The translations under genes were made by a program, and so were the position numbers. Under the pieces are notes generated by a model. It was not told the DNA's origin. It searched no databases and saw only the letters and a list, made by a program, of their open reading frames with translations. This document shows, piece after piece, positions 1 to 64,000 of a stretch of DNA of 64,000 nt. The stretch lies in the NCBI GenBank assembly GCA_003971905.1, contig RSEE01000070.1:124001-188000 (forward strand), read 5' to 3'. The DNA is from Moniliella sp. 'wahieum'. Its lineage: Eukaryota. Numbering within the stretch: position 1 is the stretch's first letter; each line of letters starts with the position of its first letter.

Positions 1-169
1 TAATATGTTATTTCCAAGCACACTTCCACAAGCACATATCATGGCATTCTACCCCATCATCTGTAGATGCACACTGGTTGAAATTGATGATATATACGGA
101 TGTACCATTTACCCCAGGCGCTCAATCTCGGAGTACCACTCAAATAATGGCGTTAATGACGTTGGAACG

Positions 170-582
170 ATCGCCTTCTCACCTCGAGCGGCATGCAGGC
201 CACCAGGAGGCACCACTCCCCCCGCTCTGCTCCAGCAGAACCGCCGCAAAACCACCAGCAGCACAGCAACAGGCCAACAATGCGATGCATCGCCGCACCA
301 CGACTGTGTCCCATTAGCGAGAGGGGCACCACAACAACAGTAGCAAAACAGCAACAGTCCAGCCATGCCGAGAATCGCCGCACCACCTCTGTGTCCCATT
401 CGCGAGGAGGACAACAGAAACGGCAGCAACTGCAATCCAGCCATGCCGAGCACCGTCGTATCCCCTCTGTGCCCCATTCGCGAGGCTGCTGGTCCCATAA
501 GTACCCATCCCCCTCTCGGTCGAAGGTGCCTCCTGCACTCCCTTCCTCGCACCACCACCCCCAGCTCCCATCACTCGCCATT
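170..582 (+). repeat. Dispersed repeat (upstream region of a multicopy gene) containing ~3 tandem ~80-bp units; second copy at 63780-64000
   Basis: A unit of the form CAGCAAC..AGCCATGCCGAG..CGCACCACCTCTGTGTCCCATTCGCGAGG recurs at ~262-325, ~335-410 and ~413-485. The following CCCTCTCGGTCGA..GTGCCTCC.GCACTCCCTTCCTC.CACCACCACCC..AGCTCC matches 63929-63990. Confidence 0.8.
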
Positions 583-2264
583 ATGTCCTACGCACCCGAT
601 GAGCTCAACACCCTGCCCTTGGCATTCCCCCACGCTGCTACTGGTCCCATCGCCCATGGAGCGCGGCCAACCACAAACACTTTCCCGCCCATCTCTACTT
701 GGCTCATCCCTACGAGCGGCCCCGCCCGTTGAGTCCCCTTTCCCCCTGGCGCGCCTCGTCCAGATGCCCCCCCCGCAGGGAAGTACGAACGCATTCGTCG
801 TTAGCAATTGGCGATTGGCTTCCGTGGTGGCCAACTCTGTCCTTTTGGATCCGTTTCTCTCCCTTCAGAAGAGGTCCAGGGCGATCAGGAAACTCTGCTT
901 CATTTTGGACAGTCTGTGGTGGTCCATGGCTACGTCGTACGAACAGATGGAGCTGCATGGCTATGTCACATCGCTCGTGCGAGAAATCTCCTCGTGTCCG
1001 ACTGGGGGTCTGGACGAGGATTTGGCACATAGCCTGCCCGCGCTTACAACCGAGGTCGGATTCATCCCCCCAACCAACCTCCCCCCCATTCCTCCGCACT
1101 GGTTAGTTGACACACCTACTACAGGGGCAAATGGTACGTTTTCCCTCATCTCTTAGCATCTCTTTTCTAACCGCGTTTGGACTCCCTTTCACCAGTCGGC
1201 AGTACTTCTTTTGCTCCGGAGTCCTCGACTGCGTTGAAGAGGACTGAGGGAGTGCCCATGGTCCTACTCTCATCACCGGGAGGTATCAACACCTCTCCCA
1301 ATGCTGGTTTCGAAGAACAATCGGGGTACACCTCTTCCAGGCCATCTTCTTTTTCCCCCACACCAAGCCCTGCCCTGCGCTCGCGTCCGCCTCCCAAGAA
1401 AAAAGAACCCCCCGTCCCCACCTAAGAAACGGGGTCGGCCTCCAAAGCCGCTGGGCAAAAAGCAGACAAGCCTGCGCGTATCAAGCGGCCCCTTGGCCGT
1501 CCCCCCAAGCTCCAGCCGAGCTCTTCCATATCTTCCTCGCCCCCTCCCGTATCAGGCCGAGTACTGTTTCCACGTCCCCTGTCACGCCTGCGCCTAGGCG
1601 ACCCCGCCGCCGTCCCACAAGCTCCAGTGGAGCTCTTCCATGTCTGCCTCGCCCCCTCCTGTCTCAGGTCTGGAAGCAACCTCCAGCTCCTCCGGCTTCC
1701 CTTCTTTGACTGATTCCGCAACTGAGCATCTTCTTCCTTTGCTCGACATCGCCACCTCGCCCGCTACGGTCCACGGTCCGGGAGCAGCCTCCAGTCCCCC
1801 GACTTCCTTTGACCTTTATTCCAGCTGAGCGTCATTTCATATTTGTCCCCCCGCCCGCCACGGATGAACTAAACCCGCCTCCTCTCTCGGATCTCATCCC
1901 AGAGATGGAGCTTGTCTGGGAAGTTTCGGCCTCCCGACGCTCTGTGTAAGACGACTCTCGGGCATGCCCCTTTAATTGATTGCAAGACTGGTTCAGTGGG
2001 TGCCAGTATTGGTTTTACTCCCCTTTTACAATCGATTTGGGATGTGCGACCAAGACCCAAGTTCATTTGATTGATCGGCTTCTTGAAGCTCAGAAAGAAA
2101 GAAAAAAACTTGGCGCACAAAAGCTATGGTTCTTATCGATGGTTCTCATATTCCTTTCGTATCCTTCTTCAATGATCGTGGGCTCGAGACCCGTCTCACC
2201 CATTGTCATATCGCATTTCCCTTTTACTTGTATTGATTTGCTTTGTTGTCTTCTAGTAATATAG
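583..2264 (+). CDS. Hypothetical AT-hook-containing protein (multicopy family, possibly TE-associated); 3' end uncertain
   Basis: ATG at 583. Intron 1134-1195 (GTACGT..CTAAC..CAG) joins ORF 365..1156 in frame to 'VGSTSFAPES'. AT-hook-like motifs KKRGRPPK (1424-1447) and KRPLGRPPK (1483-1509). Several frameshifts. Confidence 0.45.
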
Positions 2265-2791
2265 ATCACGGTTCTGTAGGCCACGCTGCTTGTTCTCTGA
2301 GAATTGTTGTCAGCCACCCTATATACACTACGTCTTTTTTCCCTATCCACATGCGTATATGCGATTCTCAGCATGCCATTTCCACATCATGATGGGATGT
2401 ACACCAGAGTATCATATACTGTGCAGGCTGGCTACAATACATCAACACTTCACCCCAGTACCCCTCCGATGGATATGAATGAGAGGGGACAGTGGACAGA
2501 ATCTGCGATGACACTCGGGGGCGATTGAATGCAAGGACAGTGAGGGAACGTCAGGAGGTGCTGCACTTGCCACCAGCAAACCGGACTAACGTTGAGAAGG
2601 GGAGGAGGGGTTGTGCTATCGACTAGCTCATCTTCTCCGACTTGATATGAAACTCAGTCGATCACGTTGATCGCACGTATACATGTCCCGTTCCACCCCT
2701 GTCCTTCCAGGGTTAATTCAATGAGCTATTTGACGATGCCATTAACAGAAGCTAGGTGGTAGGTATGCAATAATTGAACTTAAGAACACGG

Positions 2792-4562
2792 TTAGGTGGC
2801 CTGACCAATTGTGTCCATCGCGTCCAGACCATCGTCCCCGTCGTCTTCCACCGGGTAGGAAGGTACGACGCCATCCCAGAAGGCACACCAGGGTGTGGCA
2901 TTCGAAATGAAGGCATGGGCCACGACTCGCGCTGCTGGAAGGGAGGGGGTATTGCTGCACTTGCCCGCGTTGCCCCGCTTGATTTCATGCGGAAGGGGAA
3001 CGTGGTGCAGACGAACTAATTTGTCCTGGGCTACCGAAACGAACCGAGCCATGCTGCGCTTCGTGCTACGCCCGCTTTCTTCCCTCGCTCTCGCTCTCGC
3101 TGGTAGGAGGTGGGAGAGTGAGCATGCTCGTCACGGTCCCGGCAGGGGCTTTGATGCGGGACACCTTCCCCGCCGACCAATCGACGAGATACGCCCCCGT
3201 GTCGGTATCCGAAACATATACCAGCCCTGGTTGGGAAGCTGGGACCAAGATGGAGCGGATAGCGGGCCGAGGCTTGCCTGCCCCCAGGGTCGTGTGGGTG
3301 CGCGAACCATGGGTCAGGATCGATTCCGACGCAGCCTTGGACACGTGGATCGCCTGTTGCTCTTGCGGCAGCGAACCAGGCGTCGCGCCAGCATGGTGAG
3401 GCGGGAAGTCACGATGAAACTCAGGCGCATCCAGCTTGGCTCCCACTCCACCTAGCAATGCAAATTCAGCAATGTGGTAACCAGAGGTACTGGGCTCGGA
3501 CCGGGCCGATGCGGTGGCCGTCTTGGCCTTTTTGGGTTGTGGCTCGTCGTCCTTTGCTCCTCTTCAACTGGTAGGGGGAAAGGATTGGGGTCGTACACCC
3601 TCATTAACCCTGTCCTCGTTCCAGCCAGGACTAGGGTTCCAGGGGCAATGTGGGTGGGTCTTCAGCCGGTAGCATTTCGGCGGGTGGAACAAAGCGAGGG
3701 TGGTCAAATTGGGCTTGCGATCCATGCGCAACACATCGGGTGGCAGTCGTTTGGCTTGGTATACTTGTCCTGGCCATTTGGCTGGGATGGCACGGCCATA
3801 GGGACGACCACGTTTTCGCCCGCCGTTCCGATGTCGGGTGGCGAGGGCGGACGAACAACAGGGGATGAGGATGCCATGGACGTATCGTCCTCCGACAAGG
3901 AAGAGAAAGCGTCCGAAAGAGAAACAATTGTGAGGGGTACGTCTTGACCCCCAAAGGCAACATGTGTCACGCGCCCCTCCTGTTCGAGGAAGGCACTAGT
4001 CATCAGGGGATGGCTGGGGGTGGCAAGCATTATGGATTGGCGTCGACGGTCTGAGTGGCGCCCGGCTCAGTTGCGTCAAATCGCACCCTCCACAGCTCGC
4101 CATCGGACGCCATCATCCATACTACATCATCGGCCACAGCAGCAGCGAGCCAGCGGGTCTGGTTGACCTTGAATCTGGGCGAGTGGAACGCAAGCAGGAC
4201 CGCAGCGGGCTTAGGGGGGCCTGCACTGCTTTCGTCGTTCGAGGGGAGAAGGAAGACGTCCACCCGTCCATCACGGCGGCATGCAACACCCACACGGTTT
4301 CCAAGCAGAGTGCCGCGGACAAGAATCTGGATTGCACCCGATTTGACGGCTGGTGCTCCATGCTTTGCAGTCAGGTCCGAGGAGCGCAGGACGAGGCGGC
4401 TCGGGGTAAGGGCGGCGGCCGTGGCCGGGTCCAGGGGCCAGGGCCGGCGTCGAGGGGCACATCGACGACGGACAGGCCACCCTTGAGGTCGCCTACAACG
4501 AGGCGGTAGGAGGGCCCGGGACCAGGGGGGCTCGGGCCTCGGTCAGGTGCAGGCGGTGGCAT
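2792..4562 (-). CDS. NSA1: Ribosome biogenesis WD-like protein Nsa1/WDR74 (frameshifted in this assembly)
   Basis: Collinear minus-strand fragments: YRLVVGDLKGGLSVV, LGVACRRDGRVDVF, THVAFGGQDVPLTIV, LVYVSDTDTGAYLVDW, VSVAQDKLVRLH, PWCAFWDG. Order and motifs resemble Nsa1. Confidence 0.6.
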
Positions 4563-4876
4563 GGTGGCTCTGTGGTGGCTGTGGAGCGGGACTTGTGGAA
4601 ATGGGCTCTAGGGCCGCCGCTGGAAAAAAAAACCGCTGGCGGAATGCCAAGGGCGGAACGGGGGACGGCGGGTGGGGGGGGTTCTGCTCCACGCGGTTGA
4701 AAGTTGAAATGGGAGGCGATTGAGGGTGCATGCGAGCAAGATGGTTGCATGGGCCCAGAAGAGGCTGGCAGCGCACGGGGCAGTGTCCACGTGGGTCGCC
4801 CGGCGACGTGGCACAAGGAATGGAAAACGCATGGCTCGCCTTCCTCCGCGGACAGGCCACCTCCACCACAGCCACC

Positions 4877-7800
4877 ATGTCGACGCGGGGCCATGCGCGC
4901 CCGCTGAGCGTCGCCGACAGCTCGGCGCTGTTTGGCGGCCCAGCCTCGCAGGGTGTCGTCCTTTGGCGCCATCGACGAGGACGAGCCGGCTGAGCCGCAG
5001 GCGGCGGCGGCTCCGACGGCGCCTGGGGGCGCTGCCTCGGCGGTGGAGCAGGAGTACGCGGACTACTACCAGTACTACCAGCAGCAGGACAATGCCTACT
5101 CCTACGACCCCGCCCAGAACCCCTATGCAGCCCAGCCCCAGACTCAGCCCCAACCCCAGCCTCAACCCACAGCCTCCACCGCAGCTCCAACCCCAACCCC
5201 CGCCGAGCGCGTACAGCTACGATGCGCCGAGCAGCCGCGCCGGATCCCGCCTGGGCCGTTCGACGCTGCAGGGCAGTATGCATACGACTCGCCCGCACTC
5301 GCTCCCACCCGTTCCGCCCACCACCACCATAACAACCACAACCACAACCAGTTGGCGGCTGCCCTTGGTTCAAGTGCTTATCAACACCCGCTGAACCAGC
5401 CCCAGAGCAGTCGTATGGTGACTATTCTCAGTTCTATGCCCAGGACAATGCATACGCTGTGCCTGCGGGGCAGGCGTAGGCGCTGCTGCAGCGACACCGG
5501 CCCAGACAGGGCATGGGGGATATGACCCCCAGGCGTACAATTATTACGGCCAGAGTGCCTATGCGCCCCAGGGTCAAGCGCAAGCACATGCTCAACTCCA
5601 GAGCCAATACGCTCCTTCCCAGCCTGTGCAGCAGCAGACTCAAGGCCAAGCTCAAGGCCAGTATGGCCAAGGCTATGGCTACGGGTATGACCAGAAAATG
5701 GATATGACTATGGGGACCAGAACTATGCGCAGACACGCAAGCCTACGCACAGGGTACCCAGCCGTATTCACAGGACACCCAGGCTATGCACAGGACACCC
5801 AGCCTATGCACAACACCCAGCGTATGCGCAGGACAACCAAGCGTATGCCCATTCCTCCTCCGTGCCTGCTCAGCAACCACAAACCCAGCCCAGCCTGACC
5901 CGTATGCACCGGAGTACGCCCAATCGGCCGCTGATGCGGTAGCAGACGAGCAAAACTACGCGGCGTATTATGGGTACGGAAACGAGTATGCTCTTCCCAA
6001 TCAGAATCAGGCTCAAGTCGCAGCCCCAACTCAAGCTCCTGTTGTGCCTGCGGCTCACGCTCAGCCTGATCCGTACGCTTCTGCCTCACCTGCGCAAGCC
6101 GCCCCTGCTCCTCCGCCCAAAGGCCCACCTCGTGCCCCGCCCAAAGCTCAGCCTCCTCCCCGGGCTCAGCCCTCAGCCCCCTCCGGTGCAAAGCCAGTAC
6201 AGCCCCGTCAGACCCCCGTATCGGTATCTGCGCGACACCCATTCAGGCGTCTGCCCCTCCTCGGGGGCTTCCGTCGCAGGTCTCTCGCCCGCCTTCTACT
6301 CGGACGGTTGCCTCGCCTGCGCTCTCAGCGCGCGCACCTCCGAAGCCAGCAAACTTGGCCAAGCCCCCCTCGGCCCCTTCGGCGGTATCGGCCAAGCCAG
6401 GTGTGGTCTCTCCTCCGCTCGCGAATCGCGATCTAATGCCACATCTCCTGCTCCTTCGATGCATGGTCCCGGCGTAGCCTCCCCCCCTCTCTACTCGTGG
6501 ACCGTCGACTCGCCCACCCATGCGCGGCCCGCCCAATCGCACCCCTGTGGGAGTTCTGTCCCCTCCTACACGACCTGCGGCGTCATTGGGCTCGGTTCTT
6601 TCTCCACCGTCTAAGCCCTTGCGACCGACTCAAGGCCAAAGCGCCCCTACACCTCGCTTCGGCCCTAAAGTACGTCGTCCGTCCTGTACTACAATGTGTG
6701 CAAAACTGACCCTTCTACTCAGGCATCGGCCACTCCAGCAGTCCAACCTCCGGCGGCGTCCGCGGGTCCCGCTGCAGCTGCAGCTCCTTCTTCAGCTTCA
6801 GGCCTGGGTCTGGGACCAACCCACCCCCAGCACCGCCTGCGGGGCCAGAGCCCGACGCGGCGATTGCACCTCCCACCCCCGCCACCCCCACTACCCGCCC
6901 CTGTTCCTCCTGCGGGCCCTCCGCGTGGTCCTCCCTCTCGCGGAGGCCCGCCTCCCGGTCGCGGTGCGAGAGGTGGCGCTCGCGCCCCACTCAGAGGGGG
7001 AAGAGGGTCTTACCTCCTCCTGGAACGCAACCTCCTTCGGCTCCGATCGCACCGCAGGAACGTACCCCTCAAGCACGCCCCGTGCCCGAGGCTGATGCGG
7101 TTCCCTCGGCCCCCCCCAGGCGCCACCGGCCGCAGAGTCCGCGGCACTGATGACTCGTGTGCCCACCGCTCCCTCCGAAGCACCTTCCTCACCCCAAACG
7201 GCGGCCTCGGTGTCTATACGTTCCCCGTTATCTTGGCAGCCCTTTCGCCTCCCATGCCGGCCAAGCGACAGGTTCCGTTCCGTGCGCCGCCTGGCAACCT
7301 GCAGCTCCTCCGTCAGCTGTGCAGCGTGGCCCCATGCCCCCGCCAACCAGTCGCCCCCGCCAAGGGTCCGTCACGTCGACCACAAGCAACACGACTATTG
7401 GCACGTCGATTACTGGGTTCAACTTGCCGCCGCCGCAGGAGCCTGCGCCGTCGCTGACGGCCTCGCATTCGCTTGCTACCGTCATCCCTTCGCCCGTCGG
7501 CGAAAGCGAAGAAACGACAGAGTATCTCGCGGAGCATACGCACCCCGTCGATTCGGCTCCGTACGAGCAGGTGAATACCAACCCGACCGTATGCCCAGCA
7601 AGGTACTTTACCCTACTGGTGAGGAACAAGCCTACCCTGCTCCCGGGGAGCCAACGCACGCTACCGATGGTGTGCAGTCCTACGACTACGCCACTGATGG
7701 TCAAGAGTACGCTGCCCAAGCATCACAGACCCGTACGCCACCGCATACATGGTGAGGGCCAAGACGTGTACGCTCCTGAAGACCAACGCACGCTACTGAG

Positions 7801-10800
7801 GGCGAGCAGTATGCACCTGAAGGTGAGCAGTATGCACCTGAGGGTGAACAGTACGCACTGAAGGTGAGCATACGCGCGGAGTAGAGTACGCCGCTCAGAG
7901 AGCAGTATGCGCTGAAGTGATCAGTACGGCCGCTCAGGGAGAGCAGTATGCACCTGAGTGAGTACGCCGCTCAGAAGAACAGTACGCACCTGAAGGTGAA
8001 CAATATGCACCTGAGGGTGAGCAGTACGCACCTGAAGGTGAACATATGCACCTGAGGGTGAGCAGTATGCACCTGAGGGTGAGCAGTATGCACCTGAGGG
8101 TGAGCAGTATGCACCTGAGGTGAGCAGTATGCCACGAGGAGGAGTATCTTGCTCAAGGCCAGTACCCGGCCGAAGGCGAGCACGTCGCCGACCAACAGCA
8201 GCCTTACACTACCGAAGACGCACAGTATACGACAGAGTATGGGGCAGAGTATGCACCTACAGAAGGGTATGACCCAGCGGCTCAACCCGAGCAGGAGCAT
8301 CTGGGACCCGACGAAGACTACGCCACGGCACCTCCAGCTCCCTTCCCCGTCGCTTCTCCTTATACCCAGCCGTATGAGTACGAAGCGGAGGGCTGCCGCT
8401 GACCCCGGGCAGGAGTATGCGGAAGATGCGTACGGTGCTGAGGAAGGGTATGCTGGACAACAAGGCGAGTATCCTGCTCAAGATGGCGAATATGCTCCTC
8501 AAGAGGGCGAATATGCTCCTCAGGATGGGAGTATGCTCTCCAAGAGGGCGAGTATGCTGCTCAAGAGGGTGAGTATGCTGCTCAAGATGGCCAGTACGCA
8601 CCTCAAGAGGGTCATATGCGCAAGAGGGCGAGTATGCGCCTCAATATGGTGAGTACGCTGTACAGCAGGGTGAGTACCAAGACGGCCAATATGCGCAAGA
8701 AGGCGAGTACGCACAAGAAGGAGAGTACGCACAAGAAGGAGAGTACGCACAAGAAGGCGAGTATGAAACCAGGGAAGGGGCCGATCTTGCTGCTCCCAAG
8801 GGTGAGCCCAAGACTGAGGGAGACGACTTGGCAGGTCAACCGTCACAGGAAGCATATGATCCGTATGCCCCACAGGATACGGAGCAGGCCTATGCCCCGG
8901 CTGCATCCGAGGAGCAGAACGCACACGCGTCGGCTCCAGTCGCAGGGTATGGCGAGCACTACCAACCGGAGCAATACACCCAGCAGGAAGAGTATCCTCA
9001 GGACGCGCAAAGCTATCCTCATGATGGCCAGCCCATGGGTCAAGAGGGGGAGTATGGTGCCGAGGAAGGGTACCCCGACCCCGCATACACTGATCAAGAT
9101 GGCCAGTACGCGACGCAAGAGGGCCAGTATGCACCCCAACAAGAGTATGCGGCCCAGGAGGGGTCGTACGACGTCCAAGATGGATATGGCGCCGAAGCAG
9201 GCGCTTATGCCCCCGAGGGTCAGCAACAAGCCGGCCCAGTGCTGGACGAATCGGTGGCGATGGACGGTTACGCGCCTGATTCCCAAGCCGCCGCAGTTGG
9301 CGCACAGGATGGGTATGCATCTACGGATGCTTACGGTGTTGCACAGGACCCATATGCGCCTGTTGATCCTTATGCTCCGGCGGATCCGTACGCACCAGTC
9401 GATGCGTATCAAGGCCAAGGCTATGGCGGGTACGAGGACCAATCGCGCGAGCTCGGAGCTGGTGGATTGACGGCTACCCTCCTGCCGGTGAAGCTGGCAC
9501 GGCAGGATATGACATGTATGGCGGCGGTGACTATGCCCCTACGGGTATGCCACTCAAGGTCTGCCGGATGTGTTGGAGGAGCATCGCCGCCCACGGCCCA
9601 TCGTATCATTTGGTCCCGCTGGCCAGGTGGTTACCGTCTTCCCTGGCGCTGCCTTGCCGTCGGGTATGGGCAAGGGCACGCTAGCGCACATCCATCAGAT
9701 GCGTGAATTCCTTCCTGGCTCTTCGTACGGTCGACTGTTCGACCTGGACGACATAACGACCCCTCCCTTTGAGCGTCCGCGCCTTCAGGGGCCCTGTCTC
9801 GCGCCACGGGCGCTGGTGGCGCCACCATCAAGGCCAAGAAGGCTGCCCTGATGCAATTGTTGCAAGGCAAGGTTGACGAGGCAAAGAAGGCGGTGCAGTA
9901 TCTCCGCTCCCACTCATCGTCCGCACGTAGCATGCCTCGGAGTCGCGCTGCTACCCCCCCACCCCTACGGTAGTCCAACAGGAGCCTTCGCCAGAGGGGG
10001 TTAGCGAGGCTGATTTGATGGAAGATCGCATCTTGCTTCTTCAGATCATCGTCATTCTCCTCCAACACGATGGTGGTGTGGCCAATCCGTACGTATTCCC
10101 CTCTGATTGAGCAACGCCGACTAGTTGATCTGACCTTTTTGATGTGAACAGAACTGCGTTTGATGATGCAGTCGCTGGCTTGCTCCGAGAAGCAGCAGTC
10201 AGTCGGCGACAAGCAGTGCCCGCCTCAGCCGCCCCAGCGATTGGTTCTACAGCACCCGGTGCTCCCACCTTGGCTTTGAACGGACACAATGTCAATAAGC
10301 TGGTATCCGACGAGCAGGGTTCCCATGCTACTGTCTTGGCCGAGTTGGAAGGTCTTTTGATGCATGGCCAGCGGCGCGATGCTCTTACTCTGGCCGTCAA
10401 TGCCGGCCTGTTTGACCATGCGCTGGTCATTGCTTCGTCACTCGACAAGGATATTTGGCGTGAGACGGTGGAAAATTCATCTCACACACGGCCTGATGGA
10501 CGGTCGGCACCCGAGGATGATGCGCTGGAGCCCCCTCAACCCGCTTATATGGGCTCGCGTCGCAGTAGTGCCGCCAATTCGGCTGCCACGGCCGCGACGG
10601 GCGTGACGGTGAACTTGAGTCCCAATCTGCGTTTGAGCCAGGCAGACCTCCAAGTGGCCTACTCGCCACCTTGCTGGTCAAAACCCCGGATGGGTGAAGA
10701 ACTTTTTCTCGCACCAATGCTTGGGAGAGGATGCCCATGCCGTTTGGCCCGCTGCCGCTGCTCTGATCCTCAGCACTCGCGCCAAGGGAGACACCTCATC

Positions 10801-12859
10801 TTTACTCGCCATGGGCGATGGTCTGCGTGCGCAGGGCCGCTTTGTGGCTGCCCAGTTCTTGTTTCCTTCTCGCACCTCCCCAGATTGTGTTCGGCAATGC
10901 GGAGCAAGGGGCTCGCATCACGCTCATTGGCTCGGACAACCCGCTACAGGACTTCTGTTTCCGTCGCAACGTCGACCACATTTGCCTCACCGAAATCGTC
11001 GAATTTGCGTTGTCACTCGCGCCTGTACCTAAAGGGGCAGAACCGTTGCAGGTCTTCCGCACCTTCAAGCATACAAGCTTTTACATGCGTATCAGCTTGC
11101 GGAGGCAGGTGAGACGGCCGCCGCCAGCAAGTATTGCGACGCCATCTCCACTGCTATCAAAGCGGCTGCGCCCACCAAGTCCATTCCCCCTGGCGCGCCT
11201 CAACCTGGTGGAGGGTACTACCATGTGACGCTGCTTGAGCAACTTAAAGAGGCATCGATGCTCTTTGCCCCCCCATTCGCAAGGAAAGTCGTCTTGGACA
11301 ACCAAGATCCAGCGCCCGACTATGGATGGGATGGGTGGCGCCCTGGAGGGCTTCTTGACCAAGTTCATCGCTGGTGACGACGAGCAGACTTCCCCCACGA
11401 AACCCGACAAGGCTGGCCCCAAGGAGGAGTCTGAGGAGATTGGCCCCTTCTCTCACTTTAGTGCCATCACTCCCGCATCGAGCTGTGGGGGCACCCGAGC
11501 GCGCTCCTTCCGCACTTAGCCTGCGCGCGCCCTCGCCGTACCAGCGGGCACCGTCAGCTCAATCGTGCACCATCCCAACCTTCTCCTCACGCCTCTAGGT
11601 GCACCTCCTCGACCGTCGGAGTTGGGTCGTTCGTCTATGGCGACTGAATCGTCCGTCACACCCTTCCACACGGCTGGGCCTTCCCGTGCTACGAGCCCTA
11701 GCCCGTACGCCCCAGGCGCGTCGGTCGTTGATCCGTACGCTCCCCATGGGGGCCAATCGGCGATGGACCCTTACGCGCCAGGAGCTGATGCGGGTGAGGC
11801 GGCAGGTGACCCGTATGCGCCGGGAGCTGATGCTGGGCAGGCAGAAGTCGACCCTTATGCGCCGGCACCTCAAACGGGAGTTTGGACGGAAGATCAGCCG
11901 GATGCGTATGCACTCGGGCCCGACTCGCACCCCATGGAGAATGATTTGACGGTTGTGCCGGATGACCGAGCCGAGACACCTCAACCTCAACCTTCGTCAA
12001 CGGGCCACGAAACCGCGTTGACAGCTGCAGAGGAGACTCCATTGTCAGGCTCGGTCGACGAGTACGAGGATGCGCCCATGGACGGCGAGAATGCCGAGCC
12101 CAACTCGGACGGTTTCCTGCAGATGGCAGCCGTGCCGGACTTTGGCGTAGCATCTTCATCTGAGCCTCAACATGAAGAGCGGGAGGAGGAGACGATGACG
12201 ACCTGGGCCTAGGCAACGCTGCCAACAGCAGCCAGGATAAGGATGCGAAGGCCGAACAGAAAAAGCGGAGGAGGCCGCCAAGGCGCGTGAAGCTGAGGAA
12301 AAGGCCAAGAACGGGGGAGGATGGCTGAGTCGCCTGTTTACCAAAAAGCAAACATGACGGAGGATGGCAAGCCAGTGTACAAGGCTCATCTGGGAGGTGA
12401 GAAGACGAGGTACTACGACAAGGAACTCAAGCGCTGGATCAAGCCTGGGCAGGAAGACGAAGTCGCTGCCTCGGCTACGCCGCCCCCCCCGTGGACCGGG
12501 CAAGTCAGTGCCCAAGTCCGAGCCAGCGACAAGGGTTGGGACGCCGGCCGGCGCGCCCGCCGGCCATGACGGTGCCACTCCTTCAGGTCCTCCTCGTGCC
12601 ACTTCCTCTTTGGCAGGGAGGGAAGACCATGCGGCTCTTCAGCCCCCACAAACGCCAGCTCCGCCCGCTGGCCCGGCGGCCAAGTCAGCACCTGCCTCTA
12701 CCGCCGGGTCGGGGCCGCCTTCGTCCTCAGCGACGCCTACGCGCCGGGCACACAGACCCCTACCCCGTCACAGCACCGGGTGAGCCGACGCCTGGTCCCC
12801 CGCGTGCGGGGCGCAACAAGAAAAAGCCGCTGAACCGTCGCTATGTCCCCCTTAGCTAG
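4877..12859 (+). CDS. SEC16: COPII coat assembly scaffold Sec16 with a very long low-complexity N-terminus
   Basis: Central conserved domain fragments: PIVSFGPAGQVVTVFP, LLMHGQRRDALTLAVNAGLFDHALVIASSL, LLAMGDGLRAQGRFVAAQF, LTEIVEFALSL, PHLQAYKLLHA. C-terminal YKAHLGGEKTRYYDKELKRWI and RRYV. Many frameshifts. Confidence 0.85.
7795..8770 (+). repeat. Coding minisatellites in SEC16: 21-bp EGEQYAP and QEGEYAP units, 18-bp QEGEYA units
   Basis: GAGGGTGAGCAGTATGCACCT repeated at ~7798-8130; CAAGAGGGCGAATATGCTCCT-type units at ~8460-8640; CAAGAAGGAGAGTACGCA at ~8696-8765. Confidence 0.9.
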
Positions 12860-14909
12860 GAGGGCCCACACTCCCTTTCTATCGCCTGTTTCTCCCTTTG
12901 CCCTTACCACCCCCCCCCCCCCCGCGTGCAATAGCACGTGCTGGTGCGGGCACGCTCCGCACCTGTGCTGGCTGCTGGCCAATTGCTGCTGGCGGTGCAA
13001 AACGTACTAAATGCCAAAATGAATCCACAATGTCTCGTCTCAGATCTCAGGCTTGAAGGTAGTACTTGCATCGAGCTTTGCCATATGGCCTCCTGAGGTC
13101 CAACCAAGATCCTATTGCACTGATCTACCCGTGTTGATCCTGCTGTGTTGCTGGGGAGGAGCACTGGCCTCTCCCAAAGTCCAGATGGCATCGATGGCAG
13201 AATAGAAAGATTGAAAGTGAAATCGCGTTTCCATATGCGACCCTTCCCCGCCAGGAGTGGGGCCGACTGGCAGGCAATGAGCTTAGGCACCCCCCACCCT
13301 CACAGAGAGCAGCACCTGCGATCCGCCACTGTCAACGTCTTCCATCTACCGTTGGCCATGGTTTCCCTCGAGTGTGGGTGCTATGGGTGTGGTTCGCTAT
13401 CCCCTTCTGTCTGATAGTGCGATGTTGGACGCGGAGGCACACGTTCACTATATATATGACACGCTTTCTCTCCGCTTTAATTTGCGTTTGGTACACCAAA
13501 TTTAAGACGGCCAAGGATCTCTTCCTTGACGTGGGCGATGCCAGCAATAAGACGAAGCTGCGGCACATGCTGAAGAATGATGACCTGGCCACCCCAGGCC
13601 ACACTCCATCCAATACTTTTTCGTACCTTTTGGGTTGGCTGGGTGTGCAACTCGCGGCCTACGACTTGGGAGGTCACGTGCAAGCACCCCGCCTGTGTGG
13701 ATGGGCTACTTGCACGAGGTCGACAGACAGCGTTACTGTAGGTACTAGTCGTCCGCATGGTTGTTTCCTCCGACATTATCCCGCTTGGAGAGCGACATAA
13801 AAAGCTCGAATGGCTTCTTGCCATTGGGGAGCTTGCCAAGGTGCCCTTCTTTATCCTTGGTAACAGATTGACTTTTCTTGCGCGGTCTCCACGGAGTGGT
13901 GAGCTACGTCTCGTGGTTGGCCTTACTATATAATGCCAAACCATAGGTAAAGACAATGTGCTTCCCAACGACGTTCTCCCTAGAGATCTGCATGTCCTCT
14001 GTCGGTGGGCGCAAAGAGGATACGACAAGGGGTTCTACTGGTTCTTCCTATTCTTGCGTCCCTGTACCTCGTCTGCCGCAGAAAATTTCTGGGAACACTG
14101 ACTACACCTCTCGGTTGTATTTGAACACCCTCATCCATGCGCCTCTGCCCTTCAACTTTTTTCTCGGATCTTACCAATCAGAGGGTAATACGACTTTGAC
14201 GTGGGTTGTCTTACGCTGCTTTGTCGATGGACTCGCGTTTCCTCTGCCCATTCTTGATCGGGTTGCTTTTCGTATTCAACTTTTCTGCAAATTTCCTAAC
14301 TAAAGGCAAAACACTACTGCTGCGCGCCTGCATTATGGCCCACATTATATGCCACCTACAGACGGGGTGGTAATGACTGCCAAAAGTTCATGGATTGAAA
14401 CGGGTGGGCAGCAATTGCGAGCACATTGCACCCGTGTGTACTACGATCGAAAGGGACTAGCTATAAAGGAGTAGGCAACTGGGTGTTCCGAATGGGTGCT
14501 GTGGGCGCTGCTGGGAAATAAATGGATTGCCTCCGCAGACACAGGCCTCTGTGGTCTCGCACTGAGACTGCGCTTTAAATTAAGTCGCTTCCCTCGTGCA
14601 GCGACGCTATATTCCAGTCTCCGACGGGAGCACACAGGCCAGTACCACAGCGATTTTAATTTTGCCCACACTTAGTACGAGATGAGATCTCAGACTCTCA
14701 AGAGGGCAGCCGTCGACAACGTGAGACACTAGTACACCACCACTATCCTATAGAACCTATTTTTTCTGGGCGTATGCGTATAATGCATATACGTATGGCC
14801 TTTATAAATACCGTGTCCATGCCCCTTGCCATCGCCCCCCTCCCCCACACCACCAACCACAGCCCCTTGAGCAATGGCTGTACTCCCGGCTCAACAGCAT
14901 GGCACTTTC

Positions 14910-16236
14910 ATGAGCGCTTTGACCGCTGCGCGCACCGCGGTTGCTCGTGCTCTCACTACTACACGTCCGAAGAGAAGGAGGAAAGGAGAAGGAGAGGAGA
15001 AGGAGAAGGGAAAGAAAGGAGAAGGAGAAGGAGAAGGAGAAGGAGAAGGAGAAGGAGAAGGAGAAGGAGAAGGAGAAGGAGAAGGAGAAGGAGAGAGGAG
15101 AATGATGGGAATAAAGAAGCCGTCCGCTTTGCAGCACTTCGCATTCTAGGCCGTGGCGGTTATGGCACTGTTTACCTTGCCAAGCGTTCAACCGATGGAA
15201 TGCTTTTGCCGTGAAGAGCATCCTCGTTATCTCACCCCAGCAACAGGGACCACACTAAGCACATTCTGAATGAGATCCACCTGATGCGCATCCTTTCTCA
15301 CCCCAACATCACGGCGTTGGTCCATTTCTTTGCCAGCACCCCATCTGTGTACGTATCCACCTCTCCCTAGAGTATGCAACGAAGAAGGCTTCAACGCTCC
15401 GGAGACCTGTTATACTGACATGACATATATTTGTGTTCATCGTGTGGGTTTTGCATTACAGTAGGACCCCAGACAAGCTCAATTCGATCTGCATCGTGAT
15501 GGAGTATGCACCAGGGGGGGACCTCAACAAGGTCTTGCGCCTCGCTTCCAAGAGCCGGAAGAATGGGGATGTGGGCCTGCCAGAGCGCACAATCCGCATT
15601 TACCTTCGCCAAGTGATCAGTGCCTTGGTAGCCTGTCATGATCATTATGGCGACATTGCCATCGAGCCGCACAAGTCCATTCTCCATCGTGATGTCAAGC
15701 CTGCAAACATTCTCGTGGACCAGCACGGGCGCCTGAAACTGTCTGACTTTGGGTTGGCCGGCGTGACGCGTCATCATCGGCAACTGTATGGGCGGTGTGG
15801 CACTCCAGGCTACATGGCCCCAGAGGTCTTGTTCCCCGACGGTACGCATACCAGCCCCAAGTCGGACCTCTGGTCAGTAGGTTGTATGTTGTACGAGATG
15901 TGCACCTTCCAGCCCCTGCTTAACATCGTCCCACACTCGTCCAAGAAAGAGAGCAAGGACGAGTACCGCAAGATCCTGTTCCGGCGGACCATGCGCATCT
16001 CCAATCCCGCCGTGCCCGCCAAGTATTCGCCTTGGCTCGTCCGCCTTCTGCACCGGCTGCTGTGTATCGACCGTACAAAGCGTCCCTCAGGGCCTGAGAT
16101 TCTTGCCATGCCCGAGTTGACCCAGGAGATTGAGGCCACCGAGCCCCCCGTGGAGGCAAGCGCCACCGCGGCGGAGAGCAAGGAGGAGGGCCACCGTAAG
16201 GCAAAGGCGCGCGTCAAGCAAGTCGCCTTCCCGTGA
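14910..16236 (+). CDS. Divergent NIMA/NEK-like Ser/Thr protein kinase (start uncertain)
   Basis: LGRGGYGTVY, AVK, NEIHLMRILSHPNI, IVMEYAPGGDL, ILHRDVKPANIL, DFGLA, GTPGYMAPE, KSDLWSVGCMLYEMC. Intron from 15349 (GTACGT) to 15461 or 15464. TATA-like TTTATAAATA at ~14801. Confidence 0.8.
15017..15094 (+). repeat. (AGGAGA)13 hexanucleotide microsatellite in the kinase N-terminal region
   Basis: 13 perfect AGGAGA units read directly. Confidence 0.95.
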
Positions 16237-16731
16237 AGAGGGGTGTACATGGGGCGAACCCACAATGAGGGAATGGAGATGGAGGTGGCGAACAGAAAAC
16301 AAGACCCATATACGGAGCGTGGGGCGAGGGCTGATGAAGACGATGTCCTCGCTTGTGTTTTAATACCGACGAGACGGTGTTCCGGCGAGCTTTTTTGTCG
16401 CTTATTGTGCGACGACGACTCGGTTGTTTCTTCGCACTTCTATCCAAACAAACACCAACATTTTGAATACGTATCTCTTGTCTCCACAGTGTATGTGATC
16501 GATGTGATCGATAGGACATAGGACAAGTTTTCCGAAAACAGGGTAAACTTCTATCTATAGTGTTCCCAAAGGAAGATATATATACGATCATTTACAGGCG
16601 AGAGCCTCTTCATCATCTTCATCAGTAGTACACCCGCGAATTGGGCACACTCACAGGAGCAACATGGACTACAGTTATGATCGTAAGAGACCCGTATTTT
16701 GTAGCACACATTAGTATTAGTCTTGCTAGTA

Positions 16732-16912
16732 CACGTCCATTTCATTGACAGAGCTTAAGGCTGGGACAGGGGGAACGCTACGTCTAAACCTAACCGTTCA
16801 TCTTGCGGGGGTTACTTGGAGGCGCCACTAAGGTCAAAAGGAACCAGGGGGATCGCCAGGATATCAGGACCCTCCGGTTCTCACCACCCGGTCCCGTACC
16901 CTAGGAAGCGTG
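16732..16912 (+). repeat. ~180-bp dispersed repeat, copy 1 (inverted relative to 52857-53035)
   Basis: CACGTCCATTTCATTGACAGAGCTTAAGG...GTACCCTAGGAAGCGTG is the reverse complement of 52857-53035, with 6 substitutions and one 2-nt indel by manual alignment. Confidence 0.93.
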
Positions 16913-17390
16913 TGTGGACACGGAGGAACGTGGTTGACATCCGAGCGAGGAAAATATATAACTGGTTGAGGCAGTTGATGCTATAGGTAACGACTCTGGG
17001 TAGACAGATGTGTGGACCATCCATACTCAGCTGGCATTAGCGCCATTCGCGCTAGTATAATGCGAGGCAAAGAGTCGCTGCAACTCGTGGGGTTCATCCC
17101 TCGGTCTCTCTCACGATAAAACGGTGGACTTGCCTCTGCGATGCCCCAAGACGGACGAGAGATATAGTAGCGCTCCATTTTTATATTGCGATCCCGCGTC
17201 TACCAACACAAGATGCAGCCACCTGCATTGACATCCGTCCAGAGGCAGAAATATATGGGAGTTAAAAGAGGAGACAGCTATTGCGGTTCAAGCGTTCCTC
17301 ATCATGGGGTTGCGCGCGTAGAGTACAAAAGAAAGGCTCCTAGTTTTGCAGCAAGAAAGTGAACTGGTCAAGAGCCTAGAAGGTTGCATT

Positions 17391-18875
17391 TTACTCTTCG
17401 CTCTTCTCCTTCTTCTCCTTCTTCTCTTCTTCTCCTTCTTCTCCTTCTTCTCCTTCTTTTCCTTCTTCCTACGCTTGCGCTCCTCTTCGGTCTCCACTGC
17501 CTCCTTCGTTTCGTCGCCATCCTCCGCCTTGCGCTTCTTGGACTCTACCGCCGGCTCGTCAGATGCAGGTGCGGTAACAGGGGCAGCAGCAGCGGCAGTG
17601 GCAGCAGGTGCCGCCGTAGGCTCCGGGTTGCCGCTGTAGTCAACGTAGTTGTTGGTCCACGATGCAGGTGTGACACCGTCAATGACCTTGCCGTGCTTGT
17701 CCAGCTTGCCTTCCTTGACCAGCTTCTTCTTCTCGCTGGCCTTGGGCCCCAGACCCCAGCGGCGCGGGTACACGTCCCGCTCCATGATGCAACGCTTCAC
17801 CTTGGCTGCCACACCGTGATCACACGAGCTCAGGTCCGTCGTCGTCATCTGCGCCACACCCAGCGCGATAGCCTCGCCCTTAGTCGTCATCAGTACCACC
17901 TCCTCGTTCACCTCAATACCAGCCTCGTAACGCAGCACACCAGGCAGCATCAACTTGGCGCCGTAACACACTGCGTTCACCGCGCTGTCCCGCACCACAA
18001 TACGCTTGTATCCAACCAGCAGCGTCTCCAGCGGACTGATTACGTGGCGCAGATAGCTCTCTGGAAAATAGCGAGAAAAGTCAGTGGCTGACAAGTTCTT
18101 TCGGAGCAAGAAATGGGGGGGAGGGAGTTAGACGTACCGTCGCGTTGGTTGTCGTACAACCATTGGGCATCGAGCACGTCGTGCATCGTCACCATGTTGT
18201 CGTCTTCGGACAAAGCCCCAGACCGGACACGGCGCAGCTCCTGCATGTGACCACCCACACCGAGGAGAAGACCAAGGTGCACACAGAGGGTACGGATGTA
18301 CGTCCCCGCTTCGCACGATACCCAAAACACGGCGAGCTGGCGGTCATTGTCAAACTCGATGAGCTTGGATTGGTGGATGGTACGGATACGCAGCTGGCGC
18401 TTCACCGCACTGATCAACGGCGGGCGCTGGAACAGGGCGCCCGTCAGGGTCTCCAGAGCACGAGGAAGCTTGATCGGGTCCTCGAGGCGGTCGTGGAGAC
18501 GGAGGACGCAAACGTACTCCTTACCGGCGCCTTGCTGCGACTTGACCAGGCGCGTGGCACGGTCAATGCACACAATCAAGCAGCCGGTTACCTTGGGGTC
18601 CAGCGTGCCCGAGTGACCCGTCTTCTCCACGCGCAAGATGCGGCGGATCCAGGCGACACCTCGTGCGACGAAGGGTTGGCAGGCTTGTCCAGGTTGATCA
18701 CACCCGACGAGATGTAGGTCTTGAGGTCGCGCTTGAGCGGGCTGCTGCCAGCAGGGATGGGGGTGAAGTGGCTGCTGCGGACGAGCAAGCGCTCGTAGTT
18801 CTTGAGCAAGAGGGGCCACTCGCTCGAATTGAGCTTGGGGCCGCTCGCATCAGGCGCGAGGACGTGGTCGGTCAT
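17391..18875 (-). CDS. CBF5: H/ACA snoRNP pseudouridine synthase Cbf5/dyskerin
   Basis: [58 protein letters not shown] domain ([15 protein letters not shown]), KKE-repeat tail. Intron 18061-18137 restores RDESY. Confidence 0.97.
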
Positions 18876-19289
18876 CGTGGCGGGCGGTGGTTGGATCCCA
18901 GAGCGGCCGGCAGCCTTTGCTTTTTGCTTCGTAGCGACCGTTCGTCCGACCGTCCGGCCACCTTTTCCTCTGTGCAATTTCCTGTTTTTCGAACGGTGCA
19001 ACAGCCATTCCGCCGCTTTGCGGAATGAAGCAGGCGGGGGCGAATTAATCAGGAGAGCGCCGATTCAAGTGAAATTTCAACCCGCCTGCATTTCACACCT
19101 GGATGCGGTGAGGGGCTGTGGCCAGTGACGCTGCACGGGGGCAGCTGGGGCGCGTGGGGCGGTGGCAGCCGAGGGCCGGGGGCCGGAAGAGTGGCGCCGT
19201 GGGCAGCTATCGATCGCAGTGTCGCCCGCTCGCCACCACCATCTCCGTCGCCCCCAGCACCCCCCTCGCTTTCCTCCCCTGCCCCCAGT

Positions 19290-20620
19290 ATGCCCTCTCC
19301 TCCAAAGCCCTGGGAACAAGCCGGCGCCACCGGAGCGTCCGACCTGCCCACCACATCTAGCACTGCTGCGCCCGACCTGCCCGCCCGTCCTGCCTCCCTC
19401 TCCGCCACTGCCGACCCGATGACGACGGGGGTTGCCTCCACTTCGGCCCTCGGCGGCACGACCGGGTACGGCGGCATGGGGAGCAGCATGTCTCCCTACT
19501 CACGCCTCGGCAGCGGGTATGGAGGGTATGGATCCTCATACGGAGGGTACGGCTCTATGGGCTATGGCGGCCTTGGCTCGTACGGCGGCATGGGCTACGG
19601 CGGAATGGGCGGCTATGGCTCGTACGGTATGGGCGGGTACGGCGGTATGTACGGTGGTATGGGCGGCATGATGGGCCAGCCTGGTATGGAAGGCGGCCTG
19701 ACGCAGCGCATGGAGGCCGGGACCCAGGCCACGTTTGAGCTGATCAGCAGTATCGTGGGCGCTGTGGGCGGCTTTGCCCAGATGCTGGACAGCACCTTGA
19801 TGGCGACCCACAGCAGCTTCTTCGCTATGATTGGTGTTGCGGAACAACTCGGTCACGTTCGCAACTACCTAGGAGGGGTGCTGAGCATCATGGCTCTCGT
19901 GCGGTATGCTAAGCAGGCCCTCTACCGCCTCACCGGCCTCGGTAACATCGACCAGCCACCCCAACTGGATGTGTCTGCGTTCCGCGACTTCGCAGGTGTG
20001 GGGGACAAGGTGCCACATGCCAGCGGTGGCGGCGGTGGGAAAAAGCCACGGCCGAACAAGAAGCCTTTGCTGTTCTTCCTCGCGTGCGTCATTGGCCTTC
20101 CCTGGCTCATGTCCCGCCTGGTACGCGCAATCAACGCAAAGCAAGAAGCTGAGCGTAAGCGCATCCAAGCTGCCTCTGACTTGGGCTTGCCCATCGCTGG
20201 ACAAGACGCCCATGCTGCTGGCGCGGCTGCCGGCCTGCCTTCCACCAACCAGGCGATGGCGCCGAAGTAGCTCAGCTTGACCTGAGCAAACTCACATTTG
20301 CACGTGCGCTGTACGCTTTCCCGGCTACAGACCCTCTCGAACTGAGCTTGCAACCCAATGACATTGTCGCTGTTTTGACCAAGAACGATCCAGCTACCGG
20401 GCAAGAAAGCCAATGGTGGAAAGGTCGTACACGTGATGGCCGCGTCGGCTGGTTCCCAGCCACGTATGTCGAGTCCCTCGAGGCTGCCAAGGCAAGGGCA
20501 GCCAAGCTAAAGCCGAAGCCATCGAGGGAAGCCCGTCTGCGCAGGCTGTTCCTGCAGTGGGGTTGCCGGCTCAGAGTGATTCTGCAAAGAGACCCTTGCT
20601 CTCAGAAGCAGTTTCTTTAG
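19290..20620 (+). CDS. PEX13: Peroxisomal docking protein Pex13
   Basis: MPSPPKPWE start, YG-rich region, TQATFELISSIVGAVGGFAQMLDSTLMATHSSFFAMIGVAEQ, TM segment, C-terminal SH3 (FARALYAF..ELSL..QWWKGRTRDGRVGWFPATYVE). Frameshift near 20265. Confidence 0.95.
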
Positions 20621-21673
20621 GGAGTTCCTTTCTTGCCTTGAGCAACTCACCCGCAGTTCTCGGCGTTAAAACCCCGTTCCCTTGCGTCTCCATCCCGTGT
20701 ACTTTATTCTATGCCCATGCTTACCCTGCCGATTTCGACCCAATCCACAGTCCCCTCCACAATCCCTGTCCTATTGGCGAGCATTACCTGCACTCCCTGA
20801 TGTATCCCTATCCTGATCTCTATGGAAACTGTAGGGGGCGAGATGGCGACGAGACCTCATCGTAAGGCGTTCACATTTCGTTTTTTTACGTTGGAGTCCT
20901 CTGATGAGGGTCTCTTTACGCTCCCAGGCGTTCACGCTTCATTTTTTTCCTGGGAGTTCTCTAGGATTAATCGCTATCCTCTCATCAGACATTGCGGCAC
21001 TTGCAACAGCTTGTAGTGTCTCCCATCAGGACACTAGTACGTGTGGGAAGGCCGGGGGAAGAATAAGGGGGGGGGAAGGAATGCGATGCAGCAGTGAAGG
21101 GAGAATGCCATTGCGCATCAGGTGGTGTGGTCGCGGAGCACAGCAGTACATAGTGGCGATCAACTGTTCAGCTCAACGTACTCAACAGGAAGGCCAGAGG
21201 GAGGTGCCTGTTCGGTGGTCGGGTGTTGGATGGCGGGGAAGGGTCGGCAGGTCTTAGGCCGTCGGAAGAAACCCGTTCCGAGCCAAGACGGCACAGCCCT
21301 GGCCGGAAGACGAGCGGGGGGTATTTGTGCGCCCCAGCGCGGTTGATGCTCTGGTAGGGGTTGTGGGGGACACTGGACTGGTGCGAGCACGTGTGCGATG
21401 ACGTCGCCCGAACGGGTTGGTTTCGTTCAGGAGTCGTGGGTGGCCAGCGGGTGGAGGCGGAATGGGATCGAATTGATGCTCCACGCCGAAAACACCGGAC
21501 TAGCAGCGCCGCCGCCACGATAACCCCTTCACTGCCCCTTCCTCGTCGCCTCCTCTGCCGCTGCCGTCGCCATTGCCACCCCACCGCCACCGCCACTGCC
21601 ACCGACATGCTGTGCTGAGTGTCCTCATCCCTCTCTTTCTCCCGCCGCACCACCCCGCCGCCTGGTACCCGTG

Positions 21674-24600
21674 ATGGACAAACGCACGGCTGCGTTTGAG
21701 AACATCTTTGGCCGCTCCTCCGCTGGATCAGGCCACAGCAATGCATCCACCCAGAGACGCACTCCTCCGGCCCTCTGTCCGCCGGGGCCGCCCGACCACG
21801 GCCTGCGCCCACAACACGCACTACGCGGCTGCGGGGCGTGCCTCTCCCGGGCCTGCTCGCCACGAGCCCCGTACTCTGCCTCTGCCGCCTACGCCTACAC
21901 CCATCCGCCCTCTCCTCCGCCCCAGGCCCCGCCACATCCCCTCAGCGCAACCCCCGCCGCCTGGTATGCCGCCCCCCCTCCACCCACCACCGAGACCCGC
22001 CGCACCAGTTCGGCAGGCACGAGTGTTAGCGGCAGCGCCTCCCTCGCCGCTTCCTCCATGGGCAGCGCGGCCGCCATGTACCAGACCCCTTCCATCCCCT
22101 GGACCGCTCCCACGACTCAGGTGTCGGCCACGCATCTGGATCAGGTCCGCCAAAGGTTCTGCCACCGGCGCGTCCACCCAAGGTGCTCAAACCCCTCCCT
22201 TAGAATCCACTTCTGGCTCGCCCGCTGCGCCGATGCTTCCTCCCCTGCCCTTCACCGATGATCCCAGCAGTGCTTTCTTTGCTCCTAGCCAACCCCGCCC
22301 CTCGTCTCGCTCCGGCGCACGAACACCGTCGATTCCCTGGTCGGTCGAGAGCGCCACCCGGCCCCCTTCCGCTTCCCTTCTCCCTCTCCCCCGACTCGTC
22401 CCGCCGATCGAGCATGGCCTGGCCCAGTGGCTTTCTCTCCTCCACCGACGTGCCGCGCAGACACCTGCGTCCATGTCGGGTTGGGAACACAATAGGGCAC
22501 CATCTTACCCCGCTTCCATGATGGCTCCTCATCGCGGCGTGTATCGGATGCTTCTCTTGGGTGGGACCCTCGTAGCCGGCACGAGTCGCTCGGTTCGGAT
22601 GGTACTTCTGACGTTTCGGCTTACTCGGGGTATCCCTTTGGCCCAGGAACCCCTGGTAAATCAGTCTCATCCCATCGCCCTCCAAGCTCAGCAGCGAGTC
22701 AACCGCCTGGCGCGGGGGCTGCGCCAAATGGATCCTTGAATGGATCGCCGGGTCCGATCCAAGGTCACGCACATGGTCTGCGAGCTCTGACTCCCTACAC
22801 CTCGAATCAGTCACCGCTACCAGATTCAACCCCTTCTTACTCAACCGGCCTGTGGTGGGCACCAAATCATTCCCATAGTCACTCCCAGTCTCGCTCTTTC
22901 TTCTCTGGTCACCTTTCCTCACAATGGGACCACCTAACGGGCAAGTGGCGCCACAACCCTCACGAAGCTTCAGGAACTGCACCTCCCGCCTCGGCGCTCG
23001 TTTCATCTTCCACACCCTTTTCTGTCCCTTCCGCGCGCCCATTTCATCCCCTGAGGCTTCCCGTCCGTCCCTTCCTCTGGTTGCCTCCCCGTCGCCCCGG
23101 ATAGACGCGGGGACAAGAGATGAGCCAGTGTTGGGCCCCAACGATGCGGCAGCGGCATATGTGGATACGGCCGAGGGAAACCCTTCGTACTCGGCACCCA
23201 TGCCAGTCTACGCACAACCCCCTTTACGCCCTGTGGGATCCCTGTCGAGCCGGGGAACGAGCGTACAAAGCAGCTTACCTGCCCTGACCGATCCGAGCCA
23301 GGAGGAGAGCCGGAAAGGACATCTTAAGTCCAAGTCTTCTGGATCGGGATCAGCTATGGGGATGGTATACCCTGCGTTAATGTCGCAAGTGGCACGAGCG
23401 CTGAAGGAGCGAATTGTCGTGGCGGAGCGTAGCAAGGATGGGCTGCGGTACAAGGATGCGTTTGACGGGCAAGACGCGTCAACAAGCTGTGCCAGATTCT
23501 ACGCACCAAAGATCGTAACTTGGCACTTCTCCTAGGTCGTTCGCTTGATGCTCAAAAATTCTTCCACGACGTGACGTACGACCACCGTCTGCGGGACTCA
23601 CCCAACGAGATGTACCAGTTCCGGGTCCGTCTTGCCCCCGCTGGAGCACCTCAGCTCTCGTACCCCTCGGATGAGGGTAAAACCATCACCCCTGATGCCG
23701 AACACACTCTCACGGGATCAGAAGCGCCTACGCTTCTCGCCGCCGTCGCCATAGATCCAGCGCGCCGAGGAACCCCCACATGCTACTCCTGTTCCATCTA
23801 GTTCCTTGCACAACCCCCCACGCACTGCTACTTTGCGTTCGACGGCGACAACTGGTACCGAGTCATCCTCAGTGCCTACGCCTGCAGGGGAAACCGAATC
23901 AGAGGGCACCTCGCGGTCCAATCCCTGCGTAAGAAAAAGTCGATGGATCAGGCGCGCTTCCAGTATCGCCCACCTCTGGAGGAAGACGATTTCCCTTCGG
24001 GTGTTTTCACCCTTTTGACCGAATGTTATTCCCCCACGTGCACTGCTGAACGACTGTGCTACTCCATCACTTGTCCGCGTCGATGGGAACAGCAGGCGCG
24101 GATGAAGGAACACGAAGAAGGAGGCGTGACGCCCCTTGAGCAGTCAAACACAACTGCGCCGGCATTGGGACTTGTGGCTAAAGGTGGCACTTCGCCCATT
24201 CCGCCCCCCGGAGCTGCAACATCCGCTACGGCCGCTGCTGCCATGGCTGCTGAAGTGTTTGAGGATGACACGACAAGGTCCCGGGTGTCTTTGGGCTGAC
24301 TCGGTCCCCTCCGAGGTGCTCGCGCTGTACCCGAAAAGGAAAGGAAGCGCCAAGAGCGACTGAACGAAGTGGTGACGGAACGCAACTTCGTGCATGACCT
24401 CGAGTATCTGCGGGACGAGTGGATGGTCCCCTTACGTTCTCGTTCGGATGTTGTTCCACGTGGGCGGAGGGAGGAGTTTGTTACGCAACTCTTTTGGAAT
24501 GTGGAAGAAATCCTCAGCGTCAACGAACGTCTGTGCGAAGCCCTGGTGGCACGCCAAAAGCGCGCCTATGTGATGGACCAAATTGGAGACATATTCCTTG

Positions 24601-27160
24601 CCTTCGTTCCCCAGTTTGAGCCTTTCGTCCGGTACGGCGCGCACCAGCTGTATGGGAAATATGAGTTTGAACGCGAGAAAGCTTCCAACCTGGCGTTCGC
24701 ACGTTTTGTGGACGAGACGGAGCGGCGCCCGGCTGCGCGCAAGCTTGAGTTGAACGGGTACTTGACCAAACCTGTCACCCGCCTGGCGCGGTACCCCCTC
24801 CTGTTGCAGGAGGTGTTGAAGCACACGCCTGCCTCGAGTCCTGACAAGGAAGACTTGCCCAAGGTGATTGAGATGATCAAGGGGTTCCTCTCCAAAGTCA
24901 ACGCCGAGACGGGCAAATCGGCCAATACATTCCATCTGGCCCAGCTGGACCAACAGCTGATGTTCAAACCGGGCGAGGCGGTCGACTTGCGTTTGCGAGA
25001 TCCGATGCGGGAGCTGGCCTTCCAAGGTGGACTTAAGCGACGCGCGGGCCCCCAGTCGGAGTCGTCAGAGCTGCAGGTGTTCTTGTTTGATCACGCGCTG
25101 CTACTCACCAAGCCCAAGACGGTCAACAAGCAAGAGTTTTACAAGGTAACACGGAAGGTATGTCTTTTGTCCACCTCTTCTTTGCGATATTTATATGAGG
25201 ATGATTCTAATTTGCGTTTCCACAGCCCATCCCATTGGAGCTACTGGTTGTGACGGTGTACGATGAGCTACCCTCGTCGGGTAAAAGCAACCAAACAAGA
25301 GTCAAAACGTCGGCCAGCAAACTGTCGACTGGGCAACGGTTGGAGAGTGTCATGGTAACGGGTGCTCCGAAACAGGACGCCAAGCAGGGCTATGCTCTGA
25401 CTCTTACCCGCCTGGGGCAACGGGTACACACTTACCCTCTGGGCATCGACCTATGTGGCGCGGCAGAAGTGGATGGAACATATCGAGGCGCGGCAAGATG
25501 CACTGCGTGCCCGGAGCAATCTTTTCTCAGCCGTTCCGATGAGCGAACATTTCTTCCAGGCTTCTCACCGTCGCGCTTCATGTGCCGTGCCTTTGACTTT
25601 GGGCGAAGAATTATCTATGGTGCGCACGACGGCGTCTACCTCTCTGAGTTACGAGAACGAGCACGCAGCCCCATTAAGGTTTTGCCCTTGGCCAACGTAA
25701 CTCAGATCGACGTACTGGAAGAGTTCCAAGTGTTGATTGTGTTGGCCGACAGAACCCTGCATACGTTCATGCTGGATGCGCTTGACCCTCAAGACCCCTT
25801 GGGCAACCTCAAACGGGGAAAGCGCATCCAGGGGTTGGTCACTTTCTTCCGTGCAGGGACCTGTCTGGGTAGGACATTGGTATGCCTGGTCAAGTCGTCC
25901 CCTGTCCCAAGCTCGACGATCCGTACACTTGAACCCGTCGAGCGCGCCACCAGCGACCGTACAGTGCTCAATACGCCGATCCAGTCGCCCGGTGCCCAAG
26001 GGAGCGAGCGGAAACAAGGCCAAGCGTCCTGGATTGCAGAAGCTGCTCCAGGGCCCGCCTGGGCAGAGTGAGGCTCTTCGGGTTTCAAAGAATTTTACGT
26101 TCCGATGGAGTCCACTTCGGTTCACTTTCTCAAGTCGAAGCTCTGTATCGCAGCTACGAAGGGGTTCGAAATTGTCGACCTTGAGACGCTTGACACGCAA
26201 GCCCTTCTGGACCCGGCCGACACGTCACTCGACTTTGTCTTCCGCAAAGAGGGACTCAAGCCGATTGCCATATATCGCATTCACCGCGAGTTTCTGCTCT
26301 GTTATGACGGTACGTATGCACTGTGCCTTATGTTTGGTTGCATAATACTGACCCCTTTCTTCAGAGTTTGCCTTCTACGTCAACAAGACCGGCTGGCGCT
26401 CCAAGGGGAAGTGGCTCATTCAGTGGGAAGGGCACCCTACTGCGTTTGCGTTGCACTACCCCTACGTGCTGGCCTTTGACCCTGCGTTTATTGAGGTGCA
26501 TCATGTGGGTACCGGTGCGCTCCACCAGGTCATCACGGGAGCACGATCAAGTGTCTATTCTCGGATGTTCCGCCCTATGCCTCCAGCGCAACAGGCGGCG
26601 ATACGAGCAGCACAAGCGCAGTTCCATGCCCTCCAACTCCAAGGCAGTGTGCCTCCGGGTAACATACCCCAGCAGATGATGCCACCCCAGCACCTCCAGA
26701 CTCAACAATCTCACGTCCAGGGCAGATACAGGCGTATCGCGGGGCTCAGCCTACTGGACCCCGACTGGGCCGTCTGCTGGTACGCACCGGAGGCTAACAT
26801 GTCACCCTCGCGAAGAAGCATGACCCACCTTCCCGGGTCCGCCCCTGGTCGACCTCCTGGCCCACCGATGCCTGTCCCACCGCCAATCAACTCTATGTGG
26901 GAGTCGGTCCATGCGTCGCGCACACACATTGTCTTTTCTGCTGGTTCATCCGTCTTTTGCATCCGGCGGGTTACCCCCCCCGCCGCACCTCCATCGGCTT
27001 CGCTGCAACACCGACCGCTACCTGTACATATGATGCCTCTATCCCTCCTGGTGCACCTGGGCATCCTCATCATCCCCTCCTGGGCCGATGTCAAGACCGG
27101 CCCACTACACAGGGGGGGGTTCAACTGCAGTCGTATGCTCCCTCCTACCGCCTTCCCTAG
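21674..27160 (+). CDS. ROM2: Rho1 guanine nucleotide exchange factor Rom1/Rom2 (DEP-DH-PH-CNH)
   Basis: DEP (DGLRYKDAFDG, LLLGRSLDAQKFFHDVTYDHRLRDS), GVFTLLTECYSPTC, DH (TERNFVHDLEYL, RKLELNGYLTKPVTRLARYPLLL), PH (LQVFLFDHALLL), CNH (VTQIDVLEEFQVLIVLA). Introns 25158-25225 and 26310-26364. Confidence 0.92.
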
Positions 27161-30100
27161 GACTGTCGTCTTGCCGGCTGCTGCAGCACGCGCGTCTCTT
27201 CCCCCCAATCACACCCACCGGACTCTCTCTTCTGCCTCTGTATTAACTCAGTGTTTGACCACCCGTCACTTCAATCGCGTGTTGGGTATTGTACGGTCAG
27301 AGGATCTCTTTCGGCCTTTGCTTTCGGTCTTTCCACAGGCCTGCTCCCTGCCCCTCTCTCTACCCCTATCTCCTGCGTCTTTGTTGCATCTCATCGAGCC
27401 TCACTCTCTTCATTGGTAGCGCTGCCTCCCTTCCCCCCCTTCCATTGGTTATACGTAGCCTTGCACTTGCATACTTGGGCACTTGTGGGCAATTGATGGG
27501 GCAAAGAAAGCATCTTGAAGCTTGACTGCACACCTGAGAAAAACAGGCGGCGTAGCTGGTATCCCTCCTAGGGGCTAAAACCGGGAGACGGTCCCATAGT
27601 GTGGGGTAAATCACCTCCACCAATTAGTAACCACTCAGCGTCGAAATGGGCCGAGGCGGCGGAATAGCCCACACAGCGGAATTGTGGAGCGGGTGGAGGC
27701 CGGGCACTGGCTCTGTGTCGAGCGTCGCGCCCACACGAGGGGGGGCTACGTGTCGCCCAGGTGGGGGTATAAAACCCCGGCTGGCCGCCGTCGCAACTTG
27801 ACTCTTTTCCCCATCCTTGTGCACGGCCTTACCGCTCAAACTGTGAAGTTCCGACTGAGTTGAGCGCTTTGCTGATACGCAAACAAACTACCATACTCGT
27901 TCCCTGCGCTCCTAGGGTGCAGGGGCAATTTTCTGCCTTTTGCCCTCTCCCGGGAGTGGCTCGCATTGCATTCCGCATGATACCTCTGCCTCCAAACAAC
28001 AGCCAGCAACAGATGCCGTAGCCGCCCATGTGTAGGTGGACCTAGGTGGTGCTCCCGTCAGGTGGCCAGCCGTTGGACTTGGTTCAGGTTCACAGACGTG
28101 CGATGAAGTTGGGTCGTTGCGTGTGGGCGGGCACTCGGGCGATGCAGGCTATGCCACCAGCTTTTTACGGGACGAGCGCTCCAAGCCCATGGCGGCCGAG
28201 CAAGTGAACGACAGCACAACATATTTGGAGTCCAACACTGTGCGAACGGCAAGGGTATCAGCATCTTCTGCTTTCCCAATCTCTCACTGGTCAGCGTAGT
28301 TGGCGTGCACTGCACGCGGGCGCCCGGGAAGCCACTAGTTGATGGCCATGGTCCACTGACAGCGACAAGGGCATCTTTCCGGCACGCCTTGCCCGGCGTC
28401 GCGCAGGGCAGCCAGCGAAGCCTACTCAGATTGGGGGGGTAGAGCGATGGGATTTCGGACGCAAGGACGCAAGGAACGAGAGTGGCACCAAGAGCGGCAC
28501 TTAGGATCCACCAAGGCAATGCAGGCGATTGTTCCTTAACCCTGAAGCACTTGGCAACAGGGGCGCTGGTAGAGGCTGATGTTGATGGCTGCGGAGACGA
28601 GACGGGATAGTTGAAACATTGGTGGACGAAATGCAATGTTGCAAGTGACGCCAACTTGGGATGCTCAGTATATACACCGGGTGGAGCACTTGTGGTGCTC
28701 ACCACGGCCAACATCCACATCCTGCGCGCTCAGTACGCTCAGTCGTCGGGTACAAGGACCTCCAAGGGACCCCCCCTCAAAACCAACCCCCACATCCACG
28801 AGATAGTTGCCGTCGCCGAAGGGAGGCAGTCTTCATCGAATGTGGACTTTGTTTACGACGGTGTGCTAATGAGCAAAAGATGAGCTAATAAGAGGTGCCC
28901 CCAAATTCATGTGTCCATTTCGGTGGGATCCAATTGTGGCTACTGTATAGTATGTTGGGGATGGTTCACCGCTCGAATGTTTTCCACGCTCCATTGTATC
29001 GACACGGGTTGCATCCGGGTTGGAAGCGGATGGCGCACCAGAGGATCCTAATAACCTCTAATGGCGGCTCCCCTTCTGATTTTTCCTAACCGGGTTTTGG
29101 CGCCAACAAGCGCCCTTTATGGTGTGATATATGATAAGAGTGTCCCTCAGGTCTGATCTCCTCATAATATATACAGGGACCATCTCACTATACAAGGGCC
29201 AGAAAGGAATCTCCCGGCCCACAAGAAATCTGGAAGAGATGATTGCGAACAGTGAGATCTTATTGTTGTTTTAATGGCGTGAACGTTCTGTTGTGGTGGT
29301 TGGGAGACGCCTTGTGCATTTTCAACTATACAATGTGTCTCTTCGTCAACACAATACCAGCTCGGTTTCATACGCGAGCCGTTTAAGAAATGGATAGAGT
29401 AGAATAGTCGTCTCAGTCTCTGCCATCATGTATCAACAACGACGGAAGTGCATTTTTGAGGCTAGACATCCTGTGATGTTTGAAATAAAGGCAAGCCTCG
29501 CAGAAAGGCTCCCCATTGCAGCTCTGCCATCAGCTCTGAGTAATACTACCAGCCACAAAGTGCGCATGGTAATTATACATGGATGAAAAAAGCTGTAAGA
29601 ACAATCCAGGTGCGCCACAGGAAAGGGATGTGTGTCGCTGATCATTTCTCCCCTGATGCCAGTGAGCGCTCACGTCATGTTAAAACATTTCGAGGCAGCA
29701 CTGAGCGCACTCTGCAGACTGAGTGGACTTCAACTAAACGCCAAACATATAATCCACGGGACTGACGATACCGTCAAGATGACATGCCGACGGAGAAGAA
29801 GGGCGGTCTTTATGGGTACCAGTGGGAGAATGCAATAGATGCGAGAGAATACACTCATACCGACATAAAGACGTCTATGCGTTATGAATAGACGGGGAGG
29901 GAAAGTGGCACGATATGCGTAACACACCAACAACAACCTAAGGTGAAGACAAGTGAAATACATGGTGACGGGAAGTCATTGATATGGTGCGTTGATGTGA
30001 CACCGCGATATCTCTGCGAGATATGAGATGTACTAACCCTATATAAATGTAAGACCGTCGACGATACTTCCGCTTTCACGTTTTCATTAATAACCTCCTT

Positions 30101-33100
30101 CTGGTTTATCATGCACAGTTATTCCACAGAATGACACGGCCCATAGAAGAGATACATACTGTGAATCCGATTACCATCGACACAGTGATACAGGCTGTAC
30201 CGCAAGCAGCAGGCATTCTGCCGAGCCGCCGATGATCCAATGACTTTTCTTGCGTTAAGACTGGCATTATACATTACACCATGACGACTGTATAGCAACC
30301 TCTGACTGTGAGAGACAATGAAGCGTATAACTGCTCTCACATGTACCGTCGGCAATTCGCGTGAGCAAATAAAAGTATAGAAGCGGTTGTGTCCCGCCTG
30401 AAAGTGACTAGTAGGCCAGGCAACAGACGGAGTGCAGAGCGCGCACTATAGCAAAAAACCACTCAAAACAACCTAGGGAAGCACCCAATGCTACATGATG
30501 CATGATGTGTGGGACAAAGTATACTTGGTATATCTTCTCCTACCAATTAAGAGCTCTGATGATGATGAACAAAATTGTTTTCATCTCCTCAACACAAGAA
30601 CACTATGATTGATTGATTTTGCCATTCTCTCTCCCCTCCTGTGTAGTTCAATTTTTTGCACCACCATATATATTCCCAAACAGCCGCGTCTGGGTCCTCT
30701 GCCTCACCGACAGAAACAACCTTTCGTCATTTCCTTCGTCATCAACGCTAAACGTTGAAACGTCTCTTCAAGCTTCAAGCCGTAAGGTGTCTTTCTATTC
30801 TCTGACCGTCAGAGGGCCACATTTCCTTTTTTCTATATTCCTTTCACAAGCCCATCCCCACAGGCTCTCCCCCGCATTTTTGTGGTAGCAGGGGGGAGGG
30901 CACATCAGGGTATCCACACTGTCTGTATCGGGCTGTTCAGCATCTGGAGTGCACAATCTGTGCAGATCTGAGTGATATGACATGTGACAATTGATGATAT
31001 GGTTAAAACTACTATATAATATTCAGTGCTAGTGAGTAGTAGTAATACTCACTCAGTTTGAAGTATCCACTCAGTGAAGAGGTGTCGATGGGGCTGCTTA
31101 TCAGTAAGACCTAGAGCTGCGGACTGTGGAGGAGGAAGAATGCGAGATTACTTCTCTAAAATGACTGCGGGAGCAATTGTAACATGCAAGGGGATACATA
31201 TCTATAGCTAACTGTCCCGAATTAATGGAGACCACACTCCTATTACCCATTTAGAGAGCGACTACTCTTTTAGAATGTGGGTCCAATAGGGTAGAGTATA
31301 AGGTCTAAGATATAAGACCTTATCGATCCATCACGAGCACCATCTGTGCCGTCACATTCATATACATTTACGCTGTTCGAGAGATCTTTGGATTACGCGC
31401 TTTCGATCTTAGAGGTCAACCAGAACTATAATAGATGGGAAAATAAACGGCCGAACGTCAGTCTTCGCTTCAGCGCTGGGCTGTATACACCTGCATAAGC
31501 ATAGGGAAGGTGTGTGACATATGTGACATGTGACGCCGGCCAAACATGCATCTTGCTGTTTCCAATCCTTTGGTCGGTCGCATGTGATGCATGCGACATG
31601 TGACGGAGGAGGAGAGACTTTTACCCTACCTGTTCGGAGGACAGAGCATCATATCATAGCCTGTCTATTAATGTATAGCTTTGAAGTTCGAGGGTATGAG
31701 GCCATGAGCGCGTGAGCGCTGAGCGGGAGTGTGTGGCGTCGTCTGGAAGTGATTTATAGGATTAGCGCTTGGGTGGCGATTTAGTCATCACACTATACGC
31801 AATGCAAACTTTTCCCTTCAAGTATGTGAAGATGGCCCTTGCCTGAGGTTGAAAAGGGAGCTGGGCCAGGCTGAGCAGGAGAGGGAAGTCTCAGCTTTTG
31901 GGCTTTCAACGCGCTAGTTACAACTGAGAGGAAGAAAATTATTACCGTCAGGATTTCTGTGAGGCAAGCCAGTTACTGTGATAATGCCGACAGAAGTAGA
32001 GGGCAGATCCTACAGTATACCTTCGACATCTTCTTCACCCCCTTGGACATGCGAAAGCGGTGTCGTTCTGCCTGTGTCCGGGAAGGCAAAGAATGCTGTG
32101 GTGTGACCGGGGTAACCACAAAACAACTGTGGATTGTACCCTACTCTTAGTTGTATAGCCGAGCATCCAACTCATGACGGAATAACTTCTGGGAGGGAGG
32201 GAGGGGACAGTGCGCATGCGACACTTAATTCATACTCGTTCAGGCTGTGGAGTTCATCTCGTTCATCTGTAACCTGATGGGCCCTGTGATCACTCCGATG
32301 GCGCTGGGGATCCAATTGAAAATACATGCACCTACTATGAAACAGCTCAGTCAGCAGGTTGACGACATTGACGGTAAAAACACCGTCACTGGTGCGCACC
32401 AATACGGTCAAATGGTCCAAACAACACCACACGATTGCAATATCATGAGAAGGCAGCAGCGCAGATGCACACAGCTATTTACAGCTATTTAAGCGGAGGG
32501 TTATGCCCGTGGGCGTGACGGTTTACATTTAAGAATGATGATGATGCGCATGTCAAGGCTTCCCGTGAAAAGGAATCGTAGGCCTCCAGTTTGACCTGAA
32601 GATCAGAGAGGTCGAAAGGTAACCATCAATGGCGCGCCTTTTAAAGTCGATCGTCGCAGTCAAGGAGCTGAAAACGGGTTTGACTGACCCTGGCGATCAG
32701 AAGCACCCATTTTTTTGTCCGGGAGCCCAGTCAGCTACTCAGCCCTGCTGAGCCGACGGAAGGGCAGTAAGTCCCGAGAACCAGTACGACCGGGATCCGA
32801 CGGTTACCGGTTAGGCTGAAGACGATTGATATGCCGAACGGAGTTGTTTTGACGGTTTGACGTTGACCGTTGACCCGTCTCGAAAAGTTTTTTCGGTGTG
32901 GATACGGCCATCGCGCCCATCGGGGGAAAAGCAGCAGTAACGGCCGCACCGAGAGTTATATATATCCAGCTGATGAAAGGGCCGAAAAACGCACGATGCA
33001 TGATGTGTGTATAGGCGTTGACATCATCTTATTTTCAACGCACCGCGTGGGTAGTTGGGACGCTGGGTAGTTGGGAGGCAGATGAACATGGGGCCTGGGG

Positions 33101-33223
33101 AGGGGAACCGTGGGGAGTCTGCGTGTGGATGCCATTATTGCTGAAGGTGGAAAGCGATGATCGCACGGTCACCACGATCGGTCTCCTGCATGAAGCGGTT
33201 CCCATGAAACGATTTGCTTTTCA

Positions 33224-35050
33224 CGAGGCTTGAAGCTTGAGCTGAAGTGGAGTACAACGGCCAATTTGTATTGCATTCTCAGTTGATGAGTGGACGTTCG
33301 ATGGAGGAGCGCATCTGCGCCTGAGCCCGCCTGAGCTCATGAGGCAAGTGATGGTGTGGGCGCTGGAGTTGGCCAACGGGGGGGGGATACGATGAAAAGG
33401 ATTGGAGGAAGGGTGCGTCATCGCGTGATTGGCGTGATTAATGATTGCTCCGGGATATAGAATCAGAGGCACTACAAGGGCTGATGCATGATGCATGATG
33501 GGGCACACCAGCACACGCTCCGTACGCAGTACTCCCAGGTGAGGTCACTGAGTACTCATCGCTTCTTTCCTTAGTTTGCCGTCGGCCGCGGAGAACCGGG
33601 AGGGTATTAGCTAGAAGAGGGTTTTGACGTTTGGCAAAGAAGGCATGCCGCGCAGCCGTGGACCAGGTGAACGTTGAGCGAACGGTGAACGAAGGGGGCA
33701 CGTGATGCAAAGAAGTGGATGCGATAACGCGAGGGTGCGGCAGACAGCCGGGCGAGATAATCGATGATCGATGAGATCTGAGATTGAATATTGATGAGTC
33801 GATGACTATGATCGATGATCGATGAGATCTGAGATCTGGATCCGATCGAATTCAGAGCATTAATTGGGTCGCGGGAGCGCGGGAGCCCCAACGTCCAAAA
33901 CCGGCCCGAGCCTGACGCACCTGATGCATGATGCCAGATGCCTGATACGTGATGCATGATGGTATGATGGTGGCCGGTCGGAGACGAGTAGAGGGAGGTT
34001 GGGCTGGGTCCCCAACAGGGCTGGGACTCTGTTTATGTTGCTGTACGTTTTGATAACGCAGGGATAATATGTTTGCTAAAGAGTTTCTATTGACAATGGA
34101 ACGGGACACGACAATGATTCAGAAGGCAGCAGAAAAACCGTCCGAACTCAGAACTCAGGACTCAGAAACTCAGAACACCCCGACAGACCCGGCCCTACCA
34201 ATCTTCTGCCCGCCTGCAGCAACCAACGTACAGCTAAAGCAAAACGTGGCCCTATATCTCCCCTCTGGTGTACTGCTGTCGCGGTTGGCGCAGACAAAGC
34301 GTGTACGTACTGCGCCTTGTCGCTTTGGCGGTGGTATAGATAGAACCTCTCCACACGCAATTATGCTTTACCGTTGGCTGAATAGATTCGAGAATGGCTG
34401 AAAGGCAGATTAGTTTCCCAGGGCCCAATAAGGCGCCCAGACGCTCCATCCCGCAATGCGTGATGCATGAGCGCGAGCGCTGAGCCCTCGGCGCAGCTGA
34501 TGCAACGCCACACTCGCGCCCTGCCTCATTCAGATCTCAGAAGGGACCGGTGTCAGGAACGAGGCAAGGGATGGGATGGGCTGCCATGTATTGCCAGCTC
34601 AGCGAATCAGACATGCCCGCTCCCAACAAGCATCGCATGCCGCATCAGACCACTCTTGGGGGGCGGTGGAGCGGTTGAGGATATAGGCCCAACCCCATCA
34701 GCCTCTGGGCAAGCGCCTCGATGCGTGCACCGAATGCATGATACCAGCCAGTGGTCTTCCTCAACCAGTGATCAGTGACTTGAGTGACAGGTGACCCAAT
34801 GCGGGGCACCACTGCGGGCTAGTCATCACTAGCATTACTAGCTTTCCCAGGTAAGAGAGTGCACTGTAGCTTACTAGCTACTTGCTCACTAGTTACTAGT
34901 TCTAGTTACCTAGTTACCTGTGTTGAGCAGCAAGGGTGACCGGTGATGCTGATGGTGGTCTACGATGGGCAGATGCCAGTGGGTGTGATTCGAATGGGCA
35001 CTGCGTAATGCGCGTCTACATTCCGAGGCGATAAGATCGTGATGTGTGAT
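33224..35050. repeat. Dense cluster of 7-nt-phased TGA-N4-TGA micro-arrays
   Basis: Examples: 33482 TGA-TGCA-TGA-TGCA-TGA; 33809 TGA-TCGA-TGA-TCGA-TGA-GATC-TGA; 33922-33959 six phased anchors; 34148 TCA-GAAC-TCA-GGAC-TCA. Confidence 0.75.
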
Positions 35051-35693
35051 GCTGCGACGCCTAAAGCTTGTGACGTAGCCGTTGGGATGCATGATGCGTG
35101 GTGCTGCTGAGCCTCTGAGCCAGCGCAGGCCGGCGCTGAGGAGTGCCGGCTGAAGCTGCCCTCCAGCAATGCAAGCACTGGAGGGCACTAACCGCTGTAC
35201 AGGCTGTACAAGCAGCCCGAGTCCTGCCGATCGAACACGGCCAGCGGCCTGTGCGTCGGGGGGCGCGTGGCAGCCACTGCGGCACTGTCCCCCCCCCGGC
35301 CGAATGCAGGGCCAGGGCCGCAGTGGGCTGGGGCATGGGCGCGCTGTGCGGGTGGGTCCACTGGCTGCAGCCCACCGCCCTCCGCCCCGGTCACCCATCC
35401 TGCATCATGCATCCCACCTCACACGTCGGAGGGCAGGGCTAGCCAGCTGTGGGCTGGTGCGGGTGTGCGGGTGTATGCTGGGTGGGCAGGTTGGCGTACT
35501 AAGTGCTAAGTAAGTACGCTTCGCTCTAATCTCATAAAGGGTGGGAACGACGGCTGTGCTGCGGCAGCACACCCCTGCAGTCCCTCCATCCGTCTCCATA
35601 GGCTGCGTCCATCTTCCGCCCCACTCCATCCATCTCCGCCCCTTCCACCCCCACCCCCTTGCCCAGCTCCCACGCCTTCCTTTTGCGGTGGTC

Positions 35694-38600
35694 ATGTCGG
35701 CCATCAACGTCCCCCTCCACCCAGTCGCCCAGCGCCACGGCGCCGCCTCGTCCACCGATGTGGCTTACACCCTCCCCACCGCCGCCGCCCCGCGGCTCCG
35801 TCGCCACCAGTCCGCGGAGCCCTGACACGTGCGAGCGAGCCGGACGTGCACGCCTTCACCTCCGCCTCCACCTCTGGCTCTGCCGCTCCTCCTCACGTTC
35901 AGCCCTCTTCCATGCCCTCCGTGGCCAGCTCGGTGCCCTCTCGCCACTCGCTGTCGCTGTCCCAGCCCGAGTCGAGCCCGACGCCACTGCTGGCGGAAAA
36001 TGAGCATCCCTGGGGTCTGCGTCACCGGGATCTCAGTGTCTACCCGCCCATTGGCGTGCCCAGTGCTGTCAATGAGCCTTCTCAGGCGGCCACTCCGACG
36101 TACGGATCGCCATGCTATTCGTCGCCTACCACAAAGGCTGTTCCTCATGCTCGTCACCTGCCTGTGCGCGGCGCAACAGCCTGGCCGCTTTCTCCTCGAC
36201 TAGAAGCAGAGGAAAAGCTCATCGCCTGTACGCCGTATGACGGCAGATCAATTTGCCGATCTGTATGCCCGTTACGTGGCGTTGGATGTGCCTCATGCCG
36301 TCGTCTTCCCCTTTTTGCACGGCGTGATGGCGACAATATTCCTCAAAACCTCTTTTCGGGGCGCCCGTGTCGGGCATGCCCACCCCAAACTACCGTGGCC
36401 TAACTATTGTGCGGGCTGACATGCCACGTCCCGGCCATCACATTTATCGTCCACCGGCTCAGGTCACTGGGACAACAGCAAGTCGGCGTCCTCGTCGTCT
36501 TCGCCGTCTACGTCATCTCCACCCCTGGACTCGCCATCGTCGTTGGAGTCATCCTCCTCCATGTCGGCCCTGGACCGTGCACGGAGAGCACCATATCACC
36601 GCCTCTGGACGGGTCCACCCGTGACCGCGGCCTCTCTTGTGACCTCGAGTCAGTGGACAGCAGTGTGAGCGAACTGCCGCGGAGCTCGCTCAGCTCGCAG
36701 CACAGTAGCTTGGGCCTTACTGGGTCTGGGTTGGACACCGAGTCATCCATTGCGACCAGCGTAGATAGCCATCCTGCCCCATTATGCTGGGAAGAGGTGC
36801 CCTCCAAGGCCGATGAGGAACAGGAGGGCTTCCCACCTTTATTCTATGAGCACCTCGGCTGTGCCGCTGGATCCCCAGCCGGGCCACTCCATTCTCGCTT
36901 CGACCGTTTTCCCCAACGACCTGCTTACGCTACCCCAGCCTCCCGGTGCTGGCACCGGAGGGCCGTCTGCGTACTTTTCTTCGACTGGGCCGAGTTTTGT
37001 TCGACCTCGGCAATCGTCGGGTGTGAGCTTGCGCAACTTCCGCATCCAGTGCGCCAATTATGCTACAATTTCCGACATTGTGCTCTACTCTCCTGGATTA
37101 CACGGAGTACTGGAGCTTGCCGCCTGCTTCCGTCATGCTCAAGAGGAGGTGTACCAAGAGCGTTTGGCCCGTGGACTCGGCTCGCTTCGGTACAATGTCT
37201 TCGTCGTTGAAGGTGCGTCTCAACCCCTTATTTCCATGGCTCGTTCCACTAACCACCGTATTTGAACACAGACTCCTTCGATGTGTTTGAACAGCGCTAC
37301 CCGAGCTGGTGGCCATCACTTCAACTGGCAAGTCGCTGAACCGCGTCGACTTTGTTGATGGAGAGCGAGAGGAGATGGAAATTTTGACACGTGCAGCCCC
37401 CTCGACACCAATGTGTGGATCGGCTCCAATGGGGACCTTCCTGCACCCGAGGTCGACATCCAGCAGCGACTGGACCAATGTGGACGCGGCGCCTCGGACC
37501 AATCCCAACAACTATGCCGTCTGCATTGAAGCGCACGAAAACGGAGCGATGCCACGGGAGGACAAACTGCAAGGTGCTGCGCAGTACATGGATTCGCTCC
37601 AGCAGTCGTATCACGCTGCCTGCAGTTTGCCTGACGTTCTCTCCTCTGCCACGGCACCCTTGGCGCGCCCTGCAGAAGGCGCTGCAACCACGGCGGGGGG
37701 ATCGTTGGGCCTCTCCCTTGGTCCACGTGGATGGTCTACGACGCCGTCATCGACACACGCCCTGGTGGCTACTGAAGCCTACAGTCCCCCCACCGCCCGT
37801 GCTACGGGGGCTACAATGGCACCCGTGCCCGTCCCGCTCGCCAGCATTGTGCTGATGGAATGCGCTGTCCCGGCGTCGGACAAGGCGTTGGCCGAACCCG
37901 GTGTGGCTCACCAATTTGCAGACCAGATGATCCAGTTAGCGGTTTGGATAAGGAACAGGCCGATCCAGGTGCGTTCCCCCACCGGGCAGGACGGATGCTG
38001 CCGCGCAAGGTGCTCATTCACTGTGCCGACGGCTACACCGAGACCTCCATCCTAGCTCTCACCTACATTATGTACACGCATCCGGGCATGCGTCTCCGGA
38101 AGCGTACCTTTTCCTCCAAAACGATCTCCAGCGATCCTTCTTTGTCTACCCGCGCGAGGTTCCGATGCTCCAACTGATCGAGGCTCGCCTGCGCAGCTCC
38201 AAGTGGCCCACCCCGCTCGTGCCGCACGCTGCGCCCCACCAGCCGTCTACTTTGCTGCCCTCCATCTCCAAGGCGCCCGACGCATCGGCATCCTCACCTG
38301 ACGCCTGGCTCGTCACTCGTGGTTTTACGATGGACTGTTTGAGGGATCGTTCCCCTCGCGCATCCTGGACTTTTTGTACCTCGGCAACCTCAACCAGGCG
38401 ATGAACGCGGGCATGCTCCGTGCTCTGGGTATCACGCATGTCGTCTCGGTGGGTGAATCGGCGCTTTCGGCCCCTCCCGGTATGGAATCCACACACCGTT
38501 TGCGGCGAGCAAAGAGCCAGGTTCGCATGCCGCCATGGCAGCTCCTTTGTCTCTGGAGGTGGGGCAAGCTGGCCTACGACGTCACTGTGGGCCGAACGTG

Positions 38601-39571
38601 AAGCGGGCCGCATTTCCGTCCTCAACGTTCAGGGCGTCGCGGACGACGGGATCGACCCGTTGCGGTCTACGATGAAACAAGCGGTCGAGTACATTGATTC
38701 GGCTCGTCGTGCAGGGGGGAAGGTACTGGTTCATTGTCGTGTGGGTGTATCTCGGTCATCGACGATTGTGCTTGCCTACGTTATGGCCCACCTCAACCTT
38801 TCTCTTGAGGCCTACCTTCTTGTCCGTTCCCGCCGCCTCAACATTCTCATCCAGCCTCATCTTCTCTTCTTTGGGAACTGCGAGGCTGGGAGAGTTACCT
38901 GTCCCGGCAGCTCGTTCTGCGCCAGACGTGCCACCCTCTCGACGACGGCAATGGCGACGACGACGTGATGGAATTGGATGAATCGCCGAGGCCAAGCTCC
39001 GACCCTGGACCGCCCTGACGATTGCGCATGCGCATTCGCACGGTCTGCCCACTCGCCTGAGCAAAGCGAGCCACATGGACCGCACCTCGTTGGCCTGCCC
39101 GAGTGCCAGCAGTACCGCCGGCAGATCAAGTCGGCTTCGCGCACGACGGATAACAATGGCGTGCTTGCTCGGCCTTCGGCGACGGGCGGGGCGGTACTGG
39201 AGGAAGTGTATGAGCTGGAAGAAGAAGAACCGCTGGACTGCGACTTGGGCATCGGATCCGCTTGCATTCGTGCCACGTTGCCGGCTCCCTTGCCTCTGCC
39301 TGCGTGTGGCACGTATGCCGCGAACGCCAATGCCATGGAGCGCGACACGACGGTCGTCGCGGGTCTGTCTGCGCCCGCCGGAGGCAAGGCTCCACTTCGA
39401 ATCGAACCCGAATCCGAACCCGAACCCGAACCGAACCCAGTGTGCTCGTGCGGGTATGGTCACATCGTTGGCTACGGATCCTCGCGCGGTGTGCACCCAC
39501 GCGCCATGCGCCTTGCGTGGGGTAGCTTTGCCCAAGAGGTGGCTCACCTCAACGAGCGGTACTTTGTCTAA
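35694..39571 (+). CDS. PPS1: Pps1-like dual-specificity protein phosphatase
   Basis: VVFPFLHG, VSLRNFRIQCANYATISDIVLY, VDFVDGEREEMEILT, first DSP-like motif KVLIHCADGYTETSILALTYIM, FPSRILDFLYLGNL, GVADDGIDPL, catalytic KVLVHCRVGVSRSSTIVLAYVM, EAYLLVRSRRLNILIQP. Confidence 0.85.
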
Positions 39572-40371
39572 ACCCCACGTCTTTGCGGCGTTGTCCCTCC
39601 CTGATGCACATCAACTTCAGGCATCCTTCTGCGCTTCAAGCCTTCACGTTTCCCGCCATTTTTTTAAACCTTTTTCTCTGCCTGTTCTGTGCCATTTGTC
39701 TGTCCTTCGTTCCACTTCCACCCGGTTTTCACTAGGGGTCCACCGTTACCATTTTTTGCCATCACAACGTCCCAACGACCATCCACTGTACATGTACTTA
39801 CTTCTTTCCCCATCTTCCCATCTTCCATCGTCCATTGTCCTCCTCTGTTTCTGTTGGCCGTTCTTCGTCCCCATGCTTCGGACCGACGCTTTTTTGCATA
39901 CTACTCTTTGTTCTCTCTCGCCTGCTCAATTGTCCAAACACACCACTATTCAAACACCTCACCATTTGCCTCTTGTACCCCCCTCCTCTCCCTCTTTGTC
40001 CCTGCTGGCATGCCTTCGTCTTTTGCCCTTGGCCTTCGCACCATCTCATGTTCGTGTCCATGACTGCTCGGTTGAATGTTGGTACGTGATAGCTTGGGAC
40101 GGATGGATTGGATGGATTGGACGAAGTGGGCGAGATAGGAACCGAGGGAAGTACACAAGCGTGGGTCACGTGCCATGACTGAATGCACAGATCGATGGTG
40201 ACAAGGGAGTGGGAAAGGCAACTGGCTGGGTGCGTGGTCACGTGACGGCAGAACCGGGCTAGGGGCGGAATGAGCGTACACCCTTCCGCTCTTCTGGCCG
40301 AGAAGAAGGCGGGGGCTAAGGACGGGGTGGGACGGCTTCTGTCGCTTGGCAGAGTGCTACGGTGTGCTGCG

Positions 40372-42040
40372 ATGGTGCTGGCTGCGTTTGTCCGTCGGGC
40401 GCCTGCTGCGCTGCGCGCCGCCTCCCGCGTGCCAGTCTGGGCCGCACTCGCACGCGCCGCTGCGCCCCACCGCGCCCTCAGCGTCTCCGCCCCCCGCCCG
40501 ACCGCCGCCGCGACCGCCGCTCAGGCTGCGCCGTCGCAGCAAGAGCAGGAGGGGCAGCAAGAGGCTGCCGACGAGCTGACGAAGCAGGTGTCGAGGCTCA
40601 GGCTGAAGCTGAAGCTGATGCCGAGGCCGAGGCCGATGCCGATGCCGAGGCAGAGTATGCAGCTTGGATCAAGGAGGTGACTCAGGCGTACGAAGCCAGG
40701 CCGGGGGAGTTTGTCCATGCCCCTTACGTACCTTCATCCGGCCACGCGTGCGCTCCCGCTCCACGATCCCGAGGGCAGCGGAGCAGGAACTGTTGGATCC
40801 GCAGCGCCTGGGGCTCGGGGAGGACCCACCGCTGTTGCCTGCCAAGTCGGTCAGGGGCAGTACGTGCCGCTATCGGCCTGGGCGTTTGCGCTGGTGCCGC
40901 GTCGAGATCTGCTGTACGCATCGATCAAGTACCACCTTGACGGTTTGCGCAGGGGTACCGCCTCGAGCAAGGGGCGTGGTAACACGGCGTTTTCAGGAAA
41001 AAAGTTGCGTCCTCAAAAGGGTACTGGTCGTGCGCGTTTGGCTGACCGTGCCTCGCCCGCGCTCCGAGGCGGTGGTGTGTCGCACGGCCCGAAACCGAGA
41101 GACTACTCGTCCAAGTTGCCTCGGCAGGTGCGCGAGTTGGCGCTGCGCTCGGCCTTGTCGGCCAAGTGGATGGCAGGGGAACTGGAGGTGGTGCGGAGCT
41201 TGGTATGGGACCACCCACCGGGCACGGCCAGGACGTTGAAGCAAACGTTGGCCTCGCGTGGGTTTGGACCAAGACGTTGTTCCTCACTGCGCCGCGGTCG
41301 CCAGAGCCCGGTACGTTGGAACGTGTTCCCGCCTTGGGCGCCGGTGACTACCCCCCTCTCCCGGCTCGCCGTCGTGCGATGCGGGCTACGACGCGTGACC
41401 CCACCTACCCGCAAGAACGGGTGGATGCACACATCAAGGCGCTGCGCGGGTTTGAGCTGAGCCTGCGCTCGTTGGGCAAAGACTACAGTATTCTGCATCT
41501 TCCCAAGCTGAAGGAAGCGTATCTACGCCACGTGCTGCACACCCGCGGCCGGCAGTGGATGCACCGCCACGGCACGTTCAAGCGGCCGTCGGAGTTGCCG
41601 GCGTATACCATTCTCAAAGCGCGCAAGGTGGTGGTGGATTAGGTGCGCTCGAGTGGATCGAGGAGAAGTTGGGTGGGGCACGGTTCCATCGTCGTGCGGT
41701 AGGCGAGGACCAGGATCCCAAGTTGCTCGAGTACCCGTACAACCCGCTCTTGCCCGCCAAGCTCGAAGCGCCTTCTATCCCGGCTGCTACCCGGCCCGAT
41801 TGGGCGTACGATACGCGTTTGGCCAAGGCACTGCAGAGGCGCGAAGAACGCATGGCGCGCGCCGCCAAGGTGCACCAAGCACGTCTCAATATGGTCCTCT
41901 ATGGGGACGAGAACAAAGAATTGTTGGATGACGACGAAGCGTTCAAGTACCTGGCTCAGTCCAAGTCGCTCATTGCCGAGACCCTGTCCAAGATTCACGT
42001 CTGGAACAAGAAACAGGCCCAGGACCACATTGACAGCTGA
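40372..42040 (+). CDS. YML6: Mitochondrial large-subunit ribosomal protein uL4m (YmL6-like)
   Basis: Arg/Ala-rich presequence-like N-terminus. L4 signature RRGTASSKGRGNTAFSGKKLRPQKGTGRARL..SPALRGGGVSHGPKPRDYSSKLPRQVRELALRSALSAK. Confidence 0.9.
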
Positions 42041-42136
42041 TCCTCCTCGACTGCCCAGCGAACGAATCCCAGTGTATGCACATCCCATAATGTCATTTCC
42101 TCGGCCCATCCCCATACTACAGTCCAATTCGTTCTC

Positions 42137-44287
42137 TCATAGTGGTGGCAGTGGCGGCGGCGGCCACAGGCCAGGTATGGTGCGGGCCGCGACCGAGGCA
42201 CGGCAGAGGAGATCGTCCGCGGGTGGAGTGGCAGCTTGGTCGACGGAGCTGGCGCTGGCGGTGGTGGGGGCAGGGGCCATGGCGTTAAAGTAGCGCAACG
42301 TCTCATCAAAACTTGCAACTGGGCCAACGCCAAGGTCTCACGCACAATCAACGCTACGCCACCACCAAACTGAAGCTGCTTGCCACCCCCGGGCCCTTGC
42401 TGGGTGCCCTCTGCTCCGTCTGCCCGATCGGACGGGTGCGCAGCGACCAACGCGCTGTCGGGCCCAGATCGCCTCCCATACCCGGCATGTATCTTCCAGC
42501 GCAAGTTCCCGCTTGAATGTGACGAGCAGCCAACTGGAAAAGCGGACACGGTCAGCATACACCCTTTGATCTGGTGGGACGTGGTACATACCATGAAGAC
42601 CAACGTACCGATAGGCAAAAAAGAGGTTGTCCGCTTCGGTGCGAACGAGATGGGCATACGTTTCCGGCGCACCGGTGCGTAGCATGCCTCGCAGACTTGC
42701 CAGCGCCGACGTCATCGCCACTTGGTCTCGGCGGAACGCGGCGCCCCACCCAAAGTGGGACAAGAGCGCACGCAGACACGCCCACGTCAGTGCATTCGCA
42801 GTCGGGTCCGCTTGGTCGGCCTGAATCGCCGAGGGCGGGAAGAGCGAAACGTAGAACGGCACAGAGGTCAGACAGTCCCTGGGCGTACCCTCCCAACTGG
42901 GCTGCAGGGGGGGAAGGATGCTGGCCCACGTTCTCAGCGGCAGTGGCATGTGTGTCCCACAGCACGAGGGCAAGGAGGATAGAAAGAGGGATTGGATGTG
43001 ACATTGGAACGGTCGCCGCCTTCCTCCTCCCTGGACGGGTCAACGCGCGCTGGGTCGGCCTCCAAGGGCAACCGGAACAGCTCATGTTCCCGATCGGTCC
43101 GCTCGCAATCCAATCGGATCTTGCGTCGCTCGTCCACTAGGTCAACGTCCAAGGTGGTTGGTCTCCACTGCTTTCCTGCTTGGCTCGGGCCTGATGAAGG
43201 AAGGTCGACATGCTCGAACGACTCGGGGGAGGAGAGTGGATGGTCCCTACGAGGGAGAGGACGGGGCAGCAGCGTGCTGGCTTCGGCTTGCAACGCTTCA
43301 TACTCGGCGTGAAGCGAGTCCAAGATATCCTGGCGCTGGGAAGAGGTACTGTCCCAAGGGTACACTCCCAGAAGGAAAGGCCAGATGGCATGGCGCGCAT
43401 CGACCGCCACGCCACGAGAGAAGACTTGGCCGCGTACCCCATCGGCGATGGCGGAAGCAACTGTGGGTGTCGGTGCGGTGGCCGTCTGAGCAGACGAGGA
43501 GCAGCTACGGCAGAGGGGACGGGGACAGGGATTGGCTGGGTCCAGCCGACCTTGATCGTCCAGCCATGCGGTCCATTCGTCGATCGTGATGGGAGAAGGG
43601 TGAGACGGTCTTGTCCAGGGCAGCCGCCAGGCAGACGAGCTGGGATCGGAACGGCAGGGCTGGCGTAGATCGCTATCCTGCCGCGCTTGGTCCGCAGCTG
43701 CGGCGAGACGGGAAGCCCATTGGGCCAGGTGAACGCGCTGAGGGTCGTAGGCCAGCGAAGCCCGCTCCTCCTCGGTGGGGGGCGGGGGGGGACCACCCCG
43801 TGCGGGCAGAGGGATGGAGGTGGGCCCATTGGCCAGGGGCGCAGGCAAGACGGAGGATGCGCCGAGTGCAGTGGCGGCCGGGTGAGTGAGTGCGGCCTGC
43901 ATACCGTGCCGTGCCGCCGCAGTGACCAACGCAAACTCGCCCAACACGCTTGACCGCGCCGACGCAGCCCACTGCGCCACGTCTTCCGCGCCCCACCCGC
44001 CGTCTGGGCGCCAGCGTCCGACGCCACGGGCAACCAGCCGGCGCAATCCGATCGGCCAGTGTGTCAACGCCGGTACCTGATAGTGCTGCCCGCAGACGTC
44101 CGAGACCCCAGGATCCAACACCGCCCCCCCCCCGCCCGCGCCCGGGGCAGGCCGGTCGACACGGGGCTGGCCCCTGTGGCCCCAGCAGGTCGTCGGGGAA
44201 ATCGGGCGGGTCGGCGGGCTGGGATGGGGGCGGAGGGTAGGCGGGAGTATGGGGATGCGCCGGGGACTTGGCGTCGCGGTGGTCCAT
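42137..44287 (-). CDS. TBC-domain Rab GTPase-activating protein, Gyp7/TBC1D15-like
   Basis: VFSRGV..RHAIWPFLLGVYPWDST, IRLDCERTDR (IxxDxxR), GYAQGLSDLCA (YxQ), LFFAYRWLLVTFKRE..CRVWEAIW after removing intron 42534-42608. Confidence 0.85.
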
Positions 44288-45652
44288 GCTGCGTCTGCGG
44301 CAGCCGAGTATGTCGAGGGGGTAACGTTTAGCGGTTAAGCGTCCCGTTGGGATCAGCGAGGGAGTTGAGGCTCGGCGGAGGTTGAGGAGCAATATTGAGC
44401 ACCGCGCAGCCAGCGCCGAGTTGAGATTTCAATTTGTTGTGTACCCTGGGTTTTGTATATACTGCTTCTTTTGTCTTCGTCCTCGCCGAGTGTATCGTCA
44501 TCCTCTTCCCTTGCGGGCCGTTTCCTCCATCATCCCTGGGCTAGCCTGCATTCCCACTATGCCCTCCATCAGGCTCACCTTTTGCCCAACCTCTTGTTCA
44601 CAAATGCGTCTTTCTTCCTTGGATCATCTTCAAAAAACCCCACCTCACGCATCGCACACCGCTGTTGTGTCTTCCGTCGCTTGGCATGTTATGTCGCTCG
44701 CGTCCCTTTGCTTCCCGGATGCCCCTACGCTTTCACGTCCAACTACTCTTGTGTGCATTCTGTCTACAACCGACCGTGGGCCTTTCCGCTCATCCTCGCT
44801 TCTCTCTCTGTTGACTCAAAAACCGACTCTCTGATGATCATCGTCGATGATCTCTCAGCCGAGACACGCTCTGGCTTTCACAAATCGCTACAGCTTCCTC
44901 CGCGATTCTTTTGTGATCTCCACATAGGCGGCCATATCCACTGCTCTTCTTACCGGTACGACCTGCTTGTTCTGTTTCCGCACGGATCAAGGGCCAAGCC
45001 AAAGAGGCGTCAACGTGCGTCAACGGTTAACGTCCTTCTCCGGTGCCCCCCTCATACTAGCAGCTCCACGCACTATGGGTGTTTTTGGACCTGCGTTTTT
45101 GGACCCACGGTGAGCGTGATGGCTGTTGAGCAGGAGATGAGCTGCCCGAAGCAGTAGTGTGGGTGTTGCTGGGGTGGAGTGGAGATGGCTGGAGGCGGTG
45201 TCCGTGGTGTTCGGTGCTGGGCGGATATATGCTGGAGAGACGGACAAAGCGGCTCTTGTGAGGACACTGAAGCCAAGGCCGACCGGGGGCAGGCACGGGG
45301 GCGGTGCATGGCGCACACTCTGTTTCCACAGCTAGTGACTGGAAACGAGGGACCAGGAGGGCGACGGCATGCGCTGGTGTGCCTGGTGTGCTAGGCTGCT
45401 GCCGTGCCCCCGACTGGTTCTGGGGGCAGGCAAGGGGCGGCTGTCGTTTCTGGCGCACGGCCCCAGTGTGCCGTTCTAACATGCGGATGGGGCTGGCGAG
45501 GCGGTGGCTGGCAGGACAGGCACACACGCCTGGTGCGGCCGCATGCACGCCTGCCGCATCTGACATCCCTTGCATACGCTTGCGTGCCAGGCCCTATGCA
45601 GCCACACCCACGCCCCCTTGCTTTTGGCAGCCCCCCCCCACCCCCACCCGGC

Positions 45653-48600
45653 ATGGACCGCTCGCGCAGCCGCAGCAGCAGCTCATCGCGCCTCCCCGTC
45701 CCCTCTTCTAGTCCGTCCGCCGTCCCCCCGCCCCCCGCCCCCGCCCCCCCCCCCTCCCTTCTCTGCTCCCTCCTACCCCGCTCTCGGCCTCTCCCCTCCC
45801 TCCCCTCTCTCTCTCTCCACGTCCACTCGCCCCGCCGCCCTTTTCGCCCCTTAACCCCGGCAGCCTCCGACAGGACCCCGCCCCCTCGTGCCCTCGCCCT
45901 CCCCGCCCCCCCCCGAGCTCGCCCTCACGGCCTCCACCTCCTCTGCTTCTGCCCCGGCCCCCTCGCCCCCCGGCCAGCAGAACCCTCCTCCGCCCGCTTC
46001 CACCGCCCGCCCCCCGACCTCCATGCCCTTCTTGCCCAGATCGCCGCCGAGCCGGGCAGTGCGTCGTCGCCAGGGGTGCTGTCCATGCTCCAATCCGTCG
46101 CCTCTTTCTCTGCGTCCACCCATGCCCCGACACAGCCCCAGCCCAGCCACAGCCACCCCCCACGGCTGCCCCGCTGCTGTCCCAGCCCCAGGGCTCAGCC
46201 CAGCTCTCGTCACTAATGCCGCTGGTTGCCTCCATCATGGCCCCGCACAGCGGCGCAAACCAGGCGCAGGCGCAGGCTGCTGGCGCACGGGTCCTCCAGG
46301 CGCTCTCGGACTTCCTCAATGTCCAGGCCACCAGCGCCCCAGCGCCCGACCCGCCCCCCGACCCACCGGTCTCCATCGATGAGTGGCTCCCGGCCGCGCT
46401 GCCGGGACAACCGCCAGCTGCTCGCGTCTCCTTTGATCCTGCCCTCGGCCACCACACCCCCACTCGCCGTGGAACGCTCCGCCTGCCCAGCATCCATCCT
46501 CGGCGTACTCCAGCCCTCTCTTTGTTGGCTCCTCCACCGCCGGTGCCCTGCACCCGCATGGCCATCCCAACCCCAACCCCAACTCCAACCCGTCTGGCCC
46601 CGCTCCCAACTCGGCCTTTTCCACACCCATGCCTTTTCCGTCGGCGCCCCCTCCAGCTCCTCCGGTGCTCTGAGTTTGCCCCACACGCCTGCCAATGGCT
46701 TTCCCACCCAAGGCCCCGAGGTGGATATGTTTGCCCCGCTCGTCTCGCCCCCTGGGAATGCGCCCTGGGCCATCCAATGCAACCCCCGATGCTCTCCAGC
46801 CGTTCGTTGACTGGCTGCAGAAACAAGCCTATGCGCCGCCTGCTACGTCGACCGCAGCCCCTCCCCCTCCCGCACCCCAAACCCAGACCGCGTCCGCGGC
46901 TGGCCCTGTCCGTTCCGGCCGCAAGGGGTCCAGCACGACTCGCTCCCGCGCCCGCCCTTCCCCCCTGATCAAGCCACAAGGCAACAATCGGTCACGGCGT
47001 GCTTCGCGCGAGGACCTAGGCTCGCCGGGGGCGCGTTAGGTGGTCCAGCCGGCATGGCAGCTGCGACAGCTGCGTTGCAGGTGCTGCGCCCGCGCAAATC
47101 CAATGCGTCGCTGCAGAACACCCCGCAGCGCAAGCACCGCTCTTCCGCCAGCTCCAGTGGACTGCCGCCGCAGCATGATCTGCCTTCGACCCTATCCGCG
47201 CCTGCTACGCCTGCCACTCTCCTCCCCCGCTGCTGTCGCTGGTGCGCCCAGTGGTTCCCAGACGCTTCCATCCCACTCTTCTCCAATGGCGCCCCCTGCT
47301 ACCAATGAGGCGTGGAACCAAGCGTTCAATGCGCTGTGGTGGGACTCTGCGCAGCCCCAACCTGCCGCCGAGACAGGAACAGCTTCTGCCCCGGCCGGCG
47401 CGATGGCCCAGCCCAGTAGCAGAGAGGCCAAGGCACCTTCTGCAGGACAGGAAGCGTCGGCGCCCGGGACTGTAGCGCGTTCAGGCACACAGGGCGATGA
47501 TGATGGAATGTGCTGGATCCACACGTTTGACGACACACCTTCGCCGATCCAGCTCGAGGGCCCCGATAGCGCCGGTAGCACCGGCAGCCGAACGGGGGCG
47601 CCCAAGAGTGGTGCGAGCAATACCTCCTCCAGCTCAGTGTCCAACTCGGCCGGGTCCAAGTCCAATCCTGGGCCGCACATTGCCCATCCCTCCACCTCAT
47701 CCCCTGTTCTGGTCACTCCCCCACCGCCTATAGCCCCAAGCCACACGTCCATGCCCCCGCCGGGCCCGGGAGCCGAGTCGGTACCGCTGACGCCAGCGAC
47801 GCTGATGGGCCTGGATTCGATGCCTGCTCCTCCATCCCGCTCGGGCGGGTCGAGCGACAAGCTGCCGACGTTGCCGACCATTCCACAGGCGCTGGAGCCC
47901 GACGTTGCGCTGCCCCCCGTGACAGGGGAGACAAGTCAGTCGGCCAGTCGGCGTACTTCGTACCATGGTAGTCGCACTGTGCCTGCCTCGCCTGCGTTCG
48001 CTGGCGTTCTAACCAGCCCTGCGATTCTGGCCCGTGCTGGCTCGCTGGAACTGGGCACGAGTGGGTCTGGTTCCGGCCAAAGTTCAGGCCAACGGGGCAT
48101 TTCGGTCCCCGACACGCCTCCTATCCTTAAGGCTCCCCGGAAATCCGGCAAGGCAAAGTCAGGCAAGGGGACCGAGGCGAACCGAATCACATTCCATGCA
48201 GCTGCTGCCGCCGCTAAGAAAGCGGCGGCGGCACGGGAAGCAGCCGCAAAGGAGGCGGCCTTGGCCGCGCAAGCGGACGGGACCAGTTCGGCCTCGGCCG
48301 AACAACGTCGAACGTCGCACAAGGCCGCGGAGCAAAAACGACGAGACAGTTTAAAGGATTCGTTTGACGATCTGCGAGATGTGTTGCCTGCGATCATTTT
48401 GGATGAAGAAGCGTTGGGCGGGAGCATCCTTGCGCCCGATGGGCTTCCGGAAGACGAAGAAGCGGAAGACTTTGTGCCTGCTCAACTCGTGCCGTCCGAA
48501 CATGCGAAACGCGTCAACCGCGGTATCTCCAAAGCTGCCGTCTTGCGACACGGAAACGAGTTCCTGTCCCGTGTCCAGGCGCGCTTGGCCCGTCGCGAAG

Positions 48601-48925
48601 CGCTGCTGGTCCAAGCGCGCGAAGAAAATTTGGCGTTACGCGCACTGTTGACCGCCTTGGTTCCCGAATTGCCCGAGTCAGACAGTGGGACAATCCCCTC
48701 TGGCTGGCGGATACGCCTACCGTCGCAGCGATCCGCGCGGCGAGGGATAGTGTCCTTGCCCCGAGCGTGGAGAAGGTACGTGCGCTGTATACGCCAACGG
48801 CCGCGTTGCTTGCCCCGTCCCATTCGGTCCCGGTCGACCTGCCCGCTTCCGCCATGCCTGTCCCTGATCCTGTGCCCCCGCCTCCTGTGGTCCAGGAAGA
48901 CGGAATGGATATGGCCGAGGGCTGA
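45653..48925 (+). CDS. bHLH transcription factor, Pho4-like (basidiomycete type); start uncertain
   Basis: Long Ser/Pro-rich N-terminus. C-terminal bHLH RRTSHKAAEQKRRDSLKDSFDDLRDVLP..(long loop)..NRGISKAAVLRHGNEFL with the H-E-R residues typical of CACGTG binders. Confidence 0.8.
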
Positions 48926-49398
48926 GGGGCTGAGGGCTGAGGTGGGGAGACTATCTTTTGTTGGTTTCGTTTTGCACCTGTACTTTTCCCCGTCTCGGAC
49001 ACTCGAAGCTCGGTGCTTATAGCTCTGTATTTACCATGTCTAGTGCTTGGCTGTGTTTCCCCGGGGCTACCTGCGCCGGCGCGTGTCGGAGGGATAGTGG
49101 TGCGTGAGGCTGGTTACAGAAGGGTAGGTTGGATAGAGCAAAAGAGTGGTTGCTGGGGGCGTTGATTAATGACACGACGGCTTGCTCGGCCCAGCCCCAC
49201 CTCGACGGGAGAGGTGCGCGGGGGAACCGAGCCGGAATTGCAGCGCCACGCTAAATCTGAGGGTGTGAGATCTGAGATGCGAGACGCGGGTTGCACCGAT
49301 TGTGCTATTATTTTTTGGTCCGACGCTGGCCAAGTCAACCAATCTACCAACCCACAACCTGATCGGTCATCCCCACCCGCTCCCGCCAGTGCTACAGG

Positions 49399-50137
49399 AT
49401 GGGCGTGGTAGGTGCCAGTCTGCCCCATCTGGAGGGACAGAGGAGAACTGACGTATCCGATTGGCTAGACAAAACCCAGGACCAGTCTTTCCAAGGACGG
49501 CAAAAAGCGCGTCTCGTCCGCGTCCCAGACGGGGAGCAAGGCCGTGCAGAAACGCGGGGCCGCCTCGGGCCCTTCTGGCGCAGGGGCCGTCGGCGCGCCA
49601 GACCGAGCAACCGAGTTGGCGGAACGGTACCTGTCCCATACCCAGCTGAGCAAGGCGGACAAACGTGCGGCGCGACGGGCCGAGTTGTTGGCCAAGCAAG
49701 CGCAACACGTGCCTGATCGGACATTGAGCCCAGCCTACTCGGCCGCTGCGCTGGCTGCCTTGCCTGACCACGCACTGTCCCGCTCGGCTCTGCGCCGACG
49801 CAAGCGCAGTAACGGCCAGTTGGCCGGTACGGCAGAAACGGGCCGCATGGAGGATCTGCATGCTGGGTTGGACGCGATTGTAGGTGAGTTGGCTGAAGCG
49901 GAAGCGGATGCGTCGGTGGACCAGCACCAACAAGGCAAGATTGGTGCCCTTCCACCGACCGATGCCCCGCCCGCACCGACCATGACCAGTCGACGACGCA
50001 AGGCGTTGTTGGCGCAGGAAGGCGCACGGCAAAAGGCCGTGTTGAGTGATTTGGCACGGAGCGCCAACCCTTGGGCTGCGCTTCGCCACCATGCGGCCAA
50101 TTCACTTGCGTTTGACCCGCACGCTTCGCGACCCTGA
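49399..50137 (+). CDS. SLX9: Slx9/FAM207A-like ribosome biogenesis protein
   Basis: ATG GGC GTG, then intron 49408-49468 (GTAGGT..CTGAC..TAG) in frame with ORF 49544..50137. Motifs LSRSALRRRKR, RRKALLAQEGARQKAVL, ANPWAALRHHAANSL. Confidence 0.7.
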
Positions 50138-50906
50138 GCGTGGCGGCTACCGCGGAGGTGGGGGAGAGCGGACCTACAACCCGTCGCATTCTGTATGGCT
50201 AGGCTGAGGCGGAAGACACTTGGCATTCCAAGTGGACCACGAGGCGAGAAGGGGATGTTGAAGTGGAGTGGATTTTCACACCATCCCATCCTTTCCACCA
50301 CACACTCAGCACCCTTCCCTCCCGCCTTGCCAGTGCTTATCTGAACAACACTTTGTTTCGCAGTGTTTTTGTGTAGTACAACGAGTTCCTCCTTTGGCCC
50401 CTCGGCCTGCCGTTCGCGGTATCCTCACCCACTCGACATGAATGGATTGTGCTGGACGAACGGTGGCACCCTCAGACAGCATCTGGCTGTCGACTCAGTC
50501 ACCTGGTCCGGGCCTTATCTTCCCTCCATTCGCTCCTCTCCCCTCTCTTGGCTTCTCATCCTTTGAGCGAAACGCCGGGCGGGAGCTGCATGCGCCCATG
50601 TGCAAAAAAACAACCCCAGGATGGGCGTGGTGGGGGTTGTCAACATGTCAACATTGTAGGCATGCAGGGCCACAGTTAAGAGAGCCCAGTGCGTTGAACC
50701 GTTGAACGTGTTGAACATAAGTACAACTCATTGTTCGGAAATACCGCACACATAATGCACACCTAATCCATGGCCTTCGAAAGCTACCCAAAGATCCCTC
50801 CTACATAGCGCTTCCTGTACCAGTGCCTGCAGTAATGATGCGGAAACACACATGCAACATTGCATTGCCTGGCATACGCCCATCACAGAGGGTGTCGGTA
50901 CCGCAT

Positions 50907-51691
50907 TCACCGTAGTTCATTCATTGCCTGCACCATCTCTTCGTGGGTCTTGATTACATGGGAACAGGGCAACGGCGGCAAGCTTTCTATAGGCCCACCC
51001 GGGAGGGTCCAATCCAACGCGTCAGCAAAGGTCAACGTCCTGATGAGCCGGATATAGGGGCCCTTGATCTGGTCAAGGGGCAAGCGCACAGCCGTTTCGA
51101 CTTCACCTTCCTCTTGTAGGTCCTCACCCTCAACGCCATGCGAAAGCTCAATCATCGTCGCTTTTCCGTCGGTCAGGGTAGCTGGGTCGATAAAGGTGAG
51201 GTGCGTTTGTATTTGGCACGGACCCTTGTCGCGGAAGGAAGTCTTCACCATCTCCACCATGTATTCGCGTACGGCGGGCGTGAATGGAGGAACAGTTGCG
51301 TGAGGCTCAGCGAGCAAGTCGGGCGGCAGTACCGGTCAAAGTAGCCGATCGCGCAGAATATTTCGCCAACATCCTCAATGCCCCCTTTGATTTCTCCGTT
51401 CTCGATGATGGTAAGGATACGGTGCCGCTGCTCGGGCGTTACAGGGACCGTGAATATGACAAGGGAAAAATCAGGATATGCGTCGGGGTCGAACACGTTG
51501 AACGACGAAGCATCAATGGGATCCGGGTCGTTCGAGACGATGATCAGGCCGTCCTCACCGCCGTCACGAGCGCGCAATACGCTTTCGTACGATTCACGCA
51601 CCTTGCCATTTATTCCCAAGTCGACGCGCCGGAAAGTGTGCTCGGGCACGCCGTTCGCTGCGGCGCGGAACTCAACGGTCTCGGTGGTCAT
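50907..51691 (-). CDS. Hypothetical acidic globular protein (~260 aa), family not recognised
   Basis: Two overlapping protein-like ORFs (MTTETVEF.. and ..LAEPHATVPPF..NELR*) joined by one frameshift near 51315. TATATA elements upstream at ~51778 and ~51843. Confidence 0.6.
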
Positions 51692-52219
51692 GGGGCGGCG
51701 TGTGTGAGTGTGCTGGCGGCGGCAATAGGAGGGAAAAGCGCTGAAGACGGGACCCGAGAGAAGACAGGCTGTGGCCCTATATAGGAACAGGGGAAAGTGT
51801 GGGAAGGGCGTTTTGGGGAACAAACACAAAAAGGCGCAGCCATATATAGGCGCACGGATGTGGGGCGATTTGGGTTAGACGCTGAGATAACCTTTGTAAC
51901 CAAACCGCCCTGTACGTTGAGCCAGCGGTGCGAAGGCCATGTGCCCCACCTTCATGTCATGCTGGCTTGGTCCTCCCTCGCTCTCGCGCTATTTTATATC
52001 GGCGGGCCTCGTCGGCCGGCTCCCCCCCCCCCATGTGCTTTGGACCCAAATCGCTCCCATTTGACTGACCCCGTACTCGTAACTCCCAGGATATTCATCT
52101 GTTGTTTAATTCCTTCATTTTATTTTCCTTTTGGGGCCTACTCTTACCTTTTATGCCGTTTGACCCATCATCGACATATATCATCGCATCCAGTCCTGTG
52201 CTGTTCTCTTCATTATCAT

Positions 52220-52320
52220 CGCTTTTGGCTGTGATCTCGCACCCATTTCCAATTTCTTTATGTTTCCAGCGTCTCGCTCGTTTCCTGTCCTTCTCTTCTC
52301 ACCATGTCCCAGCCCTTTTG
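52220..52320 (+). repeat. Degenerate dispersed repeat; second copy at ~62222-62330
   Basis: TTTGGCT..GATCTCGC.CCCATTTCCAATTTCTT..AGCGTCTCGCTC..CCTGT..CACCATGTCC is shared by both sites. Confidence 0.7.
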
Positions 52321-52856
52321 CTTTTCTTCTAACCCCACCTCTCTTCGACGCGGATGCGCTCCTTCGTCTCAGTGTCCGGCACACGACGATGCCAATGTTT
52401 CAACGGTGGGTATACGTTGAACAACAGCTTGTCTCTCGCCGGTCTTTCTTTTTCACAGAAAGAGATGACTCCATCCCATGTTTGCGTGCTCTTCTGCAGC
52501 AACTGTGCTCTGCTAAACTGATTTCCCATCTGTGTGGATTCGCGACGGTTAAATGTTCCAAAAGCATCGTCACAAGGTTGTTGTCACTTGCGTTTTGTTC
52601 TTTTGCGGGGGAATGATTCGTCCAATACCGGCGTCTTATCATATTAGAACAAGGAGGACCACCACCGGGCCTACGGCCCGGTCAGCTGGGGCTTCGCCGC
52701 GGCTGTGCTGCGTCGCCACCTTAGCCACCGTTCTCCCGGGCCACCGTTCCACGCTGGAGAGGGAACGTAATATCACCGATGCTTGCGGGCGGGCTGGAAC
52801 GTGGCACCGGTCGCTGGTGTATAAGCGTGCAGATCGGGGGTTGTGTTGCAATATTA

Positions 52857-53035
52857 CGCGCTTCCTAGGGTACGGGACCGGATGGCGAGAACCGGAGGGT
52901 CCTGATATCCTGGCGATCCCACTGGTTCCTTGACCTTGGTGGCGCCCCCAAGTAACCCCCGCAAGATGAACGGTTAGGTTTAGACGTAGCGTTCCCCCTG
53001 TCCCAGCCTTAAGCTCTGTCAATGAAATGGACGTG
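52857..53035 (-). repeat. ~180-bp dispersed repeat, copy 2
   Basis: Reverse complement of 16732-16912 at about 95% identity. Confidence 0.93.
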
Positions 53036-53065
53036 ATCTAGGGATAAGGCGCTGCAGAGTATAAG

Positions 53066-53769
53066 TGTCACGGGCTGCGGCGGACTCGAGAGGGTCCGAC
53101 CGAAGCTAAGGCCCGCCTGCTCCGCACATGCCCAGTAGAGCGTGCTCCGCAGGCCAACCAAGTGTGATGATGGTTGGCTAAATTAAGTATCGTGGCCGAA
53201 GGGCCATGCTCCGTGCGACAATAGTCGCCCCCCGCCCAAAAGTCCAAGTTCCCTTTTGATCCTGCCTGTACCCGTGGTTGATGGGGATCTTTTCCCCCAC
53301 CTTCCATTCTCGTCATTCTCGTCAACCCCTTGTCTACTCCTCTCGCCCATCCCGTCCGACCCCTGCCCGTTTTCCAGCCAATTGATCCAGTACAGGCAGC
53401 CTACTCTTGTTAGCGTCCGACATCTCCTCCGACCTCGTCCTCCAGCCCTTCGTCAGTCCAGTCGCGCGAGCCCTCCTTTGGTCGCGTCGATTCCCAGTCT
53501 CAGTTCAGGCAGTGTTTGTCCGCCGCTGTCTCCTCCTCCCGTCCCTAAGTCCCGGAGGCTTCAGACACGTTACTACGGCCCAAGCCGGTGCAGACGCAGC
53601 ATTGCCACACGTGCAGCCGCCCCACCAAAGGCCTCTCCTCGTCCCTAGCTCCGCTCGGACACACCAACCAGCCTAAGCCCGAAACTACCGTGAGTCGATC
53701 TACCGTCGCCTAAGGGATAGTACCCCAAAAACCCCAGGGCGGCCCCCCTGGCGGCGCCCGCCCCTGACA
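53066..53769. mobile_element. Solo LTR (704 bp) of an LTR retrotransposon
   Basis: Termini TGTCACGGG...CCCCTGACA. Perfect 5-bp TSD ATAAG at 53061-53065 and 53770-53774. No coding capacity recognised. Confidence 0.85.
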
Positions 53770-54796
53770 ATAAGAGTTTTGTGGCATCCCTCTCGCGATG
53801 CGAATTGGAACTGGGTGAAGAGCACGCTGTCGGGACCAGACTCACCTGGTCACCGATGCTCACCAGTTTGACTGGACCCTGTTTTGTTCTAGATCCTATC
53901 TCCCCCTTTTGGTTCTATGCTCCCCCTTTTGTTTTCTCCGTGTGAGTCAGCTCACTCGGCCTCCTCTTCTCCGAGGTATATATACCTCGCTCCCATATGC
54001 CACTCGATGAATATGATCTCTATCCTTTCCCCCATCTCCATCTCCTGATACACGCCGTTGGAAGATCGCCAGGAGTGACCAGTAACTAGTGACCTCTGAT
54101 GATGACCTTTCGCCACGGAACGGAGAGCGGAGGGGTAGTAGTGTGCCGAAAAAGCACTTATAGCTTTGGGACTGTGATCTCTGGCAGTCGATTTTTCAAT
54201 TCTGAACGTCTTAGACTTGAAGCAGTGAACTTGAAGCTTGAGATCAAGCCTCCCGGCCTCCCCACACTGTTTTGAGGCATTTTACTCCATACTTGTTTGC
54301 CCCAATCCTTTTCGCCGTAGAAGTTTATCTTTTGGACACGCAGAAAACCAAGCGAACACTCTCTTTTTTCGAACCCTGTAATCACATGTAATACTCTGGT
54401 GCCTGAGGGGCCTGAGCCTGAGGCCTCAGTCTCAGGTCTGATGAGTCGATGAGGCCCGATGCCTGAGGCCCTGAGGCTTGATGGTCTGAGTTACTCCAGC
54501 CCTCTGAGCCTCAGCAGGCCTCTTGCGCGAACGTAACGAGTACCTGCATCATGTATTTTGCCGTCCATTGAGCATATTGAGCCGAGAAGAGGGACTGTAC
54601 CTGCTCTGCCGTCTACGTATCCAGGCACAGGGCGTGCTGCGCACTGCGACGGAAAAGCATCGACACCCTTGACCGGCGTATGGTGCTTAGCGCTTAGCCT
54701 AAGCGCCTATACCGGTCACCGGACCACCGTCGTTTTTTTCCTAAAAGCTATAGAGGAAACGGCGCCGAGAAGGAAGCGCTGCGGAAACTGAAGGGG

Positions 54797-55854
54797 CACG
54801 TGGCATGGTGGTGGGGTGATCGTTACCGTTTAGCAACCCCTAACGCCTTGTGCGTTGCTCTTCCGGTCACGCGGGTTTCGCCACTCGGTCGGAGTACTCG
54901 GTACTCGTATACTCTCAGTATACTCTTCGTACTCCGAATTCTGACTCAGTACTCACTGCTCCCTGTGAGAGGGTGGCAGCATCCGGTTGCGGGCGGCTAC
55001 ACCTCCGGTTGTAAGCGCCGACAAGCTAGAGCATGCTATAGGTCCGGACAAGACAGGGACAGAAAGACGGGATACAGCCACACGTTTTACACCAACAGCT
55101 GTCGGTGTTCGAATAATGGCGCGGATCAGGGCAAAAAACGAGGCAGGGGCAGGGGTAGGCTGGGCAGCAGGAACGGTCCCTTGGCCACAGCGTTTGGCCT
55201 GAGCAGGTCTGCGCTCGCGCTCTTCATCGATCATAGCCTCGACGGCCGCTGCACTCCTATATCTTTGGGGGGACTGCTGGCAGGCCGCCGGAGCAGAAAT
55301 CTGTGATGGTGGTGATGGAAACTGGAAGAGGCAGGCATCTGGCCCAGCGTGAGACCCTGTGGGACCTAGATTCGACCGACACTTCTCCCGTGCCGCATGC
55401 CGAATTAAGCACGCGGCCAGAGACAGAGTGAGGAGGCGCCACTCACACCGCCCCCGTGCTGGGAGGCGCACGCAAGAACCCGAGCCAAGAGCCAAGACGG
55501 GGGCGCTCCAATTTCATGCGGGCGGCATCCAGCAGCATAGAAACAGCTGGGCCACAACGCCGCAGCAGACGAGTGTAGCGGCGGGTGTCGAATGCGCACG
55601 TTCCCCAGGCCGCTGCATCCATCACCCACCACGGATCACCGCTGCCACCGATCACATGCTGCGGCTTGGACGACGGTGAGCGGGGGCTGGGCGGGGATGC
55701 CGGGGGGAGGGGATGGGTGATCTGACTTGCTGGTGCGCCTGCTGCTGGGCGCCTGCTGCTGGCCAGCCAGCACGCGGTGTGGTGTGGTCAACATACTGAA
55801 CATGCCCGGCAGCACACCGCGCCCTCCCCGTGCATCCTCCCGGCAGCGCACGTT
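54797..55854 (+). promoter_or_regulatory. Candidate Pho4-type E-boxes upstream of the phosphate transporter
   Basis: CACGTG at 54797, CACGTTTT at 55081, CACGTT at 55597 and 55849, all within ~1.3 kb of the ATG. Confidence 0.4.
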
Positions 55855-56064
55855 CGCCTCACCTGCAAGCCGAGGAAAACGCAACCCCGCCTCTTGCGCC
55901 GCCCGTCCTGACACTCCTGTCCTGCCCGCACCTCCCGTTGTGTACCTGCCACAGCCGCCCCTCCTGTCGCCTGCCCACGCCATCCGTCGCATCTGCCTTT
56001 TAAGCGTGCTGCTCCGGTGCTCTGCCCTGCCTCTTGTCCCCACCACCACGTCCCTGCGTCGGCC

Positions 56065-58396
56065 ATGTCTGACGAAAGTATGTCTGCTCTTCCTTGTGCC
56101 GCCTTGTTCTCCCCCGCTCACCTCTCTCCCTGCGCTAGTCCACATGCAGCAGGTCAAGCAGACCGAGTCCTCTGTGGGCACCAGCCCGGACGTCAGCCCC
56201 GACTCCGACTACGACCACACCGTCCTCTCCGACGAGGCTGCGGCGCGTCTCGATGCCATCCTCTTCCCCACCGACTCGTACACCGACAGCAAGGAGTACT
56301 GGGCCGACCTGCCCGCCAGCCAGCGCACCCGCTGGATCAACGCCCAGAGCAACGCCGAGGCCAAGCGCGAGCTTGGCGTAGTCTGGTCCATGTTCAAGGA
56401 GGACCCCCTTTCGCCCCTGCGTGCTTACTGGAACAACTACGCCATCACTGGTCTCGGTCTGTTTGTCGAGGGCTACACCCTCTTCTCGGTCGGTAACCTC
56501 AACCCCATCTTTAAGGAGGTGTGGCCGCAGTGCTGGAAGACGTACAAGGTGTGCAACGCTACCTGGGTCCACTCGACCGACTACCTCCAGATTGTCGGCA
56601 TTATCTGTGGCCAGATCTGCGTCGGTATCGAAGCGGACTGGATTGGCCGTCGGGTACGTTTTTTTCTCTCCCATTCCCGGTATTGCTGAGCCGGTTGCCT
56701 GTACTGACATGTGACGCGGGTGACTAGTTTGGTATGGTGCAAGATGCTCTGATTATGACGCTTGGATCGGTTATGCTTACCTCCATGTGGGGCACGTCGC
56801 TCAACGGCTGGGTCATCTGCTACGCCTGGTCTCAATTTGTGTACGGCTTTGGTGTTGGTGGTGAGTACCCCGTGGTAGGCACCACCTCGATGGAACAGGC
56901 TTCTGGTCATGGCGCTGGCGAGCGCGACCGTCTTCACCGTGGTCGTCGCGTTGCTCTTTCCTTCCTTATGCAGGGATGGGGCCAGGTTATCAACCAAGTT
57001 GTGCTCATCATCCTCATCTTTCCACAACGACTTGGGTGACAAGGGCTACAATGCCAAATCGACCCAGTGGACCTTCCGTGTTTCCTTTGGTATCATCGCC
57101 GCCTTCACCCTCTACCTTGCTTACCTGCGTTACTACCGCATTCGCAACACGGACGATGCTGTGCGTGCGGCCAAGAAGCGCACCCACACCTCGGGTTACG
57201 ACATTGTGTCGCTCAAGCATGCCCTCACTCATTATTATGGCCGCCTGTTGACCACCAGTGGTCTAGAGCCCATCGGCCTTCAGTGACACGTGGCCCGATC
57301 CACACAGTGCACCGGGGCAGTGAGTTCCGACCCTTCCACGGGTTTCCACTGGCCTCCAGGCCAGGAGCCTATCAAGGCCCATAGCTCTAGCTCTCCTTAG
57401 CTCTTGAATGCCATCTCCATCGACCATCGCCAGCATCGCTAGCTAGGCCTGTGACACCGCCTGATCGGCACCACCTTTGGCTGGTTTGCCAACGACTTTG
57501 CCTTCTACGGGAACAAAGTGTTCAGCGGTGTGTTTATCCAGATCATTACTGGCACTTCGTCCGTGCGGGTCACCTGGCTGTACCTGATCAACGTGGTGTC
57601 AGTTTGTGCGGCTACTACATGGGCGCCCTCCTGATTGACCACAAGAACTACGGCCGCAAGTGGATGCAGTTCAACGGTTTCTTTATGCTCTTCGTTCTTC
57701 TCCTTATTTCGGCCGCCGCCTACAAGCCGCTGACCGTCCCCGGCCCGGGCGTCAAGGGTTTCGAGGCGATCTACTTCCTGATTGGTTTCTTCAACCAGTT
57801 TGGCCCCAACACCACCACCTTCCTTCTCGCCGCCGAGTGCTACCCCGCGTCGATTCGTGCCACGGCGCACGGTGTGTCGGCTGCGTGCGGCAAGCTCGGT
57901 GCGTTGGTGCCGACGATTGTGTACAACTACGTTGCGTCCCGGACCAAGTTTGGATTGTGACCTGGTTCGCCTTGGCTGGGTGCATTGTCACTCTTGTGTT
58001 TGTTCCCGACACGTCGGGTCTGGACCTGCGCGAGTTGGAGCGCTACTGGATCTACGTCCGTGACGGCCGTGCGGAGGACTACCACGGTGTGGCGGTGCAC
58101 CCGCGCCACCTGTCGCTGTTTGAGCGTGTGGTGCTGCACCGCCACCGCGCCTACGACCCGAGCTCGACCGCCGGGCGAAGATTGACGAGCTGCGACAGGC
58201 GTACGAGTCGATGAAGGCGCTCAACGGTGTTGAGGACGGCGACGCAGACCACCTCACCGCCGAGCAGCGTGACTTCCTCGAACATGAGCTGGCCAACTTC
58301 TTTGACTCGGAGCGCAAGTTGCGCGGACACGACGTTATGGCCTCGGCGCACCCGCAACCTTCGCAGTTGGCAGCGCTGGAGCGCAAGTTGGCATAA
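56065..58396 (+). pseudogene. MFS phosphate:H+ symporter family (PHO84-like) gene interrupted by a solo LTR
   Basis: GLFVEGYTLFSVG, GIEADWIGRR, GFGVGGEYP, RGRRVALSFLMQGWG, WFANDFAFYGN, FFNQFGPNTTTF..ECYPASIRATAHGVSAACGKLGA. Introns 56078-56138 and 56654-56727. The insertion at 57246-57456 introduces an in-frame TGA at 57284-57286. Confidence 0.8.
57246..57456. mobile_element. Solo LTR-like insertion (211 bp) within the transporter CDS
   Basis: TGTTGAC...GTGACA termini. Perfect 5-bp TSD CCGCC at 57241-57245 and 57457-57461. Removing it restores YYGRLIGTTFGWFAND. Confidence 0.92.
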
Positions 58397-61300
58397 GCTT
58401 GTTGTCAGTTTGCTTTTAGCCCCCTTTGGAGCCCCCTTTGGAGCCCCCTTTGGGCACCCCGTTTATCCCCCCCCTCCCCCTTTTCTTGTTTCCTTTCGCA
58501 AGCCCATACCCGCAAGATTGGGCATCGACGCCTTCCAGCAATGCCCTATCTCTTCTCTCTTGTCCTTTAAAAGAATCAGCTCTCACGTGTCACGCGGTAC
58601 TACCTTGGTGTGTGGTCCTTGGCAGGCGCCTTGGCGATAGCCCCTCCTCTCAGTCATCATGCCCATTTATCCGCTTGTTAAAACGTCATATGACAACTGC
58701 CTGTTCTTCGACCTACCACCATATTGGCGGCCCCTTCTGGCCCTGTCTTGATGCATGTGCATGAGCCTGCATGATCTCGTTCGATGGTTAATTACGTCAA
58801 TTTATCTGCCATCCTACGCTTGCCAAATTTGCTGCCTCACTTCTTCGTAGTTGTGATAATCAACACGGATGGAGAGAGAAGCGAGAACAAACATAGTTGG
58901 CAAGCTGGCCAAACCTCTCATAAATTGTGAGCCTGTGGCGATGCAGTCTGTCGGACCCAAGGCGAGGCGATGAGGGAGGGTATGCGGAAAAGGGTTGGGC
59001 GACCTCAATCTTGCCCGTTTCTCGTGGGCTCGAGACGGCCCTCGCCAGCTAGGGGGGAATAGGATTTCTTGCTAGCGCGGCTGGTGGGGTCTACCGATCT
59101 AATTGATCTATTGAACCACGGATGCATTGCCTTTTTGGGTCTCTAGCTCAATCTGCTTTGTCTCTCGGCAGATGACAAACAGCAATGCAGGTATATCGTC
59201 TTCAATCTTATCGTGCAGTTACTGCCGGTTACCAGTTACCATCGGTTAGTACCCAGCGCCGCTCCTAGTAGAGTAGACCATAAAGAGTTACTTCTCCGGC
59301 TTGGCACGTGCCGCACGCATCTTTCCTGACGCGATCACATCCCACACCCTCTGAGATCTGACACCCAACTCATCGATCATCACGTATCGCAGCACACCAT
59401 AGATATAGGCCTTAGGCCTCGTCCGGCGCAACACAACTAATAGTAGTATTAGTCAGCGCTGAGGCTTCAGCTCCCACAAGCAACAGCTTGAATAGAAGCA
59501 ATCCCACTATGACCAGGGTGCAGTCCACGGTTTTATCTTTCTTCCTGAGCGGGCCTGAGGCTCAGTAGGCCCGCTCCAGTGCATGGCCCGATAATCGATA
59601 AGCGGATGAAAAGCATCTGCATCCGTGCCATCCATTCGTGAACCATTGAACATCAAGGTTACTAAGCCCGACGCCCCGCTGGCCGAGCACAAGTAGGAGT
59701 GTGATCCGATATGGCCGGGTATGGCCGGCACGGATGAGGGTCTTGGCCCTGGTTTGGATCGCCCGCGGTACCTCAGGCAGACCTCTGACAGGTTGCGGGT
59801 AAAGAACTCGTTGGGCTCGGCCGACCAGTACACGCTGTCACTCAGCCAGCCGCGGCAAACCATCATTGACAGTGCCCAGCCAGCCAGTTTACTATGCCTC
59901 CGTGGACGGACTATCTGGGTAAAAGATATACCTGGCGCGCCTTTGAGCCTACGAGGGTGGGTCTGGTTGGGCACCGTGGTGCTTGAGACTGTAACTGGGC
60001 AGTCCGCAACTCTGGCCTCAGGCTTGGTCTCAACGATATCTAATCCTCAGGCACTGAGGCTTGAGGACCTGCATTGTAAATCCGGGGGGAGCAGGCCATA
60101 GGGTTAACCCTACCTCCAGGTCGCTGGGGTTGTGCCGCAGCAAGGTCTGAACTGTGGTTCAAAGTTGCAGAAGGAGGTCGCGCCTGCCGCGAAGAATATC
60201 AGGGGGCCCAAGTTCAGCCTCTCTGGCTTGCTCCCCTACCACGACCAACTTGGGTGAGTACTGAGTCGCCTCTCTCGTTTGTTCCGGCTGTGATGATAGG
60301 CGCAGGACAGATTGCGTTCATCGCATCTAGCGCCCATTAACTGGCACCTCCACGTTGATTCAAGGTCTGCTCTCCCTCGTGGGGGCAGTGATGCCGTCAC
60401 TTTGCCTTCTGAGCCGTCACGAGTGCCTGTGCACCTGTTCTTGGGACGAATGAGTTAGCTGACCTTCTCTTCCCTTTTCGTTCCAATGTCAACTGCAGAA
60501 ATCACATCTCTACTCGCCCTCGACTCTTTTTGTCTGCAGCATCGTCAGTTTCACACGTCCCGTTGAGCCTTAAGAGCACTGTACCGGTCCTCCTCGCTTA
60601 TCCTCTGCCCTTCTAGGGCAAGGACAGGCAGGGTACAAAGGACAGCGGCTGCTTCACTTCGGTGCGAGCGGCCGCTCAAGACGGTCAGCACTTGTGTCAT
60701 ACTCAACCAGATCATCGTCCTTGCGGGTTGGCAATGTCCTTTGGGGCTTGGCGCCCTGGGCCCATGGACGGGGCTTTTTTGCACGCGTCTGCTCACTGGG
60801 TCTGGGCGTCTAGGTCAGCCCTTGGTACATTTTTGTTTAATGCATTTTCTTGGATTCTGTTTGCCTCTCGCTTGCCTCCTTGTTGCCTTGTGTGTAGGTT
60901 TGGTCGAGCCGGTTGTCAGTTGATTCTCTTTAAGCGTCACTAGCATTGTTAAGCCATCCCGGGTGGCTCTTGCTTTGGCCATGTCCCTTCAGTTCCTCCT
61001 CAGGCCTGGGAGAGTTCCTTGTTTTCTCTCTCTGCTGTTTTTCCCTGTTCCGCAGCTTAGCCCCTGGTGGCGACTCGCTGCTTGATGTTCTTCTGTAGGC
61101 GTTGCTGGTTGACTTAGACCACCACCACCAGTGCGATTGCATCACCCCTCGAGGACCATCAGGACTCCAGGTCTCATCAAGCGTCACTAGCGTCCCTCGC
61201 AGGCGTCTTCATTGTGGTGGTTCCGATGGATGGCACGTATTCGCTGCGTCATTACTGGCGGACTCACGACTACCAATAAGGCCTGAGGAAACATGCACAG

Positions 61301-62221
61301 GAGGAAATCGAAATGGATTCAAGAATCGGCGACACGTCGAGACATAGCCGAAGGCATGTTGGACCACCAGGTGACAAGTTCAGCTAGCAAGGGCGCTTTT
61401 CAGCACGAGCAGGCTTGCCAAAGAGTGGACTGCGTCCTTCTCGGTCCCGCATGTACGCCAGCGACCACAGAAAGGTCAAGGCAATACAAAGTACGCAGGG
61501 ACCTTTTTTACTTTGTTAAACAATGAAGAAGAAAAGCAAAACGTGCGCGGCTGCGCTGGCCTTTATATAGCTGCGAGCAAGTAGAGAACAAAATTCATTC
61601 CGCCCAGTTCGCTGCAATCCACTTCCGTCGACGGAGCGGAAATGCCAGTTCCGCCTGAACGATGAGCCGATGGACATTGGACATTGAACGTTTGAACAAA
61701 GTTGAATGTTGAAATTTAATCATGGTCGGTGTAATTTACCCCAGATACCTGTGGAGCTACGATGGCCGTTGTTTTTTATTGTGAAGGTGAAGATGCAATC
61801 GCACTAGCGGTAGTGGCAGTGATGGTCTAAACTCCAACCAAGAACACCTCCAAGGACAGCAATAAGCAAAGCGCCTTTAGGAATGGATGCGGGACGAAAA
61901 AAGTCAACCGAGAAAATGTCAGAGCGCCGTAACGCGTACGACTGAATAGAGGAGAGACTGGGAAAAATGTGCTTAGCTGAAGAAGAGACCTCCTTTGTCA
62001 ACTCTACAAACGCGCATCACGACAGCCGGCCCGTAGATCATCAACGCCATCCACATTAAACTCTTTGGAGGATCAAACAGTATTCAGAATCATGTCATTT
62101 GGGAATGGACCTGGACGTTAAGCGTATTTGTGCTGCGAGATTCAATGAGAGCTGTTGTCCAAGGCCCTCTCCCAGTTTCCTCTTTTAGATGTTACGTTTC
62201 CTCGACTCGTTACTCGTTGCC

Positions 62222-62330
62222 ATAGTTTGGCTGATCTCGCTCCCATTTCCAATTTCTTCGTCTCGAGCGTCTCGCTCCTTCCCTGTTTCTTCCACTTCGC
62301 ACCATGTCCTCTATTCTTGCTTCTTCCCCA
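62222..62330 (+). repeat. Degenerate dispersed repeat, partner of 52220-52320
   Basis: Shared GATCTCGC.CCCATTTCCAATTTCTT and AGCGTCTCGCTC blocks. Confidence 0.7.
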
Positions 62331-63779
62331 CGAACGATTGCTACACCCCTTGGCCTAGTCCGATTCTGGTCTCCCTCGCCTTAGCCCCGAGTGTGACACT
62401 CGTGACTACCCTCGTTTTGCTCTCCTTTTGCTCGGAGGGGAGGGATTAATGCGGACTCCTCTGGGGTCCACTCTCTTGTTCTGCAAACACTGCTTGTTCT
62501 TTGATCTCAAAATTGCGATTGCCAAAACAAAAGAGGTGTTGCTCTTCGTCGTTTTCCTTTGATTTTCTCCCCAGATATATCAGCTCTCAGGACTTGCGAC
62601 GCTCTACATGGATGCAGAGCTGCGATCTCGACCTAACTCCGAGACAAGATCAGAAAGCAGCAAATGGAAATGGTGGTCGGTGGTGATCCGAATAAGGCGT
62701 TTTGGCGAAACGAAGTCACTATAGTCTTTTCTTCAAGCTTCATCGACATCAAGGAATTTGGAACGCCACATGTCTGTGAACACATCACACGGACACTTTT
62801 GGTCGGAGGTGACCCGGTGACGTGCACGTTACTATCGGGGACATGCCCTACTATTAGCGCTTATTTTATTTTAGCCTAAGCGCTAAAGCTTAACGCTAAG
62901 CTTAGCTGCCATCGATCGCGGTGCACTTCCGGCCTCATTAATCATTAGCGCCGAGGGACCGCGGGCTCCGAGGACTGCTGATGCGCACATTACTCGCATA
63001 AGCCAACGACTAATAGCCTTGTCCTGTTTGCCCTTGTCCTGCTTCCTACCCTCAACGCGTATCTCTCGCCCGCAATCGATCGCCTACCCTACTGTCCCAA
63101 ACGCTTCAGCATCCATTGCGGTCTCCATAGCAGAGTGGACCAGGACGTCGCTACACTTCTCCACGCCCACAGGGCAAATAGGGTGCTGGCAGCACAGGCA
63201 CGGCGCCAATGCGCACAGGCCCTCATATTCCCAACGTTTCCCAACACGCCGCCTTAGAGTGACCTGTGAGGGGTTACCTTATGCGAGGCAGCACCACACG
63301 ACACTGCCCACCCCGCAAAAGCGGAATTACCTAGTTGACCCTGAGATCGACCTGAGACCCCATCTGTCTTAGCGCCGCCGCTGGTTTCAGTTGTGCAGTG
63401 CGCGGAGGTCGAAGGAGAAGTGGCCTGCAGTTATATGTGACACCACGTGACGACGATCCGCTCGTTTGGCGCGAGTAGTCGCACAAGGAGCCGCCAATCG
63501 CTCATGGCGATCACCAGTGCATGATGCGTGACCGGCGACCGGCGACCACGAGGTACACCAAGTACGAATCGATGAGTGGGTGATTAATGATTAATGATCG
63601 CTGATCGATGGGTCGGAGGGAGGGTTGCCCAAGCTTAATATATTCGCCAGCAGCAGTGGGCGGCCAGGCTTCAAACCTGCAGCAAAGCTCGCTTATAAGA
63701 TACTCATGGGCTTGGATCGAGAGTGCGTCTGGCCCGCCCGGCTGATTTGCTCACCACCAGCAGCTCTCCCTCTCGCCCT

Positions 63780-64000
63780 CGCCCTCCCACCTCGAGCAGC
63801 CGCCTGGCCACATGGAGCAGAATCACCGCAAGCCTACTAGCAACAACAGCAACAGGCCACAGCCATGCCCACACCGTCGCACCCCCTCTGTTTCACCTGC
63901 GAGACTGATGTTCCAATAAATACCCAGCCCCTCTCGGTCGAGCGTGCCTCCCGCACTCCCTTCCTCACACCACCACCCTGAGCTCCTCTCGCTCGCCACT
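63780..64000 (+). repeat. Second copy of the 170-582 repeat (single unit), running off the window at the position matching the ATG at 583
   Basis: ACCTCGAGC, CAGCAACAGGCCA, AGCCATGCC..CACCGTCG..CCCCTCTG, CCCTCTCGGTCGA..CACTCCCTTCCTC..CTCGCCA all occur in the same order as in the first copy. Confidence 0.8.

What the first reader, a model, noticed from the sequence alone, without database searches (positions are those of the whole stretch)
33224..35050. 7-nt-phased TGA-N4-TGA arrays with variable but mostly palindromic cores
Seen: upstream of the PPS1-like gene, TGA (or TCA on the other strand) recurs at exact 7-nt spacing while the 4-nt core changes. Sites: AGCT (33231), TTAA (33435), TGCA x2 (33482), ACGT (33668), TCGA/GATC (33765, 33809-33832), ATAT (33785), TGCA-TGCC-TGCC-TACG-TGCA (33922-33959), GAAC/GGAC (34148), TGCA (34461), GATC (34530), TCAG (34769), CAGG (34785), TGTG (35040). 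My manual count is ~21 in 1.85 kb, against ~1 expected at uniform base composition. About 15 have a self-complementary core (1/16 by chance), i.e. different 6-bp A....T palindromes chained by a single G. A single slipped satellite would keep one sequence; here the grammar is constant and the sequence is not. Inference: either sites for an abundant factor reading phased TGA half-sites, or products of a hairpin/template-switch duplication process. Because 7 mod 3 = 1, three phased TGAs close all three reading frames. I recall TCACGAA/TTCGTGA-type heptamers being abundant in Ustilago maydis intergenic DNA and fitting the same pattern; that recollection needs checking.
Basis: partly seen in the sequence, partly recalled or inferred. 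Interest (0 to 1): 0.8.

Follow-up and report, generated by a model that had tools for sequence, protein, structure and literature searches.

The report
Phased TGA palindrome repeats: likely repair scars
A non-coding stretch of a smut-related fungus is packed with 12-letter words made of a 5-letter repeat starting with TGA or TCA plus a 2-letter mirror-image filler, which looks like the scar of a DNA cut-and-repair process rather than protein docking sites.

Summary
Window 33224-35050 holds 22 TGA/TCA-N4-TGA/TCA pairs, against 1.5 in shuffles, and 16 of the 22 have palindromic cores.

It is not local. The whole window has 69 pairs, 38 of them palindromic, mostly in non-coding tracts. By contrast, 307 kb of other fungal contigs give 7 palindromic of 198 and no spacing-7 peak.

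The grammar can be sharpened to a 12-mer, R-P-R: R = T-(G/C)-A-x-y, and P = the reverse complement of xy.
- There are 35 such 12-mers, against 0.29 in shuffles and 0 in the controls.
- The spacer is the reverse complement in 27 of 35 testable cases (reverse 0, complement 1, direct 1).
- The 5-letter repeat extends on one side or the other, rarely both (16, 13 and 3), so most are not plain 7-nt tandem duplications.

A covarying filler cannot be read by a protein. I read the words as templated-insertion scars. The most likely form is P-nucleotide footprints of hairpin-intermediate breaks, as left by cut-and-paste transposon excision, at NN-TSA-NN sites, later amplified locally. No such element, transposase domain or repeat family is in the window.

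The organism is related to Exobasidiomycetes, not Ustilago maydis. The mechanism is inferred and needs the whole genome and relatives to test.

The parts
28730..35400 (.). Non-coding, lower-GC gap (0.43-0.58) between a RhoGEF/CNH gene plus U4 snRNA gene and a dual-specificity phosphatase gene. It holds 32 of the window's 69 phased pairs.
   Evidence: No stop-to-stop ORF of 120 aa or more lies between 28730 and 33437. GC profile. ATG ORFs of 60 aa or more. Of 68 ORFs of 55 aa or more, none reaches a Pfam cut-off. Flanking genes. Strand counts.
33229..33240 (-). R-P-R 12-mer, CTTGAAGCTTGA on the + strand. The same word recurs at 27514 and 54230.
33435..33446 (+). R-P-R 12-mer TGATTAATGATT
33482..33500 (+). 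R-P-R-P-R array (TGATG CA TGATG CA TGATG)
33668..33677 (+). Bare 10-mer TGAACGTTGA: palindromic core, no flank extension
33763..33794 (+). Chain GATGA-TC-GATGA / TGAGA-TC-TGAGA / ATTGA-AT-ATTGA. The first 21 nt can be derived from GATGAGA by one event on each side of a single TGA.
   Evidence: the derivation is my inference
33809..33838 (+). Second chain, (TGATCGA)x2 then (TGAGATC)x2. It includes a 28-nt copy of 33757-33784.
   Evidence: (D12)
33922..33961 (+). Degenerate 5.7-unit TGATGCA-type array with two intact R-P-R words (33922, 33950)
34144..34176 (-). Ordinary 7-nt tandem array (GAACTCA x4.6 on +), non-palindromic cores
34461..34470 (+). Bare 10-mer TGATGCATGA
34530..34541 (+). R-P-R 12-mer with C centre, TCAGATCTCAGA
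34769..34794 (+). Two phased pairs with non-palindromic cores (TCAG, CAGG). 34767 AGTGA-TC-AGTGA is the only non-self-complementary case in which the filler mirrors the TGA end.
34935..34946 (-).
35040..35049 (+). Phased pair with non-palindromic core TGTG
29125..31724 (.). Further R-P-R words in the same gap, starting at 29125, 30494/30496, 30766/30768, 30978, 31522 and 31713
13038..13049 (-). Isolated R-P-R word TGAGATCTGAGA. The same word occurs at 33772, 33823 and 49266.
27514..27525 (-). Isolated R-P-R word between the end of the RhoGEF gene and the U4 snRNA gene
49266..49277 (+). R-P-R word between the bHLH gene and the SLX9 gene
54230..63604 (.). Second tract rich in R-P-R words, starting at 54230, 54944, 59350, 59370, 60255, 62731 and 62935, plus the array at 63581-63604

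Best explanation
The phased TGA pattern is a mutational scar, not a reading grammar.

Shown: the unit is a 12-mer, R-P-R. R is T-(G/C)-A-x-y, present twice. P is the reverse complement of xy, placed between the copies.

Inferred: each word is a 7-nt templated insertion beside a pre-existing T-S-A, made of 5 nt copied directly and 2 nt copied as a mirror image.

The model I favour is as follows.
1. DNA is broken with a stagger around NN-TSA-NN. Most simply this happens by insertion of a cut-and-paste element, which duplicates the target.
2. On excision the two flanks are sealed as hairpins.
3. Host nucleases open each hairpin 2 nt off the tip, giving self-complementary 4-nt overhangs.
4. End joining keeps one overhang and clips the other.

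The result is TSAxy-y'x'-TSAxy or its mirror form, with equal chance. Each scar doubles the local number of T-S-A targets. Local re-insertion and slippage then build chains, arrays and hot spots such as 33.2-35.1 kb. Scars persist where selection is weak, in lower-GC non-coding tracts.
For: (1) Covariation without a fixed sequence. 12 of the 16 possible palindromic cores are used. Of 50 TSAxy-NN-TSAxy words, 35 have the reverse-complement spacer. Where the four transforms differ, the counts are 27 reverse complement, 0 reverse, 1 complement, 1 direct and 6 other.

(2) Enrichment. 35 words against 0.29 (maximum 3) in 200 block shuffles, and 0 in 306,709 nt of 39 other fungal contigs.

(3) One-sided extension. 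Downstream only 16, upstream only 13, both 3, neither 6. P(both <= 3) = 0.0013. This is what 'keep one overhang, clip the other' predicts. Decay of full 7-nt duplications would not give it.

(4) The two mirror forms are about equal: G centre 19, C centre 16.

(5) The mirror filler is specific to T-S-A repeats. 36 of the 57 filler-type 5-mer repeats contain TGA or TCA, among 273 repeats at spacing 7.

(6) Predicted side products exist.
- Three 6-mer repeats with a 2-nt mirror spacer at period 8. These are all 3 T-S-A cases; 0 of the 17 non-T-S-A cases have such a spacer.
- 7-mer NN-TSA-NN repeats with a mirror-type start to the spacer at 50701, 45008 and 63340.
- 7 words with opposite centres (expected 0.47). 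Four of them are TGA-palindrome-TCA words that keep the xy extension, as a longer mirror tract would give.

(7) Decay halo. 53 one-violation variants against about 7 expected, spread over all positions.

(8) Location. 58 of 69 pairs, and 34 of 38 palindromic ones, lie outside windows with codon periodicity. The hot spot is also the richest in other short tandem repeats, with 17 of 104 TRF loci in 4 kb.

(9) Literature. hAT, Transib, RAG1 and Muta1 form hairpins on flanking DNA that host enzymes such as Artemis may open, and end joining leaves footprints (PMC5499845, passages read). Some Transib families target odd-palindromic sites such as cCASTGg (PMC1131882, passages read).
Against: No element is in sight. 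No pair with 10 or more of 12 terminal-inverted-repeat matches lies next to a 7-nt NN-TSA-NN duplication. With a 5-nt duplication there are only chance-level hits.

No transposase or other mobile-element Pfam domain was found in the 165 ORFs scanned.

No known eukaryotic superfamily combines flank hairpins with a 7-bp duplication. From PMC1131882 (passages), Transib makes 5 bp and hAT 8 bp; the values for the other superfamilies are recalled, not checked.

End joining is usually more variable than the near-uniform +7 outcome seen here. Spacings 5, 6 and 9 show no clear excess.

Several period-9 'side products' can equally be read as plain 9-nt tandem repeats.

The density, about 0.5 words per kb and 14 pairs in one kb, is high for footprints.

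The 27:5 bias for G on the + strand in the gap (p = 0.002, sites not independent) is not predicted by a symmetric enzyme. Shared descent inside arrays explains only part of it.

The 2-nt hairpin opening rule is recalled from V(D)J biology and was not tested.
Confidence: 0.42

Rival explanations
1. Replication template switching without a break. The polymerase pauses at T-S-A, copies 2-3 nt from the complementary strand, and returns 4-5 nt upstream. Hairpin-prone units then expand by slippage.
For: The same signature, an inverted copy followed by a direct copy. [quoted passage not shown] The region is generally rich in short tandem repeats. No transposon need be postulated.
Against: Published template switches have no sequence anchor, and fragments under 12-13 nt could not be told from chance in that study. 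Here the anchor T-S-A and the 2-nt quantum are almost invariant. The return jump would rest on about 1 nt of homology. The arrays do not fold unusually well as single strands: z = -0.50, +0.54, +0.14 and -1.85.
Confidence: 0.25
2. Arrays of sites for an abundant DNA-binding (or RNA-binding) factor that reads TGA every 7 nt on one strand, in a long regulatory region upstream of the phosphatase gene.
For: TGA is the only invariant part. In the 28.7-35.4 kb gap the G is on the + strand 27:5, whichever way the R-P-R word points. The densest cluster lies 0.5-2.3 kb upstream of a + strand gene. The same words recur at unlinked places.
Against: A protein cannot demand that unread letters be each other's reverse complement. 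Phasing rarely exceeds 2-3 units: 8 runs of 3 or more among 59. Spacings 14, 21 and 28 are barely raised. The words are absent from the other clear gene-upstream gaps, 18.85-19.03 kb and 44.4-47.0 kb, and common in gene-poor tracts. One-violation variants are spread over all positions, as in neutral decay.
Confidence: 0.15
3. Ordinary heptanucleotide microsatellites born by slippage, with palindromic units favoured only because hairpins promote slippage.
For: Plain 7-nt tandem duplications with and without T-S-A exist in the window. TRF reports period-7 arrays in the region.
Against: Most words have match runs of 5-6 nt, shorter than one unit. A full duplication would extend on both sides, and only 3 of 38 do. 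A 6-nt palindrome cannot fold on its own, and array folding is unremarkable. No such bias appears in 307 kb of other fungal DNA: 7 of 198 palindromic.
Confidence: 0.1
4. Chance or composition, a single known transposable-element or satellite family, or an assembly artefact.
For: None beyond the local G richness of the + strand.
Against: Shuffles. No extended similarity among flanks. No mobile-element protein domains. The words are spread over 50 kb.
Confidence: 0.03

Closest known systems
Excision footprints of cut-and-paste transposons that form hairpins on flanking DNA (hAT, Transib, MULE), and V(D)J coding joints with P nucleotides
   Same: A direct repeat of the target with a short palindromic filler templated by the adjacent flank. 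Either flank can donate. The outcome is left behind after the element has gone (PMC5499845 passages). Odd-palindromic target preference is known for some Transib families (PMC1131882 passages).
   Different: The repeat geometry (5+2, or 7 with 2 replaced) matches no superfamily I know of. The outcome is far more uniform than usual end joining. The anchor is T-(G/C)-A. No element or transposase is in the window. The scars are dense enough to form a visible grammar and arrays.
Short template-switch mutations (four-point model; Loytynoja and Goldman 2017, PMC5453318)
   Same: A single event creates an inverted copy plus a direct repeat flanked by dissimilar sequence. It explains compensatory-looking covariation without selection.
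   Different: Known events are not anchored on a motif, and those analysed were 14 nt or longer. Here the inverted piece is 2-3 nt, always beside T-S-A, and the net gain is always 7 nt.
Intergenic heptamer direct repeats of bacteria (TAACTGA repeats of marine Beggiatoaceae, PMC4679880; title and start of abstract seen only)
   Same: A 7-nt unit containing TGA, intergenic, in arrays of a few units, with function unresolved.
   Different: In bacteria the unit sequence is constant and the arrays are longer. Here the unit varies while its internal symmetry is kept, most copies are 1.7 units, and the host is a fungus.
Ordinary micro- and minisatellites
   Same: Head-to-tail periodicity. A few true arrays (33482, 33809, 63581) probably grew by slippage.
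   Different: There is no common unit. Most copies are shorter than two units, and the spacer obeys a reverse-complement rule.

Membership tests
Simple tandem repeat (slippage satellite) | At least two full head-to-tail copies of one unit | tested here: not met
   Match runs at period 7 are mostly 5-6 nt. Only 3 of 38 palindromic pairs extend on both sides. A minority of loci (33482, 33808, 63581) do meet it.
Simple tandem repeat (slippage satellite) | The same unit sequence at all loci | tested here: not met
   12 different palindromic cores.
Hairpin-type transposon excision footprint | Direct repeat of fixed length (target duplication) at the joint | tested here: met
   5-nt repeat TSAxy in 35 words. 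6- and 7-nt versions also occur.
Hairpin-type transposon excision footprint | Filler is the reverse complement of the adjoining flank (P nucleotides) | tested here: met
   27 of 35 reverse complement, against 0 reverse, 1 complement and 1 direct.
Hairpin-type transposon excision footprint | A cognate element with terminal inverted repeats or a transposase in the genome | tested here: inconclusive
   None in this 64-kb window. No whole genome is held.
Hairpin-type transposon excision footprint | Empty, filled and footprint alleles among strains or relatives | not testable with these tools
   No close relative's DNA could be reached. The best metagenome matches are 48-72% identical at protein level.
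Hairpin-type transposon excision footprint | Duplication length of a known superfamily (Transib 5, hAT 8) | tested here: inconclusive
   5+2 fits Transib's 5 bp only if the filler always comes from one flank. The better-fitting model needs 7 bp, which matches no hairpin-forming superfamily I know of (recalled).
Template-switch mutation | The new sequence is a reverse-complement copy of nearby sequence, with a return to the original template | tested here: met
Template-switch mutation | Ancestral and derived states identified by comparison of close genomes | not testable with these tools
   No relatives are available.
Transcription-factor site array | Constant recognition sequence with free spacer | tested here: not met
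   The spacer is not free. It is determined by the neighbouring two letters.
Transcription-factor site array | Bound by a protein; position conserved in relatives | not testable with these tools
   No binding or comparative data.
Known RNA family or structured element | Match to an Rfam model, or a fold better than shuffles | tested here: not met
   Only U4 at 27813-27947 reaches a gathering score. Fold z-scores are -0.50, +0.54, +0.14 and -1.85.
Bacterial TAACTGA-type heptamer repeats | Constant heptamer in arrays, bacterial host | tested here: not met
   Variable units. Fungal host.

The most novel reading that the evidence does not exclude
An Exobasidiomycete-like fungus carries, or recently carried, an undescribed break-making activity. 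It could be a cut-and-paste element with a 7-bp NN-T(G/C)A-NN target duplication, or a domesticated nuclease derived from one. Its uniform P-nucleotide scars are so frequent that they write a genome-wide sequence grammar at about 1 per kb of neutral DNA. They seed heptamer arrays and create their own new targets. This would be a self-amplifying mutational signature not reported for any eukaryote.
Probability: 0.3. Interest if true: 0.8.

Novelty: new variant of a known kind. Interest (0 to 1): 0.68.

Why it matters
If the words are scars, they are an unusually clean natural record of one repair pathway: hairpin opening 2 nt off the tip, with one overhang kept and the other clipped. They would also record a lineage-specific source of small insertions that builds repeats and palindromes out of nothing.

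That would give a direct handle on how short tandem repeats and perfect palindromes are born. It would also offer a way to find the responsible enzyme by its target rule.

If instead a protein reads them, this would be a new kind of spacing-based site. Either way the pattern is a strong lineage marker, absent from 307 kb of other fungal DNA. Motif-discovery programs run on this genome would wrongly report it as a regulatory motif.

Tried and rejected

Sequencing runs: none was listed for 28700-36500, and no RNA holder was listed.

Earlier findings of this scan: nothing for this place, this sequence or this genome. The word 'Exobasidiomycetes' is not in the index. A search on 'TGA palindromic heptamer' returned only bacterial heptamer-hairpin notes.

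Relatives' DNA: one metagenome scan with the RhoGEF domain gave 39 fungal contigs at 48-72% protein identity. They were too distant for synteny and served as negative controls only.

Hidden gene or degenerate mobile element in the gap: none of 68 ORFs reaches a Pfam cut-off. tRNA search: none. Rfam: only U4.

Intact elements: terminal-inverted-repeat scans next to 5-nt or 7-nt T-S-A duplications gave only chance-level hits.

Structure: single-strand folds of four arrays are not better than shuffles.

b-mating-type binding site idea (TGATG-like homeodomain sites): the Rbf1 paper's text gives no motif letters. I dropped the idea because the cores vary.

Simple 5-bp duplication plus P nucleotides (Transib-like): kept only as a variant, because the filler would then always have to come from the flank end away from T-S-A.

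Plain 7-nt tandem duplication: rejected.

Solo odd palindromes y'x'TSAxy as primary targets: only mildly enriched, 9.6% and 7.7% against about 6%.

Period-9 'duplication plus filler' cases: several turned out to be ordinary 9-nt tandem repeats.

Literature searches that found nothing on such a grammar in fungi.
Full report
**Observation**

The stretch 33224-35050 contains 19 TGA-N4-TGA and 3 TCA-N4-TCA pairs. Two thousand dinucleotide-preserving shuffles of the same 1827 nt give 1.49 +/- 1.21, maximum 7. TGA-to-TGA distances show one peak, at 7: 19 there, 0-7 at all other distances from 3 to 30.

Sixteen of the 22 cores are 4-nt palindromes, where 1 in 16 is expected.

There are 14 TGA runs in the region, four of them with 3-4 phased units, plus 2 TCA runs.

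**Setting**

The region is the right-hand part of a 6.7-kb non-coding tract with lower GC, 28.73-35.4 kb.
- On the left are a + strand RhoGEF/PH/CNH gene that ends near 27.4 kb and a U4 snRNA gene at 27813-27947.
- On the right is a + strand dual-specificity phosphatase gene starting near 35.5 kb.

None of the 68 ORFs of 55 aa or more in the tract reaches a Pfam cut-off. No transposase or other mobile-element domain appears in the 97 further ORFs scanned across the window.

The proteins place the organism in the Ustilaginomycotina, but far from Ustilago. The best matches are Tilletiaria, Microstroma, Meira and Jaminaea at 45-63% identity; Ustilago and Sporisorium reach 51-55%.

**The pattern is window-wide and specific to this lineage**

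The whole window has 69 pairs, 38 with palindromic cores. Block shuffles give 29.9 +/- 5.2 pairs and 2.0 palindromic, maximum 7.

Only TGA (29 of 48) and TCA (9 of 21) behave this way among the 64 trinucleotides. The excess at spacing 7 over neighbouring spacings equals the number of palindromic cases.

58 of the 69 pairs, and 34 of the 38 palindromic ones, lie outside windows with codon periodicity; such windows cover 47.5% of the sequence.

As a control I used 39 fungal contigs fetched from metagenomes with the RhoGEF domain (306,709 nt, 48-72% protein identity). They hold 198 pairs, of which 7 are palindromic (3.5%), and show no spacing-7 peak.

**Sharper grammar**

Among the 38 palindromic pairs, the direct repeat continues for exactly two more letters:

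| Extension | Count |
|---|---|
| downstream only | 16 |
| upstream only | 13 |
| both sides | 3 |
| neither side | 6 |

Independence of the two sides is rejected: P(both <= 3) = 0.0013.

Turned to one orientation, the unit is a 12-mer, R-P-R. R is T-(G/C)-A-x-y and P is the reverse complement of xy.

- There are 35 such words, 19 with a G centre and 16 with a C centre. Shuffles give 0.29 (maximum 3) and the control contigs give 0.
- Of all 50 TSAxy-NN-TSAxy words, 35 have this spacer. Where the four possible transforms of xy are distinct, the spacer is the reverse complement in 27 of 35, the plain reverse in 0, the complement in 1, a direct copy in 1, and something else in 6.
- The mirror-type spacer is tied to T-S-A. 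36 of the 57 such 5-mer repeats contain it, among 273 repeats at spacing 7.
- Match runs at period 7 are mostly 5-6 nt, shorter than one unit. So most words are not 7-nt tandem duplications.
- The same words recur at unlinked sites without any flank similarity: TGAGATCTGAGA four times, CTTGAAGCTTGA three times.

**What this excludes**

- A protein cannot require two unread letters to be the reverse complement of two others. The phased half-site reading therefore does not explain the core rule.
- A 6-nt palindrome cannot fold on itself, and the arrays fold no better than shuffles: z = -0.50, +0.54, +0.14 and -1.85. Selection for hairpins is unsupported.
- One repeat family or mobile element is excluded by the lack of flank similarity and of any mobile-element domain.

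**Mechanism (inferred)**

Each word looks like 7 nt added beside one T-S-A, with 5 nt copied directly and 2 nt copied as a mirror image. A junction that is palindromic with no loop is the mark of a covalently sealed hairpin, or of a strand switch.

The model that fits most features has four steps.
1. A staggered break forms around NN-TSA-NN and duplicates the site, most simply by insertion of a cut-and-paste element.
2. On excision, both flanks are sealed as hairpins.
3. Each hairpin is opened 2 nt off the tip, giving self-complementary 4-nt overhangs. This rule is recalled from V(D)J recombination and was not tested.
4. End joining keeps one overhang and clips the other.

This yields TSAxy-y'x'-TSAxy or its mirror form with equal probability. 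It explains the one-sided extension, the 2-nt quantum and the roughly equal numbers of the two forms.

The model predicts side products, and some are present.
- 6-mer repeats with a 2-nt mirror spacer at period 8: 3 of the 3 T-S-A cases, against 0 of the 17 other 6-mer repeats with a 2-nt spacer.
- 7-mer NN-TSA-NN repeats whose spacer begins with the mirror dinucleotide, at 50701, 45008 and 63340.
- Seven words with opposite centres, against 0.47 expected. Four are TGA-palindrome-TCA words that keep the xy extension, as a longer mirror tract would give.

The chain GATGATCGATGAGATCTGAGA at 33763 can be derived from GATGAGA by one event on each side of a single TGA. That would explain why TCGA and GATC cores sit side by side (my reading).

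Each scar doubles the local T-S-A targets. Re-insertion nearby and slippage would then make arrays and hot spots. The hot spot is also the richest part of the window in other short tandem repeats: 17 of 104 merged TRF loci lie in 32-36 kb.

A halo of 53 one-violation variants, against about 7 expected, is spread over all positions and looks like neutral decay. Part of that halo is the reverse reading of intact words.

From the literature: hairpins on flanking DNA, opened by host enzymes and joined with footprints, are described for hAT, Transib, RAG1 and Muta1 (PMC5499845, passages read). Odd-palindromic target preference (cCASTGg) and 5-bp duplications are described for Transib (PMC1131882, passages read).

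**Against this model**

- No element with terminal inverted repeats next to a 5-nt or 7-nt T-S-A duplication is in the window, and there is no transposase.
- A 7-bp duplication combined with flank hairpins matches no superfamily I know of (recalled).
- The outcome is more uniform than end joining usually is.
- Several period-9 candidates are plain 9-nt tandem repeats.
- The density is high for footprints.
- In the 28.7-35.4 kb gap the centre is G on the + strand 27:5, whichever way the word points. The background of solitary sites is 137:100 (p = 0.002, sites not independent). A symmetric enzyme does not predict this; shared descent within arrays explains only part of it.

**Rivals**

- A break-free replication template switch gives the same signature and needs no element (PMC5453318, passages read). 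It does not explain the T-S-A anchor or the fixed 7-nt gain.
- A factor reading phased TGA keeps the strand bias and the position upstream of a gene in its favour, but fails on covariation and on distribution. No words lie in the divergent gene-upstream gaps at 18.85-19.03 kb and 44.4-47.0 kb.
- Hairpin-favoured slippage fails on run length and on one-sidedness.

**Comparison and novelty**

The closest known things are P-nucleotide footprints of hairpin-forming transposons and short template-switch mutations. The bacterial TAACTGA-type heptamer repeats (PMC4679880, title and start of abstract only; also earlier notes of this scan) share only the 7-nt unit with TGA.

I found no description of a T-S-A-anchored 5+2+5 word class in fungi in three full-text searches. 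These searches cover open-access papers only. I file the finding as a new variant of a known kind of mutational scar, with the enzyme unknown.

**Verdict**

The mechanism is inferred from one 64-kb window, so the decisive tests need the whole genome and close relatives.

Noticed in passing
27813-27947 (+): U4 spliceosomal snRNA gene (Rfam RF00015, 52.7 bits, gathering score 46), about 400 nt downstream of the RhoGEF/CNH gene.
   Followed up: partly
16726-16913 and 52856-53041: A roughly 188-nt element present twice in opposite orientation, 95-96% alike and 36 kb apart. It has no Rfam family at gathering score, no tRNA and no obvious target duplication. It could be an unknown small RNA gene or a short mobile element.
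   Followed up: partly
52224-52309 / 62226-62309 and 416-580 / 63839-63998: Two further dispersed similarities (73 of 82 and 132 of 159 identical). The second pair lies near the two ends of the window and may belong to paralogous genes.
   Followed up: partly
7650-9200 (+): Long in-frame 21-nt and 18-nt coding repeats in ORFs of 5.7-9.7 kb that have no Pfam match themselves. They lie upstream of the ORF at 10129-11109, which carries a Sec16 Sec23-binding domain.
   Followed up: no
50200-64000: Gene-poor tract with few long ORFs (a sugar-transporter fragment at 57.4-58.0 kb) and many R-P-R words. Local runs of one strand occur, for example three on the - strand at 58576-58650 and five on the + strand at 63260-63595.
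   Followed up: partly
35072-35097 and 35402-35427: An inverted pair of GGGATGCATGATGC-type words, 304 nt apart, brackets the GC-rich 0.3 kb just upstream of the phosphatase ORF.
   Followed up: no
whole window: The organism is not Ustilago. The best protein matches are Exobasidiomycete-type Ustilaginomycotina at only 45-63% identity, so no annotated close relative seems to be in the protein collection.
   Followed up: partly
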